Assembly (NCBI GenBank): GCA_963779885.1
Contig: CAWAAN010000005.1
Location: 20,554 to 84,553 of the forward strand
Source: an uncultured delta proteobacterium
GTDB taxonomy: Bacteria; Desulfobacterota; Desulfobacteria; Desulfobacterales; SG8-13
DNA: 64,000 nt
Direction: 5' to 3'
This document shows positions 1-64,000 of this stretch, piece by piece (the first letter of the stretch is position 1; the number at the start of each line of letters is the position of its first letter). Below the pieces are notes generated by a model, which did not search any database, was not told the DNA's origin, and saw only the letters and a program-made list of their open reading frames with translations. The position numbers were made by a program, and so were the translations under genes.

Positions 1-503
1 GCGCCAGCAAGAATCGCCGCCGCCGTCACCTCGTCCGCCCACGGATTCACCGCGATCCTCTCGCCGGTAAGAATCGGGCGTGTCAGTCCGCTGCGGGTCG
101 GGAGGCGTCCGGTCATGAGGGCGGCGCGGGTGGGCGTGCATGTCGGCTGGGCATAGGTGGACGTGAGCTTAAGCCCCTCGGCGGCGAGGCGGTCGATGGC
201 CGGCGTCGGTGCGCCGATCGCAACGCCGCCGCCATAGGCACCGGGATCACCCCATCCCATGTCGTCGGCCAGAAGGATCAGGATGTTGGGGCTGCGGCCA
301 AATTTTTTTTTAAGGGCTTCCAGCTTGTTCGAAGCCTCAGCCTGCTGATCCGGATGGGGAATGAACTGCTCGAGATACGGCGCGGGCTGAGCCGTCCGGT
401 CGAACGGTTTGGCGACCGCTTCCTGCGCCACCGGCTGCCCGAGAAGTGCGGTCAAAAACACGCAAGCGGTCAGGGCCAGGGCGGTTGTCATCTCTCGTCT
501 CAT
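1..503 (-). CDS. Arylsulfatase, N-terminal part (runs off window edge)
   Basis: Not in ORF track. Hand translation from ATG 503 (AGGAGGTG upstream) gives a signal peptide, [15 protein letters not shown] and the sulfatase motif [12 protein letters not shown] (CxPxR). Confidence 0.9.
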
Positions 504-623
504 GCCATCACCTCCTGAAGGGCGTTTGCCATAATGCTTTCAGTGCGGACAGTTTACTCGATTTCATTTTCAGCAGAGATTTTATATTGAAAGCCTAAGG
601 CGGGTCAATACCTAACAAAGAAA

Positions 624-1710
624 GGGACGCTCTCATTATTTAAACTTTACAGACTTTCGCCGACCTGATAGTAAGTATTCATGCCACGCCAATCCAGAAT
701 CGATGCTCCTGGTGCTTTGCACCATGTTATTGCCCGTGGAATCGGACGCCGTAATATCTTCAATGACGATATTGACCGTGATAACTTCATTAGACGCTTG
801 CAAACGGTTCTGGAACAGACGCGAACCGGCTGCTATGCGTGGGCGCTGATTCCCAACCACTTTCACCTGTTGCTGCGCACGGGCGATGTGCCGGTGGCCA
901 CCACGATGCGCCGACTGTTGACCGGCCACGGGGCCACATTCAATCTTCGGCACCGGCGCAACGGGCACCTGTTTCAAAATCGCTACAAGTCCATTTTGTG
1001 TCAGGAGGAGACCTACTTGCTGGAGCTGGTGCGTTACATTCACCTGAACCCGCTGCGGGCCAAACTGGTCAAGAATTTGTCCGAATTGGAAACGTTTCCA
1101 TATAGCGGGCACAGAGAATTAATGGGCAAAGGCCGACACCCGTGGCAAGACACGGCCTTTGTTCTTAACCGGTTTGGCCGCACAACAAAGGCAGCACGGC
1201 GCAAATACGGGGAATTCATTACCAAGGGAATATCGGCGGGCCAGAGGCCAGATCTCATAGGGGGGGGGCTGGTTCGGTCAATGGGCGGATGGTCGGCGGT
1301 CAAGGCGCTGCGAAAAGCCAAGATTTACATGAAAGGCGATGAACGGATTTTAGGTGACAGCGATTTTGTCGAGCAGGTGCTCGAGCAAAGCCAGGAGACC
1401 TATGAACAGAATCAGGCCCTGCAAGCCCAAGGGATAGACACCAACGCCGTGGCCCGACATGTAGCCAAGCTCCTTGACATTGATATCGATCTTGTCTGGT
1501 CGCGCGGCAAGAATCGCACGATTGTCAAGGCCCGCAGCCTTTTTTGCTACTGGTTGGCCGGCGATTTAGGAATCAGTATGTCAGATCTTGCACGGCAACT
1601 GGGCCTATCCGTGACCGCAATCAGTCAATCGGTGGAACGCGGCAAGCGGATTGCCGCTGAGAATGATTTTTCGCTCAAAAATTTAAAACTTTAAATAATG
1701 AGAGCGTCCC
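624..1710 (+). mobile_element. RAYT-like HUH transposase element bounded by 21-bp terminal inverted repeats
   Basis: GGGACGCTCTCATTATTTAAA (624-644) and its exact reverse complement (1690-1710) flank the transposase. No target duplication seen. Confidence 0.8.
681..1694 (+). CDS. Y1 (IS200-like/REP-associated) tyrosine transposase with C-terminal HTH
   Basis: HHVIARG, HUH motif NHFHLL, GHLFQNRYKS, RYIHLNP, and C-terminal HTH SMSDLARQLGLSVTAISQSV. Confidence 0.92.
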   Translation: MPRQSRIDAPGALHHVIARGIGRRNIFNDDIDRDNFIRRLQTVLEQTRTGCYAWALIPNHFHLLLRTGDVPVATTMRRLLTGHGATFNLRHRRNGHLFQNRYKSILCQEETYLLELVRYIHLNPLRAKLVKNLSELETFPYSGHRELMGKGRHPWQDTAFVLNRFGRTTKAARRKYGEFITKGISAGQRPDLIGGGLVRSMGGWSAVKALRKAKIYMKGDERILGDSDFVEQVLEQSQETYEQNQALQAQGIDTNAVARHVAKLLDIDIDLVWSRGKNRTIVKARSLFCYWLAGDLGISMSDLARQLGLSVTAISQSVERGKRIAAENDFSLKNLKL

Positions 1711-1757
1711 CTTTGATACCTTGCGAAAATATTTGCGAACTGGAGCAAGATCTTTTT

Positions 1758-2018
1758 TTATGCTGCAGCTTCGTTAGGAAGTTCCCAGCCTGGAAAGACG
1801 AGAACGCCGGGGTGGACCTTTAAGGCTCGGGCCAGAATTTTAGCTCGCTCCACTCCGAGCCGGACCCGGTCATTTTCGATGGCCGAAATGGTTGCCTGGG
1901 GAATACCTGTTTGCTTCGAAAGTTGGTTTTGGCTTAATTCCTGTAACTCGCGAAGTATACGCACCGATTCGCCAACCGACACATTCGTTCGTTTTTTAGC
2001 GGGACGATAGTCACTCAT
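1758..2018 (-). CDS. higA: XRE-family HTH antitoxin (HigA-like)
   Basis: LSQNQLSKQTGIPQATISAIEN HTH, directly downstream of the toxin. Confidence 0.85.
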   Translation of the reverse strand: MSDYRPAKKRTNVSVGESVRILRELQELSQNQLSKQTGIPQATISAIENDRVRLGVERAKILARALKVHPGVLVFPGWELPNEAAA

Positions 2019-2300
2019 TTAGGGCCTCCGATAGTTGTGAGCGGTTATCGAGTCGACCCGAAACAACAACTCCTCGGGAATCGTGTGGTAAATCACACGC
2101 CACTGTAATCCAAGTCGAGAGGATCGGTAGCCTCTCCACCTGCCGGATAAGGCTTCGTCGTGAAACCCTTTAATCAGCCTCAATCCCGGCGGGCCTGAGA
2201 GGGAAGCGATGTCTTTCCATTTTTCATAACGTTTAAGAATATCTTTTGGGACTGTGTCGACTTGCCGATCTATTCTACGGTGTTCCTCGATCCGCCACAT
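2019..2300 (-). CDS. higB: RelE/HigB-family mRNA interferase toxin
   Basis: 93 aa with HDEALSGRWRGYRSSRLGLQWRVIY; toxin-first gene order. Confidence 0.85.
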   Translation of the reverse strand: MWRIEEHRRIDRQVDTVPKDILKRYEKWKDIASLSGPPGLRLIKGFHDEALSGRWRGYRSSRLGLQWRVIYHTIPEELLFRVDSITAHNYRRP

Positions 2301-2305
2301 GCTAT

Positions 2306-2335
2306 ATCGTATATATCATAAATATGATATGTCAA
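2306..2335 (-). promoter_or_regulatory. sigma70 promoter with palindromic operator; probable leaderless higBA transcript
   Basis: TTGACA-18-TACGAT ends 5 nt before the ATG. Perfect palindrome ATATCATA-aa-TATGATAT (2313-2330) lies in the spacer. Confidence 0.75.
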
Positions 2336-2482
2336 TGACAATTCATGCCAACGGCACACGCCGCAAATGTTAGCCGTTTAATCGATCCTATTCAGTACTG
2401 GTTTTTTTAAAACTTGCCCGACCGGAGGTTCGGGTGTAATAAGTGACCTCATTAAATTATCAATAAAGAAGGAGCATGACGC

Positions 2483-4075
2483 ATGTACAAGGTAATGATT
2501 CGGGACGGCATGTCCCCGCTGGCGAAGGAAATTCTGGAGGCGACCGGTCAGATCGAGGTGGTGGTGGACAACGAGAAAGCCACCGGCAGCCCGGAGGCCC
2601 TGGCGGAAATTATCGACGGATTCGACGGATTGGCCATCCGCAGCGGAACCAAGGTGACCGAACCGGTCTTGCAGAAGGCCGGCCGCCTGAAGGTGATCGG
2701 CCGGGCCGGGGTCGGGGTGGACAACGTGGATGTGGCTGCCGCCACCGAACACGGCATTGTCGTCATGAACGCTCCGGGGGGCAACACCGTCACCACGGCC
2801 GAGCATGCCATCTCGCTCATGCTCTCGCTGGCCCGCAACATCCCCCAGGCCACCGCGTCGATGCGCGAGGGCAGATGGGAGAAAAAACTGCTCAGCGGCG
2901 TCGAAATCACCGGCAAGACCCTGGGTATCATCGGACTGGGCCATATCGGGCGCGTGGTGGCCGAAAGGGCCCTGGGCCTGAAGATGAAGGTGATCGCCGC
3001 CGATCCCTTTGTCAGCCCCGAGGCCGCCAAGCAGTTGCACGTCGAGCTGATGCCCCTGGAAGAGCTGCTGGCGGCGGCGGACTTCATCACGTTGCACGTC
3101 CCGCGCCTGAAGGAGACGATCGGCATGATCAAGGCGGAGACGATTGCCAGGATGAAACCGGGGGTGCGGATCATCAACTGCTCGCGCGGTGACATCATCA
3201 ACCTGGAGGATTTGTGGCAGGCGCTCGAAAGCGGGCATGTGAGCGGGGCGGCCCTGGACGTGTTGCCCAAAGAACCCCCCGAGCCGTCCCTGGCCATCTT
3301 GAAACACCCCCACGTGATTTTCACGCCGCACCTGGGCGCCAGTACCGATGAGGCCCAGAACAAGGTCGCCGAGATGATCGCCAGGCAGATAGCCGATTAC
3401 CTCATCGAGGGGATCATCACCAATGCGGTCAACTTCCCCTCGGTCTCCCACGAGGTCATGGAACAGATCCGGCCCCACATCGACCTGGCGGAGAAGATGG
3501 GGTCGCTGATGGGACAGCTGGTGCGCCAGCCCCACGATGTGACCATCACTTACAGCGGCGATGTGACCCGGTTCGATACCCGGCCCCTCACGCACGCGGT
3601 GTTAAAAGGTCTGCTGGGTGCGTTCACCGACAAGCCCGTCAATTACGTCAGTGCTCCGGCCATCGCGCGTGACAAGGGGATTCACGTGCGGGAAACCACC
3701 AGCCAGGCCAAGGCCGATTTCGCCAATCTGATCAAGGTCAAACTGGAGGGGCTGGACGAGGAAACCGACGAGATATGGGGGACGATCTTCAGCAAAAAGT
3801 ACGCCCGCATCGTGCGCATGGGCCGAATGTTTCTGGATGCGATCCCCGGCGGCTCGATGATCATCATCCAGAATATCGACCGGCCGGGCGTGATCGGCAA
3901 TGTGGGCACCACGCTCGGGCGCCACAATATCAACATCGGACGCTTTCAGCTGGGCCGCCGCGGCGATCGCGCGCTGTGCATGGTCAACATCGACACGCCG
4001 GCCGACGACCGTGTCCTGGAAGACATCCAGGCGCTGCCAAACATTCTTGCCGTCAACCAGGTGCACCTAAACTGA
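2483..4075 (+). CDS. serA: D-3-phosphoglycerate dehydrogenase
   Basis: GRAGVGVDNVD, GLGHIG, TPHLGAST, ASB and ACT C-terminal domains; AAGGAG RBS. Confidence 0.97.
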   Translation: MYKVMIRDGMSPLAKEILEATGQIEVVVDNEKATGSPEALAEIIDGFDGLAIRSGTKVTEPVLQKAGRLKVIGRAGVGVDNVDVAAATEHGIVVMNAPGGNTVTTAEHAISLMLSLARNIPQATASMREGRWEKKLLSGVEITGKTLGIIGLGHIGRVVAERALGLKMKVIAADPFVSPEAAKQLHVELMPLEELLAAADFITLHVPRLKETIGMIKAETIARMKPGVRIINCSRGDIINLEDLWQALESGHVSGAALDVLPKEPPEPSLAILKHPHVIFTPHLGASTDEAQNKVAEMIARQIADYLIEGIITNAVNFPSVSHEVMEQIRPHIDLAEKMGSLMGQLVRQPHDVTITYSGDVTRFDTRPLTHAVLKGLLGAFTDKPVNYVSAPAIARDKGIHVRETTSQAKADFANLIKVKLEGLDEETDEIWGTIFSKKYARIVRMGRMFLDAIPGGSMIIIQNIDRPGVIGNVGTTLGRHNINIGRFQLGRRGDRALCMVNIDTPADDRVLEDIQALPNILAVNQVHLN

Positions 4076-4138
4076 GCCGGGAGCGGCCCAAGGGGGATAA
4101 GCCTCGGGTTTCTTCATGTCTGGCCGGGGTGGCACTTC

Positions 4139-5758
4139 TCACCCCCCGGCCGGAGATGGGTCGGTCTTGGTTGCCAGTTCATGGGCGCCGGTTTTGTCGG
4201 TTTCTATTCCGGCCGGTGACACCAGGATATCGAGGCCGGTTCTTCTCCAGGTCGCCCGTGCTTGCTCCGGCGTGTCGACCAGGGGCTCCTGGCAGTTGAA
4301 AGAGGTGTTGAGCAGCAGGCTGCAACCGGTTTTATCCCGCCAGGTCGTCAGCAGGTCCAAGATAAACGGATCGTCTCCCGCGCCGACGATCTGGGGGCGG
4401 CTGGTGCCGTCGATATGGGTGACGGCCGGAACCTGATCCGCATTTGTTGAGACAATGTAGGACATATATTTGCTCGGCACCCCCCAGTCGCCCAGCACCA
4501 TGGGCGCGAACGGCCGATACCATTCGCGCTGCTTGACATCCCGGTTGAGCCGGTCTCTTCCGTCCGCCAGGCGCGGATCGAGAAGAATGCTGCGGTGGCC
4601 CAAAGCCCGCGGACCGGACTCCGCGCGGCCGTAGCACAGCCCGACACTTTTTCCCTCCTCCAGAAACCGCACCACATCCGCGATGACATGACGGCCAATA
4701 ATGCCCGCATCGGTGCCCAGATAAGGCGGCCACGCGCGGGCGGCCCGCGGCCGATTCAATACGTGGTGCCACACGAAAAGCGCCTGGCCGAGGCTGATGC
4801 CGCCGTCATGCGGCTGGGCCGGCACCCAGGTTCCCGCAAACAACCCGCTCTGGTGAATGGCGGTGTTGGCCGTGCAGTTCATCGAGCATCCGCCCGTCAT
4901 GACCAGCCGGTCCAGCGGCCGCCATGACCTCATCCGGGCCGCGGCCTCGAGATATAACGTTGTCGTCAGCTGTTGCAGCGAGGCGCAGACATCCTGGGCA
5001 AATGGTGCTTGCGGATCGAGGGCCACGATCCCGAAGCGCCCGGCGTCATCACGCAGAAACGGGGAAAACGGATGGTAGAGCATCTGCTGTTTCAGCGTCT
5101 CGACAATCTCATCCCGGGGCGTGCCGTAGCTGGCCAGGCCCATTAATTTGCCGGCGCTCTCCAGGCGCTTCATGTTAAAATTATACTCTCCGATGGAGGC
5201 CCAGGTGCGGCCGATATTGAGCTGCAACTTTCCGCGGCCTTCATGGCCCCAACCGTATTCGATCTCCTCGATTCGGTTGCCCGACCCCCAGGCCAGGGCG
5301 CAATTGCGAAAGTCGCCTCCGCCGTCCGCGGAAAGGATTCCGGCCGTTTCGAATGGCGAGGTAAACAGCGCCCCGGCGGCATGGGCCAGATGATGGTCGA
5401 TCGCGACGCCGTCGTACCAGCGGCCGAACAGCTCGATGCGCTGCCGGCTGTAACGGGCCTCGACCGGTCCCCGCCATCCGGGTTTCTTGAAGTCGGAATG
5501 TTCCTGGTAGGTTTTGCCGTCCAACCGCCACGGCTCCAGGCGGCCGTCGAAAGTGGGTTTGATCCAGGGGCTTATGGCAACGATATCGATGGATTCGGGA
5601 TTCCAGCCGTAGGTCTCCAGAATCGACTCGATGTCGATCAGCCCCTTGTCGTGCTTGACCCGCGTCAGGCGTTCTTTTTCAAGGACGACGACCGGCTGGC
5701 CATCCTCCATCAGGGTGCAGTTGGCATCATGACCGTAAAACAGGGAAAGGATTCGCAT
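4139..5758 (-). CDS. Carbamoyltransferase (NodU/CmcH family)
   Basis: HHLAHA, DGGG, GKLMGLA, ESGPRALGHRSIL, KQREWYRPFAP, LLNTSFN. Confidence 0.92.
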   Translation of the reverse strand: MRILSLFYGHDANCTLMEDGQPVVVLEKERLTRVKHDKGLIDIESILETYGWNPESIDIVAISPWIKPTFDGRLEPWRLDGKTYQEHSDFKKPGWRGPVEARYSRQRIELFGRWYDGVAIDHHLAHAAGALFTSPFETAGILSADGGGDFRNCALAWGSGNRIEEIEYGWGHEGRGKLQLNIGRTWASIGEYNFNMKRLESAGKLMGLASYGTPRDEIVETLKQQMLYHPFSPFLRDDAGRFGIVALDPQAPFAQDVCASLQQLTTTLYLEAAARMRSWRPLDRLVMTGGCSMNCTANTAIHQSGLFAGTWVPAQPHDGGISLGQALFVWHHVLNRPRAARAWPPYLGTDAGIIGRHVIADVVRFLEEGKSVGLCYGRAESGPRALGHRSILLDPRLADGRDRLNRDVKQREWYRPFAPMVLGDWGVPSKYMSYIVSTNADQVPAVTHIDGTSRPQIVGAGDDPFILDLLTTWRDKTGCSLLLNTSFNCQEPLVDTPEQARATWRRTGLDILVSPAGIETDKTGAHELATKTDPSPAGG

Positions 5759-5807
5759 TCACCCTCCGGTGAGTCGCCGTGTGGCGACCGCGGCGCCGAT
5801 AAGTTTC

Positions 5808-5837
5808 TTGACGAAACGGCGCGGGATTGGTTATAAT
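5808..5837 (+). promoter_or_regulatory. sigma70 promoter
   Basis: TTGACG-18-TATAAT upstream of an AAGGAG RBS and GTG 5874. Confidence 0.7.
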
Positions 5838-5873
5838 ACAAATGATATACAACGCATATCAAAGGAGTTCTTT

Positions 5874-6359
5874 GTGAAGATTGCTTATAAATTCAAGGGC
5901 TACCGCGTCCTTCTGGTTCACAACGACGAGCCTTTTTGGGATGACATCCATTCCCGGATTATGAAAACCGACTGCGACCTGTTCGCCGTGAATTCAACTA
6001 AAGACGCCTCGCGGCTCATGCAACTGATGGCGTTCGATATTATCATCAGCGCTTACGATCGCCACGAGGTCGATGGGTGGGACCTGTTCCGCCATGTAAC
6101 CGGTTCCAACCGCAACGCCATTAAAATTCTGCAGAAAAAACGTTCCGACTGCGGCATGAAATGGCGCCTGCAACTGAGCAGCGGCGACGGACAGATAAGA
6201 AATTCACTCGAATTGGAAAGCATGCTGGCCGTCATTTCCGGCGAAATGGAAGGAAATGGCGACACCGGCCAAGTGCCCTTTTATTCTTTGAAACCTCACC
6301 CGGCGGGGATACACCGCCCAGCCCCTTCACGCACGGTTCCCCAGCCCCAGCCGGTGTAA
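5874..6359 (+). CDS. Degenerate receiver (CheY-like) domain protein
   Basis: RVLLVHND...FDIIISAY...DGWDLF follows a receiver pattern but lacks the phospho-Asp. Start set at GTG with RBS. Confidence 0.6.
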   Translation: MKIAYKFKGYRVLLVHNDEPFWDDIHSRIMKTDCDLFAVNSTKDASRLMQLMAFDIIISAYDRHEVDGWDLFRHVTGSNRNAIKILQKKRSDCGMKWRLQLSSGDGQIRNSLELESMLAVISGEMEGNGDTGQVPFYSLKPHPAGIHRPAPSRTVPQPQPV

Positions 6360-6417
6360 TTTCCTGCCCCCATTCTTGCCGGAACCGACCATAACAACAA
6401 GATTACGGCATGCGGCA

Positions 6418-7134
6418 TCAAAACCCGGCCGGCCGGCGGGGCTGATGCGACGCTCCTTCACCGGCCAGCATGATGCGGGCATCGGCCACGACACATTTCC
6501 TGCCGGTGCACTTCACGGGATTGAGATCGACGGTGTCGATCATCGTCGATAGGTCCATGACCAGGGCCGAGAAATTGGTGACAAGCCCGCACAGAGCCGC
6601 CATGTCGACCGGCTCCGCGCCGCGGTAGCCTTTTAACAGTCGAACGCCTGCCAGACTCTCCACCATCGAAAAGACATCGCCGTCGGTCAGCGGGGCCATT
6701 CTCAAGGCGATGTCCTGATAAATTTCAACGGCGGTGCCGCCGATGCCCAGCAGGATGACCGGGCCGAACTGGTGGTCGATCTTGGCCCCGATGATCAGTT
6801 CGATCCCGGCGATAAGCGGTTCGATCAGGATTCCGGCAAAGCCCGGCATCCGGCTGAAACGCTCGAAAACCCCCGTCAGCGCCGCGTCATCTGTTATGCC
6901 GACGGCCACGGCGTTATGCTCGGACTTGTGCACGATTGCCGGCGAGACGACCTTGGCCACCACCGGGTAACCGATCGCGGCGGCCGCTTCGAGCAGCGCG
7001 GGCAGGGTGGGCACCCAGCAAAAATCCGGTACGGGAATGCCCGCCAGAGACAGCAGGCGCTTGGCTTCCGGCTCCAGAACCCAGCCGTGTTTTTTCGCAC
7101 CACCGAGAATATCTTCCATCTCCCGATTCAACAT
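6418..7134 (-). CDS. ADP-forming acetate/acyl-CoA ligase beta (ATP-grasp) subunit
   Basis: EPEAKRLL, IGYPVVAKVVS..HKSE, FGPVILLGIGG, DLNPV..VVADARI. Start reset to ATG 7134, overlapping the alpha-subunit stop. Confidence 0.9.
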   Translation of the reverse strand: MLNREMEDILGGAKKHGWVLEPEAKRLLSLAGIPVPDFCWVPTLPALLEAAAAIGYPVVAKVVSPAIVHKSEHNAVAVGITDDAALTGVFERFSRMPGFAGILIEPLIAGIELIIGAKIDHQFGPVILLGIGGTAVEIYQDIALRMAPLTDGDVFSMVESLAGVRLLKGYRGAEPVDMAALCGLVTNFSALVMDLSTMIDTVDLNPVKCTGRKCVVADARIMLAGEGASHQPRRPAGF

Positions 7135-8495
7135 GTCCGGCACCTCCGCAAGGCATCGACCATCAGCACCGCCCCCTCGATGGAAGAGGAGACCGGAACG
7201 TCGTTCAATTCGAACCCCTCGATCAACATCCGGTATTTTTCCTGGTGGGGCACATACGCGACCAGCGGTTTGTTTTCGCTGCGAAAGACATGGCTCAGCC
7301 GCGCACCCAGATCCGAGGAGATGCCGGGCGAATACGGCAGCAGCAGCAAAATGACGCAATCGATTTCCGGCGCCTGGCTCAGGCCGTTGGCGGCCGCGAC
7401 AAAATCGTCATCGCGGGCGCTGCCGGTCAAATCGACCGGGTTTTCAAGCGAAGCGATCCCCTGGACGCTGGCCGACAGGTTTTCTTTAATCTTCTGGCGG
7501 ACCGGTTCCGAGAGCTGGGGAACCGCCAATCCCGTAGCGGCGCAGATATCGGTCACCAGGACGCCGTGCCCGCCGCTGACGGTGATGATGCCGACCCGGC
7601 CCCGGATTTTCTTGCGGTAACAGCTCAGGGATTCGCAAAATGATACCATCTCGAACTCGTTGTCGGCTTCCACGATGCCGTGCTGGGCCAGAACGGAGGC
7701 AAAAACCTTGTGGTCGCCGGCCAGGGAGGCGGTGTGACTGGAGGCGGCCCGCTGGCCCTCGGTGCTTTTTCCGGACTTGAGCACGATGATCGGCTTGGGG
7801 ACATTCGCGGCGGCCTGGACGAAGCGCCGGCCCTCGTTTTTATCGAAACCCTCCACGTAAAAGGCAATGACGCGCGTTTCGGGATCATCGGACAAATAGT
7901 CCAGCATGTCCACCTCCCGGATCAGGGCCTTGTTGCCGATGCTCACCGCCAGGGACAAACCGACGCCCTGTTCGGCGAATTTGACCATCTGATCCACCAG
8001 CACCCCGCCGCTCTGGCTGACAATGGCGACCGGACCGGGATCGGGGCGTATCAGGCGCTCGCCGGGCAGAAAGAAAGTATCGAAGCGGGCCGGGGCATAG
8101 ATACCCAAGCAGTTGGGCCCGATGAAGGGAAATTCGGCCGCGCGGGCGAGGTCGACTATCTGTGACTGCAAATCGGCGCGCCCGCTTTCGGCGAATCCGC
8201 CCGAAATGATCACGGCCGCCCCGACCCCGCTCTCGATGCAGCGCGCGATGATCGCGGGCACGAATTCGGCGCGCGCGGCCACGACCGCCAAATCGACACG
8301 GGTGTCAATATCGCCGATGTCGGCATAGACCCGGTCTCTCTGGTATTGCCCCCCGCGAGGATTGACGGGAAAGACGTCGACCGGATATCGCAGGTGAATT
8401 TTATTGTAGATGACATTGGCCGGATGGCGGTCGTTGGACAAAGACACGCCGAAAACGGCGATGGTTTTGGGATGAAAAAGCGGGGTAAAATCCAA
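7128..8495 (-). CDS. ADP-forming acetate/acyl-CoA ligase alpha (CoA-binding) subunit
   Basis: PKTIAVFGVS, IGPNCLG, SQSGG, phospho-His motif ASSHTASLAG, NPVDLTG. Confidence 0.92.
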   Translation of the reverse strand: MDFTPLFHPKTIAVFGVSLSNDRHPANVIYNKIHLRYPVDVFPVNPRGGQYQRDRVYADIGDIDTRVDLAVVAARAEFVPAIIARCIESGVGAAVIISGGFAESGRADLQSQIVDLARAAEFPFIGPNCLGIYAPARFDTFFLPGERLIRPDPGPVAIVSQSGGVLVDQMVKFAEQGVGLSLAVSIGNKALIREVDMLDYLSDDPETRVIAFYVEGFDKNEGRRFVQAAANVPKPIIVLKSGKSTEGQRAASSHTASLAGDHKVFASVLAQHGIVEADNEFEMVSFCESLSCYRKKIRGRVGIITVSGGHGVLVTDICAATGLAVPQLSEPVRQKIKENLSASVQGIASLENPVDLTGSARDDDFVAAANGLSQAPEIDCVILLLLPYSPGISSDLGARLSHVFRSENKPLVAYVPHQEKYRMLIEGFELNDVPVSSSIEGAVLMVDALRRCRTC

Positions 8496-8518
8496 AACAG
8501 CCTCCGGTCAAAAAGGGT

Positions 8519-9085
8519 TCAGATTTTCTTGCCGATGTCGAATGCCCGGCCCAGGTAGCGGCCGATACCGTGGTAGGAGCGGATTTCGGGGCCGAAAACA
8601 ATGGGCGCCACTTTTTCGATATCCGGCAAGCCGCTGTCGGCGAGAACCGCCTCGTCGGCCTTGACATCCAGGACCTCCCCGATAAACTGCGTGTGCAGGC
8701 CGAGATCGATGGTCTGAACGAGCTTGCATTCCAGGACCAGGGGGAATTCGGCGATATAGGGCGCATCCACCACATCGCTTTTGACGGGGGTCAGGCCCGT
8801 GGCGGCGAATTTGTCGGTCGTGCGCCCGCTGACAATGCCAAAGTAATCGGCCTCCCGCGCATATTTCTCCGAAGGCACGCTCAGCGTGTATGCCTGCCGC
8901 GCGATGATGTTGGCGTAGCTGTAGCGCGGCTTCTGGAGCGCCACATACACACAGGGTGGTTTGGAACAGCAGATCCCGCCCCAGGCGGCCGTCATGCCAT
9001 TGGGCCGGCCGTCCTTGTCGTAGGATCCGACGATCCACACCGGGGTGGGAAATATCAGCGTCTTGGGACCTATGGATTTTTTCAT
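8519..9085 (-). CDS. Flavin reductase family protein (flavoredoxin-like)
   Basis: PTPVWIVGSYD, AAWGGICCSKPP, LECKL, HTQFIGEV. Confidence 0.9.
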   Translation of the reverse strand: MKKSIGPKTLIFPTPVWIVGSYDKDGRPNGMTAAWGGICCSKPPCVYVALQKPRYSYANIIARQAYTLSVPSEKYAREADYFGIVSGRTTDKFAATGLTPVKSDVVDAPYIAEFPLVLECKLVQTIDLGLHTQFIGEVLDVKADEAVLADSGLPDIEKVAPIVFGPEIRSYHGIGRYLGRAFDIGKKI

Positions 9086-9122
9086 GGATATTTCCTTTAA
9101 CACGAAAATAGAACCGAAAGTA

Positions 9123-9157
9123 GGTTCCGGGTTCAGGGTTAAGCTTTCAGAGTTAGG
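9123..9157 (+). repeat. Degenerate heptamer tandem repeat
   Basis: GGTTCCG GGTTCAG GGTTAAG CTTTCAG AGTTAGG. Confidence 0.5.
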
Positions 9158-9166
9158 AACATAGAA

Positions 9167-9255
9167 TCGTAGGTTGGGGTGACCAAAGCGAACCCCAACA
9201 TCGGCAAGGATTCATTATCTTTGTTGGGGTTCGTTACACTTACCCCAACCTACGA
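9167..9255. repeat. Inverted REP doublet (REPIN-like)
   Basis: GTAG-GTTGGGGT...AACCCCAAC and the inverted copy GTTGGGGTT...ACCCCAAC-CTAC. Confidence 0.85.
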
Positions 9256-9803
9256 GACCATCCGGGCTCCGGCGCGTCATTCTCATTCATCATGGTGGGA
9301 CGCAGAGCCATGCGTGTTTAACATTTTTTACATCACCTTAACCGCTACTATTCGACCCACCGGAATTTGTCAATTCGGTGATGATGAACGAGATTTTCCC
9401 GATGACCGGGACCGCTGCCGCAGCAACCGCTACATATCTTGATGCCGTGGCGACGGTTCAAGTGTAACATCCGCTTGCCCCAATTCTCGATGGCATCGAC
9501 CTGAAGCCGCCGGCTGCCGTCCAGCGCCCCCTGATCACGCGAGGAGGCATTGGCCTGAAAGCCGATCAAGCATGAAATCAGTTGTTGCCAGTGTTTCGAC
9601 AAGCTCCATGAGCCAAATAATCCTTTGCTGGTTCTTGTCCGTCGGTTGACACGCTTTTCCCGACAGCCATTGCAAATATACCTGGAATAGCCTATTTGAC
9701 AATAGGCGCGAGGCGCGCAGATGCACTCCGGATAACAAAACAGCTGCCGGCTTTTCCCTGGCAAGGACCGGCGAACAATATCATTAAATGAAGAGGAACG
9801 CCC

Positions 9804-11489
9804 ATGAGCGATCAACCCAACAAGATCATTTATTCCATGATCGGCGTCGCCAAGTTTCACGACAAGCGGCCCGTGTTGCAGGACATATCCCTGTCCTATT
9901 TTTACGGCGCCAAAATAGGGGTGCTGGGACTCAACGGGTCCGGAAAGAGTTCCCTGCTGCGCATCATGGCCGGGGTCGACAAGGACTTCGTGGGTCAGAC
10001 CATCGTTTCTCCCGGTTTCACGATCGGTTTTCTCGAACAGGAACCGGCCCTGGACGATCAGAAAACCGTGCGCGAAGTTGTTCAAGAGGGTGTGCAGGAA
10101 ACCGTGGACCTGCTGGAAGCCTACAACCGCATCAACGAGCAGCTGGCCGAGCCGATGTCCGCAGAGGAAATGGACCGCGTGCTCGAGCGCCAGGGAGAAA
10201 TCCAGGAGCAGCTGGACAATCAGGACGCCTGGGACCTCGACGCGCGGCTCGAGATGGCCATGGACGCTCTGCGCTGCCCCGCGGGGGAAACGCCGGTCAA
10301 AATTCTGTCCGGTGGCGAGCGGCGGCGGGTGGCGCTTTGTCGGCTGCTGCTTCAAAAACCGGACATTCTGCTGCTCGACGAACCCACCAACCATCTGGAT
10401 GCCGAAACCGTCGCCTGGCTCGAGCACCATTTGCAGCAGTATGCGGGCACCGTCATTGCCGTGACTCACGACCGCTATTTTCTGGACAATGTCGCCGGGT
10501 GGATCCTGGAACTCGACCGCGGCCGGGGAATCCCCTGGAAAGGAAACTACTCCTCGTGGTTGGACCAGAAGCAGAACCGTCTGCAGCAGGAAGAAAAGGG
10601 CGAGAGCAAGCGCCAAAGGACCTTGCAGCGCGAGCTGGAATGGATCCGCATGTCTCCCAAGGCGCGGCGCAGCAAATCCAAAGCGCGCATCCAGGCCTAT
10701 GAAAAAATGCTTTCGCAGGAAAGTGAAAAGCGGGTCGAAGACATGGAAATCTACATTCCGCCCGGTCCGCGGCTGGGGAACCTGGTCGTAGAAGCGGGCA
10801 GCCTGGCCAAGTCATATGGCGGCCGGCTGCTGCTGGACGATCTGAGCTTCACCCTGACACCGGGCGCCATCGTCGGGGTCATCGGTCCCAACGGGGCCGG
10901 CAAGACCACCTTGTTCCGGATGATCACCGGGCAGGAACCGCCGGATGCCGGCAGCATCCGCACCGGCGATACGGTGCGCCTGGCCTATGTCGACCAGAGC
11001 CGCGATGCGCTCGATCCGCAAAAGACAGTCTGGGAAATGATCGCGGACGCTGAGGATGTCATCGACCTGGGCGGCCTGAGCGTCAAGTCGCGCGCGTATG
11101 TCGCGCGGTTTAATTTTTCGGGCTCCGATCAGCAGAAACGAATCGGCATGCTGTCGGGCGGCGAGCGCAACCGGGTTCACCTGGCGCGGATGCTGAAGCA
11201 AGGCGCCAATGTACTGCTGCTCGACGAGCCGACCAACGACCTGGACGTCAACACCTTGCGGGCGCTCGAAGAAGCGCTCGAGAATTTTGCCGGCTGCGCG
11301 GTGGTGATCAGCCACGACCGCTGGTTTCTGGACCGCATCGCGACCCACATCCTGGCCTTCGAGGGCAACAGCAAGGCGGTGTGGTTCGAGGGTAATTACT
11401 CGGACTACGAAGCCGACCGGCGCACCCGGCTGGGGGCGGCCGCCGACCAGCCCCACCGGATCAAATACCGGCAGTTGACCAGGGAGTAG
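9804..11489 (+). CDS. ettA: Energy-dependent translational throttle ABC-F ATPase
   Basis: GAKIGVLGLNGSGKS, two ABC domains, ELEWIRMSPKAR linker, C-terminal PHRIKYRQL. Confidence 0.97.
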   Translation: MSDQPNKIIYSMIGVAKFHDKRPVLQDISLSYFYGAKIGVLGLNGSGKSSLLRIMAGVDKDFVGQTIVSPGFTIGFLEQEPALDDQKTVREVVQEGVQETVDLLEAYNRINEQLAEPMSAEEMDRVLERQGEIQEQLDNQDAWDLDARLEMAMDALRCPAGETPVKILSGGERRRVALCRLLLQKPDILLLDEPTNHLDAETVAWLEHHLQQYAGTVIAVTHDRYFLDNVAGWILELDRGRGIPWKGNYSSWLDQKQNRLQQEEKGESKRQRTLQRELEWIRMSPKARRSKSKARIQAYEKMLSQESEKRVEDMEIYIPPGPRLGNLVVEAGSLAKSYGGRLLLDDLSFTLTPGAIVGVIGPNGAGKTTLFRMITGQEPPDAGSIRTGDTVRLAYVDQSRDALDPQKTVWEMIADAEDVIDLGGLSVKSRAYVARFNFSGSDQQKRIGMLSGGERNRVHLARMLKQGANVLLLDEPTNDLDVNTLRALEEALENFAGCAVVISHDRWFLDRIATHILAFEGNSKAVWFEGNYSDYEADRRTRLGAAADQPHRIKYRQLTRE

Positions 11490-12219
11490 GGAAATCGTCG
11501 TAGTTCCAGAAAGGTGCCGGCTCTTGTGCCGGCGGCGCCGGCCACGGCCAGCCGGTCGGCAGCGGACAGACCAGCCGGACGGGTGTTTGGCGGGTGGGGT
11601 GCACGACGGTGATCTCCCTGGCCAACAGGGCGATTTGGCGGTCCTTGAAGGCGCTACCGGCGCCATAGCGCACGTCCCCGGCTATGGGATGGCCGGCATG
11701 GGCCAACTGAAGCCGGATTTGATGCCGCCGGCCGGTTTCGGGTGCCACCTGCAGCAGGCTGCGATTTCCGGCACTCTCGATCAGGCGGTACCGCAGGCGG
11801 GCCGCGCGGCTGTTGTCGGTGGGGTTGGAAACGATCCGGCACGCGACCCCCTGCCGCTCGATGTGACCGTTAAGGGCTCCGGCCGGCGGCGCGGGCGTGC
11901 CGTCGACGATGGCCAGATAGGTTTTGCGGACCGTTGCCGATCGAAACTGCGCGCTCAACCGCGCGGCGGCCTTTGACGTGCGGGCGAAAACCATCACGCC
12001 TGCCACCGGCCGGTCCAGACGGTGGACCAGGCCGAGAAAAACGTTACCCGGCTTGTCATAGCGCTGCTTCAGCCACTCTTTGGCCAGTTCGAGCAGACAC
12101 GCCGCGCCGGAACGGTCTCTCTGGGCCAGCAAGCCGGCCGGTTTATAGAGTGCCAGCAGGTGGTTGTCTTCAAAAAAAACCGGCCAGCGCGGGTGATAAA
12201 AGCTCGTCTCAGAGAGCAT
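11461..12219 (-). CDS. RluA-family pseudouridine synthase
   Basis: KPAGL, HRLDRPVAG, TGRRHQIR, HPIAGDVRYG. Start uncertain; 29-bp convergent overlap with ettA. Confidence 0.92.
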   Translation of the reverse strand: MLSETSFYHPRWPVFFEDNHLLALYKPAGLLAQRDRSGAACLLELAKEWLKQRYDKPGNVFLGLVHRLDRPVAGVMVFARTSKAAARLSAQFRSATVRKTYLAIVDGTPAPPAGALNGHIERQGVACRIVSNPTDNSRAARLRYRLIESAGNRSLLQVAPETGRRHQIRLQLAHAGHPIAGDVRYGAGSAFKDRQIALLAREITVVHPTRQTPVRLVCPLPTGWPWPAPPAQEPAPFWNYDDFPTPWSTAGI

Positions 12220-12268
12220 CGAAAATTTCCGGAAAACAGGCCGCCCTGCCGCAGCCGCAAGCGATGTC

Positions 12269-13768
12269 ATGACGCAAACCAGAAAAGAAATATCTTCCGT
12301 TCCTGCCGAGTCGCCCGGACCCGAGAAGATGGCGGCCATTTTCGAGACATGCGGCATTCATTTGGCGGGTTCGCAAATTCAACAGCTGTGGGCTTACCAC
12401 GTGATGCTGCGTCAGGGCAACCCGGAACTCAACCTGACGCGGGTGCATAACTTCGACAACATGGTCGTCAAGCTCTATGTCGATTCGATCCTGCCCGCTG
12501 ATCTGCTGCGGCTTCCCTCACCCTTGCTCGACTTGGGAACCGGCCCCGGTATGCCCGGCATTCCCCTCAAGATCTATCAGCCCCACCTGGAACTTCTTCT
12601 GGCCGAAAGCCGCCGTAAGCGGGTCGATTTTCTATCGCTGGTGGTCGATCGGCTGCGGCTGGAGGGTGTGCGCCTCATCGAAAGAAAAATCGACGTTGAT
12701 TTCGAGGAACCGGTGGCGGGCGTGATCACCCGGGCCGTGGAAACGATGGCCCGGACCCTGGAGCGCGTTCGCGGATGCCTGGCATGCGGCGGCCAGGTGA
12801 TCTTCATGAAAGGTCCGAACTGCGAGGCGGAATTGGACGAGATCCGGGAGCGGTGGTCCTCGGTCTACAAGCTGATCGAGGATCGGGCCTACATCATCCC
12901 CCACACCAGCCATCGGCGTCGCCTCGTGGTCGTGGAGCGTCTGGACGAGCCGGGCTACACCCGGCGCGCTGCGGCCACGGCCCGCCATGCGGTCATAAAA
13001 ATCGACAGCGAGAAAAACGCCCTCTTCAAAGACATGAAAAAGCTGCTCGGCGGCCGGGGAATCAAAAAGTCGGGCCGGGCCCTGCTGGCCGGCACGAAGT
13101 CGATCAGCGACGTGCTCGCGAGTTTTCCAGGGCGGTGCGCCGGCTGGATCAGTTCACATGACGGGCAGCCGCCGCCGGTCGATGCACCGCAGCGGCTCAC
13201 CTGGTTTCAACTGGCCCCGCGATTGTTCGAGATGCTCGATATTTTCGGGACCCATGCCCCGCTTCTTCTCCTGACGGTTCCGCCCGCCGATCCCTGGCAG
13301 GCGAGTGATGGTTTCGAGGCCGGCTGCAATCTTCTGGTTCCCTTTCAGGATCCGGAAAACGTCGGGGCCGTCATCCGCTCGGCGGCGGCCTTCGGCGTCG
13401 GCCAGGTCATCCTTCTGACTGAAAGCGCCCACCCGTTTCACCCCAAGTCCCTGCGCGCTTCCGGAGGAGCGGTCCTGTCCGTCAGGCTCCGGCAGGGCCC
13501 GTCCCTGAAGGAATTGCCGGCCGATCTGCCCATTATAGCGCTCTCGGCCGGGGGCGCTGATATTCGCCACACGGCATTTCCCCCATCCTTCGGATTGCTG
13601 ATCGGCCTCGAAGGGACCGGTTTGCCGGCGATCTGGCGCCAGACGGCCCGCCGCATCCCCATCCAGGCGGGGGTCGAGTCCTTGAACGCCGCAGCGGCTG
13701 CGGCCGTAGCGCTTTACGAGTGGTCACGTCAGGCGCATGCGGGCGGCACACAGACACGGCCAGCTTGA
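12269..13768 (+). CDS. rsmG: 16S rRNA m7G527 methyltransferase RsmG fused to a TrmH/SpoU-family methyltransferase
   Basis: N-terminal NLTR..YVDS..LDLGTGPGMPGIPL..ESRRKRVDFL; C-terminal QDPENVGAVIRSAAAFG and VESLNAAAA. Confidence 0.9.
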   Translation: MTQTRKEISSVPAESPGPEKMAAIFETCGIHLAGSQIQQLWAYHVMLRQGNPELNLTRVHNFDNMVVKLYVDSILPADLLRLPSPLLDLGTGPGMPGIPLKIYQPHLELLLAESRRKRVDFLSLVVDRLRLEGVRLIERKIDVDFEEPVAGVITRAVETMARTLERVRGCLACGGQVIFMKGPNCEAELDEIRERWSSVYKLIEDRAYIIPHTSHRRRLVVVERLDEPGYTRRAAATARHAVIKIDSEKNALFKDMKKLLGGRGIKKSGRALLAGTKSISDVLASFPGRCAGWISSHDGQPPPVDAPQRLTWFQLAPRLFEMLDIFGTHAPLLLLTVPPADPWQASDGFEAGCNLLVPFQDPENVGAVIRSAAAFGVGQVILLTESAHPFHPKSLRASGGAVLSVRLRQGPSLKELPADLPIIALSAGGADIRHTAFPPSFGLLIGLEGTGLPAIWRQTARRIPIQAGVESLNAAAAAAVALYEWSRQAHAGGTQTRPA

Positions 13769-13920
13769 GAACCTGAACCGGTGAAAATGATCACCATATC
13801 TATAATTGGACACCGCAGCACCCATAAACAACTGCGATTGAAATGACATGACTGCGGTTAGGCGCTGAACGAAAACAAGCGTTGGGTAGGTATTCGCAGC
13901 CAGAACGGGAAAACCGGCCA

Positions 13921-15693
13921 ATGACTGCCAACACGGATTGCAAAGAACTCGAAGTAAAATATCATAGCCTGGAAGTTGAGGCGGCGGCCTGCAAAGATGA
14001 AAATGAAGCGCTGCCATTGTATCGTTCACTGATCGAAAACGCGGGTGAGGCGATACTGGCGGCCCGCAACGACAGGATCATTTTCGCCAATCCCAGAGCG
14101 GAAGACCTGCTGGGATGGACGCAGCCTGATTTGGCGGCCCGGCCGATTGCGGAATATATCCACCCGGAAGACAGGGATACGGTAATGGCTCATTTCGAGA
14201 AGCTGCTCGGCAGCGGACCGGCCATCCGGGTGCCATTGTTCAGAATCCTCGATCGTTCGGGCACCATCAAATGGGTGAGGCTCAGGGCGGCGCTTTATGC
14301 GACGGATAGTGATCCGGCGGTCTTCTTTTATTTAACGGATATGACCCGTAGAAAAAAGGCCGAGGAAGAACTCCGTCGCAGCGAGGAGAAGTACCGGCGC
14401 GTTATCGATACGACCTCGGGAGGCTACATCCTCCTGGATCCAAATTATTTGATTATCGATGTGAACCGGTCTCTTTTGCAGATGCTGGGATGTGAGCGTG
14501 AGGAAATAACCGGTAAATTGCCGGATACGCTTTACGATAAAAAATCGGTCATGTTTTATTTCGCCAACCAGGACCATATCAGCTTCGAGGCGCGTTTCGC
14601 GGTGAAGGGCGGACGGGAAATTCCGCTTCTTTACAATCGCAGCACCTTGCGGAACGAAAAGGGGGTGATCACCGGATATGTGACCTTCCTGTCCGACCTG
14701 ACGGAATTGAAGCTCGTGCAGCAACGGCTGCGGCGCGCCGAAGAACGCTTCCGGCGCATGTACGAAAACGCCGTTCAAGGCATGTTCCAAAGCACGCTTT
14801 CCGGCCGGCTCCTGCACGCCAACCCTTCGTATGCCCGCATTCTGGGCTACGACTCCATCGCCGAGCTGCTGGCGACGGTTCATGACATATCCACGCTTTA
14901 CTTTCACCCTGAAATGCGGCAGCAAATGCTGGTCGACCTGCAAAGCAAGGGCCGCCTGACGAACTACGAAGTCAAACTCAAACGCAGGGACGGCCAGCCC
15001 ATATGGTTGTTGTTCAACGTGAGACTGACCGAAGACGATGACGACCAGTCCGTGGTGGAAGGGATCATCGTCGACAACACGGCCCGGAAGCTGGCGGAGG
15101 AAGAACTTCGCATGAGCGAGGAAAAATTCCGCCGTCTGTCGATTCTCGACAATCTGACCGGGCTTTATAACACCCGTTACATGTACAAAGCCCTGGCGGA
15201 TTTGATTGCCGAGAGCGAAGCTTCCGGAATGCCGTTTTCGTTGATTTTCCTGGACATGGACAATTTCAAGCATGTGGTCGACAACTACGGCCATCTAAAC
15301 GGCAGCCGGGCGCTGCAGGAAGTGGCCGCCACCATCCAAGGCGCGCTGGTGGAGCCGGCATTCGGCGTAGCCTACGGCGGCGATGAATTCGTCGTCGCGC
15401 TGCCCGGCTACACGAAAAAACAGGCGGCCAAAAAAGCCCGTGAAATCCAGGTCCGGATGTACGAAACGGTCTACCTCATCAGCCAGGGCTTCAAGGTGCG
15501 GCTCAAGGCGAGTTTCGGGATCGCCACTTTTCCCGAAGATGCCGCCGACCTCACGGCCCTGTTGGCCCTGGCCGACAAGGCCATGTTCGCCATTAAGAAG
15601 CGGGGCAAGAATGCGATCGGGATCACACCCTCGGTTGTCGCCGGAGAGAAACCGGGGACGTCGGCTGAAAACCGTCCGGCGGCCAAGCATTGA
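13921..15693 (+). CDS. Multi-PAS diguanylate cyclase
   Basis: Three PAS repeats, DNLTGLYN, DMDNFK, intact GGDEF; no RxxD I-site. Confidence 0.93.
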   Translation: MTANTDCKELEVKYHSLEVEAAACKDENEALPLYRSLIENAGEAILAARNDRIIFANPRAEDLLGWTQPDLAARPIAEYIHPEDRDTVMAHFEKLLGSGPAIRVPLFRILDRSGTIKWVRLRAALYATDSDPAVFFYLTDMTRRKKAEEELRRSEEKYRRVIDTTSGGYILLDPNYLIIDVNRSLLQMLGCEREEITGKLPDTLYDKKSVMFYFANQDHISFEARFAVKGGREIPLLYNRSTLRNEKGVITGYVTFLSDLTELKLVQQRLRRAEERFRRMYENAVQGMFQSTLSGRLLHANPSYARILGYDSIAELLATVHDISTLYFHPEMRQQMLVDLQSKGRLTNYEVKLKRRDGQPIWLLFNVRLTEDDDDQSVVEGIIVDNTARKLAEEELRMSEEKFRRLSILDNLTGLYNTRYMYKALADLIAESEASGMPFSLIFLDMDNFKHVVDNYGHLNGSRALQEVAATIQGALVEPAFGVAYGGDEFVVALPGYTKKQAAKKAREIQVRMYETVYLISQGFKVRLKASFGIATFPEDAADLTALLALADKAMFAIKKRGKNAIGITPSVVAGEKPGTSAENRPAAKH

Positions 15694-15718
15694 TCCCGTC
15701 GTTCAAGGCTGGAGTTTA

Positions 15719-15824
15719 TATAGGCTTTAAGATAGAGGTTTTGGCAAGGCCAGAGGGAGATGGCTGTATAAGTCATACGCCGCCGACCGATAACGCCGCC
15801 AAAACCTTTATCTTAAAGCCGATA
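15719..15824. repeat. 106-bp MITE-like element with 27-bp TIRs (family A, copy 1)
   Basis: TATAGGCTTTAAGATAGAGGTTTTGGC ... GCCAAAACCTTTATCTTAAAGCCGATA; homologous to 37505-37607. Confidence 0.85.
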
Positions 15825-16193
15825 GACCACCAGCGGCATAGCGGTCACGGCTATCAGCACCAGTGCCCAGAGCCTGCCCGCAAAAAGGTTGTAGTCATTT
15901 AAAAGCCTGCTCCACGGATGATGTACAGCGTAATGCCCGAAGAGAAATTCAAAGGCGACCGTCAAACACAGCCAGATGATGCCGACGGCCAGGGCCTGTC
16001 GTGAAGATTCGAGCGGCCATTTATCATTTAGAATAAAAGTATAGACGTAAAACAGGATGACCGCCGTCAGGGAAGACAACTGGTGAGCCGGCAGTTCCCT
16101 CATCCATTTGCCATAGGAATATTGGCGCAATACACCGTTCGCGATAGCGATAAAAACCATGGGTATCCAGGCGATGGTGTACTTCAGCAGCAT
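15813..16193 (-). CDS. Small 4-TM membrane protein, unknown function
   Basis: Hydrophobic 126 aa; last gene of the minus-strand operon; its stop lies inside the repeat TIR. Confidence 0.8.
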   Translation of the reverse strand: MLLKYTIAWIPMVFIAIANGVLRQYSYGKWMRELPAHQLSSLTAVILFYVYTFILNDKWPLESSRQALAVGIIWLCLTVAFEFLFGHYAVHHPWSRLLNDYNLFAGRLWALVLIAVTAMPLVVYRL

Positions 16194-16203
16194 TCGGTTT
16201 TTT

Positions 16204-16806
16204 TTAGCGACGGGTTTGGCGTTTGCGTTTCTTCACCGAGAAGCCGAATCGGCCGATGACACGCCCGAGCGCATAATACTGCCCGTGCGCGAAGGCCAGC
16301 AGGCCGGCCCTTTCAAGGCAAAGACGCCCCTTGGCATTTAAAAGCGAAGCGGTGACCTGGACCGCCACCACCTCGGCCGCAAACAGCGTGTGCGAGCCCA
16401 GTTTCAAGGTTTTCCGAACACGGCACTCGATGTTGAGCGGGCATTCCAGCACGATCGGGCATCCAACTGTCAAGGCCGCTGCCGGCGTGAGCGCGGTGTC
16501 CTTGAATTTATCCACATCGCGTCCGGAAACCATGCCGCACCAATCCGTCGCCTTCGCCTGCCGCAGGGATGGCACATTCACCACGAACTCTCCCAGTGTC
16601 TGAATGATCTCGTAAGAATACCGCTCGGGACGGACCGAGATCGAGAGCATGGGCGGGTCACTGCAGATGCTCCCGGTCCAGGCGATGGTGATCAGGTTTG
16701 GTTTCCATTCCTGCACTCCGCCGCAGCTCACGAGCACGGCCGGTAATGGGCACAGCAGGTTTCCGGGCTTCCAGGCCAGCTTTTCTAAGCGTGCGTGCTT
16801 TGCCAT
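16204..16806 (-). CDS. Flavin reductase family protein
   Basis: PLPAVLVSCG, NLITIAWTG, CPLNIECRV, GSHTLF. Confidence 0.9.
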   Translation of the reverse strand: MAKHARLEKLAWKPGNLLCPLPAVLVSCGGVQEWKPNLITIAWTGSICSDPPMLSISVRPERYSYEIIQTLGEFVVNVPSLRQAKATDWCGMVSGRDVDKFKDTALTPAAALTVGCPIVLECPLNIECRVRKTLKLGSHTLFAAEVVAVQVTASLLNAKGRLCLERAGLLAFAHGQYYALGRVIGRFGFSVKKRKRQTRR

Positions 16807-16819
16807 ATAATGTAGGATG

Positions 16820-18157
16820 TCACTCGTTCATCATCAGTTCGAGGGCATCTTCGGCGGCGGATTCGAGTACGCCGGCATGTGCGGCCAGGTCGAGAATTGT
16901 GATTCGCTCCCGGATCGTCCGGGCCCCGCAGGCGGAAAGCCGGAACTCGTCCGGGGTCAAATTCAGTGCCGAAAGCGTCATCGGGTATCCGGTTCGCCGA
17001 ATCCGTTCGAGAAAAACTCCGGCCGGTGGTACGGACGCCAGCAGCGGCGCGAGAGCCGGCCATCTGCGCGGCAGAAGTTCATCGAATTGGAGCAGCAGCT
17101 TTTTTTTCAGGTCAAAACGTTGGCGTACTTCGGGCGCGAATTGCCGCCAGATGGCCTGAAGGCCTTCAGTGTCGGCCATGAAACGCTTATAGGCCCCGGT
17201 TCGCAGCGCATGGACATCTGTGTCCCGCAGCTTTTCGTAGCAGACGGCGGACACGACGATGCCCGCGCCCACTTGCAGGCCGTGATGCTCAGGCACCCGC
17301 CCGGTCAACTCTGCGCGCATATCCCAGAAATGAGACAGGAGATGCTCTCCGCCGGAGGCCGGGGCACTGGAGCCGGCCAGGCTCATGGCCATGCCCGATA
17401 TCAAAAGGCCGCGCGTCAGGGCATCCACCGCCTCCTTTTCACCGGCGGCGATTTTCTCCGGCCGCTCGATATATAACGCCTCGGATTCGGCCACAATAGC
17501 GGACGGCAGGGCGCAGTATGAGTCGCCGAAAAGGAGGGATTCGATTTGCCAGTCGACATCCGATACCGATTTGGCCATCACGTCGCAGTAACCGGCCTGG
17601 CGAAGTTTCAGGGGTGCGTTTCGAAGGATTGCCGGCTGAATGTAAATCGCCTGCGGGGGAGCGGAAGGCAAGGTCCTTTTGACACCGGCCGCCTTTACGG
17701 CGGCGATCGAAGAGGTGTACCCGTTCATGGACGGCGCGGTGGGAACACACCAGTAAGGAATCCGCAGCTGGTGGGCCGTGTATTTTCCGAGGTCGTTGAT
17801 CGTGCCGGAGCCCACGGCAATAATCAGGGGACTGCCGTGGACGCGCTGTTTAATACCGGCGGCAAGATCGTCGGTCAGGTGGATATCTCCCGGCAGGGTG
17901 ACGACCCGGCAATCGACTGCGGCGGCGCTCAGGGCTTCGGCCACCGATTCGCCGGCGGCCTTATGGGTGTTTTCGTCATCTATGACAAGGGCCTGCCTTC
18001 CGCTCAGGAAGCTTTTTCCATCGGCCGCCAGAACCTGGAAGGCATCCTTGCCGGTGTAACTAAGGACATCGGGAACGCTGTGCGAGCCCCCGCAGGTGCA
18101 GCGTTGGGCGCACGCGGCCTGATCGACAAGCGCCTTTTTTTCGGGATGGATCATCAT
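16820..18157 (-). CDS. sn-glycerol-1-phosphate dehydrogenase (AraM/EgsA family)
   Basis: GSGTINDLGKY, VPTAPSMNGYTS, PASGGEHLLSHFWD, HHGLQVG. ATGA overlap with the ugpE stop. Confidence 0.88.
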   Translation of the reverse strand: MMIHPEKKALVDQAACAQRCTCGGSHSVPDVLSYTGKDAFQVLAADGKSFLSGRQALVIDDENTHKAAGESVAEALSAAAVDCRVVTLPGDIHLTDDLAAGIKQRVHGSPLIIAVGSGTINDLGKYTAHQLRIPYWCVPTAPSMNGYTSSIAAVKAAGVKRTLPSAPPQAIYIQPAILRNAPLKLRQAGYCDVMAKSVSDVDWQIESLLFGDSYCALPSAIVAESEALYIERPEKIAAGEKEAVDALTRGLLISGMAMSLAGSSAPASGGEHLLSHFWDMRAELTGRVPEHHGLQVGAGIVVSAVCYEKLRDTDVHALRTGAYKRFMADTEGLQAIWRQFAPEVRQRFDLKKKLLLQFDELLPRRWPALAPLLASVPPAGVFLERIRRTGYPMTLSALNLTPDEFRLSACGARTIRERITILDLAAHAGVLESAAEDALELMMNE

Positions 18158-19074
18158 TTTTCTCTTTCCACGAGTCCCTTAACGAACCAGCGTTGCATCA
18201 ACAGCACGACCAGAATGGGCGGCAGCATGACCAGCAGGGCGCCGGCCAGGGCAACATTCCAGTAGGGGACGTCGTCGATCTGGGGAATCAGGTGCTTCAA
18301 TCCAATGACGGCGGTGGTCATGTCCGGGTCGGTGGTGATGAGCAGGGGCCAGAGATATTGATTCCAGCCATAGACGAACTCGATCACCACCAAAGCGGCG
18401 ATGTTGGTTTTGGAGAGCGGCAGCAGGACGCGGTGAAAGAACTTCATGGGCGAGGCGCCGTCCAGCTTGGCCGCCTCGCACAGTTCTTCGGGTACGGTGA
18501 GAAAGAACTGCCGGAAAAGAAAGGTGCAGGTGGCCGAAGCCACCAGGGGCAGGATCAGGCCGGTATAGCTGTCCAGCAGGCTCCATTCCAGGCTGATGTC
18601 AAAATCGTTGCCCGTCCACCACTGCACGATGCCGCCGAGGTGCAGGGTGTCGATCAACCACTGCAAGGGACCGAAAAGGTTGGCGGCAATCTCGTATGTG
18701 GGGAGAATGCGGACTTCCACCGGCAGCATCAGGGTGCAAAAAACAGTGGCAAAAGCGACTTTTCGGAAGCGGTAGTCAAAATACACGATGGAGAAGGCAC
18801 CCAGCATGGAAACCACGATTTTGCCGATGGTGATTCCCGAGGCCATTACGAAGGAGTTCAGAAGCTGCCGACCGAGGTTGCCCCGTTCCCAAGCCGCCTG
18901 GATGTTGACCCAGAACTGGTCACCCGGCACGAGGGGCATCGGGACTTTGGAAACTTCCTCTATGGGGAGCGATGCCGCCACCAAGGTGTAGAAGATGGGA
19001 AAACAGACGATGCAGATTCCCAGCATCAGAGTTACGTAAGTCAGCGTGTCGAGAATGGGTGTTCGTTCAACCAT
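18154..19074 (-). CDS. ugpE: Glycerol-phosphate ABC transporter permease
   Basis: LPVEVRILPT, SATCTFLFRQFF, EAAKLDGA, QRWFVKGLVEREK. Confidence 0.9.
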   Translation of the reverse strand: MVERTPILDTLTYVTLMLGICIVCFPIFYTLVAASLPIEEVSKVPMPLVPGDQFWVNIQAAWERGNLGRQLLNSFVMASGITIGKIVVSMLGAFSIVYFDYRFRKVAFATVFCTLMLPVEVRILPTYEIAANLFGPLQWLIDTLHLGGIVQWWTGNDFDISLEWSLLDSYTGLILPLVASATCTFLFRQFFLTVPEELCEAAKLDGASPMKFFHRVLLPLSKTNIAALVVIEFVYGWNQYLWPLLITTDPDMTTAVIGLKHLIPQIDDVPYWNVALAGALLVMLPPILVVLLMQRWFVKGLVEREK

Positions 19075-19077
19075 GAA

Positions 19078-19968
19078 TCATATCGTATACTGGACTTTGC
19101 GTTCCACGTAACGGAACTGCAGCACGGTGATGGTGACGATCAAGGCCATCAGGGCCACGGACTGGGCCGCTGAAGAACCCAGGTTCAGCCCGATAAAACC
19201 ATCTTGATAGACCTTGTAGACGAGGGTGGTGGTGGCGCCGCCCGGACCGCCCTGGGTCACCGTGTGGATGACACCAAAGGTTTCGAAAAAGGCGTAAATG
19301 ACGTTCATTACCATGAGAAAGAACAAGGTCGGTGAGAGCAGCGGCAGGGTGATCGCCCAGAAGCGTCGGAAAGGCCCGGCGCCGTCCATGGCCGCGGCCT
19401 CGATCAAGGAGTGGGGAACGGCCTGCAGACCGGCCATGAAAAAGACAAAGTTGTAGCTGATTTGCTTCCAGCCGCTGGCCAGTACCACCATGACGAAGGC
19501 ATCGGTTCCGTTGAGCACCGGGTTCCAGTCGATGCCGAGGCGGCGTTTCAAAAAGAGGGCCACCACGCCGAACGAAGGGTGCAGCAGAAAGAGCCACAGG
19601 ATGCCGGAAATGGCCGGAGCAACGGCATAGGGCCAGACCAGCAGCGTGCGGATCGGCGCCTTGGCGATCAGTGCCCGGTTGGCCATGGTGGCGATCAGCA
19701 GACCGGTCAGGATGGCGAGTACGGCGACGGCGAAGCTGAAGACCAGGGTGATGCCGACGGACTTCAGGTAGAGTGGATCGGTAAAAATGTCGATGAAATT
19801 ATCCAGCCAGACGAACCGGCTGCGCTGGCCGAAAGGGTCGCTGAGCATCACCGATTGGAGCAGACCCTGGGCGGCCGGCCAGTAAAAAAACGTCAGTGTC
19901 ACCAGGATCTGGGGTGTGATCAGCAGGTAGGCTAGGCGTTTGGATTTGAAATGGGAGCGCTTGATCAT
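19078..19968 (-). CDS. ugpA: Glycerol-phosphate ABC transporter permease
   Basis: DPFG..FVWLDNF, WKQISYNFVFF, EAAAMDGAGP, QFRYVERKVQY. Confidence 0.92.
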   Translation of the reverse strand: MIKRSHFKSKRLAYLLITPQILVTLTFFYWPAAQGLLQSVMLSDPFGQRSRFVWLDNFIDIFTDPLYLKSVGITLVFSFAVAVLAILTGLLIATMANRALIAKAPIRTLLVWPYAVAPAISGILWLFLLHPSFGVVALFLKRRLGIDWNPVLNGTDAFVMVVLASGWKQISYNFVFFMAGLQAVPHSLIEAAAMDGAGPFRRFWAITLPLLSPTLFFLMVMNVIYAFFETFGVIHTVTQGGPGGATTTLVYKVYQDGFIGLNLGSSAAQSVALMALIVTITVLQFRYVERKVQYTI

Positions 19969-20027
19969 AGGAACCAGGAAATGAGGTGAAGCTCGCTCAT
20001 CGATTCGTATTCGAGGACGAATTTATG

Positions 20028-20054
20028 GCCAAAATCTTTATCTTAAAGCCGATA
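20028..20054. repeat. Solo TIR of family A element
   Basis: GCCAAAATCTTTATCTTAAAGCCGATA, 1 mismatch to 15798-15824. Confidence 0.8.
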
Positions 20055-20151
20055 GAGACTCGAAAATCGAAACCCGTTACCGGTGGTGGTTCAAGGGCTG
20101 CGGGCGTTTCATTGGAGGTTGCGCAGGCCGGGTTCAGGATAACGGTACAGT

Positions 20152-20204
20152 CCACAGTGCATCCGGCACGGGCCTTAAAGACACCCGTGTCGGACACCCT
20201 GTGG
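20152..20204 (-). terminator. Stem-loop downstream of ugpB (terminator or mRNA stabiliser)
   Basis: TCCGGCACGGG/CCCGTGTCGGA stem extended by CCACAG/CTGTGG. Confidence 0.55.
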
Positions 20205-20211
20205 GCTTTAG

Positions 20212-21540
20212 CTACTTTTTATAGGTTTTCTCGAACTTGCGCAACTCATCGTTACCGCGCTGAACGGCCGAGTCCAGGGCCTGCTGGGGCGTCTTTCCGC
20301 CGTTCCAGACCAGTTCCAGCTCCTCGTTGATGATGTTGCGGATCTGGATGAAATACCCCAGGCGCAGCCCGCGCGAGTTAACGGTGGGCTTCCGGCGCAT
20401 CAACTGTTGGATGCCTACTTCCTGATAGGGGTATTCTTTGTAGAAGCCCTTAGCTTTGAGGGACTCATAGGCCGAAACGGTGATGGGCAGGTAGCCGGTC
20501 TCGATATGCCACAGCTCCTGCATGTCGTTCTGGGCCAGGAAATTGAGAAATGCGGCCACGCCCTTGTAGTCCTTCTTTGGCAACCCGTTCATCACCCACA
20601 GCGATGCGCCGCCGATGATGCTGTTCTGGGGGGTTTTCATGGAAGCCTCCACCGGCAGCGGCGCCGCATCCCAGTTGAACTTGGCGTTTTGTTTGATGGC
20701 GCCGATGGCGCTGATGGAATCCATCAGGATGGCGGCATCCTGGGAAAAAAAAGCCGCCTCGGGACCCTGGTATTTCTGGCCGACGTAAGAAAACCGGTTG
20801 TCGGCCATCCAGGATTTCAGCAAGGCGATGTGGCTGACCACTTGCGGATTGTTGATGGTCAACTCGGTGTCGAGACCCTCGTAACCGTTGGCCCTGGTGG
20901 CGAAGGGCAGGTCGTGAATGGCGCTGTAGTTTTCGATCTGTACCCAGGATGGCCAGGCGGTGACCAGCCCCTTTTTGACGCCGGAAGCGACCAGCTTGGC
21001 CGTCAGCTCACCCAATTGATCCCAGGTGATCGGCTCGGTTCTGGAAAGCGGCGCGATGCCGGCCTGCTTGAACTGGTCCTTGTTGTAGAACATCACCGGC
21101 GTGGAGGAGTTGAAGGGCATCGACTGCAGGTTGCCCTTCGCGTCCACGTAATAGGACAGTACGGGCTGAAGGTAGAGACTCCAGTCGATCTTGTACCCCT
21201 GGTCCGCCATCAGTTTGTAGACCGGGTAGATGGCGCCGGACAACATCATGGTCTGGGTGCCGACCTCGAAAGATTGGAGAATATGGGGCTGTTTCTTGGC
21301 ACGGTAGGCCGCGACCCCTGCGTTGACGGTTTCGTCGTAATCGCCCTTGTTGGTCTCGATGACGACGAAATCATTCTGCGACGCATTGAAGGCGGCTGCC
21401 AGTTTCTTGACCGTTTCACCGCGGGCACCGCGCATGGCGTGCCACCAGTGAATCTCGGTGGGTGCGGCCAGGGCGCTACCGGTCCATGCCAACAAAGCGG
21501 CCATGACTGTAACGAGCCATAATCGGATGCTTCTTCTCAT
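20212..21540 (-). CDS. ugpB: Glycerol-phosphate ABC transporter substrate-binding protein
   Basis: Signal peptide, EIHWWHAM, FEVGTQTMM, PFNSSTP, NSIIGGASLW, TGYLPIT. Confidence 0.92.
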   Translation of the reverse strand: MRRSIRLWLVTVMAALLAWTGSALAAPTEIHWWHAMRGARGETVKKLAAAFNASQNDFVVIETNKGDYDETVNAGVAAYRAKKQPHILQSFEVGTQTMMLSGAIYPVYKLMADQGYKIDWSLYLQPVLSYYVDAKGNLQSMPFNSSTPVMFYNKDQFKQAGIAPLSRTEPITWDQLGELTAKLVASGVKKGLVTAWPSWVQIENYSAIHDLPFATRANGYEGLDTELTINNPQVVSHIALLKSWMADNRFSYVGQKYQGPEAAFFSQDAAILMDSISAIGAIKQNAKFNWDAAPLPVEASMKTPQNSIIGGASLWVMNGLPKKDYKGVAAFLNFLAQNDMQELWHIETGYLPITVSAYESLKAKGFYKEYPYQEVGIQQLMRRKPTVNSRGLRLGYFIQIRNIINEELELVWNGGKTPQQALDSAVQRGNDELRKFEKTYKK

Positions 21541-21889
21541 GCCTGCTTCCTCCTTGATTTATAACGGTTAAAAACGGCGACTACGGAACCTTCGGAAGTG
21601 GCAGGAATGCACCCCCGGGTCCCTTGTAACCGAACGATGCCGCCGGCGGTTTCGCGCGGCAAAATTACCGTAGACGAAGTGAAAAAATTACTCAAGCCTT
21701 TTAACTTTCTGAAACCTGTCATCGAACGGCCGTCAGGAGCTGCTCCGGCAGGCTGCCGGCGGACGGTTTTCCGATGCTGTCGCCGGCTTGAGAACTTGAA
21801 TGAAAGCTTGACGCCGGCGGCGAAAGCATGATTTGGATGGGGCTCAAAAGAAGGGCTCGTTGACGGGTTTTTTAAGGCAGGAATGACGG

Positions 21890-22987
21890 ATGGCAAATGT
21901 CGTACTGAAAAATGTTGTCAAGCGCTTCGGTAAAACCGAAGTCGTTCATGGGATCGACCTGGACGTCGATGACAAGGAATTTGTCGTGCTGGTGGGCCCT
22001 TCGGGTTGCGGCAAATCAACCGTCCTGCGGCTCATTGCCGGTCTGGAAGAGATTACCGAGGGCGAAATATGGATCGATGATCGGATCGTCAACGATGTGG
22101 CACCCAAGGATCGAAAAACGGCCATGGTGTTCCAGAATTATGCCCTGTATCCTCATATGAACGTTTTTAAGAACATGGCCTTCGGTTTGACGCTGGCCAA
22201 GAGACCCCGGGCGGAAATCGAAGAACGGGTCCAGGCTGCCGCAACCATGCTGGAGCTGCAGGACCTGCTGCACCGCAAACCGCACCAACTCTCCGGCGGT
22301 CAGCGGCAGCGGGTGGCCATGGGGCGTGCAATCGTTCGAAATCCTTCCGTTTTTCTCTTCGATGAACCACTCTCGAACCTGGATGCCAAACTGCGGACGC
22401 AGATGCGGACCGAGATCAAACAGCTCCATCACAAGGTGTCTACGACGATCATCTACGTCACCCACGATCAGGTGGAGGCCATGACGCTGGCCGACCGGAT
22501 TGTGGTCATGCGCAACGGGCGCATCGAGCAGATCGGAGAGCCGATCGAGATTTTCCAGAGGCCTCAGAATACGTTTGTTGCCGGCTTTATCGGGTCACCG
22601 CCCATGAACCTGGCAGCGGCCAGAACCAGGCGCTCCGAGCAGAAATTTAAACTGGTTTTTAACGACAGGCTTCAAATACCCGTTCCCCCGAAACCGGAGG
22701 TTCTTTTAGAGGACGATGTCGACGTGATTATGGGGCTTCGTACCGAAGACATCGTTCCGGCCGATGGGTCCGAAACCTTTCTGACCCGTTGGACGGTGCC
22801 CGGCCTTGTGGATGTCGTCGAACCCTTGGGCAGCGAGACCAACCTTCACATGGACTTGCAGGGCATAAGGGTTATCGGCAAGTGTGACGGGCGGCGGCCG
22901 GTCCGCGTGGGCGAATCGATTGAAATGGCGCTGAATCTCGAGCATCTCCACATTTTTGATGCGGCAACAACCCAGGCCCTTTATTGA
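21890..22987 (+). CDS. ugpC: Sugar/glycerol-phosphate ABC ATPase
   Basis: GPSGCGKS, LSGGQRQRVAMGRA, DEPLSNLDAKLR, TOBE tail; divergent from ugpB. Confidence 0.9.
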   Translation: MANVVLKNVVKRFGKTEVVHGIDLDVDDKEFVVLVGPSGCGKSTVLRLIAGLEEITEGEIWIDDRIVNDVAPKDRKTAMVFQNYALYPHMNVFKNMAFGLTLAKRPRAEIEERVQAAATMLELQDLLHRKPHQLSGGQRQRVAMGRAIVRNPSVFLFDEPLSNLDAKLRTQMRTEIKQLHHKVSTTIIYVTHDQVEAMTLADRIVVMRNGRIEQIGEPIEIFQRPQNTFVAGFIGSPPMNLAAARTRRSEQKFKLVFNDRLQIPVPPKPEVLLEDDVDVIMGLRTEDIVPADGSETFLTRWTVPGLVDVVEPLGSETNLHMDLQGIRVIGKCDGRRPVRVGESIEMALNLEHLHIFDAATTQALY

Positions 22988-23004
22988 GACGGGGCTGATG
23001 GCAA

Positions 23005-23236
23005 CCCAACCCCGGTCTTTCCTTTTCAATTTCTGGTTGGTTTCTTTCAGTCAGGAAGGGCTTGTCATACTTCATCAAACTTTTTCCCAAATGTCCCAGG
23101 TTGACCGGTTTTTGGGTATCAAAAGCACGCCCTCGGGTGTCTTTTTTATGTAAACTTCATGTCCCTCGAATCGATAGGATTTCGGCAATCGGACGGCCTG
23201 ACTCCGCCCGTTGATGAAGATTTTTGCTGTTTCCAT
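23005..23236 (-). pseudogene. vapB: VapB-type (AbrB/MazE) antitoxin, frameshifted; toxin absent
   Basis: METAKIFINGRSQAVRLPKSYRF stops at 23075 after an A5 run. The natural-looking C-terminus SLMKYDKPFLTERNQPE continues in another frame. Confidence 0.8.
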
Positions 23237-23304
23237 AATTTTCCCCACTCTCTTTCACGTTGATTGCTAGAAATTATTCACCATTTGGTATGTATGTCAA
23301 CATA

Positions 23305-23886
23305 TCAATTTTTGACGTGATCGGGATACAATTTCCTGGCGCACTCGGAACACAGGCCGTGGCTGAAGGAGGCCTCGGAGTGTCTGGTCACATAGTCCTC
23401 TATTTGCTCGTAGTCGCCCGCCTTGTTTCTGATTTTCTTGCAGGCCGCGCATATCGGAAGAATACCTTCCAACACTTTCACTTTCTTCTGCAGCTGCCGG
23501 GTCTGGTCCGCCGTCCGGTCAATGAGATAAACATAAAATATCAAGGCCGATACGATCAGAAGGGCATTGACGTGGGCGAGGTAGAGCGGCTGGGTTTCGT
23601 GCCATAAAAAGTGAAAGACGATTCGCATGAGAGGAAGGAAGATGGCGATTAAATAGGCCAGTGTTTTTTGATTCCGCCAGGCGGCCATCCCCGCCGGAAG
23701 AATGTAGAGTATGGGAAAGCGGATCGCTTTTCCCGAAAGGTAGTCGACCAGCAGAACGATCGCCGCCACCCCGACACAGCACGCGGTGGTCTTTTTGACA
23801 TACACCTCTTCAATGAACTTGAAAGCCCCGTTCAATCTCCCTGTGTCCTTTTTTCCAAAAAAAAATGCGCGACAGCGATCAATCAA
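23305..23886 (-). CDS. Membrane protein with C-terminal Cys/His motif domain
   Basis: About 4 TMs, a coiled coil, then LEGILPICAACKKIR...FSHGLCSEC. Start uncertain. Confidence 0.8.
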   Translation of the reverse strand: MIDRCRAFFFGKKDTGRLNGAFKFIEEVYVKKTTACCVGVAAIVLLVDYLSGKAIRFPILYILPAGMAAWRNQKTLAYLIAIFLPLMRIVFHFLWHETQPLYLAHVNALLIVSALIFYVYLIDRTADQTRQLQKKVKVLEGILPICAACKKIRNKAGDYEQIEDYVTRHSEASFSHGLCSECARKLYPDHVKN

Positions 23887-24066
23887 GATAAAGAATACAC
23901 AATTTGAAGATTTATGTCACTCGCTGTTCCAGCGGCCCGGTACGGTGAGCGCGGCTTGACGCTCGAATCGGCCGCACTATATTAAGACTTTAAAAAAGTG
24001 GGTCAATTCACCGTCTTGTCGATGTAACAGGATGGATCATAACACGCACGGCAAGGAGAATTTATT

Positions 24067-25008
24067 GTGACCAAGATCGAGCGCATCGAGGCGGTGCTGA
24101 GCGGCCGCGAACCGGACCGCCCGCCGCTGTCGCTGTGGTATCACTTCGGGGTGCAGCACGGCTCGGGGGAACAGTTTGCGCGGTTGAGCCTGGAGTTCTT
24201 CGATCACTATGATGTCGATTTCCTCAAGGTCATGAACGACTATTTTTACCCGTCGCCGCCGGGATTGACGCGGATCGCCTCGGCGCGGGACCTGCGGCAC
24301 CTGGGGCCGCTGACGGTGGAAGAAGCGGCCTGGAGCCGCCAATTCAGGGCCCTGGAACTGATCGCCGGGCAGCTGCAGGGGCGCGCCTTTTTCATCGACA
24401 CCGTCTTCGATCCCTGGCAGACCATCCGGCGCATGGCGGGTGAGAACATGCCAACGTTGATGGCCGAGGCACCGTCGGCGCTTCTGGATGCGCTCGAGGT
24501 GGTGGCCGACAACCTGATCGCCTACTGCAAGAAATCACTCGCCCTGGGGTCGGCCGGCATGTTCATGTCGGTGCCGGCGGCATCTGAAATCGTCGCCCGG
24601 GATGACTTCATGAAATTCGTAAAACAGCCGGCGCAAAAGGTCTTTGCGGCCATCGCCGGCATGGGGCGCATGAACACGGCCCACATTCACGGGCAGGACC
24701 TCTTTTTCGACGATTGCCTCGACTTTCCGGTGCCGATTTTCAACTGGTGGGACCGCGGGCCGAACGGGCCTTCCCTGGCGGAGGTGAAGCTGAAGACCGG
24801 CGCCTGCGTCATGGGTGGCATCGATCAGACCATCGTGGCGCGCACCAGCCCGGCCTTTTTGGCGGACCACGTGCGCCAAGGGCTCCGGCTGGGGGGTAAA
24901 GACCGGTTTTTCATCGCCAACGGGTGCAGTATCGACACCTGGGCCAACCCGGCCGCAATCCGGAGCATCGTGACGGCTGTGCGTTCCGATCGAAACGATC
25001 GCTCATAA
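24067..25008 (+). CDS. Uroporphyrinogen decarboxylase (URO-D/CIMS) superfamily protein
   Basis: PDRPPLSLWYHF, VDFLKVM, AHIHG, VMGGIDQ, FFIANGCS. TTGACG-16-TATATT upstream (23956-23983). Confidence 0.8.
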   Translation: MTKIERIEAVLSGREPDRPPLSLWYHFGVQHGSGEQFARLSLEFFDHYDVDFLKVMNDYFYPSPPGLTRIASARDLRHLGPLTVEEAAWSRQFRALELIAGQLQGRAFFIDTVFDPWQTIRRMAGENMPTLMAEAPSALLDALEVVADNLIAYCKKSLALGSAGMFMSVPAASEIVARDDFMKFVKQPAQKVFAAIAGMGRMNTAHIHGQDLFFDDCLDFPVPIFNWWDRGPNGPSLAEVKLKTGACVMGGIDQTIVARTSPAFLADHVRQGLRLGGKDRFFIANGCSIDTWANPAAIRSIVTAVRSDRNDRS

Positions 25009-25032
25009 CACATACCTGTAGAAAGAGGCCTC

Positions 25033-26043
25033 ATGGACACATCCCTCAAACATCTCGAGACGGCCACCTTCGCCGGCGGCTGTTTCTGGTGCTCCGAATC
25101 GGATTTTACCACCGTGGACGGTGTTCACAAGGTGGTTTCCGGGTACACCGGCGGCTCTACCGCCAACCCGTCCTACCAGGAGGTGTGCTCCGGCACCACC
25201 GGGCATTTTGAAGCGGTCCAGGTTTTTTACGATCCCCAAAAAGTGACCTACCGGCAATTGCTGGATGCCTTCTGGCGTCATGTGGACCCCACCGACAGCG
25301 GCGGGCAGTTTGTCGACCGCGGGCCGCAATACCGCACGGCCCTTTTTTATCACAACGCGGAGCAAAAGCGGCAGGCCGAAGCCTCGAAAGCCGAGCTGTC
25401 AGGATCGGGGCGGTTTAGCCGGGCGGTGGTCACCCCCATTTTGCCGCTGACCACTTTTTACAAGGCTGAAGACCATCACCAGGAATACCATAAAAAGAGT
25501 CCGGTTCGCTACCAGGCCTACCGTTCGGCTTCCGGACGGGATCGGTTCATCGAAAAGATATGGCGCCGCGATGCCGCCCCGGACGAAAGGCCGGAGAATA
25601 AGAAGCGCTATGCCAAGCCCGATGAGGCACAGCTGCAGCGGTCAATGACGCCGCTGCAATACGACGTGGCCCGCAAGGACGCCACCGAACCGCCGTTCAA
25701 AAACGAATTCTGGGACAACCACGAGCCGGGAATCTATGTCGACATCGTCTCCGGCGAGCCCTTGTTCAGTTCCACCGACAAATTCGATTCCGGCACCGGT
25801 TGGCCGAGCTTCATAAAGCCCATCGAGCCGGCGCACATTGTCGAGAAAAAGGACCGCAGCCTGTTCGTGACGCGGACCGAGGTTCGCAGCCGGCACGGCG
25901 ATTCACATCTCGGGCATGTGTTTCCCGATGGTCCGCGGCCAACAGGCCTGCGCTACTGCATCAATTCGGCGTCGTTGCGGTTCATCCCCAAGGAGGATCT
26001 GGCCAAAGAAGGGTACGGTGAATACCTGAAGCTGTTTAGATAG
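25033..26043 (+). CDS. msrAB: Peptide methionine sulfoxide reductase MsrA/MsrB fusion
   Basis: AGGCFWC (MsrA); [17 protein letters not shown] and RYCINS (MsrB). Confidence 0.97.
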
Positions 26044-26250
26044 TGCCCATCCGCGATCTTTTTTAGGCACTGTTGAGTGTCCAATTCAGAAATGAGGAGT
26101 TGTTCGCTGGGCAAGGCCGCACAAGGGTTTGCGGCGAGGCGTACTTTATGTCCGACCGCAGCCGGAAACCCGCTACGACCGACAGTCCAGCGGAAAAAGA
26201 CCATTTATGGATGGACACTGATAGTTTCCGCCAGAAGACGGCTTTTTGGG
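26042..26250. repeat. Composite repeat cluster (family B): 29-bp unit, 144-bp TIR element (26076-26219), truncated end at 26222
   Basis: AGTGTCCA..AAATG / CATTT..TGGACACT termini. The 29-bp unit and TAGTTTCCG end recur inverted at 46730-46908. Confidence 0.75.
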
Positions 26251-26257
26251 GCCCGCG

Positions 26258-26288
26258 TGTAAACCTTTCCGCGCTGGAAGGCGTCTAA
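26258..26288 (+). promoter_or_regulatory. ECF sigma-type promoter
   Basis: TGTAAAC-N17-CGTCTAA (AAC/CGT signature) upstream of the ECF locus. Confidence 0.65.
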
Positions 26289-26324
26289 GGAATCAACCCA
26301 ACTCCACGGAAAGGAGATCACGAC

Positions 26325-26801
26325 ATGAAAGCAATTAAAATTCAAGTGATTCTGGCCGCAATCGCTCTTGTATTTTTGTTGGCGACCGTTGTCTCGGCCG
26401 GTGATCGTTTTCAGCAGCGGCAGAATATTCAGCAGCAAAGGATTCACCAGGGCCTCAGAAATGGTCAGATAACCCAGCGGGAGCATATACACCTGACGCA
26501 TCAGCAGCGAAACGTAAAACAGTTCAGAAATTTTGCCATGCGAGACGGCCGGGTGGACCGTGGCGAGCGCCGTACGCTAAACCATTTTCAGGATCGGGCC
26601 GGCCGGTCTATTCATGACGACCGGCACAACCAAGCCAACCGGTACCGGCATCCAGGCGACGCCCGCCATAACTATTTCGGCCCGGCATATGCGTATGGGG
26701 GCAGGCCCCACCGCTACTACCGGCCTGTCGGCCGATACCCCTTTTATCATGCATGGGCAACGCCCGGCTGGGGCTTCGTCTTTTCCGTTCCCGTCCGCTA
26801 A
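26325..26801 (+). CDS. Secreted Arg/His/Gln-rich protein, unknown function
   Basis: AAGGAG RBS, signal peptide, QQQRIHQGLRNGQIT helical repeats. Confidence 0.8.
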   Translation: MKAIKIQVILAAIALVFLLATVVSAGDRFQQRQNIQQQRIHQGLRNGQITQREHIHLTHQQRNVKQFRNFAMRDGRVDRGERRTLNHFQDRAGRSIHDDRHNQANRYRHPGDARHNYFGPAYAYGGRPHRYYRPVGRYPFYHAWATPGWGFVFSVPVR

Positions 26802-26903
26802 ATGATCCCCGGATGCGGGTGTAACGGGGAGATGGCCACCGGCCGGCCGGTCGATTTTTCGTCGTTAACCGCAACCTGGCAAGGGCGCCGCTCAGAGAAA
26901 GTC

Positions 26904-27584
26904 ATGGCATCGAGAAAAGGAGCCGAGCCGGCCAATCGCGAACGACCACCGGGAATAAGCGCCTCGACGCCATCACCATCTTCTGCTGAGACGGCATCGG
27001 ATGCCGCCTTGGTCGACCGGTTGAAAGGCGGGGACCGGCAGGCGTCCGAAGAGCTGATCCGGCGCTATCAGGAAAAGGCTTTCGGGGTGGCGTTCCGTAT
27101 GCTTTCCGGGGACCGGGAAGAAGCTCTGGACCTTACCCAGGAAGCGTTTTTGACCGTCCTGCGCCGCATCGACACGTTTGAAGGCAAGTCCTCCTTTTAT
27201 ACATGGTTTTACCGGATCCTGATCAATATCTGTTTGGATTGCCTCAGGCGGCGCCAGCGCTGGCGGCGATTGTTCTTCTTCCGCAGGCCGAATCCCGATG
27301 ATGCGAGCAGGACCTCCGACGCCCTTGAAGAGGCGGCCAGCACGGCACCGGCGGCCAACCCCGGCGCGACCGTCGAAGCCCGTGAACTGCAGCGCGACCT
27401 TCGCTGCGCCCTGGCGCTATTATCCGACCGGCAGCGGATGATATTCAAACTGAAGGTTTTCGAAGAAATGCGGATAGCCGAAATTGCCCGAACGATGGGA
27501 TTGGCCGAGGGCACCGTGAAAAGTCACCTGTTTCGGGCGACGCGGATCATGAGGGACGCACTGGCCGATTGGTCCGGGCGCTGA
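26904..27584 (+). CDS. ECF RNA polymerase sigma factor
   Basis: DLTQEAF, SSFYTWFYRILIN, GTVKSHLFRA. Start uncertain. Confidence 0.93.
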   Translation: MASRKGAEPANRERPPGISASTPSPSSAETASDAALVDRLKGGDRQASEELIRRYQEKAFGVAFRMLSGDREEALDLTQEAFLTVLRRIDTFEGKSSFYTWFYRILINICLDCLRRRQRWRRLFFFRRPNPDDASRTSDALEEAASTAPAANPGATVEARELQRDLRCALALLSDRQRMIFKLKVFEEMRIAEIARTMGLAEGTVKSHLFRATRIMRDALADWSGR

Positions 27585-27598
27585 AGGGGAGGCGCAGC

Positions 27599-28174
27599 AT
27601 GCCGAGTTGTACCGATCGAGACGAACGGGTCATGCTCGATGTCTACGGCGAGATGGACACCGAGGCGAGGTCAGCCTGGGAAGACCACCTGAAAGACTGC
27701 GCGGACTGCCGCCGGGAAAAAGAGAGGTTAACGGGATTGATCGCCCACACCAGGCAGGTGATGGCGCCGCCGCCGCTGACGATGCGCGATTCGGCGGCGA
27801 TGGTTCGAAATGTGGATAGCCGTTTGGCCGGGAGAGGGCCGGCCGGGTGGCGGCGGGGCTTTGCCAACCGAGAACGAGGGTTGTGGGTTCCGGTCCTTGC
27901 CACCGTGGCCGTGCTGTTTCTCGTGGTGATCTTTGTCGGTTATGAGCGGACCGGCACCATCGATCGGCAACCGGCCGGTAGAATTGACATTTCGCACGAA
28001 TTGCCGCAAAATGACCAAGAAATCATCAAGAATATGGACCTGCTGAAAAATTTCACCACCCTGGAAAAACTCAGCCAGGTGGTCGACGATTCCACCGGCC
28101 GGAGTCCTTCCGAAACAAATGACCAGGGGACGCAAAGGGATATCCGGTATGGCCACGACGAGCGCTCGGCCTAA
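27599..28174 (+). CDS. Zinc-binding (ZAS) transmembrane anti-sigma factor
   Basis: HLKDCADC (HxxxCxxC), one TM, GGAGG RBS. Confidence 0.85.
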   Translation: MPSCTDRDERVMLDVYGEMDTEARSAWEDHLKDCADCRREKERLTGLIAHTRQVMAPPPLTMRDSAAMVRNVDSRLAGRGPAGWRRGFANRERGLWVPVLATVAVLFLVVIFVGYERTGTIDRQPAGRIDISHELPQNDQEIIKNMDLLKNFTTLEKLSQVVDDSTGRSPSETNDQGTQRDIRYGHDERSA

Positions 28175-28610
28175 ATTCACGCGAAGCGTCATTCGCCTTT
28201 GTGTCGTTATCTCACTGGGCGCCATCCTTTTTTGCCCCTCATTTGCCCCCATGGCATGGTCCACCGTGACAATCGGTCGGGGAGCGGAAGCCTTCGGCCT
28301 TACGGTCAAGGTCCAGAGCGGTAATCCCGACCGGCCGCGGTTCCTTTGGGCCGGTAAAAACAACGGAAGTTTGCAAAGGAACTACCAGGAGTGGCAGTCG
28401 CTGACGCCGCAGGAAAAAGAAAACCTGCGGCGGCGGATGCAGCAGTTGAACCGGATGCCACCCCAGGACCGCCAGCATCTTCAGCAGCTCAACGACAGGT
28501 TTCAGCGACTTTCGCCCGCCGAACGCAACCAGCTTCAGCGCAGTCTGGATAACTGGAACACCCTGTCGCCGTCAGAAAGAGAGGCCGTCCGCCGCCGATT
28601 CGGAAACTGA
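28149..28610 (+). CDS. DUF3106-like periplasmic helical repeat protein
   Basis: Repeats WQSLTPQEKE / FQRLSPAER / WNTLSPSER after a signal segment. Confidence 0.75.
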   Translation: MATTSARPKFTRSVIRLCVVISLGAILFCPSFAPMAWSTVTIGRGAEAFGLTVKVQSGNPDRPRFLWAGKNNGSLQRNYQEWQSLTPQEKENLRRRMQQLNRMPPQDRQHLQQLNDRFQRLSPAERNQLQRSLDNWNTLSPSEREAVRRRFGN

Positions 28611-28909
28611 AAAAGAATCTGAGGCTCTCGGGCCAGCGGATAGATATGGAGGCCCTAGCATAGCAAGTATGACGGAAATACGATATTTCCCATGCCGAAC
28701 TTTGTTGCGGCAGCCGCAGACGGCTTGTTGTTGACGCCCGCGGTGCAATTTCCAGGATTGCGGTCAGGGAACTCGGTTTTTCCGGCGCCGACCTTGCCCG
28801 ATATATAGGTGTACCAACTCCTGTGTGACCCGGTTTATGGCATCCGGTAAAAAGCCTGATGTTGATGATCTAATCGTAAATTTGTGAATTTTCTGCACGA
28901 ACGTCCCCT
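28607..28909 (+). pseudogene. 3' remnant of a RAYT-like transposase plus its terminal repeat
   Basis: KKNLRLSGQRIDMEALA*QV*RKYDIS..ARGAISRIAVRELGFSGADLARYIGV, frameshift, TNSCVTRF..*. Ends in GAACGTCCCCT, resembling GAGCGTCCCCT at 1702-1712. Confidence 0.8.
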
Positions 28910-28943
28910 CTTTTCCCCGATGACCTATCACCCTGCCTGCTCA

Positions 28944-29141
28944 TCAGACAGAGTCCAGTTCTACGTAAGCATCCTTATTCCCGCTCACACGGTCCTTGCG
29001 GGCCTCACGGAGTTGTTTTACTGATTTTTTATCCAAGTCAAGACCCAAAAGTCCTTCTATCTTTTTATAATCTTCCAGCAAGATGACAACTTCTTTGGGA
29101 TCACCATTCTCATCCACAATATACCTTTTATTGATGCGCAT
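28944..29141 (-). CDS. Putative type II antitoxin (orphan)
   Basis: MRINKRYIVDENGDPKEVVILLEDYKKI is typical of RelE-associated antitoxins; low GC. Confidence 0.7.
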   Translation of the reverse strand: MRINKRYIVDENGDPKEVVILLEDYKKIEGLLGLDLDKKSVKQLREARKDRVSGNKDAYVELDSV

Positions 29142-29513
29142 CTTGGTAACTCCCACGCTTAAATGATTCATAGCCTATGCCAGAACTTGGTTTAAACCAA
29201 GACGGGTCGTATAGAACCCTCAACACCATGAGTCAATTTGTCATTAAATTTGCAAAAGGTCTGTTTTATTGCCACCGAATATGCGTTTTTCGGGGTGAAA
29301 TGTATTTTTTTGTTGAATTCAACGTTAAAATCAGGGACGAATACTTGTTTTGGGCTGGCACGACGCGATTCGAGCGTGCTCGAACCCCAGGGAGCGTCGG
29401 GTGCTTGGGCGATATGACGAGACATCGCATCGTTTTTTGGGACCCATTCGGTAGTGTTCAAGGCCATCGGCGCCCTCGCGGCGCGGCCAACAGGCAGGCA
29501 AACAGGGGTCTGG

Positions 29514-30560
29514 ATGAAGAAAAAAGTGATCGGGCTGGCGGTCGTCGTTTTACTCCTCGCGGCGGTGGCCGCAGGGCTCTGGTTCTTTTTGTTTCGGAAC
29601 CAAGAGAAAAACAGGAACGAACTGGTGCTTTACGGCAACGTGGATATCCGTCAGGTGGAACTGGCCTTCAATGCCAGCGAACGCATTGCTAAGATCCTGG
29701 TCAGGGAAGGCGAATTGGTGGAAAAGGGGCAGTTGCTGGCTGTTCTGGACACCGCTCGGCTCCAGCACGATGTGGACCGGGCCACGGCCCAGGTGGCCGC
29801 TCAAAAGGATCAGATCTCCAAGCTGGAGGCCGGCACCCGGGCCGAGGAGATCGGCCGGGCCAGGGCCCAGGTCGAGGCCGCCCAAGCCCAGGCCGACGAT
29901 CTAAATCGAACGTATCGGCGCTTGCGGCCCCTGGCGCAGAAAAACCTGATCGCGCCGGAACAACTCGATCAGGCCAAATCCAAGGCCGATGCCGCCCAGG
30001 CCCAGTTGCAAGCGACCCGGCAGGAGTTGGAGCTGGCCCTGGCTGGCCCCAGAAAAGAAGACATTGCCGCGGCCAAGTCGCAGCTGAGGGCTCTTGAGGC
30101 CGAGCAGGCTCTGGCAGCCCAGAAGTTGGCCGATGCGTCTCTTTTCGCCCCCTCCGACGGCATTATCCAGAACCGCATCCTGGAACCCGGCGATATGGCC
30201 TCCCCCCAGAAAACGGTTCTGACCCTGGCCCTGATCGACCCGCTTTGGATCCGCGCCTACGTTCAGGAAACCGACATCGGCAAATTATTCCCGGGCATGG
30301 CCGCGCGCGTCACCACCGACAGTTTTCCGGATAAGATTTATCCAGCATGGATCGGCTATATTTCGCCGGCGGCCGAGTTCACCCCCAAAACGGTGGAAAC
30401 CCCGGAGTTAAGAACGCGACTCGTCTATCAGGTGCGCGTTTACGTGTGCAACCCCCAAAACGAGTTGCGGCTCGGTATGCCCGCCACCGTGATCATTCCC
30501 CTGGACCAGTCCCGTCCGCCGGACGGCGCCGAAAGCCTGCCCCCCTGCAAGGCCATATGA
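29514..30560 (+). CDS. ybhG: HlyD-family membrane fusion protein (YbhG-like)
   Basis: LYGNVDIRQV, AEFTPKTVETPELRTRLVY. Confidence 0.9.
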   Translation: MKKKVIGLAVVVLLLAAVAAGLWFFLFRNQEKNRNELVLYGNVDIRQVELAFNASERIAKILVREGELVEKGQLLAVLDTARLQHDVDRATAQVAAQKDQISKLEAGTRAEEIGRARAQVEAAQAQADDLNRTYRRLRPLAQKNLIAPEQLDQAKSKADAAQAQLQATRQELELALAGPRKEDIAAAKSQLRALEAEQALAAQKLADASLFAPSDGIIQNRILEPGDMASPQKTVLTLALIDPLWIRAYVQETDIGKLFPGMAARVTTDSFPDKIYPAWIGYISPAAEFTPKTVETPELRTRLVYQVRVYVCNPQNELRLGMPATVIIPLDQSRPPDGAESLPPCKAI

Positions 30561-32374
30561 TGCCGAAGGCCAGTCAGCGAAAGGGCGCGGCGTCGGTCCA
30601 AAACGGCGACCACGATCAGCCGGCCCTGGAATTCAAGGGAGTGTCCAAGTTTTTCGTTCAGGGCAAGCGCCGCATCCCCGCGCTGCAGGACGTCAGTGTC
30701 CGCATCGCCCGCGGGCGTATCACCGGCCTGATCGGGCCGGACGGCGCCGGCAAGACCTCCCTGATGCGCCTGTCGGCCTGTTTGTTGAAACCGGCCGCCG
30801 GCGCGGTGACCGTCCTGGACATCGATGCCCTGGCCGAGCCTCTCAAGGTGCAGGCCAGCATCGGTTACATGCCGCAGCGGTTCGGGCTCTACGAAGATCT
30901 CAGCGTTCAGGAGAATCTCGATCTTTACGCGGACCTGCAGGGGGTGGTCGGGACCGAGCGTCCCGGGCGCTATGCCGAACTCACCCGGTTGACCAATCTG
31001 GGCGCCTTCACCACGCGGTTGGCCGGGCAGCTGTCCGGCGGCATGAAGCAGAAGCTCGGGTTGGCGTGCACGCTGGTGCGTCCGCCGCGCCTGCTGCTGC
31101 TGGACGAACCTACCGTCGGCGTCGATCCGGTCTCGCGCCGGGAACTCTGGAACATCGTCGGCCGACTGGTGGAAACCGAAAAAATGAGCGTGTTCTTGAG
31201 CACCGCGTATCTGGACGAAGCCGAGCGCTGTGACGAGGTGGTGATTCTCCACGAAGGCCGGGTCCTCGGCCAGGGTGCGCCGGCCGATTTCAGGGCGCGG
31301 CAAAAAGGCCGGACCTACACCGTAAAGACCGACAGCCTGAAGAAGCGCGAACTGCAGGAGCGCCTGGCCGACGCCGAAGGCGTGGTGGACGCCGTTATTC
31401 AAGGCGATGCCGTTCGCATGGTAATGGGGGATGAAAAAGCGCCCGAATTCGAGCGCCTGTTGCCCCATGTGCCGCGGGTCGACATCGTGGCCGTGCCGCC
31501 GCGTTTTGAAGACCAATACGTGGCCATGCTCAAAGCCCGTCGCAGCGATGATGCCACCGGCTCCAAGCCTTCTGCGGAAATGGATGTCAGCGTGTCGCCG
31601 GCGGCGGCAAACGAGGCCGTCATCAGGGTCGATCACGTCCGGCGCCGGTTCGGCGACTTTTATGCCGTCAAAAACGTTTCCTTCGAGGTGTTCCAGGGCG
31701 AGGTGTTTGGCCTGCTGGGCGCCAACGGTGCCGGCAAGACCACGACTTTCCGCATGCTGTGCGGGTTGTTGCCGGTCAGCGAGGGGCAGCTGAGCGTGGC
31801 CGGGCGCAACCTGCGGCGGGCGGCGGCCCAGGCCCGGGCTCGCATCGGGTACATGTCGCAGAAATTTTCACTTTACGGCAATCTGAGCGTCCGTCAGAAC
31901 CTGCTGTTTTTCAGCAGTGCGTACGGATTGAGCGGACAGCGGCGCCGCGACCGGATAGACTGGGTCTTGAACCGTTTCGACCTTTCGGAGTTGGCCGATG
32001 CCGTCAGCGGAGACCTGTCGCTTGGTTTCAAACAGCGGCTGGCGTTGGCGGCCGCCCTGATGCACGCGCCGGACATCCTGTTTTTAGACGAGCCCACCTC
32101 CGGGGTGGATCCCATGGCGCGCCGGGAATTCTGGCGTCACATCAATTCGCTGGCGGCCTCCGGTGTCACCGTGCTGGTCACCACGCACTTCATGGAGGAA
32201 GCCGAATACTGTGACCGGCTGGCCATCATGGCGGCCGGAGAAATTCTAGCCATCGGCAGCCCGATCGACATCAAACAAAAAGCCGCCGATCGAAACGGGC
32301 GGTCGGTGCAGACCATGGAGGAGGCGTTTATCGCCCTGATCGAACGGCAGGCGCCACCGGAGTCAGGTTCATGA
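30557..32374 (+). CDS. ybhF: Tandem ABC ATPase (YbhF-like)
   Basis: GPDGAGKT, LSGGMKQKLGLAC; second domain GANGAGKT, LSLGFKQRL. Confidence 0.92.
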   Translation: MMPKASQRKGAASVQNGDHDQPALEFKGVSKFFVQGKRRIPALQDVSVRIARGRITGLIGPDGAGKTSLMRLSACLLKPAAGAVTVLDIDALAEPLKVQASIGYMPQRFGLYEDLSVQENLDLYADLQGVVGTERPGRYAELTRLTNLGAFTTRLAGQLSGGMKQKLGLACTLVRPPRLLLLDEPTVGVDPVSRRELWNIVGRLVETEKMSVFLSTAYLDEAERCDEVVILHEGRVLGQGAPADFRARQKGRTYTVKTDSLKKRELQERLADAEGVVDAVIQGDAVRMVMGDEKAPEFERLLPHVPRVDIVAVPPRFEDQYVAMLKARRSDDATGSKPSAEMDVSVSPAAANEAVIRVDHVRRRFGDFYAVKNVSFEVFQGEVFGLLGANGAGKTTTFRMLCGLLPVSEGQLSVAGRNLRRAAAQARARIGYMSQKFSLYGNLSVRQNLLFFSSAYGLSGQRRRDRIDWVLNRFDLSELADAVSGDLSLGFKQRLALAAALMHAPDILFLDEPTSGVDPMARREFWRHINSLAASGVTVLVTTHFMEEAEYCDRLAIMAAGEILAIGSPIDIKQKAADRNGRSVQTMEEAFIALIERQAPPESGS

Positions 32375-33546
32375 AGACTGCGGCAGACGCCAACCGCCGC
32401 CGGACCGCGGCGCATGAAAACGCCCGCGGCGGCGGGCTGATGCGGCTGCGCGGCCTGGTGCGCAAGGAATTTTTGCAGGTGATCCGGGACCCGAGCAGTA
32501 TTGGCATCGCTTTTCTCATGCCGGTGGTCCTGCTGCTGCTGTTCGGCTTCGGCGTTTCGCTCGATGCCGAACACGTGCCCATCGCCATTGTCGTCGAGCA
32601 GGCCGACGGCGACACGGCCGGCTTCCTGTCGGCTTTCACCAACAACGCCTATTTTGCCCCGGTGGTGATGCCGGACATGCGGCCGGCCGAAGCCGCGATG
32701 ATGGAACACCGCGTGGACGGCATTATTCACCTGCGCGCCAATTTCGCCCGGGACCTGCGGCGGCCGGGTGGCGCGACAGTGCAGGTCATATTGAACGGCG
32801 TCGATGCCAACACCGCCCGGCTGGTGTCCGGTTACGTGGAGGGTGCCTGGCTTACCTGGATGGAGCAGCGCGCGCTGAGCCTTGGAAACCCGCTGCGGCT
32901 TCCCATTCAGGTGGAGCAGCGGGTGTGGTTCAACAGCGCCGTGCGCAGCCGCAATTTCCTGGTTCCCGGCCTGGTCGCGGTGATCATGACCCTCATCGGG
33001 GCCCTTCTGACGGCGCTGGTGGTGGCCCGCGAATGGGAGCGCGGCACCATGGAAGCCCTCATGGTCACGCCCGTGGCCGTGCACGAGATCCTGCTGGGCA
33101 AGCTGGTGCCTTACTTCATCATGGGAATGGGCGGCATGGGCCTTTCGGTTGTCATGGCGGTCTGGCTTTTCGAGGTCCCGCTGACTGGCTCCCTGTGGGT
33201 GTTGACGGCGACTTCGGCCCTGTTCCTGCTGGTGGCCCTGGGAATGGGACTGCTTCTTTCCACGGCGGCCAAAAATCAGTTCGTGGCCGGGCAGGCCGCC
33301 ATCATCGTCACCTTTCTGCCCGCCTTCCTGCTTTCCGGCTTTATTTTCGACATCAACAGCATGCCGCCGGTTGTCCAGGGCCTCACGCATCTGATTGCCG
33401 CCCGTTATTTTGTCTCCATCCTCCAGACCGTTTTTTTGGCCGGCGATGTCTGGTCGGTGATTCTGCCCAATGCAGCGGCTCTGGTGGTGTTTGCCGTGCT
33501 TTTTCTCGGGCTGAGCCGTAAAAAATCACGCAAGCGGCTGGACTAG
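32371..33546 (+). CDS. ybhS: ABC-2 permease (YbhS-like)
   Basis: KEFLQVIRDPSS, AREWERGTMEAL. Confidence 0.9.
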   Translation: MKTAADANRRRTAAHENARGGGLMRLRGLVRKEFLQVIRDPSSIGIAFLMPVVLLLLFGFGVSLDAEHVPIAIVVEQADGDTAGFLSAFTNNAYFAPVVMPDMRPAEAAMMEHRVDGIIHLRANFARDLRRPGGATVQVILNGVDANTARLVSGYVEGAWLTWMEQRALSLGNPLRLPIQVEQRVWFNSAVRSRNFLVPGLVAVIMTLIGALLTALVVAREWERGTMEALMVTPVAVHEILLGKLVPYFIMGMGGMGLSVVMAVWLFEVPLTGSLWVLTATSALFLLVALGMGLLLSTAAKNQFVAGQAAIIVTFLPAFLLSGFIFDINSMPPVVQGLTHLIAARYFVSILQTVFLAGDVWSVILPNAAALVVFAVLFLGLSRKKSRKRLD

Positions 33547-33553
33547 GAGGTTT

Positions 33554-34663
33554 ATGTTCCTGCGCATCGCCGCTCTGGTGCGGAAAGAATTCCTGGCGCT
33601 GATGAAGGACAGGAAGAGCCGTTTCACCATCATCATCCCGCCCATCGTACAGCTGCTGGTTTTCGGCTATGCGGCCACTTTCGACCTGAACAACGTTCCC
33701 TACGCGGTCTATGACGAAGACCACGGTGCCGCGGCCCGCGAATTGCTGAGCCGTTTCAGGGGCTCGCCCAACTTTCAGGAGGTCGTGCAGCTGAGCCGCA
33801 ATGCCGACATCGCCCCGTTGATCGACCGCAAGGGGGCCCTGATGGTGCTCCATATCGGCCCGCAATTCAGCCGGGACCTGTTGACCGGCGGCAGCGCCAC
33901 GCTGCAGGTGATCGTGGACGGCCGCAACTCGAACACGGCCATGATCGCCCTCAATTATGTGCGGGGCATCGTCACCCGCTTTAACCTGGAATGGATCCAG
34001 CGCGCCGGCGGCCCGTCACCGCCGGCCCGCCTGGAGATCCGGGCCTGGTTCAACGCCAACCTGGAGAGCCGCTGGTTTATCGTTCCCGGCATTATCGGCC
34101 TGCTGACGCTGGTGGTCACCCTCCTGGTGACCGCCTTGAGCGTGGCCCGCGAGCGGGAGCAGGGCACCTTCGATCAGTTGCTGGTGACTCCCTTAAGACC
34201 GGTCGAAATCCTGATTGGCAAGGCCCTGCCGGGGTTGATTATCGGAACCGCCGAGGCGACCGTGATCATCCTGATCACCGTCTTCTGGTTCGGCGTGCCG
34301 CTGCGCGGCCACGTCATCACCCTTTATACCGGATTGTTTCTCTTCATTCTTTCGGCGATCGGCATCGGGCTGATGATCTCCTCGCTGGCGGTTACCCAGC
34401 AGCAGGGGCTGATGGGGGCCTTTTTGTTCATGGTGCCGGCCATTATCCTTTCCGGGTTTACCACCCCGATCGCCAACATGCCGGAGGTGGTGCAGAAAAT
34501 CACCCTGCTCAATCCGCTGCGGTATTTCATGGTGGTGATCCGGGGCGTGTTCCTGGAAAACACACCCTTTCATCTGCTACTGTCCCAATTCTGGCCGATG
34601 GCCATCATCGGTTTCATTAATCTGATGGCCGCCGGATGGTTATTTCGTCACCGCATCAACTGA
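33554..34663 (+). CDS. ybhR: ABC-2 permease (YbhR-like)
   Basis: AREREQGTFDQLLVTPL, LSGFTTPIANMP. Confidence 0.9.
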   Translation: MFLRIAALVRKEFLALMKDRKSRFTIIIPPIVQLLVFGYAATFDLNNVPYAVYDEDHGAAARELLSRFRGSPNFQEVVQLSRNADIAPLIDRKGALMVLHIGPQFSRDLLTGGSATLQVIVDGRNSNTAMIALNYVRGIVTRFNLEWIQRAGGPSPPARLEIRAWFNANLESRWFIVPGIIGLLTLVVTLLVTALSVAREREQGTFDQLLVTPLRPVEILIGKALPGLIIGTAEATVIILITVFWFGVPLRGHVITLYTGLFLFILSAIGIGLMISSLAVTQQQGLMGAFLFMVPAIILSGFTTPIANMPEVVQKITLLNPLRYFMVVIRGVFLENTPFHLLLSQFWPMAIIGFINLMAAGWLFRHRIN

Positions 34664-34665
34664 TA

Positions 34666-34716
34666 TTAACGGTCTGCTCCAGTGTGGAAGAGCCTCACCC
34701 TGGAGCAGACCGTTAA
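34666..34716. terminator. Bidirectional hairpin between convergent genes
   Basis: Perfect 17-bp stem TTAACGGTCTGCTCCAG / CTGGAGCAGACCGTTAA. Confidence 0.8.
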
Positions 34717-34725
34717 ATATTCATA

Positions 34726-36561
34726 TTAGAAAACAATGCTGCCGGCGGCGGCTACCGCCGCTGCGGTAATCAGATGAAACAAAAAGGGGGGCAGAAGGCT
34801 CTGTGAGCGTTCCCTTACCAGACCGGCGGCGATACCGAAAGCGAACGCGCTGAAGATATTGGCAGTGGTCCAGCCGGTGAACGCTGCGGTCAGCGAGCCG
34901 GAGGAGAGCAGCAGCCGGTAGCTGATGTAGACCGCGTACAGAAAAGCCGAGCCGACCGTCGGCCACGACAGAAACCAGCGGCTGCTGGTATGCTGGACAC
35001 GGATGGAGCGGGCCAGCTGCCCGTGCACCAGTCCGCGGAACAGCAACTCAATCGCCAGCGGCAAGATGACGACCAGGTAAAGTATTTTGTGAAAAAGCGT
35101 CACGTTCCAGCCGGAGATGTCCGGCTGCCAAATGCCGCCCAGGAAACCGAACAGGACGGCAACGGGCAGTATCAGCCACCAGGAAGAGCCCATGGGGAGC
35201 GTCAAACCGTATTGCCAGGACTTTTTGTAAGACAGGATCGTCAGAAACACAGCAGTCAGGGCCATCACGATGAGCGTGGCGGCAACAGCGGGGTAAGGGG
35301 CCAGGGCGAAGGGAATTTTGGCGACCCAAGGGCCTGGATGCCAGAAAAGCCGTAAAATCTCAGCCGGGGCCAGGATTATCGCCGCGAGCAGGGTGGTATT
35401 CAACAAGCCGGCGGCTTGCCGCTGGATGCTCGGCTTCTGCAGCGCGTCGCGGCAGGCCTGGGCGATTTCTCCGGGATTCAGGCTCGTTCCGGTCGCCCGC
35501 GGCGACCCGCCGATGTCGGCCGAGCCGCCCCAGCGGTTGTTTTCGGAGCGCGCCTTGACGGCCGGGTCGATGAAGTTCAATCTTTCGTAAACCGGCTGGA
35601 GGTCACCCGGCATGAACAAATCCATGCGCCGCAGGGTGTAGGCGCCCGGGCTCCGCTGCAGCACCACCAGACCAAGCCGGCTGCCATAGAGGTTGTTGAG
35701 GTGGGGTTCGAGTTCGTAAATGCCGGTGTCCGATTCCACCACCACCACGAGCCGATCGTTGGAGAGGTCGAAGCGCGCCAGTTCCTTTATGCCTTTGAAA
35801 TCGGTGAATTCGTTTGATTTGTAGATGATGCGGTCGATCTTGTGCAGAATCGATGCGGTATAGTCAAGAAAATCGACCTCGCCCCACAACCCGTCTTTTT
35901 TCAGTTGGGTTTCGTCCTTGCGCAGAAAATCGATGACCCGCTGGGTCCGGCGAAGATGCTCCGGCGGCAGGGCGCTGAATTCCTTCAACTCCAATCCCAG
36001 AGCGTCGATAGCGCCTTCGAGCCGGACCAGGGCATACAGCAATCGCAGGTGCATCGGCTCCTTGCGGCTGATGCGCTGATGGTTGAAGATCAGCCATATC
36101 GCCAGAATCGTGTCCAGGTCGGGGTCGTTGGCGTGGATCTGCCATTCACGGTCGCGCAGGTCCAGCCCTTTGAGAATCATGACCAGCGCCTGCTCGCAAG
36201 TGGACAGGGTAAAGGCCCTCACGCAGCCCTCGTGATGGTCGAGATTGTAGATTTTTTTTTCGTGATCGAGGAACGGCTCACCCTGGGCGACGCCGTCCAG
36301 GTAGATGGTCCCGGCCGGCGCCTTGCGCGCCGTGGCGGCCGAGACTGTCAGGCCGGCTTGGATCAAAACGGTCAGGTTCGGCGCTTCGAGGCACGTCAGC
36401 ACCTTCTTGTCCCCGAGGTCCTTGACCACATAGCGCTGCGGCAGTTCGGACGCGGGGGCCGGTGCTTCCGCCGGCTGGCCGCCGACCGCGGCTGTTTTCC
36501 CCGCCAGGGGAACTTGGTTGCTGGATGGCGGGTTTTTGACTACTTTTGCGGCGTCTTCCAT
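34726..36561 (-). CDS. DHH-like domain fused to a CPBP (CAAX protease/Abi)-like membrane domain
   Basis: YLDG, LDHH, HANDPDLD, WGGSADIGGSP; C-terminal multi-TM region with IELLFRG and RERSQSLLPPFLFH. Confidence 0.75.
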   Translation of the reverse strand: MEDAAKVVKNPPSSNQVPLAGKTAAVGGQPAEAPAPASELPQRYVVKDLGDKKVLTCLEAPNLTVLIQAGLTVSAATARKAPAGTIYLDGVAQGEPFLDHEKKIYNLDHHEGCVRAFTLSTCEQALVMILKGLDLRDREWQIHANDPDLDTILAIWLIFNHQRISRKEPMHLRLLYALVRLEGAIDALGLELKEFSALPPEHLRRTQRVIDFLRKDETQLKKDGLWGEVDFLDYTASILHKIDRIIYKSNEFTDFKGIKELARFDLSNDRLVVVVESDTGIYELEPHLNNLYGSRLGLVVLQRSPGAYTLRRMDLFMPGDLQPVYERLNFIDPAVKARSENNRWGGSADIGGSPRATGTSLNPGEIAQACRDALQKPSIQRQAAGLLNTTLLAAIILAPAEILRLFWHPGPWVAKIPFALAPYPAVAATLIVMALTAVFLTILSYKKSWQYGLTLPMGSSWWLILPVAVLFGFLGGIWQPDISGWNVTLFHKILYLVVILPLAIELLFRGLVHGQLARSIRVQHTSSRWFLSWPTVGSAFLYAVYISYRLLLSSGSLTAAFTGWTTANIFSAFAFGIAAGLVRERSQSLLPPFLFHLITAAAVAAAGSIVF

Positions 36562-36922
36562 GAACCCAACATTGGCCTCACACTGTTTTCGGGCGACGAA
36601 TCCTTAGCCGTCAGGCCCGTTTTTTTATGGTGGCGGCCCTGATTCATAACAGTCAACACACCGGCGGTCAAGCAGGCCATCGGCCCGTTTCTGCGGTAGG
36701 CCGGTTGACAACTCATGGGGTCATCACCTAATCTTCCCCCCACAACGCCCATGTTACTGCCAGCGGCCACGGTGTATGAGAATATATGTCCATACAAGAC
36801 AGACGAACGCCGAACATCAAACGAACGGTGAATAAGGCCGGCCGCCATTTTTTAATCCGGCGGCCGAAGCGCAGAGACCTTTATTATTCGATGGTCGAAA
36901 TCTATTTTTCGGAGGCCAAGAC

Positions 36923-37501
36923 ATGAAAACATTGATCTACAAATTCTTGATCTTACTGGTTGTCGCCCAGTCGGCTGCGGCGGCGGATATAGCCCCGGCC
37001 AATCCCCGGGTGGCGCTGGAAACAACCAAGGGCCGCATGGTGATCGAGCTTTTCCCGCGCGAGGCGCCCGCCGCCGTGAAGAACTTTTTATCTTACGTGG
37101 AGGCCGGTTTCTACGACGGCACCGTTTTTCACCGGGTGATACCCGGCTTCATGATCCAGGGCGGCGGTCTGACGGCGGATCTGCAGAAAAAACCGACCGA
37201 AAAGCCGGTGGCCAACGAAGCCGACAACGGCCTTAAAAACACGCGCGGTACGGTGGCCATGGCCCGGACCGCGGATCCCCACAGCGCCACGAGCCAATTT
37301 TTCATCAATACCGCCGATAACGAGTTCCTGAACCACCGCGGCAAAACCTCGCAGGGCTGGGGCTATGCCGTCTTCGGGCGGATTGCGGAGGGAATGGCGG
37401 TCGTCGATGCGATTTCGAGCGTCAAGACCAGTACCTCCGGGATGTTCCAGGATGTGCCGACCGAACCCGTGGTGATTAAGACGGCGCGGCGGGTGAAGTA
37501 G
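36923..37501 (+). CDS. ppiA: Exported cyclophilin-type peptidyl-prolyl isomerase
   Basis: Signal peptide, FHRVIPGFMIQGGG, HSATSQFFIN, GYAVFG. Confidence 0.93.
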   Translation: MKTLIYKFLILLVVAQSAAAADIAPANPRVALETTKGRMVIELFPREAPAAVKNFLSYVEAGFYDGTVFHRVIPGFMIQGGGLTADLQKKPTEKPVANEADNGLKNTRGTVAMARTADPHSATSQFFINTADNEFLNHRGKTSQGWGYAVFGRIAEGMAVVDAISSVKTSTSGMFQDVPTEPVVIKTARRVK

Positions 37502-37504
37502 TAT

Positions 37505-37607
37505 TATAGGCTTTAAGATAAAGGTTTTGGCTGTGTTATCGGTCGTTGGCGTTACAATACAGCCGCCGCCCTCTATCCTCGCCGAAACCTTTATCTTAAA
37601 GCCTATA
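37505..37607. repeat. 103-bp MITE-like element (family A, copy 2, inverted)
   Basis: TATAGGCTTTAAGATAAAGGTTTTGGC ... GCCGAAACCTTTATCTTAAAGCCTATA; core resembles the reverse complement of copy 1. Confidence 0.85.
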
Positions 37608-37717
37608 GCTGCAGGATAGAGGCCGATGGGGCGTTATACCGGACCCCTCGTCCGACGGGCATTCGCCCGGCTTTCGGCAGCAGCCACCGGACCTTGCGGC
37701 CGAAAAGCGCCGGTGAG

Positions 37718-38317
37718 TTAAGCGTCCGGCTCGGGCGGCTCGAGGATCTTTTGCAGTTCGAGGGCCAGGTCGATGGCTTCCATTTGCGCCTCCATGCCGT
37801 CAGGCGATACGGGCAATACCGCAAAAATTCTTTTTTCCTGGAGATTCGATATCTCCCACAGCCAGCGCAGGCGGGCGTAGTATTCGGGTGTGGACCCGTA
37901 TCGTTTCAGGATGTAAGCCATTCTTTCGTCCAGACTGACGATGCGGTCGTGCAGGACGCGTTTGTCGGCGTAATTGACGATTTCGGCTTCCGACGGCGTG
38001 TCGCTCTCGAAGTAGGTGTCCAGCTTGACATGCTGCCGGATAATGTCCCCCACTTCCGCGAAGCCGCAGTCGACCAGCAGGTCACAGCCGCTTTCGGAAT
38101 GCTTTTCTCCGGTCGTCAAGCTGCGGGTCTTGGTGATGTCGTGCAGCAGCGCCGCCGCCTCGACCAGATCGCGGTTGAGCGGGCGGCCCTTCCAGGCGAG
38201 CTGTCGTACCAGCCAGTCGGCCACGCGGCTGACTTGCAAGGAATGCCGCACGATATTTTCCAGCATGGCCATTTCGCGCATGAGCCGGTAACAGGTTTCT
38301 CGAGACGGGATCCTCAT
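37718..38317 (-). CDS. HD-domain metal-dependent phosphohydrolase
   Basis: RHSLQV, AALLHDITK, IIRQHV, YADKRV. Confidence 0.9.
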   Translation of the reverse strand: MRIPSRETCYRLMREMAMLENIVRHSLQVSRVADWLVRQLAWKGRPLNRDLVEAAALLHDITKTRSLTTGEKHSESGCDLLVDCGFAEVGDIIRQHVKLDTYFESDTPSEAEIVNYADKRVLHDRIVSLDERMAYILKRYGSTPEYYARLRWLWEISNLQEKRIFAVLPVSPDGMEAQMEAIDLALELQKILEPPEPDA

Positions 38318-38421
38318 CCGGGCTCCTTAAACCGCAGCGCCGTAAAAACGGCATGTTTGCCCACTGCCTCCTTACGGCGTATACACGTTAACGAGTAAAA
38401 TATCAACCGGAGGTGACGTCG

Positions 38422-39504
38422 ATGAAAACCTATCCCATCCCCATGGTCCCCGGACCGGTCAGTGTTTCCCGGGCCGTGCTCGAGGCCTTCGCGGGCAACT
38501 ACGGCTCCGCCGACATGGAGGCCGAGTTTTTCGATCTTTACGATCGCACGGCGGCCGGGTTGCAGCAGATCATGGCGACCGCCAATACGGTGGTCCTCCA
38601 GTCCGGAGAGGGCATGGTGGTCCTCTGGAGCGCCCTTAAAAACTGTCTGCTGCCCGGAGACCGCGTGCTCTCGATCGCCACCGGGCTGTTCGGCCACGGC
38701 ATTGCCGAAATGGCGGTTGTTCTCGGGGCCGAGGTGCGCAAAGTCAGCCTGCCCGATGACCGGACGATATCCGGCACGGGCGACATCGAAGAGGCGATTG
38801 CGGCGTTCAAGCCTAAAATGATCACGGCGGTGCATTGTGAAACGCCTTCGGGTACCCTCAATCCGCTGGCCGACCTCGGCCGCTTGAAAAAAGCGCACCG
38901 GGTGCCGCTGCTTTATGTCGATGCGGTCTCCAGCATCGGGGGGACACCGGTACTGACCGATGACTGGAATATCGACCTATGCCTGGGCGGTGCGCAGAAG
39001 TGTCTGAGCGCGCCGCCGGACATGGCGTTCCTATCGGTCAGCGAAGAGGCGTGGGCGGTTGTCGGGCAGGTCGGCTATAGCGGATACGATGCCTTGCAAC
39101 CCTTTCGTGAGGTTCAAAAAACCCACACGTTTCCCTACACGCCGAACTGGCACGGCCTGGCGGCGCTGCATGCCGGTGTGGAGTCGATTCTGGCCGAAGG
39201 ACCGGCGGCCGTTTTCGAGCGCCATGACCATGTGGCCGACATCTGCCGCCGCGGGCTCAATGAGATGGGACTGACACTTTTTCCCGCGCCCGGCGCCATC
39301 TCCTCGCCCACCGTGACGGCCGTCTATCTGCCGGCCTCAACCGTATGGGCCGATTTCGACAATGCATTACGGCGCCGGGGCCTCGTGGTGGGCGGCAGTT
39401 ACGGAAGTCTGGCAGGGAAAATTTTCCGGTTGGGCCACATGGGATCTCAAGCAGACGAGAGGCTGGTGCGTCAGGCGCTGGATGTCATTGCGGCGGTGCT
39501 GTGA
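38422..39504 (+). CDS. Class V PLP aminotransferase (alanine-glyoxylate/serine-pyruvate type)
   Basis: PGPVSV, VHCETPSG, VDAVSS, GAQKCL, FRLGHMG. Confidence 0.92.
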   Translation: MKTYPIPMVPGPVSVSRAVLEAFAGNYGSADMEAEFFDLYDRTAAGLQQIMATANTVVLQSGEGMVVLWSALKNCLLPGDRVLSIATGLFGHGIAEMAVVLGAEVRKVSLPDDRTISGTGDIEEAIAAFKPKMITAVHCETPSGTLNPLADLGRLKKAHRVPLLYVDAVSSIGGTPVLTDDWNIDLCLGGAQKCLSAPPDMAFLSVSEEAWAVVGQVGYSGYDALQPFREVQKTHTFPYTPNWHGLAALHAGVESILAEGPAAVFERHDHVADICRRGLNEMGLTLFPAPGAISSPTVTAVYLPASTVWADFDNALRRRGLVVGGSYGSLAGKIFRLGHMGSQADERLVRQALDVIAAVL

Positions 39505-39891
39505 GCGCCGACCTCTTTGCGCCCCGCGCTTTATCGGACAAAAAGCGTTTTCTGCTCTCCACCCATATAGGGTCTTTTTTCACCGGGTCTTACTTTCTAT
39601 CTGGGTTTTACGCCGGTTTTCAATTGCGGCCGACCTAAAGCACGCCCGGTCCAGCGCCCCGCTACTGCCGATTTGGCCCGCCGCGGACCGGAACCGACGA
39701 TCGGCATCCGGGGTTGTCCCCCCTGGCAACCGGATTATATTCTAACCGGTTAATTTTGTGGCCGAAACATCCGCCGGATGTCACAGGGCAGCTGCCGTGC
39801 CGATTTAGTTTTCGTCCATACATGGCCCTTTCCCGCAATTTCCTTAGCGGATGGGCACGATCAAAGTTCATGCACGCCGCAGGAAAAAGGC

Positions 39892-40743
39892 ATGACGCGA
39901 GCAACGATTGAAAAGGTTGATGTCAAAGGTCTTCCTTTAGAACCGACAGCATCCCGCAAGCCAGTCACTATCTTCGATCCGATCGGTCGCAGCGCCATTC
40001 GGCTGAACAACAACCTGGGCGCCATGGCCATATTTTTCACGCGGTCCTTCGTGCGGATCTTTCACTGGAAGCAGGTGCCGGAGATTTTGCACCAGATCTA
40101 CTTCATCGGGGCGCGGTCGACCACCATTGTCATGCTGGTCGGTCTGTTCACCGGGATGGTGATGGGGTTGCAGCTCTACCATGTGCTGATCGGTTTCGGT
40201 TCGGTGGGCGCCCTGGGCACGGCCGTGAGCCTGTCCCTGATCCGGGAACTGGGCCCGGTGCTGACCGCCATTATGATCACGGCCCGGGCCGGCTCGGCCA
40301 TGACGGCCGAGATCGGCATTCAGCGGATATCCGAGCAGATCGATGCCCTGCAAACCATGCGCATCGAGCCGCTCGGGTATCTGATCAGTCCCCGGATTGC
40401 GGCTGGTTTGATCAGTTTTCCGATCCTGACGGCATTTTTCGATCTGGTCGGCATTGCCGGCGGCTGGTTCAGCGGGTGTATACTGCTGGGCGTCAATTCC
40501 GGATCCTATTTTTACCGGGTGGTTTCGAGCACCCAGCTCGCGGACATCCGCGGCGGGTTTATCAAGGCGATCGTTTTCGCGGTGCTGGTCATTACCATCT
40601 GTTGCTTTCAAGGCTTCTTCACGCACCTGCGCTCCGACGGCCACGGCGCCAAGGGCGTGAGCCTGTCCACCACCTCGGCGGTCGTTCTTTCGTGTGTGAT
40701 GATTCTCGTGGCCGATTACGTCGTGACGTCCTTTATCTTATAG
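39892..40743 (+). CDS. mlaE: MlaE-family permease
   Basis: IRELGPVLTAIMITARAGSAMTAEIG, EQIDAL. Confidence 0.93.
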   Translation: MTRATIEKVDVKGLPLEPTASRKPVTIFDPIGRSAIRLNNNLGAMAIFFTRSFVRIFHWKQVPEILHQIYFIGARSTTIVMLVGLFTGMVMGLQLYHVLIGFGSVGALGTAVSLSLIRELGPVLTAIMITARAGSAMTAEIGIQRISEQIDALQTMRIEPLGYLISPRIAAGLISFPILTAFFDLVGIAGGWFSGCILLGVNSGSYFYRVVSSTQLADIRGGFIKAIVFAVLVITICCFQGFFTHLRSDGHGAKGVSLSTTSAVVLSCVMILVADYVVTSFIL

Positions 40744-40755
40744 GGAAACCCTCGC

Positions 40756-42012
40756 ATGAAGAAGCAGCCACTGATCGAGTTTGTGGACGTCAGCAAGGGC
40801 TTTGACGGGAAAAAGGTCCTCGACCGGATGAGCCTCAAAATTTTCGAAGGTGAGGTCAGCACCTTGATCGGGTTGAGCGGCAGCGGAAAAAGCGTCACGT
40901 TGAAGCACATCGTCGGCCTGCTGAAGCCCGACACCGGCCGGATCTTTTACCGCGGAACGCCCATCGACCAAATGAGCAAAAAGCAGTGGGACACAACGCT
41001 TGCGCGAATCAGCTACATGTTTCAGAACAACGCCCTTTTCGATTCCATGACGGTCTTTGACAACATCGCCCTGCCGCTGCGCCGGACCACAGCGCTTAAC
41101 CGCAAAGAGATCCGCGAAAAAGTCATGGCCCGCATCGAGCAGACCGAACTGACCGACGTGGCTCACCGGTATCCGGCGGAATTATCGGGGGGCATGAAGA
41201 AACGCACGGCCTTGGCGCGCGCCCTGGTCACTGACCCCCAGATCGTCCTGTTCGACGAGCCGACCACTGGGCAGGACCCGATCCGCAGAAACGCCATCCT
41301 GGGAATGGTGGCCCAGTATCAGAAAAAATTCGGTTTTACGGCGGTTCTGATAAGCCACGACATACCGGACGTATTTTTCATCTCCAACCGTCTCCTGGCC
41401 CTGCATGATAAAAAAATAGTGTTCGAAGGCACGCCGGAAGAATTTGAAACCTTCGAGCACCCCTTCATGAACGAACTCGTTCGCAGCCTCGAAAAGCTTC
41501 AGGAGGAGCTGACCGGTCTCTACTCCCGGCGCCAGTTCAAGATCCGCTATCAGACCGATCTGGTCAAGCGCCATGCGGATGGCTCCTACGTCGTCGCGCT
41601 TTTCAAACTCGCGGACATGGACAGGATCGTCGAGAAGATAGGATTTAAAACCGCGCAGCAGATCATCCGGGCCATGGGGCAGTTCATCAACAAACACTTT
41701 GGCCTGGTGGGCGGCTTTTCCACCCGCCAGAGCATCGATGAATTTGCCTCGCTGCTGCCGTTTTCCAACCGCGCGGAAGCCGGACGTCTCATGCTCGATT
41801 TCACGCGCGACTTGCAGGAACACGGCATTGCCAGTTTGGAAGACACGATTCATAGGGCGGGTTGGCGACAGGCGTGCGTCGAGTTAACGGTTTTAGGCGG
41901 GCTGGCGTGCGGCCAGCCCCAGGTGGAACTCGAGTCGATCATTGAATTCGCCCGCTTCGATCTCAGGCCGATAGCGCGGCTTTCTTGCGAAAGGGGGGCA
42001 GGCCCGACATGA
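40756..42012 (+). CDS. mlaF: MlaF-family ABC ATPase with C-terminal degenerate GGDEF-like domain
   Basis: GLSGSGKS, ELSGGMKKR, FDEPTTG; tail LTGLYSRRQF...RQSIDEFASLLP. Confidence 0.85.
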   Translation: MKKQPLIEFVDVSKGFDGKKVLDRMSLKIFEGEVSTLIGLSGSGKSVTLKHIVGLLKPDTGRIFYRGTPIDQMSKKQWDTTLARISYMFQNNALFDSMTVFDNIALPLRRTTALNRKEIREKVMARIEQTELTDVAHRYPAELSGGMKKRTALARALVTDPQIVLFDEPTTGQDPIRRNAILGMVAQYQKKFGFTAVLISHDIPDVFFISNRLLALHDKKIVFEGTPEEFETFEHPFMNELVRSLEKLQEELTGLYSRRQFKIRYQTDLVKRHADGSYVVALFKLADMDRIVEKIGFKTAQQIIRAMGQFINKHFGLVGGFSTRQSIDEFASLLPFSNRAEAGRLMLDFTRDLQEHGIASLEDTIHRAGWRQACVELTVLGGLACGQPQVELESIIEFARFDLRPIARLSCERGAGPT

Positions 42013-42461
42013 AAAAGTATTCGAAGGAAACGGTGGTGGGCATCTTCGTTATGGCCGGGCTGGCCGCCATGGCCTATATGACGGTCAAACTCGGGGACGT
42101 GAGCCTACCGGGAGGCGACGACTACCTGCTGAAGGCCCGGTTCAGCCGGGTTACCGGGCTGAAGGAAGGCAATCCGGTCAATATGCTGGGCCTGGAGATC
42201 GGCCGGGTGACGAATTTTAAAATGGTTCAGGATGAACAGGCCGTCATCGTGGAAATGAGGATCGACAAGGGCATAAAAATCTATGACGATGCCCTGGCCG
42301 CCATTAAAACCGAAGGCCTGATCGGCGATCGATATCTGGACATCTCCCCCGGCGGGGCCGGCGACATCCTGAACCCCGGCGCCACCATCACCGCGACCCA
42401 GTCCCCGACCGATCTGAGCGAATTGATCGGCAAATACGCCTTTGGTGACGTGAAGAAGTGA
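42009..42461 (+). CDS. mlaD: MlaD (MCE) protein
   Basis: ETVVGIFV, GLEIGRV, IKTEGLIGDRY; ATGA overlap with mlaF. Confidence 0.93.
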   Translation: MKKYSKETVVGIFVMAGLAAMAYMTVKLGDVSLPGGDDYLLKARFSRVTGLKEGNPVNMLGLEIGRVTNFKMVQDEQAVIVEMRIDKGIKIYDDALAAIKTEGLIGDRYLDISPGGAGDILNPGATITATQSPTDLSELIGKYAFGDVKK

Positions 42462-42489
42462 ATTCTTCCAAACAAAAGGAGGCGCCCTT

Positions 42490-43077
42490 ATGATCAGAAC
42501 GACCGCAGCAATGATAGTGGCCCTGGGCATCTGGGCCGCGATGAGCGCTTTGGCCGAGGAGCCGCTGAAGATTATCGAAACCCGCGTCGATCGGATCGTC
42601 AAGATTCTGGGGGACAAGAGCCTCGCCGAGGAAGACAGGGTCGGAAAGCTCGAAGCGGCGGCCGATGAAACCTTCGACTACGGTTATCTTTCGAGAATGA
42701 CCCTCGGCCGCAACTGGCTGAATCTCGACGAGAACCAGCGCAGCGAATTCGTCGGGCTCTACCGCCGGTTGCTGGAAAAAAACTACATGGGCCAGTTGTT
42801 GAAGTACACCAACGAAAAGGTCGTGTTCGGGCGGCAGGCCATGCTCGCCGAAAACAAGGCCGAGGTGAAGAGCAATGTGGTCTCCAGTGACAAAACGATT
42901 CCGATCACCTACCGGCTGATTCGGCGAGATGGTGATTGGAAAGTATATGATCTCGTTATCGAAGGCGTCAGCCTGGTCGGCAACTACCGGACGCAGTTCA
43001 GCGATATCCTGAGCCGGCAGACACCTGCTGAAATGCTGTCGATTTTGAAAAAGAAGGTTGAAGAAAAAAGTGGTTAG
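42490..43077 (+). CDS. mlaC: MlaC periplasmic lipid shuttle
   Basis: Signal peptide, LGRNW, WKVYDLVIEGVSLVGNYRTQF. Confidence 0.93.
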   Translation: MIRTTAAMIVALGIWAAMSALAEEPLKIIETRVDRIVKILGDKSLAEEDRVGKLEAAADETFDYGYLSRMTLGRNWLNLDENQRSEFVGLYRRLLEKNYMGQLLKYTNEKVVFGRQAMLAENKAEVKSNVVSSDKTIPITYRLIRRDGDWKVYDLVIEGVSLVGNYRTQFSDILSRQTPAEMLSILKKKVEEKSG

Positions 43078-43190
43078 AATTCGTTCCCGGACAGTAAATA
43101 ACTGTTGCAAATATGTGGGTTTGTCATTAAGGAGTCACTTCAAACCAGGGTGGGTGTACTTGCGAAAAAACTTTTCGAAGGGGAGGTGAA

Positions 43191-43577
43191 ATGGCTGAAA
43201 CGGTAAAGTTGTTGAAAAACATAGCTGACGACCTTAAAAACATGAGCAAAGAGATCAATGCGATTGCCGCACAGCTAGGAAAAGCGGCCAAGGCGCAATC
43301 GAAACCCGCGGCGAAAAGCAAGGCCGTAAAAAAAGCCGGTCCAGCGACGGCGCCCGTAAAATCGGCACCTAAAAAGGCGGCGAGATCATCGAAAGACGGC
43401 CCATCGATTGTGGCCGCCGTGCTCGATGTCATCCGTGGTGCCGAGGGCGGGATCGATCAGGCGGCTATTCTCCTGAAGACCGGCCTGGGTCGGCGGCAGG
43501 TTTCAAACGCCATCTTCAAGTTGAAAGTGCAGCAAAAAGTCAAGAACGTCGGCCGGGGGGTCTATGCGGTAGCGTGA
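43191..43577 (+). CDS. Small Lys/Ala-rich protein with C-terminal winged-helix-like region
   Basis: GGAGGTG RBS; coiled coil, KA-rich linker, KTGLGRRQVSNAIFKLK..GRGVY. Confidence 0.75.
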   Translation: MAETVKLLKNIADDLKNMSKEINAIAAQLGKAAKAQSKPAAKSKAVKKAGPATAPVKSAPKKAARSSKDGPSIVAAVLDVIRGAEGGIDQAAILLKTGLGRRQVSNAIFKLKVQQKVKNVGRGVYAVA

Positions 43578-43599
43578 TTCCGCGCGGCATTCTGCCGTT

Positions 43600-43632
43600 C
43601 AGGGGCACGGCCTTACCGGGTCCCTGCCCCTG
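43600..43632. terminator. Hairpin between convergent genes
   Basis: CAGGGGCA / TGCCCCTG stem followed by CTTTATTT. Confidence 0.55.
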
Positions 43633-43634
43633 CT

Positions 43635-45665
43635 TTATTTGAGAAAGTTTTTCAGCAGGCCCTTGGCCGTATCCTCGTACTTTTTAAGCCCCTTCTTTTG
43701 GATGTATTCTTGGGCGCGATCGGACTCGAGCAGCTTTTCCTGGATCTGCTGCTTGGCCATCGATTCTAAATCCGGCATGAATTTCGGATTGGAAAATGTG
43801 CCGCTGATCAGCACCGGGACCGTCACCTTCGAATATTCCTTCTGGTCGTCCTGCTGCCGTCCGAGCTTTCGGACCACTTTTGGTTCGATGCGTAAATCCA
43901 GTTTTTCGTTGACCAGATCGGCTTTTCCGACGACCAATGCATCCAGAACGTGTGATTGCAGACGAGTCTGATCGGTGCTGACGACGCCGTTGGTTATCGC
44001 AAAGGGCACCACCAGTTCGGTGAATTCCGTGCCCGAGCCGCTCAGATTCAGTTCACCCTTTCCGAAGGCGGCCCGTATGTTTTGAATCATCGCGATCAGA
44101 TCGATGCCCTTGATCTCTCCATCGGCGAAGCGCAGGTCGCCGCTGCCAGTAAGGGTTTTTTTGATGGTTCCGGCGTCATCGCCGCTGAAGGAGAGGTTGG
44201 CGGTGGCATTGGCCAGACCTTTTAGAAAATCCTTGTCAATCTGGTCTTTGAGCAGCGGCGCGGCCTGAACGTTTTTGAGCTGGAACTTCACCGTGCCGCG
44301 CGGGGTATTCTGGCTGACGTTGATATTGCCGTTTAGATCGAGATTGCCGCCGTACAGATCGAACCGCAGCGGTTCGGCCCGCAAGACACCGTTCAGTGCG
44401 CCGAGGTGCAGGAAAAAATTGCCGAGTTTGGCCTTGTTGACGATGACCTCACCGGCCTTGAGTTGGCCGTCCAAGACCAGTCGGCGCAGGGCGGCATAAT
44501 CCGTTTTTGGGGTGTCGGCGGTTTTCTGCGCCGGTGGCGTGCCCGTGTAAGGACCATCTTCCGGCGCACCCGCCGCCGGGGAGGATTTTTTTGGGGTCTT
44601 GGGCGGCAGGTAGCGATCGAGGTCGATGCGGTCCATGTTCACCTCGAAGGCGACATCGGGCCGTGAGAATTGGGCGATGCGGGCGTTAAAATCGATCCGG
44701 GTGTCATCGATGGTCATCGTTCCCTTGGAAAGCGAAATTTTATCGGCCCCGCCGGCAACGGCGGCCTGCAGCGACATTTTGGTCAACGCCGCCGGATCGG
44801 CGGTTTCAATCACGTCCGGCCGCCCCAACTGCGCCAGCAGTTTGCGGGGAGAAAACTCGGCGATGGCGACCGTCAGGTCGGCGCGGGGAGTATCGGTCGC
44901 CGATAGGATGCGGCCCTTTACCGCCAGGGCCAATTCCGAAACGGCCTTGATCTCCAGGTCCAGCGAAATGGGGTCTTTGCCCGGCTGCCGGCCCACCGGG
45001 CCGATGGAGCCGTTAACCGCCAGTGGCTGGTCGTCCATGCGGGCGGAGAGCGTCAGCTTGATCGGCCGGTCAAAGGAGAGATCCGTTACCTTCACATCGA
45101 GGTTTTCGATGGTGTTGCGCGTATCTGAAGCCTTGTCGATCCAGACGACCGAGCCGTTGGAGACGGAAAAGTCGCCGACCGTCAGCGAGCGGATCGGCAA
45201 TTCCCCTGCGGACTTTTCGGTGGCGGGCGGGGGGGGACCGGGAGGTGTCGATTTTACGGAATTTTGGGAGTTGAACTCCCAGTTGCCGCGCCCCTGCTTA
45301 TTTTTGATCAGGGTGATTTGCGGTTCGTTCACAACCAAGCGCTTGACCTGCACATCCCGCGCGAGCAACGGCCATACTTTGACCCGCACATCGAAAGATT
45401 TAATGGCGACAAAATCCCGGGCTTCGAATTCGGGCGGATTTCCCAAGTGAAGATCGGCGAAGGAGACTCCCACGAAGGGAAAAAAAGATAACTGAACATC
45501 TCCCCGGACCTCAAAAGGTCGCCCGGTCATTTCGCTCACCTTTTTTTCAAGCAGGGGTTTGTATTTTTGAACGTCGACGAAAAAAGGCACAACGAGAAGG
45601 ATTAGAATGACCAGGGCCACGACGCCGCCCAGTGTTATCAGCGTCCATTTCAGCAGATTTTTCAT
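43635..45665 (-). CDS. asmA: AsmA family protein
   Basis: N-terminal TM, TGRPFEVRGDVQLSFFP, IDLDRYLPP, VPVLISGTFSNP. Confidence 0.9.
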   Translation of the reverse strand: MKNLLKWTLITLGGVVALVILILLVVPFFVDVQKYKPLLEKKVSEMTGRPFEVRGDVQLSFFPFVGVSFADLHLGNPPEFEARDFVAIKSFDVRVKVWPLLARDVQVKRLVVNEPQITLIKNKQGRGNWEFNSQNSVKSTPPGPPPPATEKSAGELPIRSLTVGDFSVSNGSVVWIDKASDTRNTIENLDVKVTDLSFDRPIKLTLSARMDDQPLAVNGSIGPVGRQPGKDPISLDLEIKAVSELALAVKGRILSATDTPRADLTVAIAEFSPRKLLAQLGRPDVIETADPAALTKMSLQAAVAGGADKISLSKGTMTIDDTRIDFNARIAQFSRPDVAFEVNMDRIDLDRYLPPKTPKKSSPAAGAPEDGPYTGTPPAQKTADTPKTDYAALRRLVLDGQLKAGEVIVNKAKLGNFFLHLGALNGVLRAEPLRFDLYGGNLDLNGNINVSQNTPRGTVKFQLKNVQAAPLLKDQIDKDFLKGLANATANLSFSGDDAGTIKKTLTGSGDLRFADGEIKGIDLIAMIQNIRAAFGKGELNLSGSGTEFTELVVPFAITNGVVSTDQTRLQSHVLDALVVGKADLVNEKLDLRIEPKVVRKLGRQQDDQKEYSKVTVPVLISGTFSNPKFMPDLESMAKQQIQEKLLESDRAQEYIQKKGLKKYEDTAKGLLKNFLK

Positions 45666-45715
45666 GCCATCTCCTTTTAATCCGGGTCAAGAGGCCACCC
45701 CGTTGTATCCGTTTT

Positions 45716-46570
45716 TCAGCGGGACATCGGTGGGCGGTGTTTTTTTTCGGCGGCGATACAGGCGGCCACATGTTTGGCGAAAGCAGGGGCGATTGTCCGC
45801 AGCACCGGGTGCTCGACCGATGCGAGCCGCAGGCGGCCGATCGAACCGATTGGCAGGACATCGATGGTCGTTCCGGTGATGAAGGCGGCCTGTAAAAGGT
45901 CAAGATCATTTTTGTGCAACATCTTTTCCCGCACGTCGATGCCGAGTGTTTCGCAAAGGGCCAGGACGTGCTGGCGGGTTACGCCCAGCAGCACGGCGCC
46001 GGAAGGCGGCGTGAACAGCTGGTTGTCGATCAGGTAAAACAAGTTTGACCGGGAGCCTTCGGAAATAAACCCCTCCCCGTCCACCAGCAGGGCCTCATAC
46101 GCCCCGGCGGCTTCCCGGACGGTCCGGACCCGCTCGCGATAGGAGGTCTTGACGGCCTTTGCCTGGGGATTTTGGCGTTCACCCTCATAAAGGATCGTAT
46201 GAACCCCATCGCGGTAGGCGCCGGCCGCGGGTAAATCCTGCTGAACGAAATAGGTGAGAAACAGTGGCTCACCGCCGTTGGCAGACCACACCAGTTTGAC
46301 GTTGACCTGGTCGGCGCGACGGTTTTTTTCCACCAGTTCACCGATTTCAGGCCGCACCCGTGCGGCCCGTTTTTCGATGCGGGTGCCCAGTAGTCGCGCC
46401 GATCGGCGCATGCGCGCCATGTGGTCGTCGAAAAAAAGGGGAACGCCTTCGAGCAGCTTGATGACTTCATAGACGCTGTTGCCGTCGATACGATCGAAAA
46501 CGGCCGTCTCGCAAGAAGGGTGCAGATCCCCATTAACAAAAATAAAATCGAATGCGGCGTCACAGCGCAC
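45716..46570 (-). CDS. Class IV PLP aminotransferase (IlvE/PabC-like)
   Basis: VYEVIK, EGSRSNLF, LLGVTR, AFITGT. Confidence 0.9.
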   Translation of the reverse strand: MRCDAAFDFIFVNGDLHPSCETAVFDRIDGNSVYEVIKLLEGVPLFFDDHMARMRRSARLLGTRIEKRAARVRPEIGELVEKNRRADQVNVKLVWSANGGEPLFLTYFVQQDLPAAGAYRDGVHTILYEGERQNPQAKAVKTSYRERVRTVREAAGAYEALLVDGEGFISEGSRSNLFYLIDNQLFTPPSGAVLLGVTRQHVLALCETLGIDVREKMLHKNDLDLLQAAFITGTTIDVLPIGSIGRLRLASVEHPVLRTIAPAFAKHVAACIAAEKKHRPPMSR

Positions 46571-46729
46571 TGGTTTTCACCTGTCCGGTCGGGAAAATGA
46601 GTCAGCATTATTTCCGGTAGTATTCGGGAATAAACCTTTTTAATTTAAATCCATTTTGAGGAAAGTCAAAATATCTCCTGAGGGTAACCCTTCACTGGGG
46701 TTGCAGAGTCCGATGCACTTCACCCCACC

Positions 46730-46908
46730 TAGTTTCCGTCCACAAATGGCCCTTTTTCGCAATCTCGGCGTCAATCGGCGGAATTGCTTGTGCGGCATAC
46801 AGAACCGTCTGCCTCCGCGCAATCCCTTGATTTCCTTGAACTTGCAAAAAATTGCTCATTTCTGGATCGGAAACTAATCAGTGCCTAAATAAGATCACGG
46901 ATGGGCAC
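46730..46908. repeat. Family B repeat: 147-bp TIR element (46730-46876) plus 29-bp unit (46880-46908)
   Basis: TAGTTTCCG..AAATG / CATTT..CGGAAACTA termini; the unit matches 26042-26070 in reverse. Confidence 0.8.
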
Positions 46909-46918
46909 CACCTAACCT

Positions 46919-47025
46919 TCAGCGTATACAGGGTGATGCAGAGGCAAGGCGTCGGGTGCACCGGCGTCCTGTTGGACGTAAATCGGCCCGACAACAACGC
47001 CGATGCGGGGCCCTGTGAACGCTGA
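46919..47025. repeat. 107-bp inverted-repeat element (family C)
   Basis: TCAGCGTATACAGGG / CCCTGTGAACGCTGA ends; nested stems GTCGGG/CCCGAC and CGTCC/GGACG. Confidence 0.65.
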
Positions 47026-47042
47026 CTGCTGAAGAGGGGAGG

Positions 47043-47432
47043 CTATCGGCGGGCCTTGGAATCGAAGGCCACCGCAAAACCTATTGGGGTGGAGCGCACG
47101 ACCCGACCCGTCAGCCGGATCGGGCGCTTGTCTGGCGCCGGGGAAATGGAGAGCCGGATTTTCTGGCCGACGGCCGGGGACGATGAGGTTTCGATGAACA
47201 CCCCTATCTTGCTGATGTCGCGGATGAAATCCTGGCGCAGGAGATTGTCGGCGTCATAGTCGACCCGGATCGTGCGCTTGTGCCTGAGCCCGGCTCGCGC
47301 ATGCTTGTACCGGCCGCCGTCCAGGTGCCGCAGCAAATCGATCTGCTGGGCGATGGTCATATCGCACACCAGGTCGATCAGGCGCGCCGTGATTCTGGTG
47401 TCATCGACAATGCGCTCTTTGCCAATTGGCAT
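47043..47432 (-). CDS. PilZ-domain protein
   Basis: RAGLR (RxxxR), DISKIG (DxSxxG), GRVVRS..GFAVAF. Confidence 0.88.
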   Translation of the reverse strand: MPIGKERIVDDTRITARLIDLVCDMTIAQQIDLLRHLDGGRYKHARAGLRHKRTIRVDYDADNLLRQDFIRDISKIGVFIETSSSPAVGQKIRLSISPAPDKRPIRLTGRVVRSTPIGFAVAFDSKARR

Positions 47433-47534
47433 CCGTTTACTTCCTTTTTGTGCCGCTTAGGGGTCCACGAAGAAATAAATTCGCAATTTCAGGTGGTGAG
47501 GCGCCCGGCCGGCAAGACGCGAAAATGATGGTTT

Positions 47535-48309
47535 TTATTGGCAGGGCGGCGGCTTCCGCAGCAACTCGATGAATGGCGGCGTCTGTTTCTCCTCGGCCAC
47601 TTGCAGCGCGGTTTTCCCCGTGGCGTTTTTGAGGGTCAGATCGGGGCAGGCGGCCAAAAGCGACCGCAGGACGTCTTCGTGACCGCATCTGACGGCCAGC
47701 ATCACCGCCGTACTGCCTTCCTTGTCGATGACGTTGACCTCGGAGCGGCTTTTAATCAGCAGGCGGGCGATGCGATCGTGGCCGTCAATGGTCGCAAACA
47801 TCAGTGCGGTGCGTCCCATATAGTCGCGCGGAGAGACATCCGCGCCGGATTGCAGCAGATCCTTCACAACGTCGTAATGGCCGTTTCCGGCAGCGAACAT
47901 CAAGGCCGTCGAGCCGTTTCGGCTGGCGGCGTTCACTTCGGCCTTTTGACGAATCAACGTGCGAACGATGTCATTGTGACCGAACTGTGCCGCCAGCATC
48001 AACGCCTGCCAGCCGGCATCACCCTTGGCGTTGACATCGGCGCCGCGGTCAATCAACAGCTGAGCGATCTTTGTGTGACCATTCATGGACGCCTGCATCA
48101 GGGCGGTCCATCCGGAGGCATTGCGACCGTCTGGATCGGCCCCGGATTCGAGCAGGCGCCGCACGTCATCCATCAGGCCCATTTCGGCGGCAGTGACCAG
48201 CGACTCCGACGGGTCGATCGCCGCCGCGGGGCCGGGCGACAGCACGGCAGCCCATATGAAGTAAATGAACGATGAATAAAAATGGCGTCAACCGATGACA
48301 GTTTCTCAT
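47535..48309 (-). CDS. Ankyrin repeat protein; apparent frameshift in the signal-peptide region
   Basis: Repeated G.TALM.A...GH motifs in 47535-48245. The RBS-supported ATG at 48309 is 1 nt out of frame. Confidence 0.8.
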
Positions 48310-48622
48310 GGTGTTCTCCCCGGTGGCAAAAGCCCGCTTTGCGAGTGTTGCGGCCTGCGGACGGCCATGCGAGAATTCCGTAAATTGGCATCGAAATAGA
48401 CGCTGGCCCGAGGCAGGGTGAGCATTGTCGCCAAACCCTTACAATTATTTATCATCATAGCAGATCGACCCGCCAATCTCAAATTTTTCTTCAGAGCCGT
48501 GCGGCCGCCGGTTACCTCCGGTATTTGTTCTTGCCGTACGTGACATCAGCTGCTAAAGAAATGAAGATAGAGGTGAACTTGTCGGCAGTTTAGCCTTCTA
48601 ACCCGTTCTGGAGCCTGTTCCC

Positions 48623-49708
48623 ATGGAGGAAACCATCCGGCTGACCGAAGACCTGATCCGGTTCAAATCCACCCACGGCAATCCCACCGGAATTCAGCGG
48701 TGCGCTGATTACATCGAAGCTTTTTTCACGGCCAACGCCATCGATTACCAGCGATTGACCTTTCAAAATTATCCCTCGCTTCTGGCCGTGCCGCGCAGCG
48801 GAAAATTTTCCGTACTCCTGATGACCCACGTGGATGTGGTCGAGGGTGCGGACGCACTGTTCGAACCCCGGCGGCAGGACGGCAAGCTTTTCGGGCGCGG
48901 CAGCATCGACGACAAGTACGCGGCCGCTCTCTCGCTGGTGCTTCTCAAGGAACACCTGCAGCGGTGCCGTGGCCGGGGCGGCACCCAAGAGGACCTGCCC
49001 TTCGGCATCCTGATCACGACCGACGAGGAGATCGGCGGGGTCAACGGGGCTCAAAAAGTGCTGCCCCTGGTCAAAGCCGACTTTTGCATCGCCCTGGACG
49101 GCGGCGCGGTCGCTAAGATCGTCGTCAAGGAAAAGGGAATCCTGCGGCTCAAGCTGATCACCGCGGGTAAATCCGCCCATGGCGCCCGGCCCTGGCTCGG
49201 CGAAAACGCCATCGAGAAGCTGATCGAAGATTATCGCGTTATCCGAACATTTTTCAGGCAGTCCGTGCCGGACCATTGGCACCGGACGATTAACTTCGGC
49301 CGGATCAAGGCGGGGACATCGATCAACCAGGTGCCGGACAGCGCCGAGGCGCTATTCGACATCCGCTATACCGAAAACGACGACATCGATGCCCTGGTCG
49401 AGTCCATGCAGACCAAGATCGGCGGCCGCCTGGTGATCGAGGAAAGAGAGCCGCTGTTCATGGGCGGTGATTCTCCCCACCTGGACCGGCTGCTGGAAAT
49501 CGCGGCGGGGACGGCCACCGGATTCGAGCATGGCGCCAGCGATGCCCGTTATCTGAGCCAGTATGGGATCAAGGGGATTGTCTGGGGGGCGGACGGCAAT
49601 ATGAGCCAGCACACGGCCGAGGAGCACGTCGAGATTGCCAGCGTCTTTACGCTTTACGAAATCCTCGACAAGTATCTGACAGGTCTGGCGGTCGAGCGCC
49701 CGGATTGA
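48623..49708 (+). CDS. M20 family metallopeptidase (ArgE/DapE-like)
   Basis: THVDVV, GRGSIDDK, DEEIGG, GKSAHG, GASDAR, HTAEE. Confidence 0.92.
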   Translation: MEETIRLTEDLIRFKSTHGNPTGIQRCADYIEAFFTANAIDYQRLTFQNYPSLLAVPRSGKFSVLLMTHVDVVEGADALFEPRRQDGKLFGRGSIDDKYAAALSLVLLKEHLQRCRGRGGTQEDLPFGILITTDEEIGGVNGAQKVLPLVKADFCIALDGGAVAKIVVKEKGILRLKLITAGKSAHGARPWLGENAIEKLIEDYRVIRTFFRQSVPDHWHRTINFGRIKAGTSINQVPDSAEALFDIRYTENDDIDALVESMQTKIGGRLVIEEREPLFMGGDSPHLDRLLEIAAGTATGFEHGASDARYLSQYGIKGIVWGADGNMSQHTAEEHVEIASVFTLYEILDKYLTGLAVERPD

Positions 49709-49761
49709 CTGTGGCGGTCTACTCTTGACGCCCCTGCAGTTTAACACGAATATAGGTTTCA

Positions 49762-49874
49762 AACGTCGAGCAACGAACATCGAATAAGAAGATCGCTGCG
49801 TTCCACCGGTTAAATAGTAAAAAGACAATTTTTCTTATTCACCATTCGATGTTGACCGTTCGATGGTCGACGTT
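49762..49874. repeat. Inverted pair of heptamer-like repeat arms
   Basis: AACGTCGA..AACATCGAAT (49762-49785) versus ATTCGATGTT..TCGACGTT (49844-49874). Confidence 0.6.
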
Positions 49875-49966
49875 CATCTGTTCCGATTTTCATTATTCGG
49901 TTCTGCGAGGCAGAGGGGGCGTGCGCCCATCCGCACGCAACACGGAAATGGCAAAGGAGGTAGACG

Positions 49967-51571
49967 ATGAAACGATTGACGGTTTTCATGGGCGTGCTGG
50001 TACTTCTGCTGGCGGTCACCGCCGTTGCGGCGCCCAAACCGGGAGGAACCCTCGTGTTCGGTCGTGGGGGAGACAGCGTGGGCCTGGACCCGGCCTACGA
50101 GACCGACGGCAATTCGTTCATGATCTGCGACAACGTTTTCGAGGCGCTCGTTTTTTACAAGGATGAATCGACCGCCCTGGAACCCGGACTGGCCCAGGCG
50201 TGGAAAATTGCCCCGGACGGCAAAACTTACACCTTTCAGCTGCGCAAAGGGGTCAAATTCCACGACGGGACGCCTTTCGATGCCAACGCCGTCGTTTTTT
50301 CCATCGGCCGCATGATGAAGGACCGCAAGGTGAAGTTCGTCGGCAAGGGCTGGGAGATTCCCGCCCAGGAACGGCCGCCGGAGTACTGGGTCTCGATGGA
50401 AATGGATGACATCGTCGAGAGCATCGAGGCCGTCGATGATGCCACGGTGGTGTTCAAACTCAAAAAGGTGAATGCGCCGTTTATGGCCAACATGGGCATG
50501 GATTTTGCCGACATCATCAGCCCCACGGCCTTTTTGAAGGATCCCAAGGAGTTCATCCGCAATCCGGTCGGGACCGGGCCGTTCAAGTTCGTCAAATGGG
50601 TCAAAGACGACCGGATCATCCTGGAGAAAAATCCGGACTACTGGAACAAGACCGGCGGGCCCTACCTCGATCAGGTCGTTTTTCGGTCGATACCGGAAAA
50701 CTCGGTCCGTTTCCTCGAACTCAAAACCGGCAACATCCACATCTGCCAGTTTCCCAATCCGGCCGATATCGCCCTGGCCGAAAAGGACAAGAGCCTCAAG
50801 CTGGTGTCACAGCCCGGAATGAACATCGGTTACGTCGGCTACAATCTGACCAAGGAGCCCTGGAAGACCAATGTCGACCTGCGCAAGGCGGTCGCCCATG
50901 CCATTAACCGCACGGCGATCGTCGACAACATCTACCAGGGGCTGGGGCAGGTGGCCAAAAACCCGATTCCGCCGACCATGTGGGGCTACAACGACAAGGT
51001 GCCCGGCTACGTCTTCGATGTCGCGCAGGCCAAGGAATACCTTAAAAAAGCCGGTTTTGCCGACGGCAATAAATTGGGCGAGATCACCCTGTGGTCGATG
51101 CCCGTGCCCCGGCCCTACAATCCCGAGGGCTTGAAGGTCGGCGAGGCGATGGCCGCCGATTTGGCTAAAGTCGGAATTACGGCCAAGGTCGTCACCTTCG
51201 AGTGGGGCACCTATCTCAAACGCCAGCGCGAGCAACCGGCGGACATGGACATGTTCCAGTTGGGGTGGACCGGCGACAACGGGGACCCGGACAACTTTCT
51301 GGCGGTGCTCTTCGACGGCCTGGCCTCTTCGGCCGTGCGCACCCAGTGGCACAACGAAAAGTATCATCAACTGATGATCAAGGGCCGCGAGACGATCGAC
51401 CAGGAGAAGCGCGCCGAAATTTACCAGGAAGCCCAGCAGTTGCTCTACGACGAGTGCCCCGTCATCCCGATCGCCCACTCGACCGTGAAATGGCCGGAGC
51501 TGAAAAACGTGATGAACTTCAAGCTGCACCCCACCGCATCGGTGCGGATGAAGGACGTCTATCTGGAGTGA
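49967..51571 (+). CDS. dppA: Dipeptide ABC transporter substrate-binding protein
   Basis: LRKGVKFHDGTPF, PVGTGPF, MPVPRPYNP, GWTGDNGDPDNF. Confidence 0.93.
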   Translation: MKRLTVFMGVLVLLLAVTAVAAPKPGGTLVFGRGGDSVGLDPAYETDGNSFMICDNVFEALVFYKDESTALEPGLAQAWKIAPDGKTYTFQLRKGVKFHDGTPFDANAVVFSIGRMMKDRKVKFVGKGWEIPAQERPPEYWVSMEMDDIVESIEAVDDATVVFKLKKVNAPFMANMGMDFADIISPTAFLKDPKEFIRNPVGTGPFKFVKWVKDDRIILEKNPDYWNKTGGPYLDQVVFRSIPENSVRFLELKTGNIHICQFPNPADIALAEKDKSLKLVSQPGMNIGYVGYNLTKEPWKTNVDLRKAVAHAINRTAIVDNIYQGLGQVAKNPIPPTMWGYNDKVPGYVFDVAQAKEYLKKAGFADGNKLGEITLWSMPVPRPYNPEGLKVGEAMAADLAKVGITAKVVTFEWGTYLKRQREQPADMDMFQLGWTGDNGDPDNFLAVLFDGLASSAVRTQWHNEKYHQLMIKGRETIDQEKRAEIYQEAQQLLYDECPVIPIAHSTVKWPELKNVMNFKLHPTASVRMKDVYLE

Positions 51572-51632
51572 CGAAGGATTTAACATTCGAATTCGACGCT
51601 CATCTAAGGGTTTAAATATAACCACGCTTGCG

Positions 51633-51728
51633 GTAGGGGCACGGCACGCCGTGCCCCTACCCAGGATGCTGCTTGCGGGATTGCTTCGGGACCTCCTGTG
51701 GTAGGGGCGAAAGATTTTTCGCCCCTGC
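51633..51728. repeat. Two GTAGGGGC-type REP palindromes
   Basis: GTAGGGGCACGGCACGCCGTGCCCCTAC (51633-51660) and GTAGGGGCGAAAGATTTTTCGCCCCTGC (51701-51728). Confidence 0.85.
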
Positions 51729-51832
51729 GAGACGGTCAGCCACCGCTGGCATCCGCTCATCCGGTCTCCGGTGCGTCACCTGTTGGCATTTCGGGAGTCT
51801 TGACGTGAAATCGATGAGACTCATTAATCGAC

Positions 51833-51920
51833 AACTGTCCAACTGACAAAACCAACCTAACTGACTCAACCGACCAACTGACTTAACTGATCCAACTGAC
51901 CTAACCGACTTGACCAAACC
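51833..51920 (+). repeat. 9-mer tandem array (AACYGACYY), about 10 units
   Basis: AACTGACAA AACCAACCT AACTGACTC ... AACTGACTT AACTGATCC AACTGACCT AACCGACTT. Confidence 0.85.
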
Positions 51921-51926
51921 ACGCCC

Positions 51927-52931
51927 ATGCTCGCCTACATCATCAGACGCATCCTGATTTTGATCCCCACCCTGATCGGGGTGTCGATCATCGTTTTTCT
52001 GATGCTTCAGCTCACGCCGGGCGACCCGGCGGAACTTCTGCTCGGCGAGCGGGCCACGCCGGAAGCCCTGGAACAGCTCCGGGAGCACCTCGGGTTGAAC
52101 CGCCCGCTCTACGTCCAGTACGGCCTGTTTTTCAAGCGCCTGCTCAAAGGCGACCTGGGGGAAACCATCTGGACCCGGCAGAAGGTGTGGACCGAGGTCA
52201 AGCAGCGCTTCCCGGCCACCATCGAACTGTCGGTCGTCGCCCTGGCGATCAGTTGCTTTTTCGGGATCGTGCTCGGGATTATTTCGGCCACCAAGCAGTA
52301 TTCCTTCTTCGACTACGCCAGCATGGTCGCGGCCCTGGCCGGGGTCAGCATGCCGATCTTCTGGCTCGGCCTGGTGCTGATGCTGATCTTTTCGCTGCAT
52401 CTCGGCTGGCTCCCGATATCCGGCCGCCTGAGTGTGGGGGTCAACCTGGAGGTGATCACCAATTTCTACATTCTGGATGCCATACTGACCCGTAACTGGA
52501 CGGCTTTCAAGGATGCGCTGTGGCACATCATCATGCCGGCGGTGACCTTGAGCACCATCTCGACCGCGATCGTCGCGCGAATGACCCGCTCGGCCATGCT
52601 GGATGTGCTGCGTCAGGACTACATCAAGACGGCCAAGGCCAAGGGGCTGTCGAAATTCAGCGTCACGTTCAAACATGCCCTGCGCAATGCGCTCATTCCG
52701 GTCGTCACCACGATCGGCCTGCAATTCGGGGTGCTGCTGGGCGGCGCGATATTGACCGAGACGATATTCGCTTGGCCCGGGGTGGGCAAGTGGATGTACG
52801 ATGCGGTCATGCAGCGCGATTACATGGTCATTCAGGGGGGCACGCTGTTTATCGCCGCCATCTTTGTTTTCATCAATCTGGGGGTGGATGTGCTCTATGC
52901 CGTCATCAATCCCAGGATCAGCATGCGATAA
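51927..52931 (+). CDS. dppB: Dipeptide ABC permease
   Basis: PGDPA, FPATIEL, RMTRSAMLDVL, ETIFAWPGVG. Confidence 0.93.
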   Translation: MLAYIIRRILILIPTLIGVSIIVFLMLQLTPGDPAELLLGERATPEALEQLREHLGLNRPLYVQYGLFFKRLLKGDLGETIWTRQKVWTEVKQRFPATIELSVVALAISCFFGIVLGIISATKQYSFFDYASMVAALAGVSMPIFWLGLVLMLIFSLHLGWLPISGRLSVGVNLEVITNFYILDAILTRNWTAFKDALWHIIMPAVTLSTISTAIVARMTRSAMLDVLRQDYIKTAKAKGLSKFSVTFKHALRNALIPVVTTIGLQFGVLLGGAILTETIFAWPGVGKWMYDAVMQRDYMVIQGGTLFIAAIFVFINLGVDVLYAVINPRISMR

Positions 52932-52953
52932 AATCGCCTTCCGGCGATTTTAT
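52928..52953 (+). terminator. Intercistronic hairpin
   Basis: ATAAAATCGCC-ttcc-GGCGATTTTAT perfect 11-bp stem. Confidence 0.55.
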
Positions 52954-52985
52954 GAAACGCGGCGTTGCCGCTATAAAAGCGGTTT

Positions 52986-53882
52986 ATGACGAAGGTGCGT
53001 GAGGAAAATAAGGAGCCGGTGCTGCGGCACCCGATGGTCGAGCAGTTGAGCCAGTTGTGGCGCAACAAAACCGCCGTCGCGGGCCTGGTGGTTATTGTCG
53101 TTTTTTTTCTGACCGCCATTTTCGCCCCGTTGCTCAGTCCTAAAAATCCTCTGGAGACGTCTCTCTACGATCAGCTCAAACCGCCGGCCTGGCAGGACGG
53201 TGGGGCGCTGAAAAACGTTTTGGGGACCGACGACCTCGGCCGCGACACCCTGTCGCGGATCATCTACGGCGCGCGGGTTTCCCTGCTGGTGGCGGTTGTC
53301 AGTGTCGGACTGGCTTTTTTCTGCGGCACGCTGCTCGGCTCGCTATCGGGCTACTACGGGGGCGCCGTCGACAGCCTCATCATGCGCCTGATGGACATGC
53401 TGCTGGCCTTTCCCTACCTGCTGTTGGCGATCGTCGTGGTGGCCTACCTCGGGCCCAGCCTCCAGAATGCCATGATGGCCATCGGCATCACCTATGTGCC
53501 GCGGTTTGCCCGAATCGTGCGGGGCAGCGTACTGGAGGAAAGCGGCAAGGACTACGTCATGGCGGCCCGCGCCATCGGGGCCGGAAATCTGCGGATCCTT
53601 TTCCTGGCTATTTTGCCCAACTGCATGGGGCCCTTGATCGTTCAGACGACGCTCAGCATGGCCTCGGCGATCCTGGATGCGGCGGCCCTGAGCTTTCTGG
53701 GACTGGGCGCCCAGCCGCCGACGCCCGAGTGGGGCTCCATGATCGCCAGGAGCCGCAGCCTGATCCTGCGTGCCCCGTGGGTGATGACCTTTCCGGGCAT
53801 CGCCATCCTGCTGGCCGTTCTGGGCTTCAACCTGCTGGGCGACGGCCTGCGGGATGCCCTGGACCCAAGGTTGAGGGATTGA
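52986..53882 (+). CDS. dppC: Dipeptide ABC permease
   Basis: LGTDDLGRD, LGLGAQPPTPEWG, GDGLRDALDP. Confidence 0.93.
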   Translation: MTKVREENKEPVLRHPMVEQLSQLWRNKTAVAGLVVIVVFFLTAIFAPLLSPKNPLETSLYDQLKPPAWQDGGALKNVLGTDDLGRDTLSRIIYGARVSLLVAVVSVGLAFFCGTLLGSLSGYYGGAVDSLIMRLMDMLLAFPYLLLAIVVVAYLGPSLQNAMMAIGITYVPRFARIVRGSVLEESGKDYVMAARAIGAGNLRILFLAILPNCMGPLIVQTTLSMASAILDAAALSFLGLGAQPPTPEWGSMIARSRSLILRAPWVMTFPGIAILLAVLGFNLLGDGLRDALDPRLRD

Positions 53883-53963
53883 CCGCGCTGGCAAACAAAA
53901 AGCGGTCTCGGGGTGGCGGCCGAGACGGTTTAAACCTGGAGTCAAAAATTGATGACATCCGTT

Positions 53964-54071
53964 TACCCAATCAACTCCAGCAACCCAACAAACGCAATGA
54001 ACTCAACAAGCCCAATCAACTCAATAAACTGACTTAACTGACCCAACTGACATAACCGACCCAACTGACCT
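53964..54071 (+). repeat. 9-mer tandem array, 12 in-phase units of two types
   Basis: 7 x ~AACYCAAYN followed by 5 x AACYGACHY. Confidence 0.85.
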
Positions 54072-54088
54072 ATAACGAAACGACCCCT

Positions 54089-55063
54089 GTGGCGACCACG
54101 CTTTTAGACATCCAAAATCTCAAGACCCAGTTCGTCGTTCGCGGCCAGGTGGCGCGCGCGGTCGATGATGTCAGTTTGTCGGTGGCCGCCGGCCAAACCC
54201 TCGGGCTGGTGGGGGAATCCGGCTGCGGCAAGAGTGTGACCGCCCACTCCATCATTCGGCTTATCCCGCAGCCGCCCGGCAGGATTGCCGGCGGCCGGGT
54301 CATCTTCGAGGGCATCGATCTCCTGGAACTCGGCGAGCGCCGCATGCGCCGCATTCGCGGCAATCGGATTTCCATGATCTTTCAGGAGCCGATGACGTCG
54401 CTGAATCCGGTGTTTACGGTGGGTGAGCAGGTCGGCGAGGTCATTCGCCTGCATCGCCACCTTTCGCGCCGGGAGACGCGCCGGCGGGTCGTGGACATAT
54501 TTCAACTGGTCGGTATTCCGGCCCCGGAAAAACGGCTCGCGGACTACCCGCATCAAATGAGCGGCGGCATGCGCCAGCGGGTCATGATCGCCATGGCGCT
54601 GGCCTGCAATCCCCAATTGATGATTGCCGACGAGCCGACGACCGCCCTCGATGTCACCATCCAGGCCCAGATCCTGGACCTGATGAACAAACTCAAAGAA
54701 GAAACCGGTGCCGCGATCCTTTTCATCACGCACGATCTGGGCGTGATAGCCGAAATGGCCCAGCATGTGGCGGTGATGTATGCCGGTAAAATGATGGAAC
54801 ACGCCGAGGTGGGAGCGCTTTTCGCCGATCCCAAACACCCCTACACCGTGGGGCTGATGCAATCGATACCGGTTCTCGGCCGCCAGACCCGGGACGGTCG
54901 CCTGAGGACCATAGCGGGCATGGTTCCCTCCCTGTTCAACCTGCCTGCCGGCTGCCTGTTCAGCGACCGCTGCCCGGATGTCTTCGAGGAGTGCCGGCGC
55001 ATCGAACCGGCCATGGTCGCGGCAGGCGCCCATCACAATGTTCGGTGCTTGAAATATGTCTGA
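54089..55063 (+). CDS. dppD: Oligo/dipeptide ABC ATPase
   Basis: [24 protein letters not shown], Cys-rich tail. Confidence 0.92.
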
Positions 55064-56051
55064 AAACAGCCCCAGCGCCGCCCTGGTGGAAGCCAGAAAT
55101 CTCGTAAAATACTACCCCATCCGGGGCGGGGTATTTTTAAAAGAGGTGGCGGCGGTGAAGGCGGTCGACGGTGTGAGCCTGACCATCGGTTCCGGAGAGA
55201 CCCTGGGGCTGGTCGGTGAGTCCGGCTGCGGCAAAACCACCCTGGGCCGCGCCATCCTGCGGCTGGAAGAACCGACGGCCGGAGAGGTGATCTACAAGGG
55301 CCGCAACATCCTGGCCTGTTCTTCGAAGGAAATGCGCGCGTTGCGCCGTCAGATGCAGATTGTCTTTCAGGACCCTTTTTCGTCCTTGAACCCGCGCAAG
55401 ACGATCGCTCAGATCATCGGCGAACCTCTGCTGGTTCACGGCATGAAGAGCCGGCGGGAACGCGAGGAGCGGGTGCTCTACCTGCTGGATGTCGTCGGCA
55501 TGCGGCCGGAGCAGATGCGACGCTACCCGCACATGTTTTCGGGCGGTCAGCGGCAGCGGATCGGCGTGGCAAGGGCCCTGGCACTGAACCCCGAACTGAT
55601 CGTCTGCGATGAGGCGGTCTCGGCCCTGGACGTGTCGATCCAGGCCCAGGTGCTCAACCTGCTCAAGGACCTGCAGCAGGAGTTCGGCCTGACCTATCTT
55701 TTCATCTCCCACGACCTGCACGTGGTCGAGCATGTCAGCGACCGGGTGGCGGTCATGTACCTGGGCAAGATCGTCGAGCTGGCCCCCAGACGGGATTTTT
55801 ACTCGAGGCCGCTGCACCCCTATTCACAAGCGCTTCTTTCGGCCTCTCCCCTGCCGGACCCGCAGCGCAAGCACCGCCGTATTATCCTGAAGGGTGATGT
55901 TCCTAGTCCGATCGATCCGCCGCCGGGATGCCGGTTCCACACCCGCTGCATCTATGCCCGCGATCTTTGCCGCCAACAGGAGCCGGATCTGCGCGAAATG
56001 GACCCGCGTCATTTTGCGGCCTGCCATTTCGCCGGCGAGGTGGGGACTTGA
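55056..56051 (+). CDS. dppF: Oligo/dipeptide ABC ATPase
   Basis: [35 protein letters not shown]. Confidence 0.92.
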
Positions 56052-56111
56052 TTTTTGCGGCAAACCGCAGATGGGTGGCGCGGCTTTCCGGATGTCCGCC
56101 GTCCGCGGCGG

Positions 56112-56378
56112 TTAAAGTTCAAGCAGCCGTCGATTGGCCTCCGAACCCGCCACGACCGCCCCGAGTTCGGCCAGGGCCTTTTCGATCGCCTGCAGCGTAT
56201 CGGTTTCGGTCAGCGGATGGCGATTGACCCCCCGCTGTTCGAGGGCCGCGGTGATAAAGTCAATGGTCCAGCGATGGATGTCACTGGAGGGCTGGTAGGC
56301 CGGATAGTGGTCCCGGCTGCCGTTTGTGGGCGAGACCAGACCGGCCGCCGCCAGCTCGCCGACGATCTGCTGCGTCAG
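56112..56378 (-). pseudogene. C-terminal remnant resembling YihY/BrkB-family proteins
   Basis: Startless frame LTQQIVGELAAAGLVS..AYQPSSDIHRWTI..ALEQRG..SEANRRLLEL*, with an in-frame stop just upstream. Confidence 0.6.
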
Positions 56379-56482
56379 GCCCGGTGGTGAGGTAATTTTT
56401 TAGCCGGGTTCCCATTTCGAGGCGATTATAGTACCTTTTGATGCGGCATTGAAAGCTAAAATTTGAACCAAAGGAGTCGATA

Positions 56483-57025
56483 ATGTCTGATTCAACTGCG
56501 GCCGACTACGGCTGGGAAAAAGGTGACGATATCCGCCTGCTCGATAAAATCAGGCAGGACCTCAAGACGGCCATGCTCAACAAACACCCCGGCGTGCGGG
56601 ACGCGCTGCGGCAGATTATGTCCGAGTTTCCGAGCCTGACGGTCCCGATCCAACTGGAGAGCGGCAAGAAGACCACGCGTCTGAAAAAGCCAGATGAGAT
56701 CACTGACGAGGACATCCTCGGTATTATCCGTAAGCTCGTCAAGAGCGAGAAGATTATGCTGGAGGCCAAAAAAGAAACCTCTTCGGACTACTTGGGCACC
56801 CTGGAACGCTACCTGCCGCGCGCGGCCACCCGCGCGGAGATCGCCGCCTGGGTCAGGGAGAACATCGATCTGGCGCAGTACAAGAGTCCGCTGCAGGCCG
56901 TGGGGCCGGTCATGAAGCACTTCGGGAACCTGGCTGACGGGACGCTGGTCAAAGAAATCCTGCAGGAAATCGACCGCGCCGAGGCGACTCGCCCAACATC
57001 AGCCGGCCGTCAAACGCCTCGTTGA
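56483..57025 (+). CDS. GatB/YqeY domain protein
   Basis: DLKTAML, LERYLP, GPVMKHFGNLADG. Confidence 0.88.
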   Translation: MSDSTAADYGWEKGDDIRLLDKIRQDLKTAMLNKHPGVRDALRQIMSEFPSLTVPIQLESGKKTTRLKKPDEITDEDILGIIRKLVKSEKIMLEAKKETSSDYLGTLERYLPRAATRAEIAAWVRENIDLAQYKSPLQAVGPVMKHFGNLADGTLVKEILQEIDRAEATRPTSAGRQTPR

Positions 57026-57038
57026 TCAGGAGCAGCGG

Positions 57039-58214
57039 ATGTCGCCGATAGATCATCCCCGCCGGTTTGCCGATCGGCACAACATCAGGCGCCTCGTTTA
57101 CGCGGCCGTTCTGCTGGCGTGTCTTCTGGGCCTTTGCTGGACGCCTTGGGGCTGCGCCCGGCCGTTGGCGCCGGCCGACGAACGGACTTACCCGGCTGAC
57201 GTCCATTTGCCCCCCGCCGCGCCGGACTCATTTCACAACGCACTTTTCACGCGCCGCGACGGCGGCTGGACCGGTGGGGACGGCACCCGGTCGGTGTCGC
57301 TGCCTGACGGTCGCATCCTGTGGTTGTTCGGCGATACCTTTCTCGGCCGGGTCCGGCCGGACCACAGCCGGGCCGACTCGGCCCCGATGGTTCGCAACAC
57401 CTTTGTGCTCCAAAGCGGCGACACCCTGGTGACGCTGCACGGCGGCACGAAGGCTGATCCCCGGGCACTGGTGTCACCGCCGGCAAAAGGGTCGTGGTAC
57501 TGGCCCTCGGACGGTCTGGTGGAAGGCGGCCGGCTGCGCGTCTTCTTGCCCCGGTTCACGGCGACCGGGCCGGGAATGTGGGATTGGCACTGGAGCGGTA
57601 CCGACATCGCGACCTTTTCATTGCCAAAATTTCACCTGGAGAAGATCACCGCGGTCAGGTCGACCAACGGCGTGACCTACGGCGCGGCCCTGCTGCGAGA
57701 TGCCGGCGTGACCTATGTCTACGGGGTCGAGGATTTGCAGAGCGCCAACCACGTGCATGTCGCCCGGGCCGTTTCCGGGCACCTCTGCGGCGTGTGGGAA
57801 TACTGGAACGGCGCAAGATGGGATCCGGATCCACGTGAGTCGAAACGGCTACTGGCCGGGGCGGCGCTCCAGTTCAGCGTCCTTAAGACCGGCGACCATT
57901 ACGTGCTGATCACCTCCGACAACCGCCAGCCTTTTGACAGCGACATCGTCGCATACGCCGCCCCCTCTCCGACCGGTCCCTGGTCCGAAAGTATCCGGCT
58001 TTACCGCCCGCCGGAAGCCACCGGCGATCTGGTGGCCTATAACGCCCTGGCGCATCCGGACCTCTCGCCGCCGGGGCGTCTGCTGGTTTCCTACAACCTG
58101 AATAACGTCCGCGATCCGGCGGCCGTCTATCGCAATGCCGACATTTACCGTCCCCGATTCATCCTGATCGACCTCGAGGGGCTTTTAAAACAGTACCTGA
58201 TGTTATCAAAGTAA
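57039..58214 (+). CDS. Exported DUF4185/DUF5005-like beta-propeller protein
   Basis: GWTGGDGTRSV.LPDGRILWLFGDTF, SPTGPWS, YNALAHP, YRPRF; possible lipobox. Confidence 0.75.
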   Translation: MSPIDHPRRFADRHNIRRLVYAAVLLACLLGLCWTPWGCARPLAPADERTYPADVHLPPAAPDSFHNALFTRRDGGWTGGDGTRSVSLPDGRILWLFGDTFLGRVRPDHSRADSAPMVRNTFVLQSGDTLVTLHGGTKADPRALVSPPAKGSWYWPSDGLVEGGRLRVFLPRFTATGPGMWDWHWSGTDIATFSLPKFHLEKITAVRSTNGVTYGAALLRDAGVTYVYGVEDLQSANHVHVARAVSGHLCGVWEYWNGARWDPDPRESKRLLAGAALQFSVLKTGDHYVLITSDNRQPFDSDIVAYAAPSPTGPWSESIRLYRPPEATGDLVAYNALAHPDLSPPGRLLVSYNLNNVRDPAAVYRNADIYRPRFILIDLEGLLKQYLMLSK

Positions 58215-58256
58215 GCAGGATCGTCCTTCGGGAAGGCGGTAAAACGCCGCCGGGCC

Positions 58257-59291
58257 TCAGATGTCGTTGAGGGTGTCGATGAGTTTTCTCAATCCGCCGA
58301 AATCACTGTGTTTGAAGTCGATTACCAGGCGCGGGAGGTGGGCGAGATCCGGCTCATCGGCCTCTTCCGGCAGGGCTTCCGAGAGCACCATTTTGCCGCC
58401 GGGCACCAGAATATCGGCGAATTGATGCGTCAGCTCCGCGACGATGGCCGGTTGGATGGGCGAGGCCAACCGAATGACCAGACGCCCGTTGACATAGCGC
58501 AGGCTGTGATAGCGGTGGTAAAAGTGGTTGATCCGCGCGACGGCCTTAGCGACCGAATCGACCCGTTCAATCAGATTGAAGTCAGAGGCGCTGATGAGGT
58601 GGCGCTTCAGAAGTTCCCTTTCGAAAAACTCCAGGCACTGCGACCAGTAACGGCCGTCCGGCTCGTCGATCAGGATCAGCGGCAGCGAGTAGCGTTTGCC
58701 GGTCTGCACCAGCGTCAGGCTCTCCATGGCCTCGTCCAGAGTCCCGAAGCCGCCGGGGAACAACGCGACGGCATGGGCTTCCTTCAAAAAGGCCACTTTG
58801 CGGTTGAAAAAATACTTGTACATGATGTAGCGCGGATTGCCGTCGATGACCGGATTGGGCTTCTGTTCGAAAGGCAGGCGGATGTTGACCCCGAAAGAAA
58901 AATCGGGACCCGCCCCTTCGTTGACCGCCTGCATGATCCCCGGCCCGCCGCCGGTGATCACCATGTAATTGGCCGCCACGAGTTCGCGCCCCAGGTCCCT
59001 GGCCATTGCATACAAGGGCTCCTCGGGTTTGATCCGCGCCGATCCGAACACGGTCACCTTTTTCTTGTGGCGGTAAGGCCCGAAAACCTTGGACGTGAAG
59101 CGCATCTCCTTCAAAGAGGTGTTCATCATTTTAAGATCCGCCTTGCGGTTGTCCTCCTGACCGGCTTTGAGCGAGGCCAGGATCATCTCGCGGATAATTT
59201 CCCGCTGTTCGATCCCGCCGGCGAGATTTATCAGGCTCTCGATGGCGTCATCGACGGGGCCGTTGGTGGGCGTAAAGTGAAGCTCCTGCAT
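58257..59291 (-). CDS. LOG family (TIGR00730) nucleotide monophosphate nucleosidase
   Basis: VFGSAR, TGGGPGIM, YFFNRK, PGGFGTLDE. Confidence 0.92.
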   Translation of the reverse strand: MQELHFTPTNGPVDDAIESLINLAGGIEQREIIREMILASLKAGQEDNRKADLKMMNTSLKEMRFTSKVFGPYRHKKKVTVFGSARIKPEEPLYAMARDLGRELVAANYMVITGGGPGIMQAVNEGAGPDFSFGVNIRLPFEQKPNPVIDGNPRYIMYKYFFNRKVAFLKEAHAVALFPGGFGTLDEAMESLTLVQTGKRYSLPLILIDEPDGRYWSQCLEFFERELLKRHLISASDFNLIERVDSVAKAVARINHFYHRYHSLRYVNGRLVIRLASPIQPAIVAELTHQFADILVPGGKMVLSEALPEEADEPDLAHLPRLVIDFKHSDFGGLRKLIDTLNDI

Positions 59292-59630
59292 GGTATTCCC
59301 TCTCGTGCTGCTGGGTGGCTGCTGTTATCGGAAACAGTAAAAACTCATGGATATTCATGTGCCGTCTGGATTGCGACAATCGTTTCAGCTATCCATAATG
59401 AAAATGAAAGTAATATTATACCATTGTGAGGTTCGTATTAGCAAACGCCCGATGGTTGCCCATCGCTGTCATATGACCCGGTATTGGTTCGGCCTTCTCA
59501 ATGACATGACGATCACTATTCGAACAACCAAGCCTGTGGAAATAAAAAATACTTGTATCGACGGCGGGGACCGGATAAATTCGGGCTGATAGAGAAAAAA
59601 GGATCATTTTTTAAGGAAGGACAGTGAATC

Positions 59631-59945
59631 ATGTACGAAATCATCGCCGAGCCCGAGGATTACGACATCGAAATTCTGGAAGAGGGGATGGGGAAAAATC
59701 AGGTCACATTTCCCGAAGAAGAGCGGGTAAAATGGGCCGAGGAAATTGGTGCTTTTGCCGCGAAACTCAATCGGTTGGCCGAACGCGCCACGGGACTTCG
59801 AAAGCTGCTCGCCAGCAAGGAGCAGATCGTGGCGACGCCGGCATCATTGAAGACATTGAAAGTTGTATTGTTCAAGGTCAACGACGCCATGAATTTCGCC
59901 CTGAATCTGGCCGGCCAGATTGAAGGCCAGATCATCAAAAAATAA
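59631..59945 (+). CDS. Hypothetical helical protein
   Basis: 104 aa, AAGGA RBS, natural composition; no motif recognised. Confidence 0.65.
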   Translation: MYEIIAEPEDYDIEILEEGMGKNQVTFPEEERVKWAEEIGAFAAKLNRLAERATGLRKLLASKEQIVATPASLKTLKVVLFKVNDAMNFALNLAGQIEGQIIKK

Positions 59946-60160
59946 GTCCGCCGGTCAGGCCGTTTGGCTTTGATGGTACAGCTCGACCACGGCCGCCGTC
60001 GTGAGGGGGGCTTTTCTCCGCCGGGCCTCCGCCTGAATCCGGTCCCGCAGTTTTGAGGCGGCAGCCGGCGCCACGCTGATGCCCTGGCGCGACAAGAGGT
60101 GACCGATCACGACGGTTCCGGAATGGGTGCCGAGAACGCGAAGACGTCAAGAAATTCCGG

Positions 60161-60385
60161 TTCTGCCCGCCGCTCTATTTTTTAAGACCCAGCGCACGGG
60201 AGGTCTTGGAGGAGTTTCTGGACACTGCCGGCCCCGTCGATGTTTTGGGTCACTTCATCGATTACCTGTGCCGCAGAGAATTGGTTACGGCTATCAGGCT
60301 CAATGAGAAGCGGCTCGATATCGGCGGCCTGGAAAACTACCATAGGGCGAATCGGATGTTGCGTGCCGCAGGGAAACGGATATGA
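60161..60385 (+). pseudogene. C-terminal remnant of a sugar-phosphate nucleotidyltransferase-like gene
   Basis: Startless frame FCPPLYFLRP..DVLGHFIDYL..RLDIGGLENYHRAN; in-frame stop at 60077. Confidence 0.6.
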
Positions 60386-60766
60386 AAAGTTGCCGTCATC
60401 AGCATTCTTTTCGGTTGTATTGACTCATAAGATGCCCATGAAAAGACCTGGGCCCTCCTCTGGTTTCATCCCGATTATCACTTTTCTTTAAGCGGTTTTC
60501 ATAATACAGCTATGCGCAGTCTCGAACTGGGGGTCGCCAACAACCAAGTTCGCTGTTCAAGGGGTTGAGACGAACGGACGGCCCGGCGCGAAAACGCTGG
60601 ATTGTCTGGATGTTTTAAAAGCTTTCGGCAAGCTGCCGGGCGGGAATAAGCGACTTCTGACATGTGACATTACTGTTGAGTGAGTCTTCGGGTCGCCCGG
60701 GTGTTCCGCAGTGGGTCGGGCTCCGCGGGTAACTATCGCTGCGGCGCTTGTCGGGGAGGCAAGAAT

Positions 60767-63700
60767 ATGCAGGACACGATCTTGGATGATTTTGACGACC
60801 TTGCAAACTGGGTGCCCATCACTTCCGGAGAGGCCCGGGTCGATATCGGCCGGGACCAGGGCCGCGACGGCGCGGCCCTGCGGCTGGATATCGATTTCAG
60901 GGGCGGCGGCGGCTTCGTGGGCGCCCGCAAGGAATTTACGCTCGATATCCCCGAGGGCTACTCCTTCGGGGTCAACATCCGCGGCACCGTTCCGGCCAAC
61001 ATCTTTGAATTCAAACTGGTGGACGACACCAATCAAAACGTCTGGCGCTACCGGGTCGAGGCCTTTGACTTTCCGGCGGATTGGCAGCCGCTGCAGATTC
61101 GCAGCAGCCAGGTCGTTTTTGCGTGGGGGCCGCTGGGGGGCGGTCCGCCTGAAGGCGTGGCGGCCATCGAACTGGTGATCGCCGCGGGTCAGGGCGGGGC
61201 GGGCAGCGTGTGGTTCGAGGGCCTGTGGTTTCGCGACGACACCTATCGGTTGACGCCCCGGGTGAGCGCCTCCAGCTCGCTGGCGGGCCATGAACCGCAA
61301 GACGCCCTCACGCCCTCTGCTGCCGCAAGTTGGCAAAGCGCAGCTTCCGGGGAACCGCAATGGCTTCTCATCGACTTTCAGCAGGAAAGGGAATACGGCG
61401 GGCTGGTCGTCGACTGGGTCGAAGGGTTGCAGGCCCGGCGGTTCGATGTCCAGGTGTCGGTTGACGGCGCGGCCTGGAAAACCGCCTATGCCACACGTCA
61501 GGCGGATGCCGGGCGCAGCTACCTTTACCTGCCGCAAACCGTTTCGCGATACCTGCGGCTCAATCTTTATGCCAGTGCCCGCGGCGGTGGGTTCGGGATC
61601 CGGCACATCAGGGTCGAGCCGTACGACTTCTCCCGCAGCCTCAATCACTTCTTTCAATACCTAGCGGCCGACGAGGCCCCCGGCATGTATCCGAAGTACT
61701 TTCTGGGCCGGCAGACCTACTGGACCGTTGCCGGAGCCGGCACGGGCGACGCCCAGGCCTTGATGAACGAAGAGGGCCAGGTGGAAGTGGACAAGGGCGC
61801 CTTTTCGATCGAGCCTTTTCTCTATGCCGACCAAGGGCTCGTCACCTGGGCGGATGTGACCCTGGAACAGCAATTGACGCAGTCTTTTCTGCCGATTCCC
61901 CGCGTGACGTGGCACACCGGGCGCCTGAGCCTCGCGATCACGGCCTTTGCCACCGGCGAAGCCGGTCAGAGCGTTCTCTATCTGTGCTACCGCGTGGGAA
62001 ATACCGCCGGTCAACGCCAATCGCTGCGCCTCTTTACGGTGCTGCGGCCTTTCCAGGTGACCCCGCCCTGGCAAAGCTGGCGGTCTTTCGGCGGCGTCAG
62101 CCCGGTTCGGGAGCTGCGCTTCGTGGACGGTGCGCTCCGGGTCAACGGCAGCAAAGCGGTGATTCCGCTGACCGAACCCAGCGGATTCGGCGCGGCCGCC
62201 TTCGCCGAGGACGCCGTGATCCGGCATCTGATCAAGGGCGAGCTGCCTCCGCGGGCGGAGGTCCGCGATGAATTCGGATATGCTTCCGGGGCCATGGGCT
62301 TTGATCTGGACCTGGCACCGGGGGCAAGCGATGAAGTTTGGCTTGCGATCCCCTTCGGCCGCCAGGAGGCGGGCGTCGATGCCGCCGTGAGCGCCTCGTT
62401 GCGAGGCGTTTCAGGACCCGAGCACTTCGAGCGCGCGCGGCGGGAGTGGCAGGAACGACTGGGCAGGGTCGAGATGAACTTGCCCGCCCCGGTGATGGCC
62501 GTTGCCGATACCTTCAGGACCGCCGCCGCCCATATACTGATCAACCGCGACGGTCCCGCGCTGCACCCGGGGCCGCGACGCTATTCCAGGTCCTGGATCA
62601 GGGACGGCGCCATCATGGGCGCGGCCCTGTTGCGGGCGGGCCATCCCACGGCGATTCGGGATTTCATTCGCTGGTATGCCGGTTTCCAGGACGATGACGG
62701 CGATATCCCCGATTGTGCGGACCAGGAGGGCACGGAATGGCTGCCGGAATACGACGCTTACGGCCAGTTCATTTACGCCGTCGTGGAGTACTACCGGTTC
62801 ACGGGCGACAGGGATTTTCTGGCCGAAATGCAGCCGGCCGTGGCCAGGACCCTGGCGTTTATGGAAAACCTGCGCGCCAAGCGCCTCACGGAGGAATACC
62901 GGAGACCCGAAAAACGGGCCTGCTACGGTCTTTTGCCCGAATCCATGAGTCACGAAGGGTATATGGCCCATCCGGTGCACGCTTACTGGGACGACTTCTG
63001 GGCCTTGCGGGGGCTGCGGGACGCGGCCTTCATGGCACAAGAACTGGATGATCCGGTTGAAGCGGCGCGCTTGGCGTCACTGGCGATCTCCTTCGCCGGG
63101 GATCTGCGGGCGTCCTTGCGAGCCACCATCGATCGACACCGGATCGCATTTCTGCCGGGCTCGGTCGAGTTCGGCGATTTCGACCCCGCCGCCACATCGG
63201 TCGCCATTTCGCTGTTGAATGAAGCGTCGCTGCTGCCGCGCCAGGAGACCCGGCACACGTTCGACAAGTACCTCGCCGGTTTGCGGGAGCGCGCCGCCGG
63301 CGGGGCCTGGAACAATTACAGTGCCTACGAAATCCGGATCATCGGCGCCCTGGTGCGCCTCGGCCGGCGTGACGAAGCGATAGAACTGATGGAGTTCATG
63401 CTGGCCGACCGGCGCATTTTGCCCTGGAACCAGTGGCCGGAGATCTCCTGGCGCGACCCATCGAGCCCCAGCTTCATCGGCGACCTGCCGCACTCCTGGA
63501 TCAGCGCCGAATACCTTCTGGCGGTTTGCAGTCTTTTCGCCTACGAGAGGGAAGAAGACCAGGCGCTGGTCATTGCCGCCGGGGTGGCGCCGAAATGGCT
63601 CGCCGAGGGTTCCACGGTGGGGGTCGCGAACCTGCCCACGCACTACGGCAAGATTTCCTACTCTCTGCGCATGGAAAATGCGACCACGCTGCGCCTGGTG

Positions 63701-63862
63701 CTTTGCGGAGATCTGCGCCTGCCGCCGGGCGGCATCGTTGCCAGGCCGCCCCTGCACGGGCCCGTGCGGCAGGTTCTGATCGACGAGCGGAAGCTCGCGG
63801 TATCCGCGGCCGACGAATTCCAGTGCACCACATGCCCCGCCGAGATCGTGATCCGGTTTTAA
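60767..63862 (+). CDS. Large glycosidase-like protein: CBM-like + F5/8 type C (discoidin) + (alpha/alpha)6 domain
   Basis: QWLLIDFQQEREYGGL discoidin pattern; GPRRYSRSWIRDG, ESMSHEGY, YWDDFW, FIGDLPHSW. GGAGG RBS before ATG 60767. Confidence 0.8.
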   Translation: MQDTILDDFDDLANWVPITSGEARVDIGRDQGRDGAALRLDIDFRGGGGFVGARKEFTLDIPEGYSFGVNIRGTVPANIFEFKLVDDTNQNVWRYRVEAFDFPADWQPLQIRSSQVVFAWGPLGGGPPEGVAAIELVIAAGQGGAGSVWFEGLWFRDDTYRLTPRVSASSSLAGHEPQDALTPSAAASWQSAASGEPQWLLIDFQQEREYGGLVVDWVEGLQARRFDVQVSVDGAAWKTAYATRQADAGRSYLYLPQTVSRYLRLNLYASARGGGFGIRHIRVEPYDFSRSLNHFFQYLAADEAPGMYPKYFLGRQTYWTVAGAGTGDAQALMNEEGQVEVDKGAFSIEPFLYADQGLVTWADVTLEQQLTQSFLPIPRVTWHTGRLSLAITAFATGEAGQSVLYLCYRVGNTAGQRQSLRLFTVLRPFQVTPPWQSWRSFGGVSPVRELRFVDGALRVNGSKAVIPLTEPSGFGAAAFAEDAVIRHLIKGELPPRAEVRDEFGYASGAMGFDLDLAPGASDEVWLAIPFGRQEAGVDAAVSASLRGVSGPEHFERARREWQERLGRVEMNLPAPVMAVADTFRTAAAHILINRDGPALHPGPRRYSRSWIRDGAIMGAALLRAGHPTAIRDFIRWYAGFQDDDGDIPDCADQEGTEWLPEYDAYGQFIYAVVEYYRFTGDRDFLAEMQPAVARTLAFMENLRAKRLTEEYRRPEKRACYGLLPESMSHEGYMAHPVHAYWDDFWALRGLRDAAFMAQELDDPVEAARLASLAISFAGDLRASLRATIDRHRIAFLPGSVEFGDFDPAATSVAISLLNEASLLPRQETRHTFDKYLAGLRERAAGGAWNNYSAYEIRIIGALVRLGRRDEAIELMEFMLADRRILPWNQWPEISWRDPSSPSFIGDLPHSWISAEYLLAVCSLFAYEREEDQALVIAAGVAPKWLAEGSTVGVANLPTHYGKISYSLRMENATTLRLVLCGDLRLPPGGIVARPPLHGPVRQVLIDERKLAVSAADEFQCTTCPAEIVIRF

Positions 63863-63963
63863 CGAGGCCTGGGCCGTGCGGTACGGGCGGAATATCCAAA
63901 AACACCAGCCCCCGCTCACTCTCGAACATTGTTTGATGAATGAAGAAGAGGGGAAAAGAACCA

Positions 63964-64000
63964 ATGCGCATTGTCATCATCGGTGCGGGAGCGATGGGTT
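63964..64000 (+). CDS. Rossmann-fold oxidoreductase N-terminus (possibly ketopantoate reductase), partial
   Basis: MRIVIIGAGAMG after a purine-rich RBS. Confidence 0.65.
   Translation, partial: MRIVIIGAGAMG

Follow-up and report, generated by a model that had tools for sequence, protein, structure and literature searches.

Why should the gene for a homolog of glycerol-1-phosphate (G1P) dehydrogenase lie within an operon for the uptake of glycerol phosphate? The locus that raises this question lies in the window, i.e., the 64,000-nucleotide stretch of DNA analyzed here, which comes from a sediment bacterium. The initial annotation had described ugpB, ugpA, ugpE, the dehydrogenase gene (hereafter dh), a flavin reductase, and a membrane protein, with a divergent ugpC, and all of these genes were recovered at the positions proposed. 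On the minus strand are ugpB, encoding the periplasmic glycerol-phosphate-binding protein (20212–21540; NF008211, 484.7 bits, cut-off 411); the permease genes ugpA (19078–19968; NF007852, 347.3 bits, cut-off 335) and ugpE (18154–19074; NF008210, 342.3 bits, cut-off 297); dh itself, encoding a 445-aa AraM-type G1P dehydrogenase homolog (16820–18157; Fe-ADH_2, PF13685, 98.8 bits, cut-off 28); a flavin-reductase-like gene that starts 13 bp after dh (16204–16806; Flavin_Reduct, PF01613, 115.1 bits); and a 126-aa ORF with hydrophobic segments, annotated as a small membrane protein (15813–16193), which had no match in Pfam or NCBIfam profile searches. The plus strand carries ugpC, encoding the ATP-binding subunit with its ABC_tran, OB_MalK, and TOBE_2 domains (21890–22987; NF008653, 502.5 bits, cut-off 432). 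The cut-offs exceeded by the four Ugp proteins are all curated NCBIfam thresholds, of either equivalog or subfamily type.

These four proteins are also those of the Escherichia coli-type ugpBAECQ system, an importer of glycerol-3-phosphate (G3P) and glycerophosphodiesters. The E. coli operon places ugpC after ugpE, whereas in the window ugpC is divergent, no glycerophosphodiester phosphodiesterase (GDPD) gene of the ugpQ type is present in the locus, and it is dh that follows ugpE. At the ugpE/dh junction (minus strand, 18162–18148: gaa aaa tga tga tcc), the dh start codon (18157–18155) and the ugpE stop codon (18156–18154) overlap as ATGA; this overlap, already reported in the initial annotation and confirmed at 18157–18154, places dh in the same operon, where it is predicted to be translationally coupled to ugpE. 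The 349-bp region between the divergent ugpC and ugpB (21541–21889) contains a block of about 50 nt (approximately 21661–21712) that is near-identical in an alignment with four related loci (L001–L004) and is a candidate control region. The 349-bp region had no Rfam match, and promoter-like sites occurred in it at chance level only.

The substrate range of the importer was approached through its binding protein, which is encoded by a single-copy gene in the host genome (88% complete). The best solved relatives of the window UgpB by phmmer were 9LFF/9LFJ (E = 4e-123), which are structures of UgpB from Phaeobacter sp. MED193 crystallized with G1P and with G3P (PMC12718374); E. coli UgpB (4AQ4) matched at E = 3e-122. 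The Phaeobacter protein binds G1P with a Kd of 2.36 µM and G3P with a Kd of 0.80 µM, and contacts them through Tyr64, Glu88, Ser143, Trp188, Trp191, Ser266, Gly303, Tyr342, and Arg393 (PMC12718374). In the phmmer alignment, the window UgpB is identical to 9LFF at nine of nine of these contact residues, which were mapped by hand (chain index = native number + 20, with the expected residue type at all nine positions), and the protein is thus predicted to take G1P and G3P alike.

The dehydrogenase was compared with solved structures by both sequence and fold. Its best solved relative by phmmer was 9H4X (E = 1.3e-39), the Ni2+-dependent G1P dehydrogenase AraM (EgsA) of Bacillus subtilis, and the same structure ranked first in a Foldseek search with the AF2 model of dh (pLDDT 89.6; TM 0.77/0.86, rmsd 2.5, 26% identity). 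The protein, a member of the Fe-ADH_2 / DHQS-like group, is therefore closest in both respects to a proven G1P dehydrogenase. Alignments showed that D192, PASGGEH272xxSH276, and H292-G of dh are common to AraM and to the G1P dehydrogenases of M. jannaschii and P. calidifontis; by assignment from the glycerol dehydrogenase/G1P dehydrogenase family, we take the Asp and two His residues to be the metal ligands. The motifs shared with AraM extend to the substrate pocket and include the C-terminal R-x-R (R416 and R418); SMNGYTSS of dh also aligns with SVDGFTS of AraM, and K196 is held in common. Within clade U, the dehydrogenase clade to which dh belongs, the active-site positions do not vary among the 44 sequences compared, nor do they among 29 more distant ones; R416 and R418 are each present in 43 of the 44, the remaining sequence having a gap. 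A further, N-terminal motif, C20-x-C22 ... H26, lies upstream of the region alignable with AraM, which begins at residue 52. On the basis of these residues, dh is predicted to be an NAD(P)-dependent, metal-dependent G1P dehydrogenase, with G1P as its likely substrate.

It could be argued that dh instead oxidizes another imported phosphorylated polyol, a glycerophosphodiester (e.g., glycerophosphoglycerol), or G3P, rather than free G1P. In favor of this idea, which we consider unlikely, dh scores 159.2 bits against the G1P dehydrogenase equivalog NF002022, below its cut-off of 413; however, this model (with matches in B. subtilis and four archaea) passes its own cut-off in only three of 14 control genomes, so the shortfall says little about activity. 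Ugp systems also import glycerophosphodiesters, and GDPD–dh fusions of 679–689 aa, which account for four of the best 150 remote representatives (of 917 at E ≤ 1e-30 in the large AraM-like family of bacteria), would fit a diester-linked substrate as well. Against it stand the invariance, across the whole family, of the residues common to AraM and the archaeal enzymes, and the retention of every G1P/G3P contact in the window UgpB. The variety of importers found beside dh, discussed below, bears on the same question.

Whether the linkage of dh to ugp is conserved, a survey suggested in the initial annotation, was answered positively by a sample of 54 related loci (nine genome and 45 metagenome loci) with a same-clade dh of at least 50% identity. 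In 17 of the 54, ugpE lies directly upstream of dh, with dh identities in these loci reaching down to 50%. The order found in the window, with ugpC divergent from ugpB-A-E-dh, is repeated in seven of the nine genome loci, and ugpE immediately precedes dh in ten of the 45 metagenome loci, contig reach permitting. The divergent ugpC is kept in L001–L004, L008, L009, L047, L051–L053, and L060. Because many loci are near-duplicates, such counts overstate the number of independent events. Nevertheless, clade U is monophyletic (SH-aLRT 100), and well-supported branches of its tree carry at least three changes of label for Ugp and at least four for an Afu-type importer (see below), indicating that the partnership between dh and an importer has been re-made several times.

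We conclude that the ugp–dh linkage is not a product of chance. A neutral insertion of dh downstream of ugpE, without functional connection, would be in keeping with the rarity of the clade, no member of which turned up in the 400 genomes sampled from the phylum in addition to that of the window, and with the variation among close relatives in the genes downstream of dh. We regard it as highly improbable, given the start–stop overlap with ugpE, the synteny kept down to 50% identity and in at least three separate lineages, and the repeated occurrence of dh beside other organophosphate importers, glpAB, glpD, or GDPD genes. The downstream variation does affect the flavin-reductase gene and the 126-aa ORF, which the initial annotation had counted as members of the unit: they follow dh in the window and, elsewhere, only in the two loci most closely related to it, L001 and L005, and a 4Fe-4S protein gene takes their place in L002–L004. 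These two genes are adjacent to the ugp–dh unit, not conserved parts of it; the flavin-reductase-like protein has four other paralog matches in the host genome.

In another 22 of the 54 loci, dh adjoins an AfuA/PhnS2-type organophosphate ABC importer, with dh first in 12 loci, last in six, convergent in three, and separated from the importer by glpAB-HAD in one. The AfuA-like binding protein of one such locus (L031) matches 6WCE, 4R72, 8X1A, 4R6Y, 6FJL, and 6HHB; among these nearest solved relatives, 6WCE binds pyridoxal-5-phosphate and 4R72 binds hexose phosphates. The only G1P transporters described are Phaeobacter sp. MED193 UgpB and GpxB, the latter belonging to the GpxBCD importer of G1P and G3P and assigned to the PhnE-type/PhnT transporter family (PMC12718374). 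GpxB (9LF9/9LFB) gave no match to the L031 protein at E ≤ 0.001, and this commonest alternative partner of dh is not a detectable relative of it. In contrast, L058 carries, on one strand, a PhnE-type permease gene of the same transporter family as GpxB (284.9 bits, cut-off 216.7), dh, and a glpD-like gene (293 bits, interrupted by the contig end); the permease is the only visible part of this importer, the binding-protein gene falling beyond the contig. Elsewhere, glpA-glpB-HAD is divergent from dh (L025) and a GDPD gene follows ugpBAE-dh (L009). Neither a Ugp nor an Afu-like importer was seen in 15 of the 54 loci; 13 of these are cut too short on one or both sides for a decision, and two of the 13 adjoin other ABC-importer genes, namely L058 and L046, which has an Opp/Dpp-type ATPase near dh. 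The dh of L022 has no informative neighbor, and L006, with full flanks, has no importer beside dh. That the partner importers belong to several families (AfuA/PhnS2-like, PhnE-type, Opp/Dpp-type) is a further point for a substrate other than G1P; as for G3P, the host already has GlpAB and a GlpD-like enzyme for it, and genes of these kinds accompany dh itself in L025 and L058, which speaks against G3P as the substrate.

The host genome (4.67 Mb, 88% complete, with the window on contig C5) contains only two GDPD matches, on contigs C12 and C3, so that the locus itself is without ugpQ. The absence of ugpQ noted in the initial annotation therefore holds for the locus but not for the genome, and L009 shows that a relative can carry a GDPD gene next to dh. 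The GDPD gene on C12 adjoins a glpD/glpA-like gene, and glpA-glpB-glpK lie at C5:161050–165526; genes of the classical G3P route are thus also present in this host. That route (GlpQ/UgpQ with GlpD or GlpABC) follows the same logic of releasing or importing glycerol phosphate and then oxidizing it to dihydroxyacetone phosphate (DHAP). Compared with GlpD and GlpABC, dh has an unrelated fold, is predicted to depend on NAD(P) and a metal instead of flavin and quinone, and would presumably act on the other enantiomer.

Reaction direction also has to be considered, because dh might reduce DHAP so that G1P is available for building a lipid or polymer that contains it, and might sit in the ugp operon for regulatory convenience, e.g., co-expression under phosphate scarcity. 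The G1P/DHAP equilibrium favors DHAP reduction, and the ABC-importer genes araNPQ adjoin araM in the ara operon. AraM, the closest solved relative and encoded in that operon (PMC5059525), is biosynthetic, supplying G1P to PcrB for ether lipid (PMC5059525, PMC4244643); in Streptomyces, araM belongs to biosynthetic clusters of the teichoic-acid type, in synteny with tagGH and genes for CDP-alcohol phosphatidyltransferase (PMC13118837); and G1P can be used by PlsY and PlsC (PMC13400652). Since the proven AraM is biosynthetic and Streptomyces araM lies in biosynthetic clusters, linkage to a transporter is no proof of catabolism. We nonetheless judge biosynthetic supply to be improbable: PcrB/GGGP synthase was not found in the host genome at 88% completeness, no biosynthetic gene is linked to dh in any clade-U locus with annotated flanks, and the conserved partners of dh are catabolic (importers, G3P dehydrogenases, and GDPD).

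We therefore favor, with a probability of roughly 0.6, a pathway in which uptake is non-stereoselective, the imported G1P is converted to DHAP by dh in the cytoplasm, and G3P is left to GlpAB and GlpD-like enzymes; the host probably feeds on G1P by way of the ugp–dh operon. In this scheme, a ugp operon would have gained a cytoplasmic AraM-type dehydrogenase coupled to ugpE, and UgpB would import both glycerol phosphate enantiomers, as does its Phaeobacter ortholog. Cytoplasmic G3P would pass to the GlpAB and GlpD-like flavoenzymes of the host, and G1P, which is no expected substrate of these enzymes, would be oxidized to DHAP by the coupled dh. The DHAP could then enter glycolysis or gluconeogenesis or, via GpsA, G3P-lipid synthesis; with G1P converted to DHAP, both carbon and phosphorus would thus be retained and G1P would not build up. 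In the cell, dh is thus predicted to run toward oxidation of G1P. Against this direction, the oxidation of glycerol phosphate by NAD(P)+ is thermodynamically uphill, judged by redox potentials, and for that reason flavoenzymes are the usual catalysts of G3P catabolism.

Uptake through Ugp and subsequent oxidation of the sn-1 enantiomer by dh, as the initial annotation proposed, is accordingly the best-supported reading, backed by a conserved context of Ugp, two further types of organophosphate importer, glpAB or glpD neighbors, and GDPD neighbors and fusions; the tie that it drew to archaeal lipids is not supported. The G1P may derive from archaeal lipid backbones, phosphatidylglycerol head groups, lipoteichoic acid, or the host's own Lgt, of which G1P is a leaving group with a proposed exit to the periplasm (PMC4728403).

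More tentatively, clade U may supply the cytoplasmic enzyme so far missing from a pathway, general among bacteria, that uses both glycerol phosphate enantiomers. Such a pathway would begin with a non-selective importer (Ugp, AfuA-like, or Phn/Gpx-like) that brings in the mixture; GlpAB or GlpD would act on G3P and the AraM-type dehydrogenase on G1P, both yielding DHAP; together with GpsA, the net effect would be an inversion of G1P to G3P that the cell could use in its own lipids. Its G1P could come from archaeal backbones but equally from the Lgt leaving group, phosphatidylglycerol head groups, or lipoteichoic acid, and the GDPD–dh fusions would represent G1P-releasing phosphodiesterases.

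Bacterial uptake of G1P was first described in December 2025, in a report that states the use of archaea-derived G1P by marine microbes to be unknown and whose main text covers transporters only, naming no cytoplasmic G1P enzyme (PMC12718374); the window operon contains a candidate for that enzyme. Within the set of papers searched, we found none linking a G1P dehydrogenase to ugp, glycerophosphodiester use, or G1P catabolism, and an earlier phylogeny of G1P dehydrogenases reported no informative gene organization (PMC5059525). One enzyme and one binding protein would suffice to test the question directly. If dh does oxidize imported G1P, the operon would name the catabolic step missing from bacterial G1P recycling, and a dh gene beside an organophosphate importer would be a genomic marker with which such recycling could be traced in anoxic sediments and soils. 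Part of the bacterial AraM-like family would then be catabolic, rather than a set of relics of archaeal-type lipid synthesis.

The seven genes of the locus were recovered, by ORF listing and family scans, at the coordinates assigned to them in the initial annotation. The minus strand carries ugpB (20212-21540), ugpA (19078-19968), and ugpE (18154-19074), with ugpC (21890-22987, plus strand) divergent from ugpB, and all four encoded Ugp proteins pass their curated NCBIfam cut-offs. The gene following ugpE encodes a 445-aa Fe-ADH_2 dehydrogenase (16820-18157, minus strand), whose ATG overlaps the ugpE stop codon as ATGA (minus strand gaa aaa tga tga tcc). A Flavin_Reduct protein gene assigned by family scan (16204-16806, minus strand) begins 13 bp after the dehydrogenase stop, and a further 10 bp lead to a 126-aa hydrophobic ORF without a family (15813-16193, minus strand). 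The absence of ugpQ, also part of that annotation, holds for the locus but not for the genome, in which GDPD genes are found on contigs C12 and C3 only. The window's contig, C5, belongs to a 4.67-Mb genome that is 88% complete; its nearest named relatives are uncultured Desulfobacterales or 'delta proteobacterium' MAGs, the DNA datasets matching the stretch are freshwater-sediment and soil metagenomes from one study, among them perhaps the source, and no RNA dataset is listed as matching it. Nearby, a single 499-aa ORF (12269-13768, plus strand) joins RsmG/GidB 16S rRNA methyltransferase and SpoU-type 2'-O-methyltransferase domains, a fusion also kept in the related loci L001 and L005, and ordinary neighbors (13882-15693 and 24067-26043, both plus strand) comprise a triple-PAS GGDEF diguanylate cyclase, a URO-D/MtaA-like methyltransferase homolog, and an MsrA-MsrB fusion.

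No Rfam match was found in 15000-24500 (E ≤ 0.1), and in a scan of 15500-23400 promoter and terminator signals stayed at the level of shuffled controls, with no clear terminator in the gap between the dehydrogenase and flavin reductase genes. Between ugpC and ugpB, alignments of the window with L001-L004 show a near-identical block about 50 nt long (at about 21661-21712), while its flanks diverge. No Pho box or other known site was recognized within this block, which we treat as a candidate for an operator or promoter.

The best solved relatives of the window's UgpB, the only copy in its 88%-complete genome, are 9LFF and 9LFJ (E 4e-123), followed by E. coli UgpB, 4AQ4 (E 3e-122). The former two are structures of UgpB from Phaeobacter sp. 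MED193 with sn-glycerol-1-phosphate (G1P) and with sn-glycerol-3-phosphate (G3P); the Kd values reported for this protein are 2.36 uM for G1P and 0.80 uM for G3P, and neither compound supports growth of a Phaeobacter ugpB gpxB double mutant (PMC12718374). The same source describes nine ligand contacts (Tyr64, Glu88, Ser143, Trp188, Trp191, Ser266, Gly303, Tyr342, and Arg393), and in the alignment to 9LFF all nine residues are identical in the window's UgpB. The contacts were mapped by hand (chain index = native number + 20), with the expected residue type at 9/9 positions.

The dehydrogenase matches PF13685 and scores 159 bits on the curated G1P dehydrogenase (G1PDH) equivalog, below the cut-off of 413; this shortfall is weak evidence, because only 3 of the 14 control genomes give a score above the model's own cut-off, though it does respond in B. 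subtilis and four archaea. Its best solved relative is 9H4X (E 1.3e-39), an entry titled as the Ni2+-dependent G1P dehydrogenase AraM of B. subtilis, followed by the archaeal G1PDHs 4RGQ, 4RFL, and 5FB3 (about 1e-21) and by glycerol dehydrogenases at 1e-8 or weaker. An AlphaFold2 model (pLDDT 89.6, from a 17-sequence alignment) likewise ranked 9H4X first in a fold search (TM 0.77/0.86, rmsd 2.5 A). In the alignments, D192, PASGGEH272..SH276, and H292-G are common to the dehydrogenase, AraM, and the G1PDHs of M. jannaschii and P. calidifontis, and we take the D/H/H residues of these motifs to be metal ligands, as in the glycerol dehydrogenase/G1PDH family; K196, R416-x-R418, and the stretch SMNGYTSS (SVDGFTS in AraM) are common to the dehydrogenase and AraM. 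Across 73 aligned family members the active-site positions are invariant, both in the 44 sequences of clade U (loci with a dehydrogenase at least 50% identical to the window's) and in the 29 more distant ones, with R416 and R418 each present in 43 of the 44 clade-U sequences, plus a gap. As judged from alignment and model, the protein is a member of the AraM/EgsA family whose AraM-like pocket is intact. Residues 16-26, N-terminal to the part alignable with AraM and the archaeal G1PDHs, hold a motif, C20-x-C22-G ... H26, of which C20, C22, and H26 are invariant in clade U (44/44) and present in 24-25 of the 29 distant relatives, while C16 occurs in 28 of the 44; this motif may form a small structural metal site.

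To compare gene neighborhoods we used (i) nine loci from a pattern scan of species-representative genomes and (ii) the best 80 of 546 confirmed metagenome-contig relatives from a profile scan, scoring neighbors by tblastn with the window proteins and with annotated reference neighbors. Clade U comprises 54 of these loci (L001-L009 and L021-L065), and the dehydrogenases of the other 35 are 30-42% identical to the query. The linkage described in the initial annotation recurs in this sample: ugpE lies directly upstream of the dehydrogenase gene in 17 of the 54 clade-U loci (L001-L005, L008, L009, L021, L045, L047, L050-L054, L060, and L063), with ugpB, ugpA, and divergent ugpC also present wherever the contig is long enough. 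Another 22 have an adjoining AfuA/PhnS2-like ABC importer, and 15 have neither; in 13 of these the contig ends less than 1 kb from the dehydrogenase gene on one side or both. Among the 15, L034 and L040 carry DUF47 (TIGR00153) and PHO4/PiT phosphate-transporter genes directly upstream of the dehydrogenase gene, in L046 it is preceded by an Opp/Dpp-type ABC ATPase, and in L006 no importer was found despite full flanks. L006 (Desulfarculaceae) has tandem Fe-ADH_2 paralogs (7001-9728), 53% and 29% identical to the query, that adjoin a sulfatase gene. Because several loci are near-copies (L027/L030, L038/L039, L050/L051, and L023/L026) and the ugp genes of L052 and L060 were matched in pieces, the locus counts exceed the number of independent cases. 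L008 and L009 are two ugp-dehydrogenase copies about 1 Mb apart on the same contig of one Desulfobacterales MAG; in L008 the tblastn matches to ugpC (residues 89-365) and ugpB (144-441) abut at 3316/3319, so that a deletion seems to have taken the intergenic region along with the 5' end of each gene; the ugpA, ugpE, and dehydrogenase genes look intact.

Outside clade U the picture is heterogeneous. The direct neighbors at 15 loci with distant relatives (30-42% identity) vary and include neither Ugp nor GDPD genes (0/15); the importer link thus belongs to clade U alone. At one of the distant loci, L098, a CUT1 transporter is encoded nearby on the opposite strand, and L097, a near-copy of L098, has the same neighbors. 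A survey of the phylum returned a match at E ≤ 1e-20 in 3 of 401 genomes, the window's own and two at 32-33% identity, and added no synteny.

The second importer is made up of a binding protein of 432 aa, a double permease fused into one protein, and an ATPase. They match PhnS2, PhnU2, and PhnT2 best, in each case with a score short of the model's cut-off. Its binding protein is closest among solved structures to 6WCE (a pyridoxal-5-phosphate binding protein) and 4R72 (AfuA); according to the respective abstracts, AfuABC is a hexose/heptose-phosphate transporter and P5PA imports the active vitamin B6 form. No kinship of this binding protein with GpxB was detected, 9LF9 being unmatched at E ≤ 0.001. 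In 12 loci the dehydrogenase gene precedes this importer, both being on the same strand; it follows the importer in six, is convergent with it in three, and lies 4 kb off in L025. DUF47 and PiT-like phosphate-transport genes often come next.

Three further loci are of note. In L025 the dehydrogenase gene is divergent from glpA-glpB-HAD (GlpA, 565.8 bits, cut-off 552.8; GlpB, 591.4, cut-off 345). In L058 a PhnE-type permease gene (284.9 bits, cut-off 216.7), the dehydrogenase gene, and a glpD-like gene (293 bits against a cut-off of 360; cut by the contig end) follow one another on one strand, and this dehydrogenase shares 56-59% identity with clade-U members and 38-39% with those of the distant group. 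GpxB itself has been assigned to the PhnCDE transporter family (PMC12718374). L009 has the order ugpB-A-E-dehydrogenase-GDPD. When 1.84 billion representatives were searched in full with HMMER, 3529 matched at E ≤ 0.001, of which 917 also passed E ≤ 1e-30, with clade U reduced at 50% clustering to one full-length representative, P0030. Among the best 150 representatives were four proteins of 679-689 aa (P0162, P0165, P0195, and P0248), each with a full GDPD domain at the N terminus and an AraM-like dehydrogenase at the C terminus (all four scanned, P0162 also against NCBIfam). The fusion to GDPD provides independent evidence that the dehydrogenase family works on glycerol phosphate released from diesters.

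We placed these associations on a maximum-likelihood tree computed from 73 sequences (the window's and those of 72 loci), from which 17 of the 89 loci, including L035, L045, L046, L057, L058, L060, and L063, were omitted for a dehydrogenase match of less than 380 residues, an interruption, or the lack of a start codon. Clade U is monophyletic (SH-aLRT 100), and the window's group of six sequences is entirely Ugp-linked. The Ugp label requires six changes on the tree, at least three of them on well-supported branches, and the Afu label seven, at least four of them well supported; the dehydrogenase has therefore swapped importer partner several times with its pocket invariant. Such repeated swaps fit an enzyme whose tie is to the compound brought in and not to any single transporter.

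The window's genome has glpA-glpB directly before glpK (C5:161050-165526), 59% and 53% identical to the L025 pair, and on C12 a GDPD gene adjoins a glpD/A-like gene; no AfuA-like binding protein was found in this 88%-complete genome. Archaeal-type lipid synthesis was considered and rejected, PcrB/GGGP synthase not being found in the same 88%-complete genome. The genome thus provides for G3P and lacks a known consumer of G1P.

We do not count the flavin reductase and the 126-aa ORF, listed after the dehydrogenase in the initial annotation, as members of the unit: they follow the dehydrogenase gene only in the window, L001, and L005 (dehydrogenases 87-88% identical). In L002-L004 (74-81%) the next gene encodes a 4Fe-4S dicluster-domain protein of about 390 aa, and other lineages have unrelated genes downstream. 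The dicluster-domain protein (387-412 aa; L002:8671-9834, L003:8286-9524, L004:8433-9596) carries its dicluster domain at the C terminus only, its first ~280 residues matching nothing. Oxidation of glycerol phosphate with NAD(P) is unfavorable under standard conditions. We speculate that the flavin reductase and the 4Fe-4S protein, both redox proteins, could re-oxidize NAD(P)H and so pull the uphill oxidation.

In the mechanism that we propose, UgpBAEC would bring in glycerol phosphate of either enantiomer, G3P would be oxidized by GlpAB and the GlpD-like enzyme, and the coupled AraM-type dehydrogenase, whose substrate and reaction direction we infer, would convert G1P to DHAP. The initial annotation had suggested archaeal lipids as a possible origin of the G1P, and archaeal backbones are named as a source in the literature (PMC12718374); G1P is also the leaving group of Lgt, and its exit to the periplasm has been proposed (PMC4728403). 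Two distant relatives of the dehydrogenase (34-35% identical), in L088 (5050-7290) and L089 (5112-7296), are encoded divergently from lgt, an adjacency that, given G1P as an Lgt by-product, serves as a lead only. G1P could further be drawn from lipoteichoic acid and from the head groups of phosphatidylglycerol. Two reports stand as caveats to a catabolic reading: AraM is described as biosynthetic and encoded in an ara operon (PMC5059525), and Streptomyces araM occurs in teichoic-acid-type clusters (PMC13118837).

In the literature that we searched, no paper connects Ugp or G1P catabolism with a G1P dehydrogenase; the main text of one study names transporters only (PMC12718374), and another notes deltaproteobacterial G1PDH homologs for which informative gene organization was not found (PMC5059525). 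We read the window's operon as a ugp operon that carries its own putative enzyme for the opposite enantiomer, and the locus as one case of a wider pattern in which anaerobic Desulfobacterota from sediments and soils combine an organophosphate importer with an AraM-type dehydrogenase.
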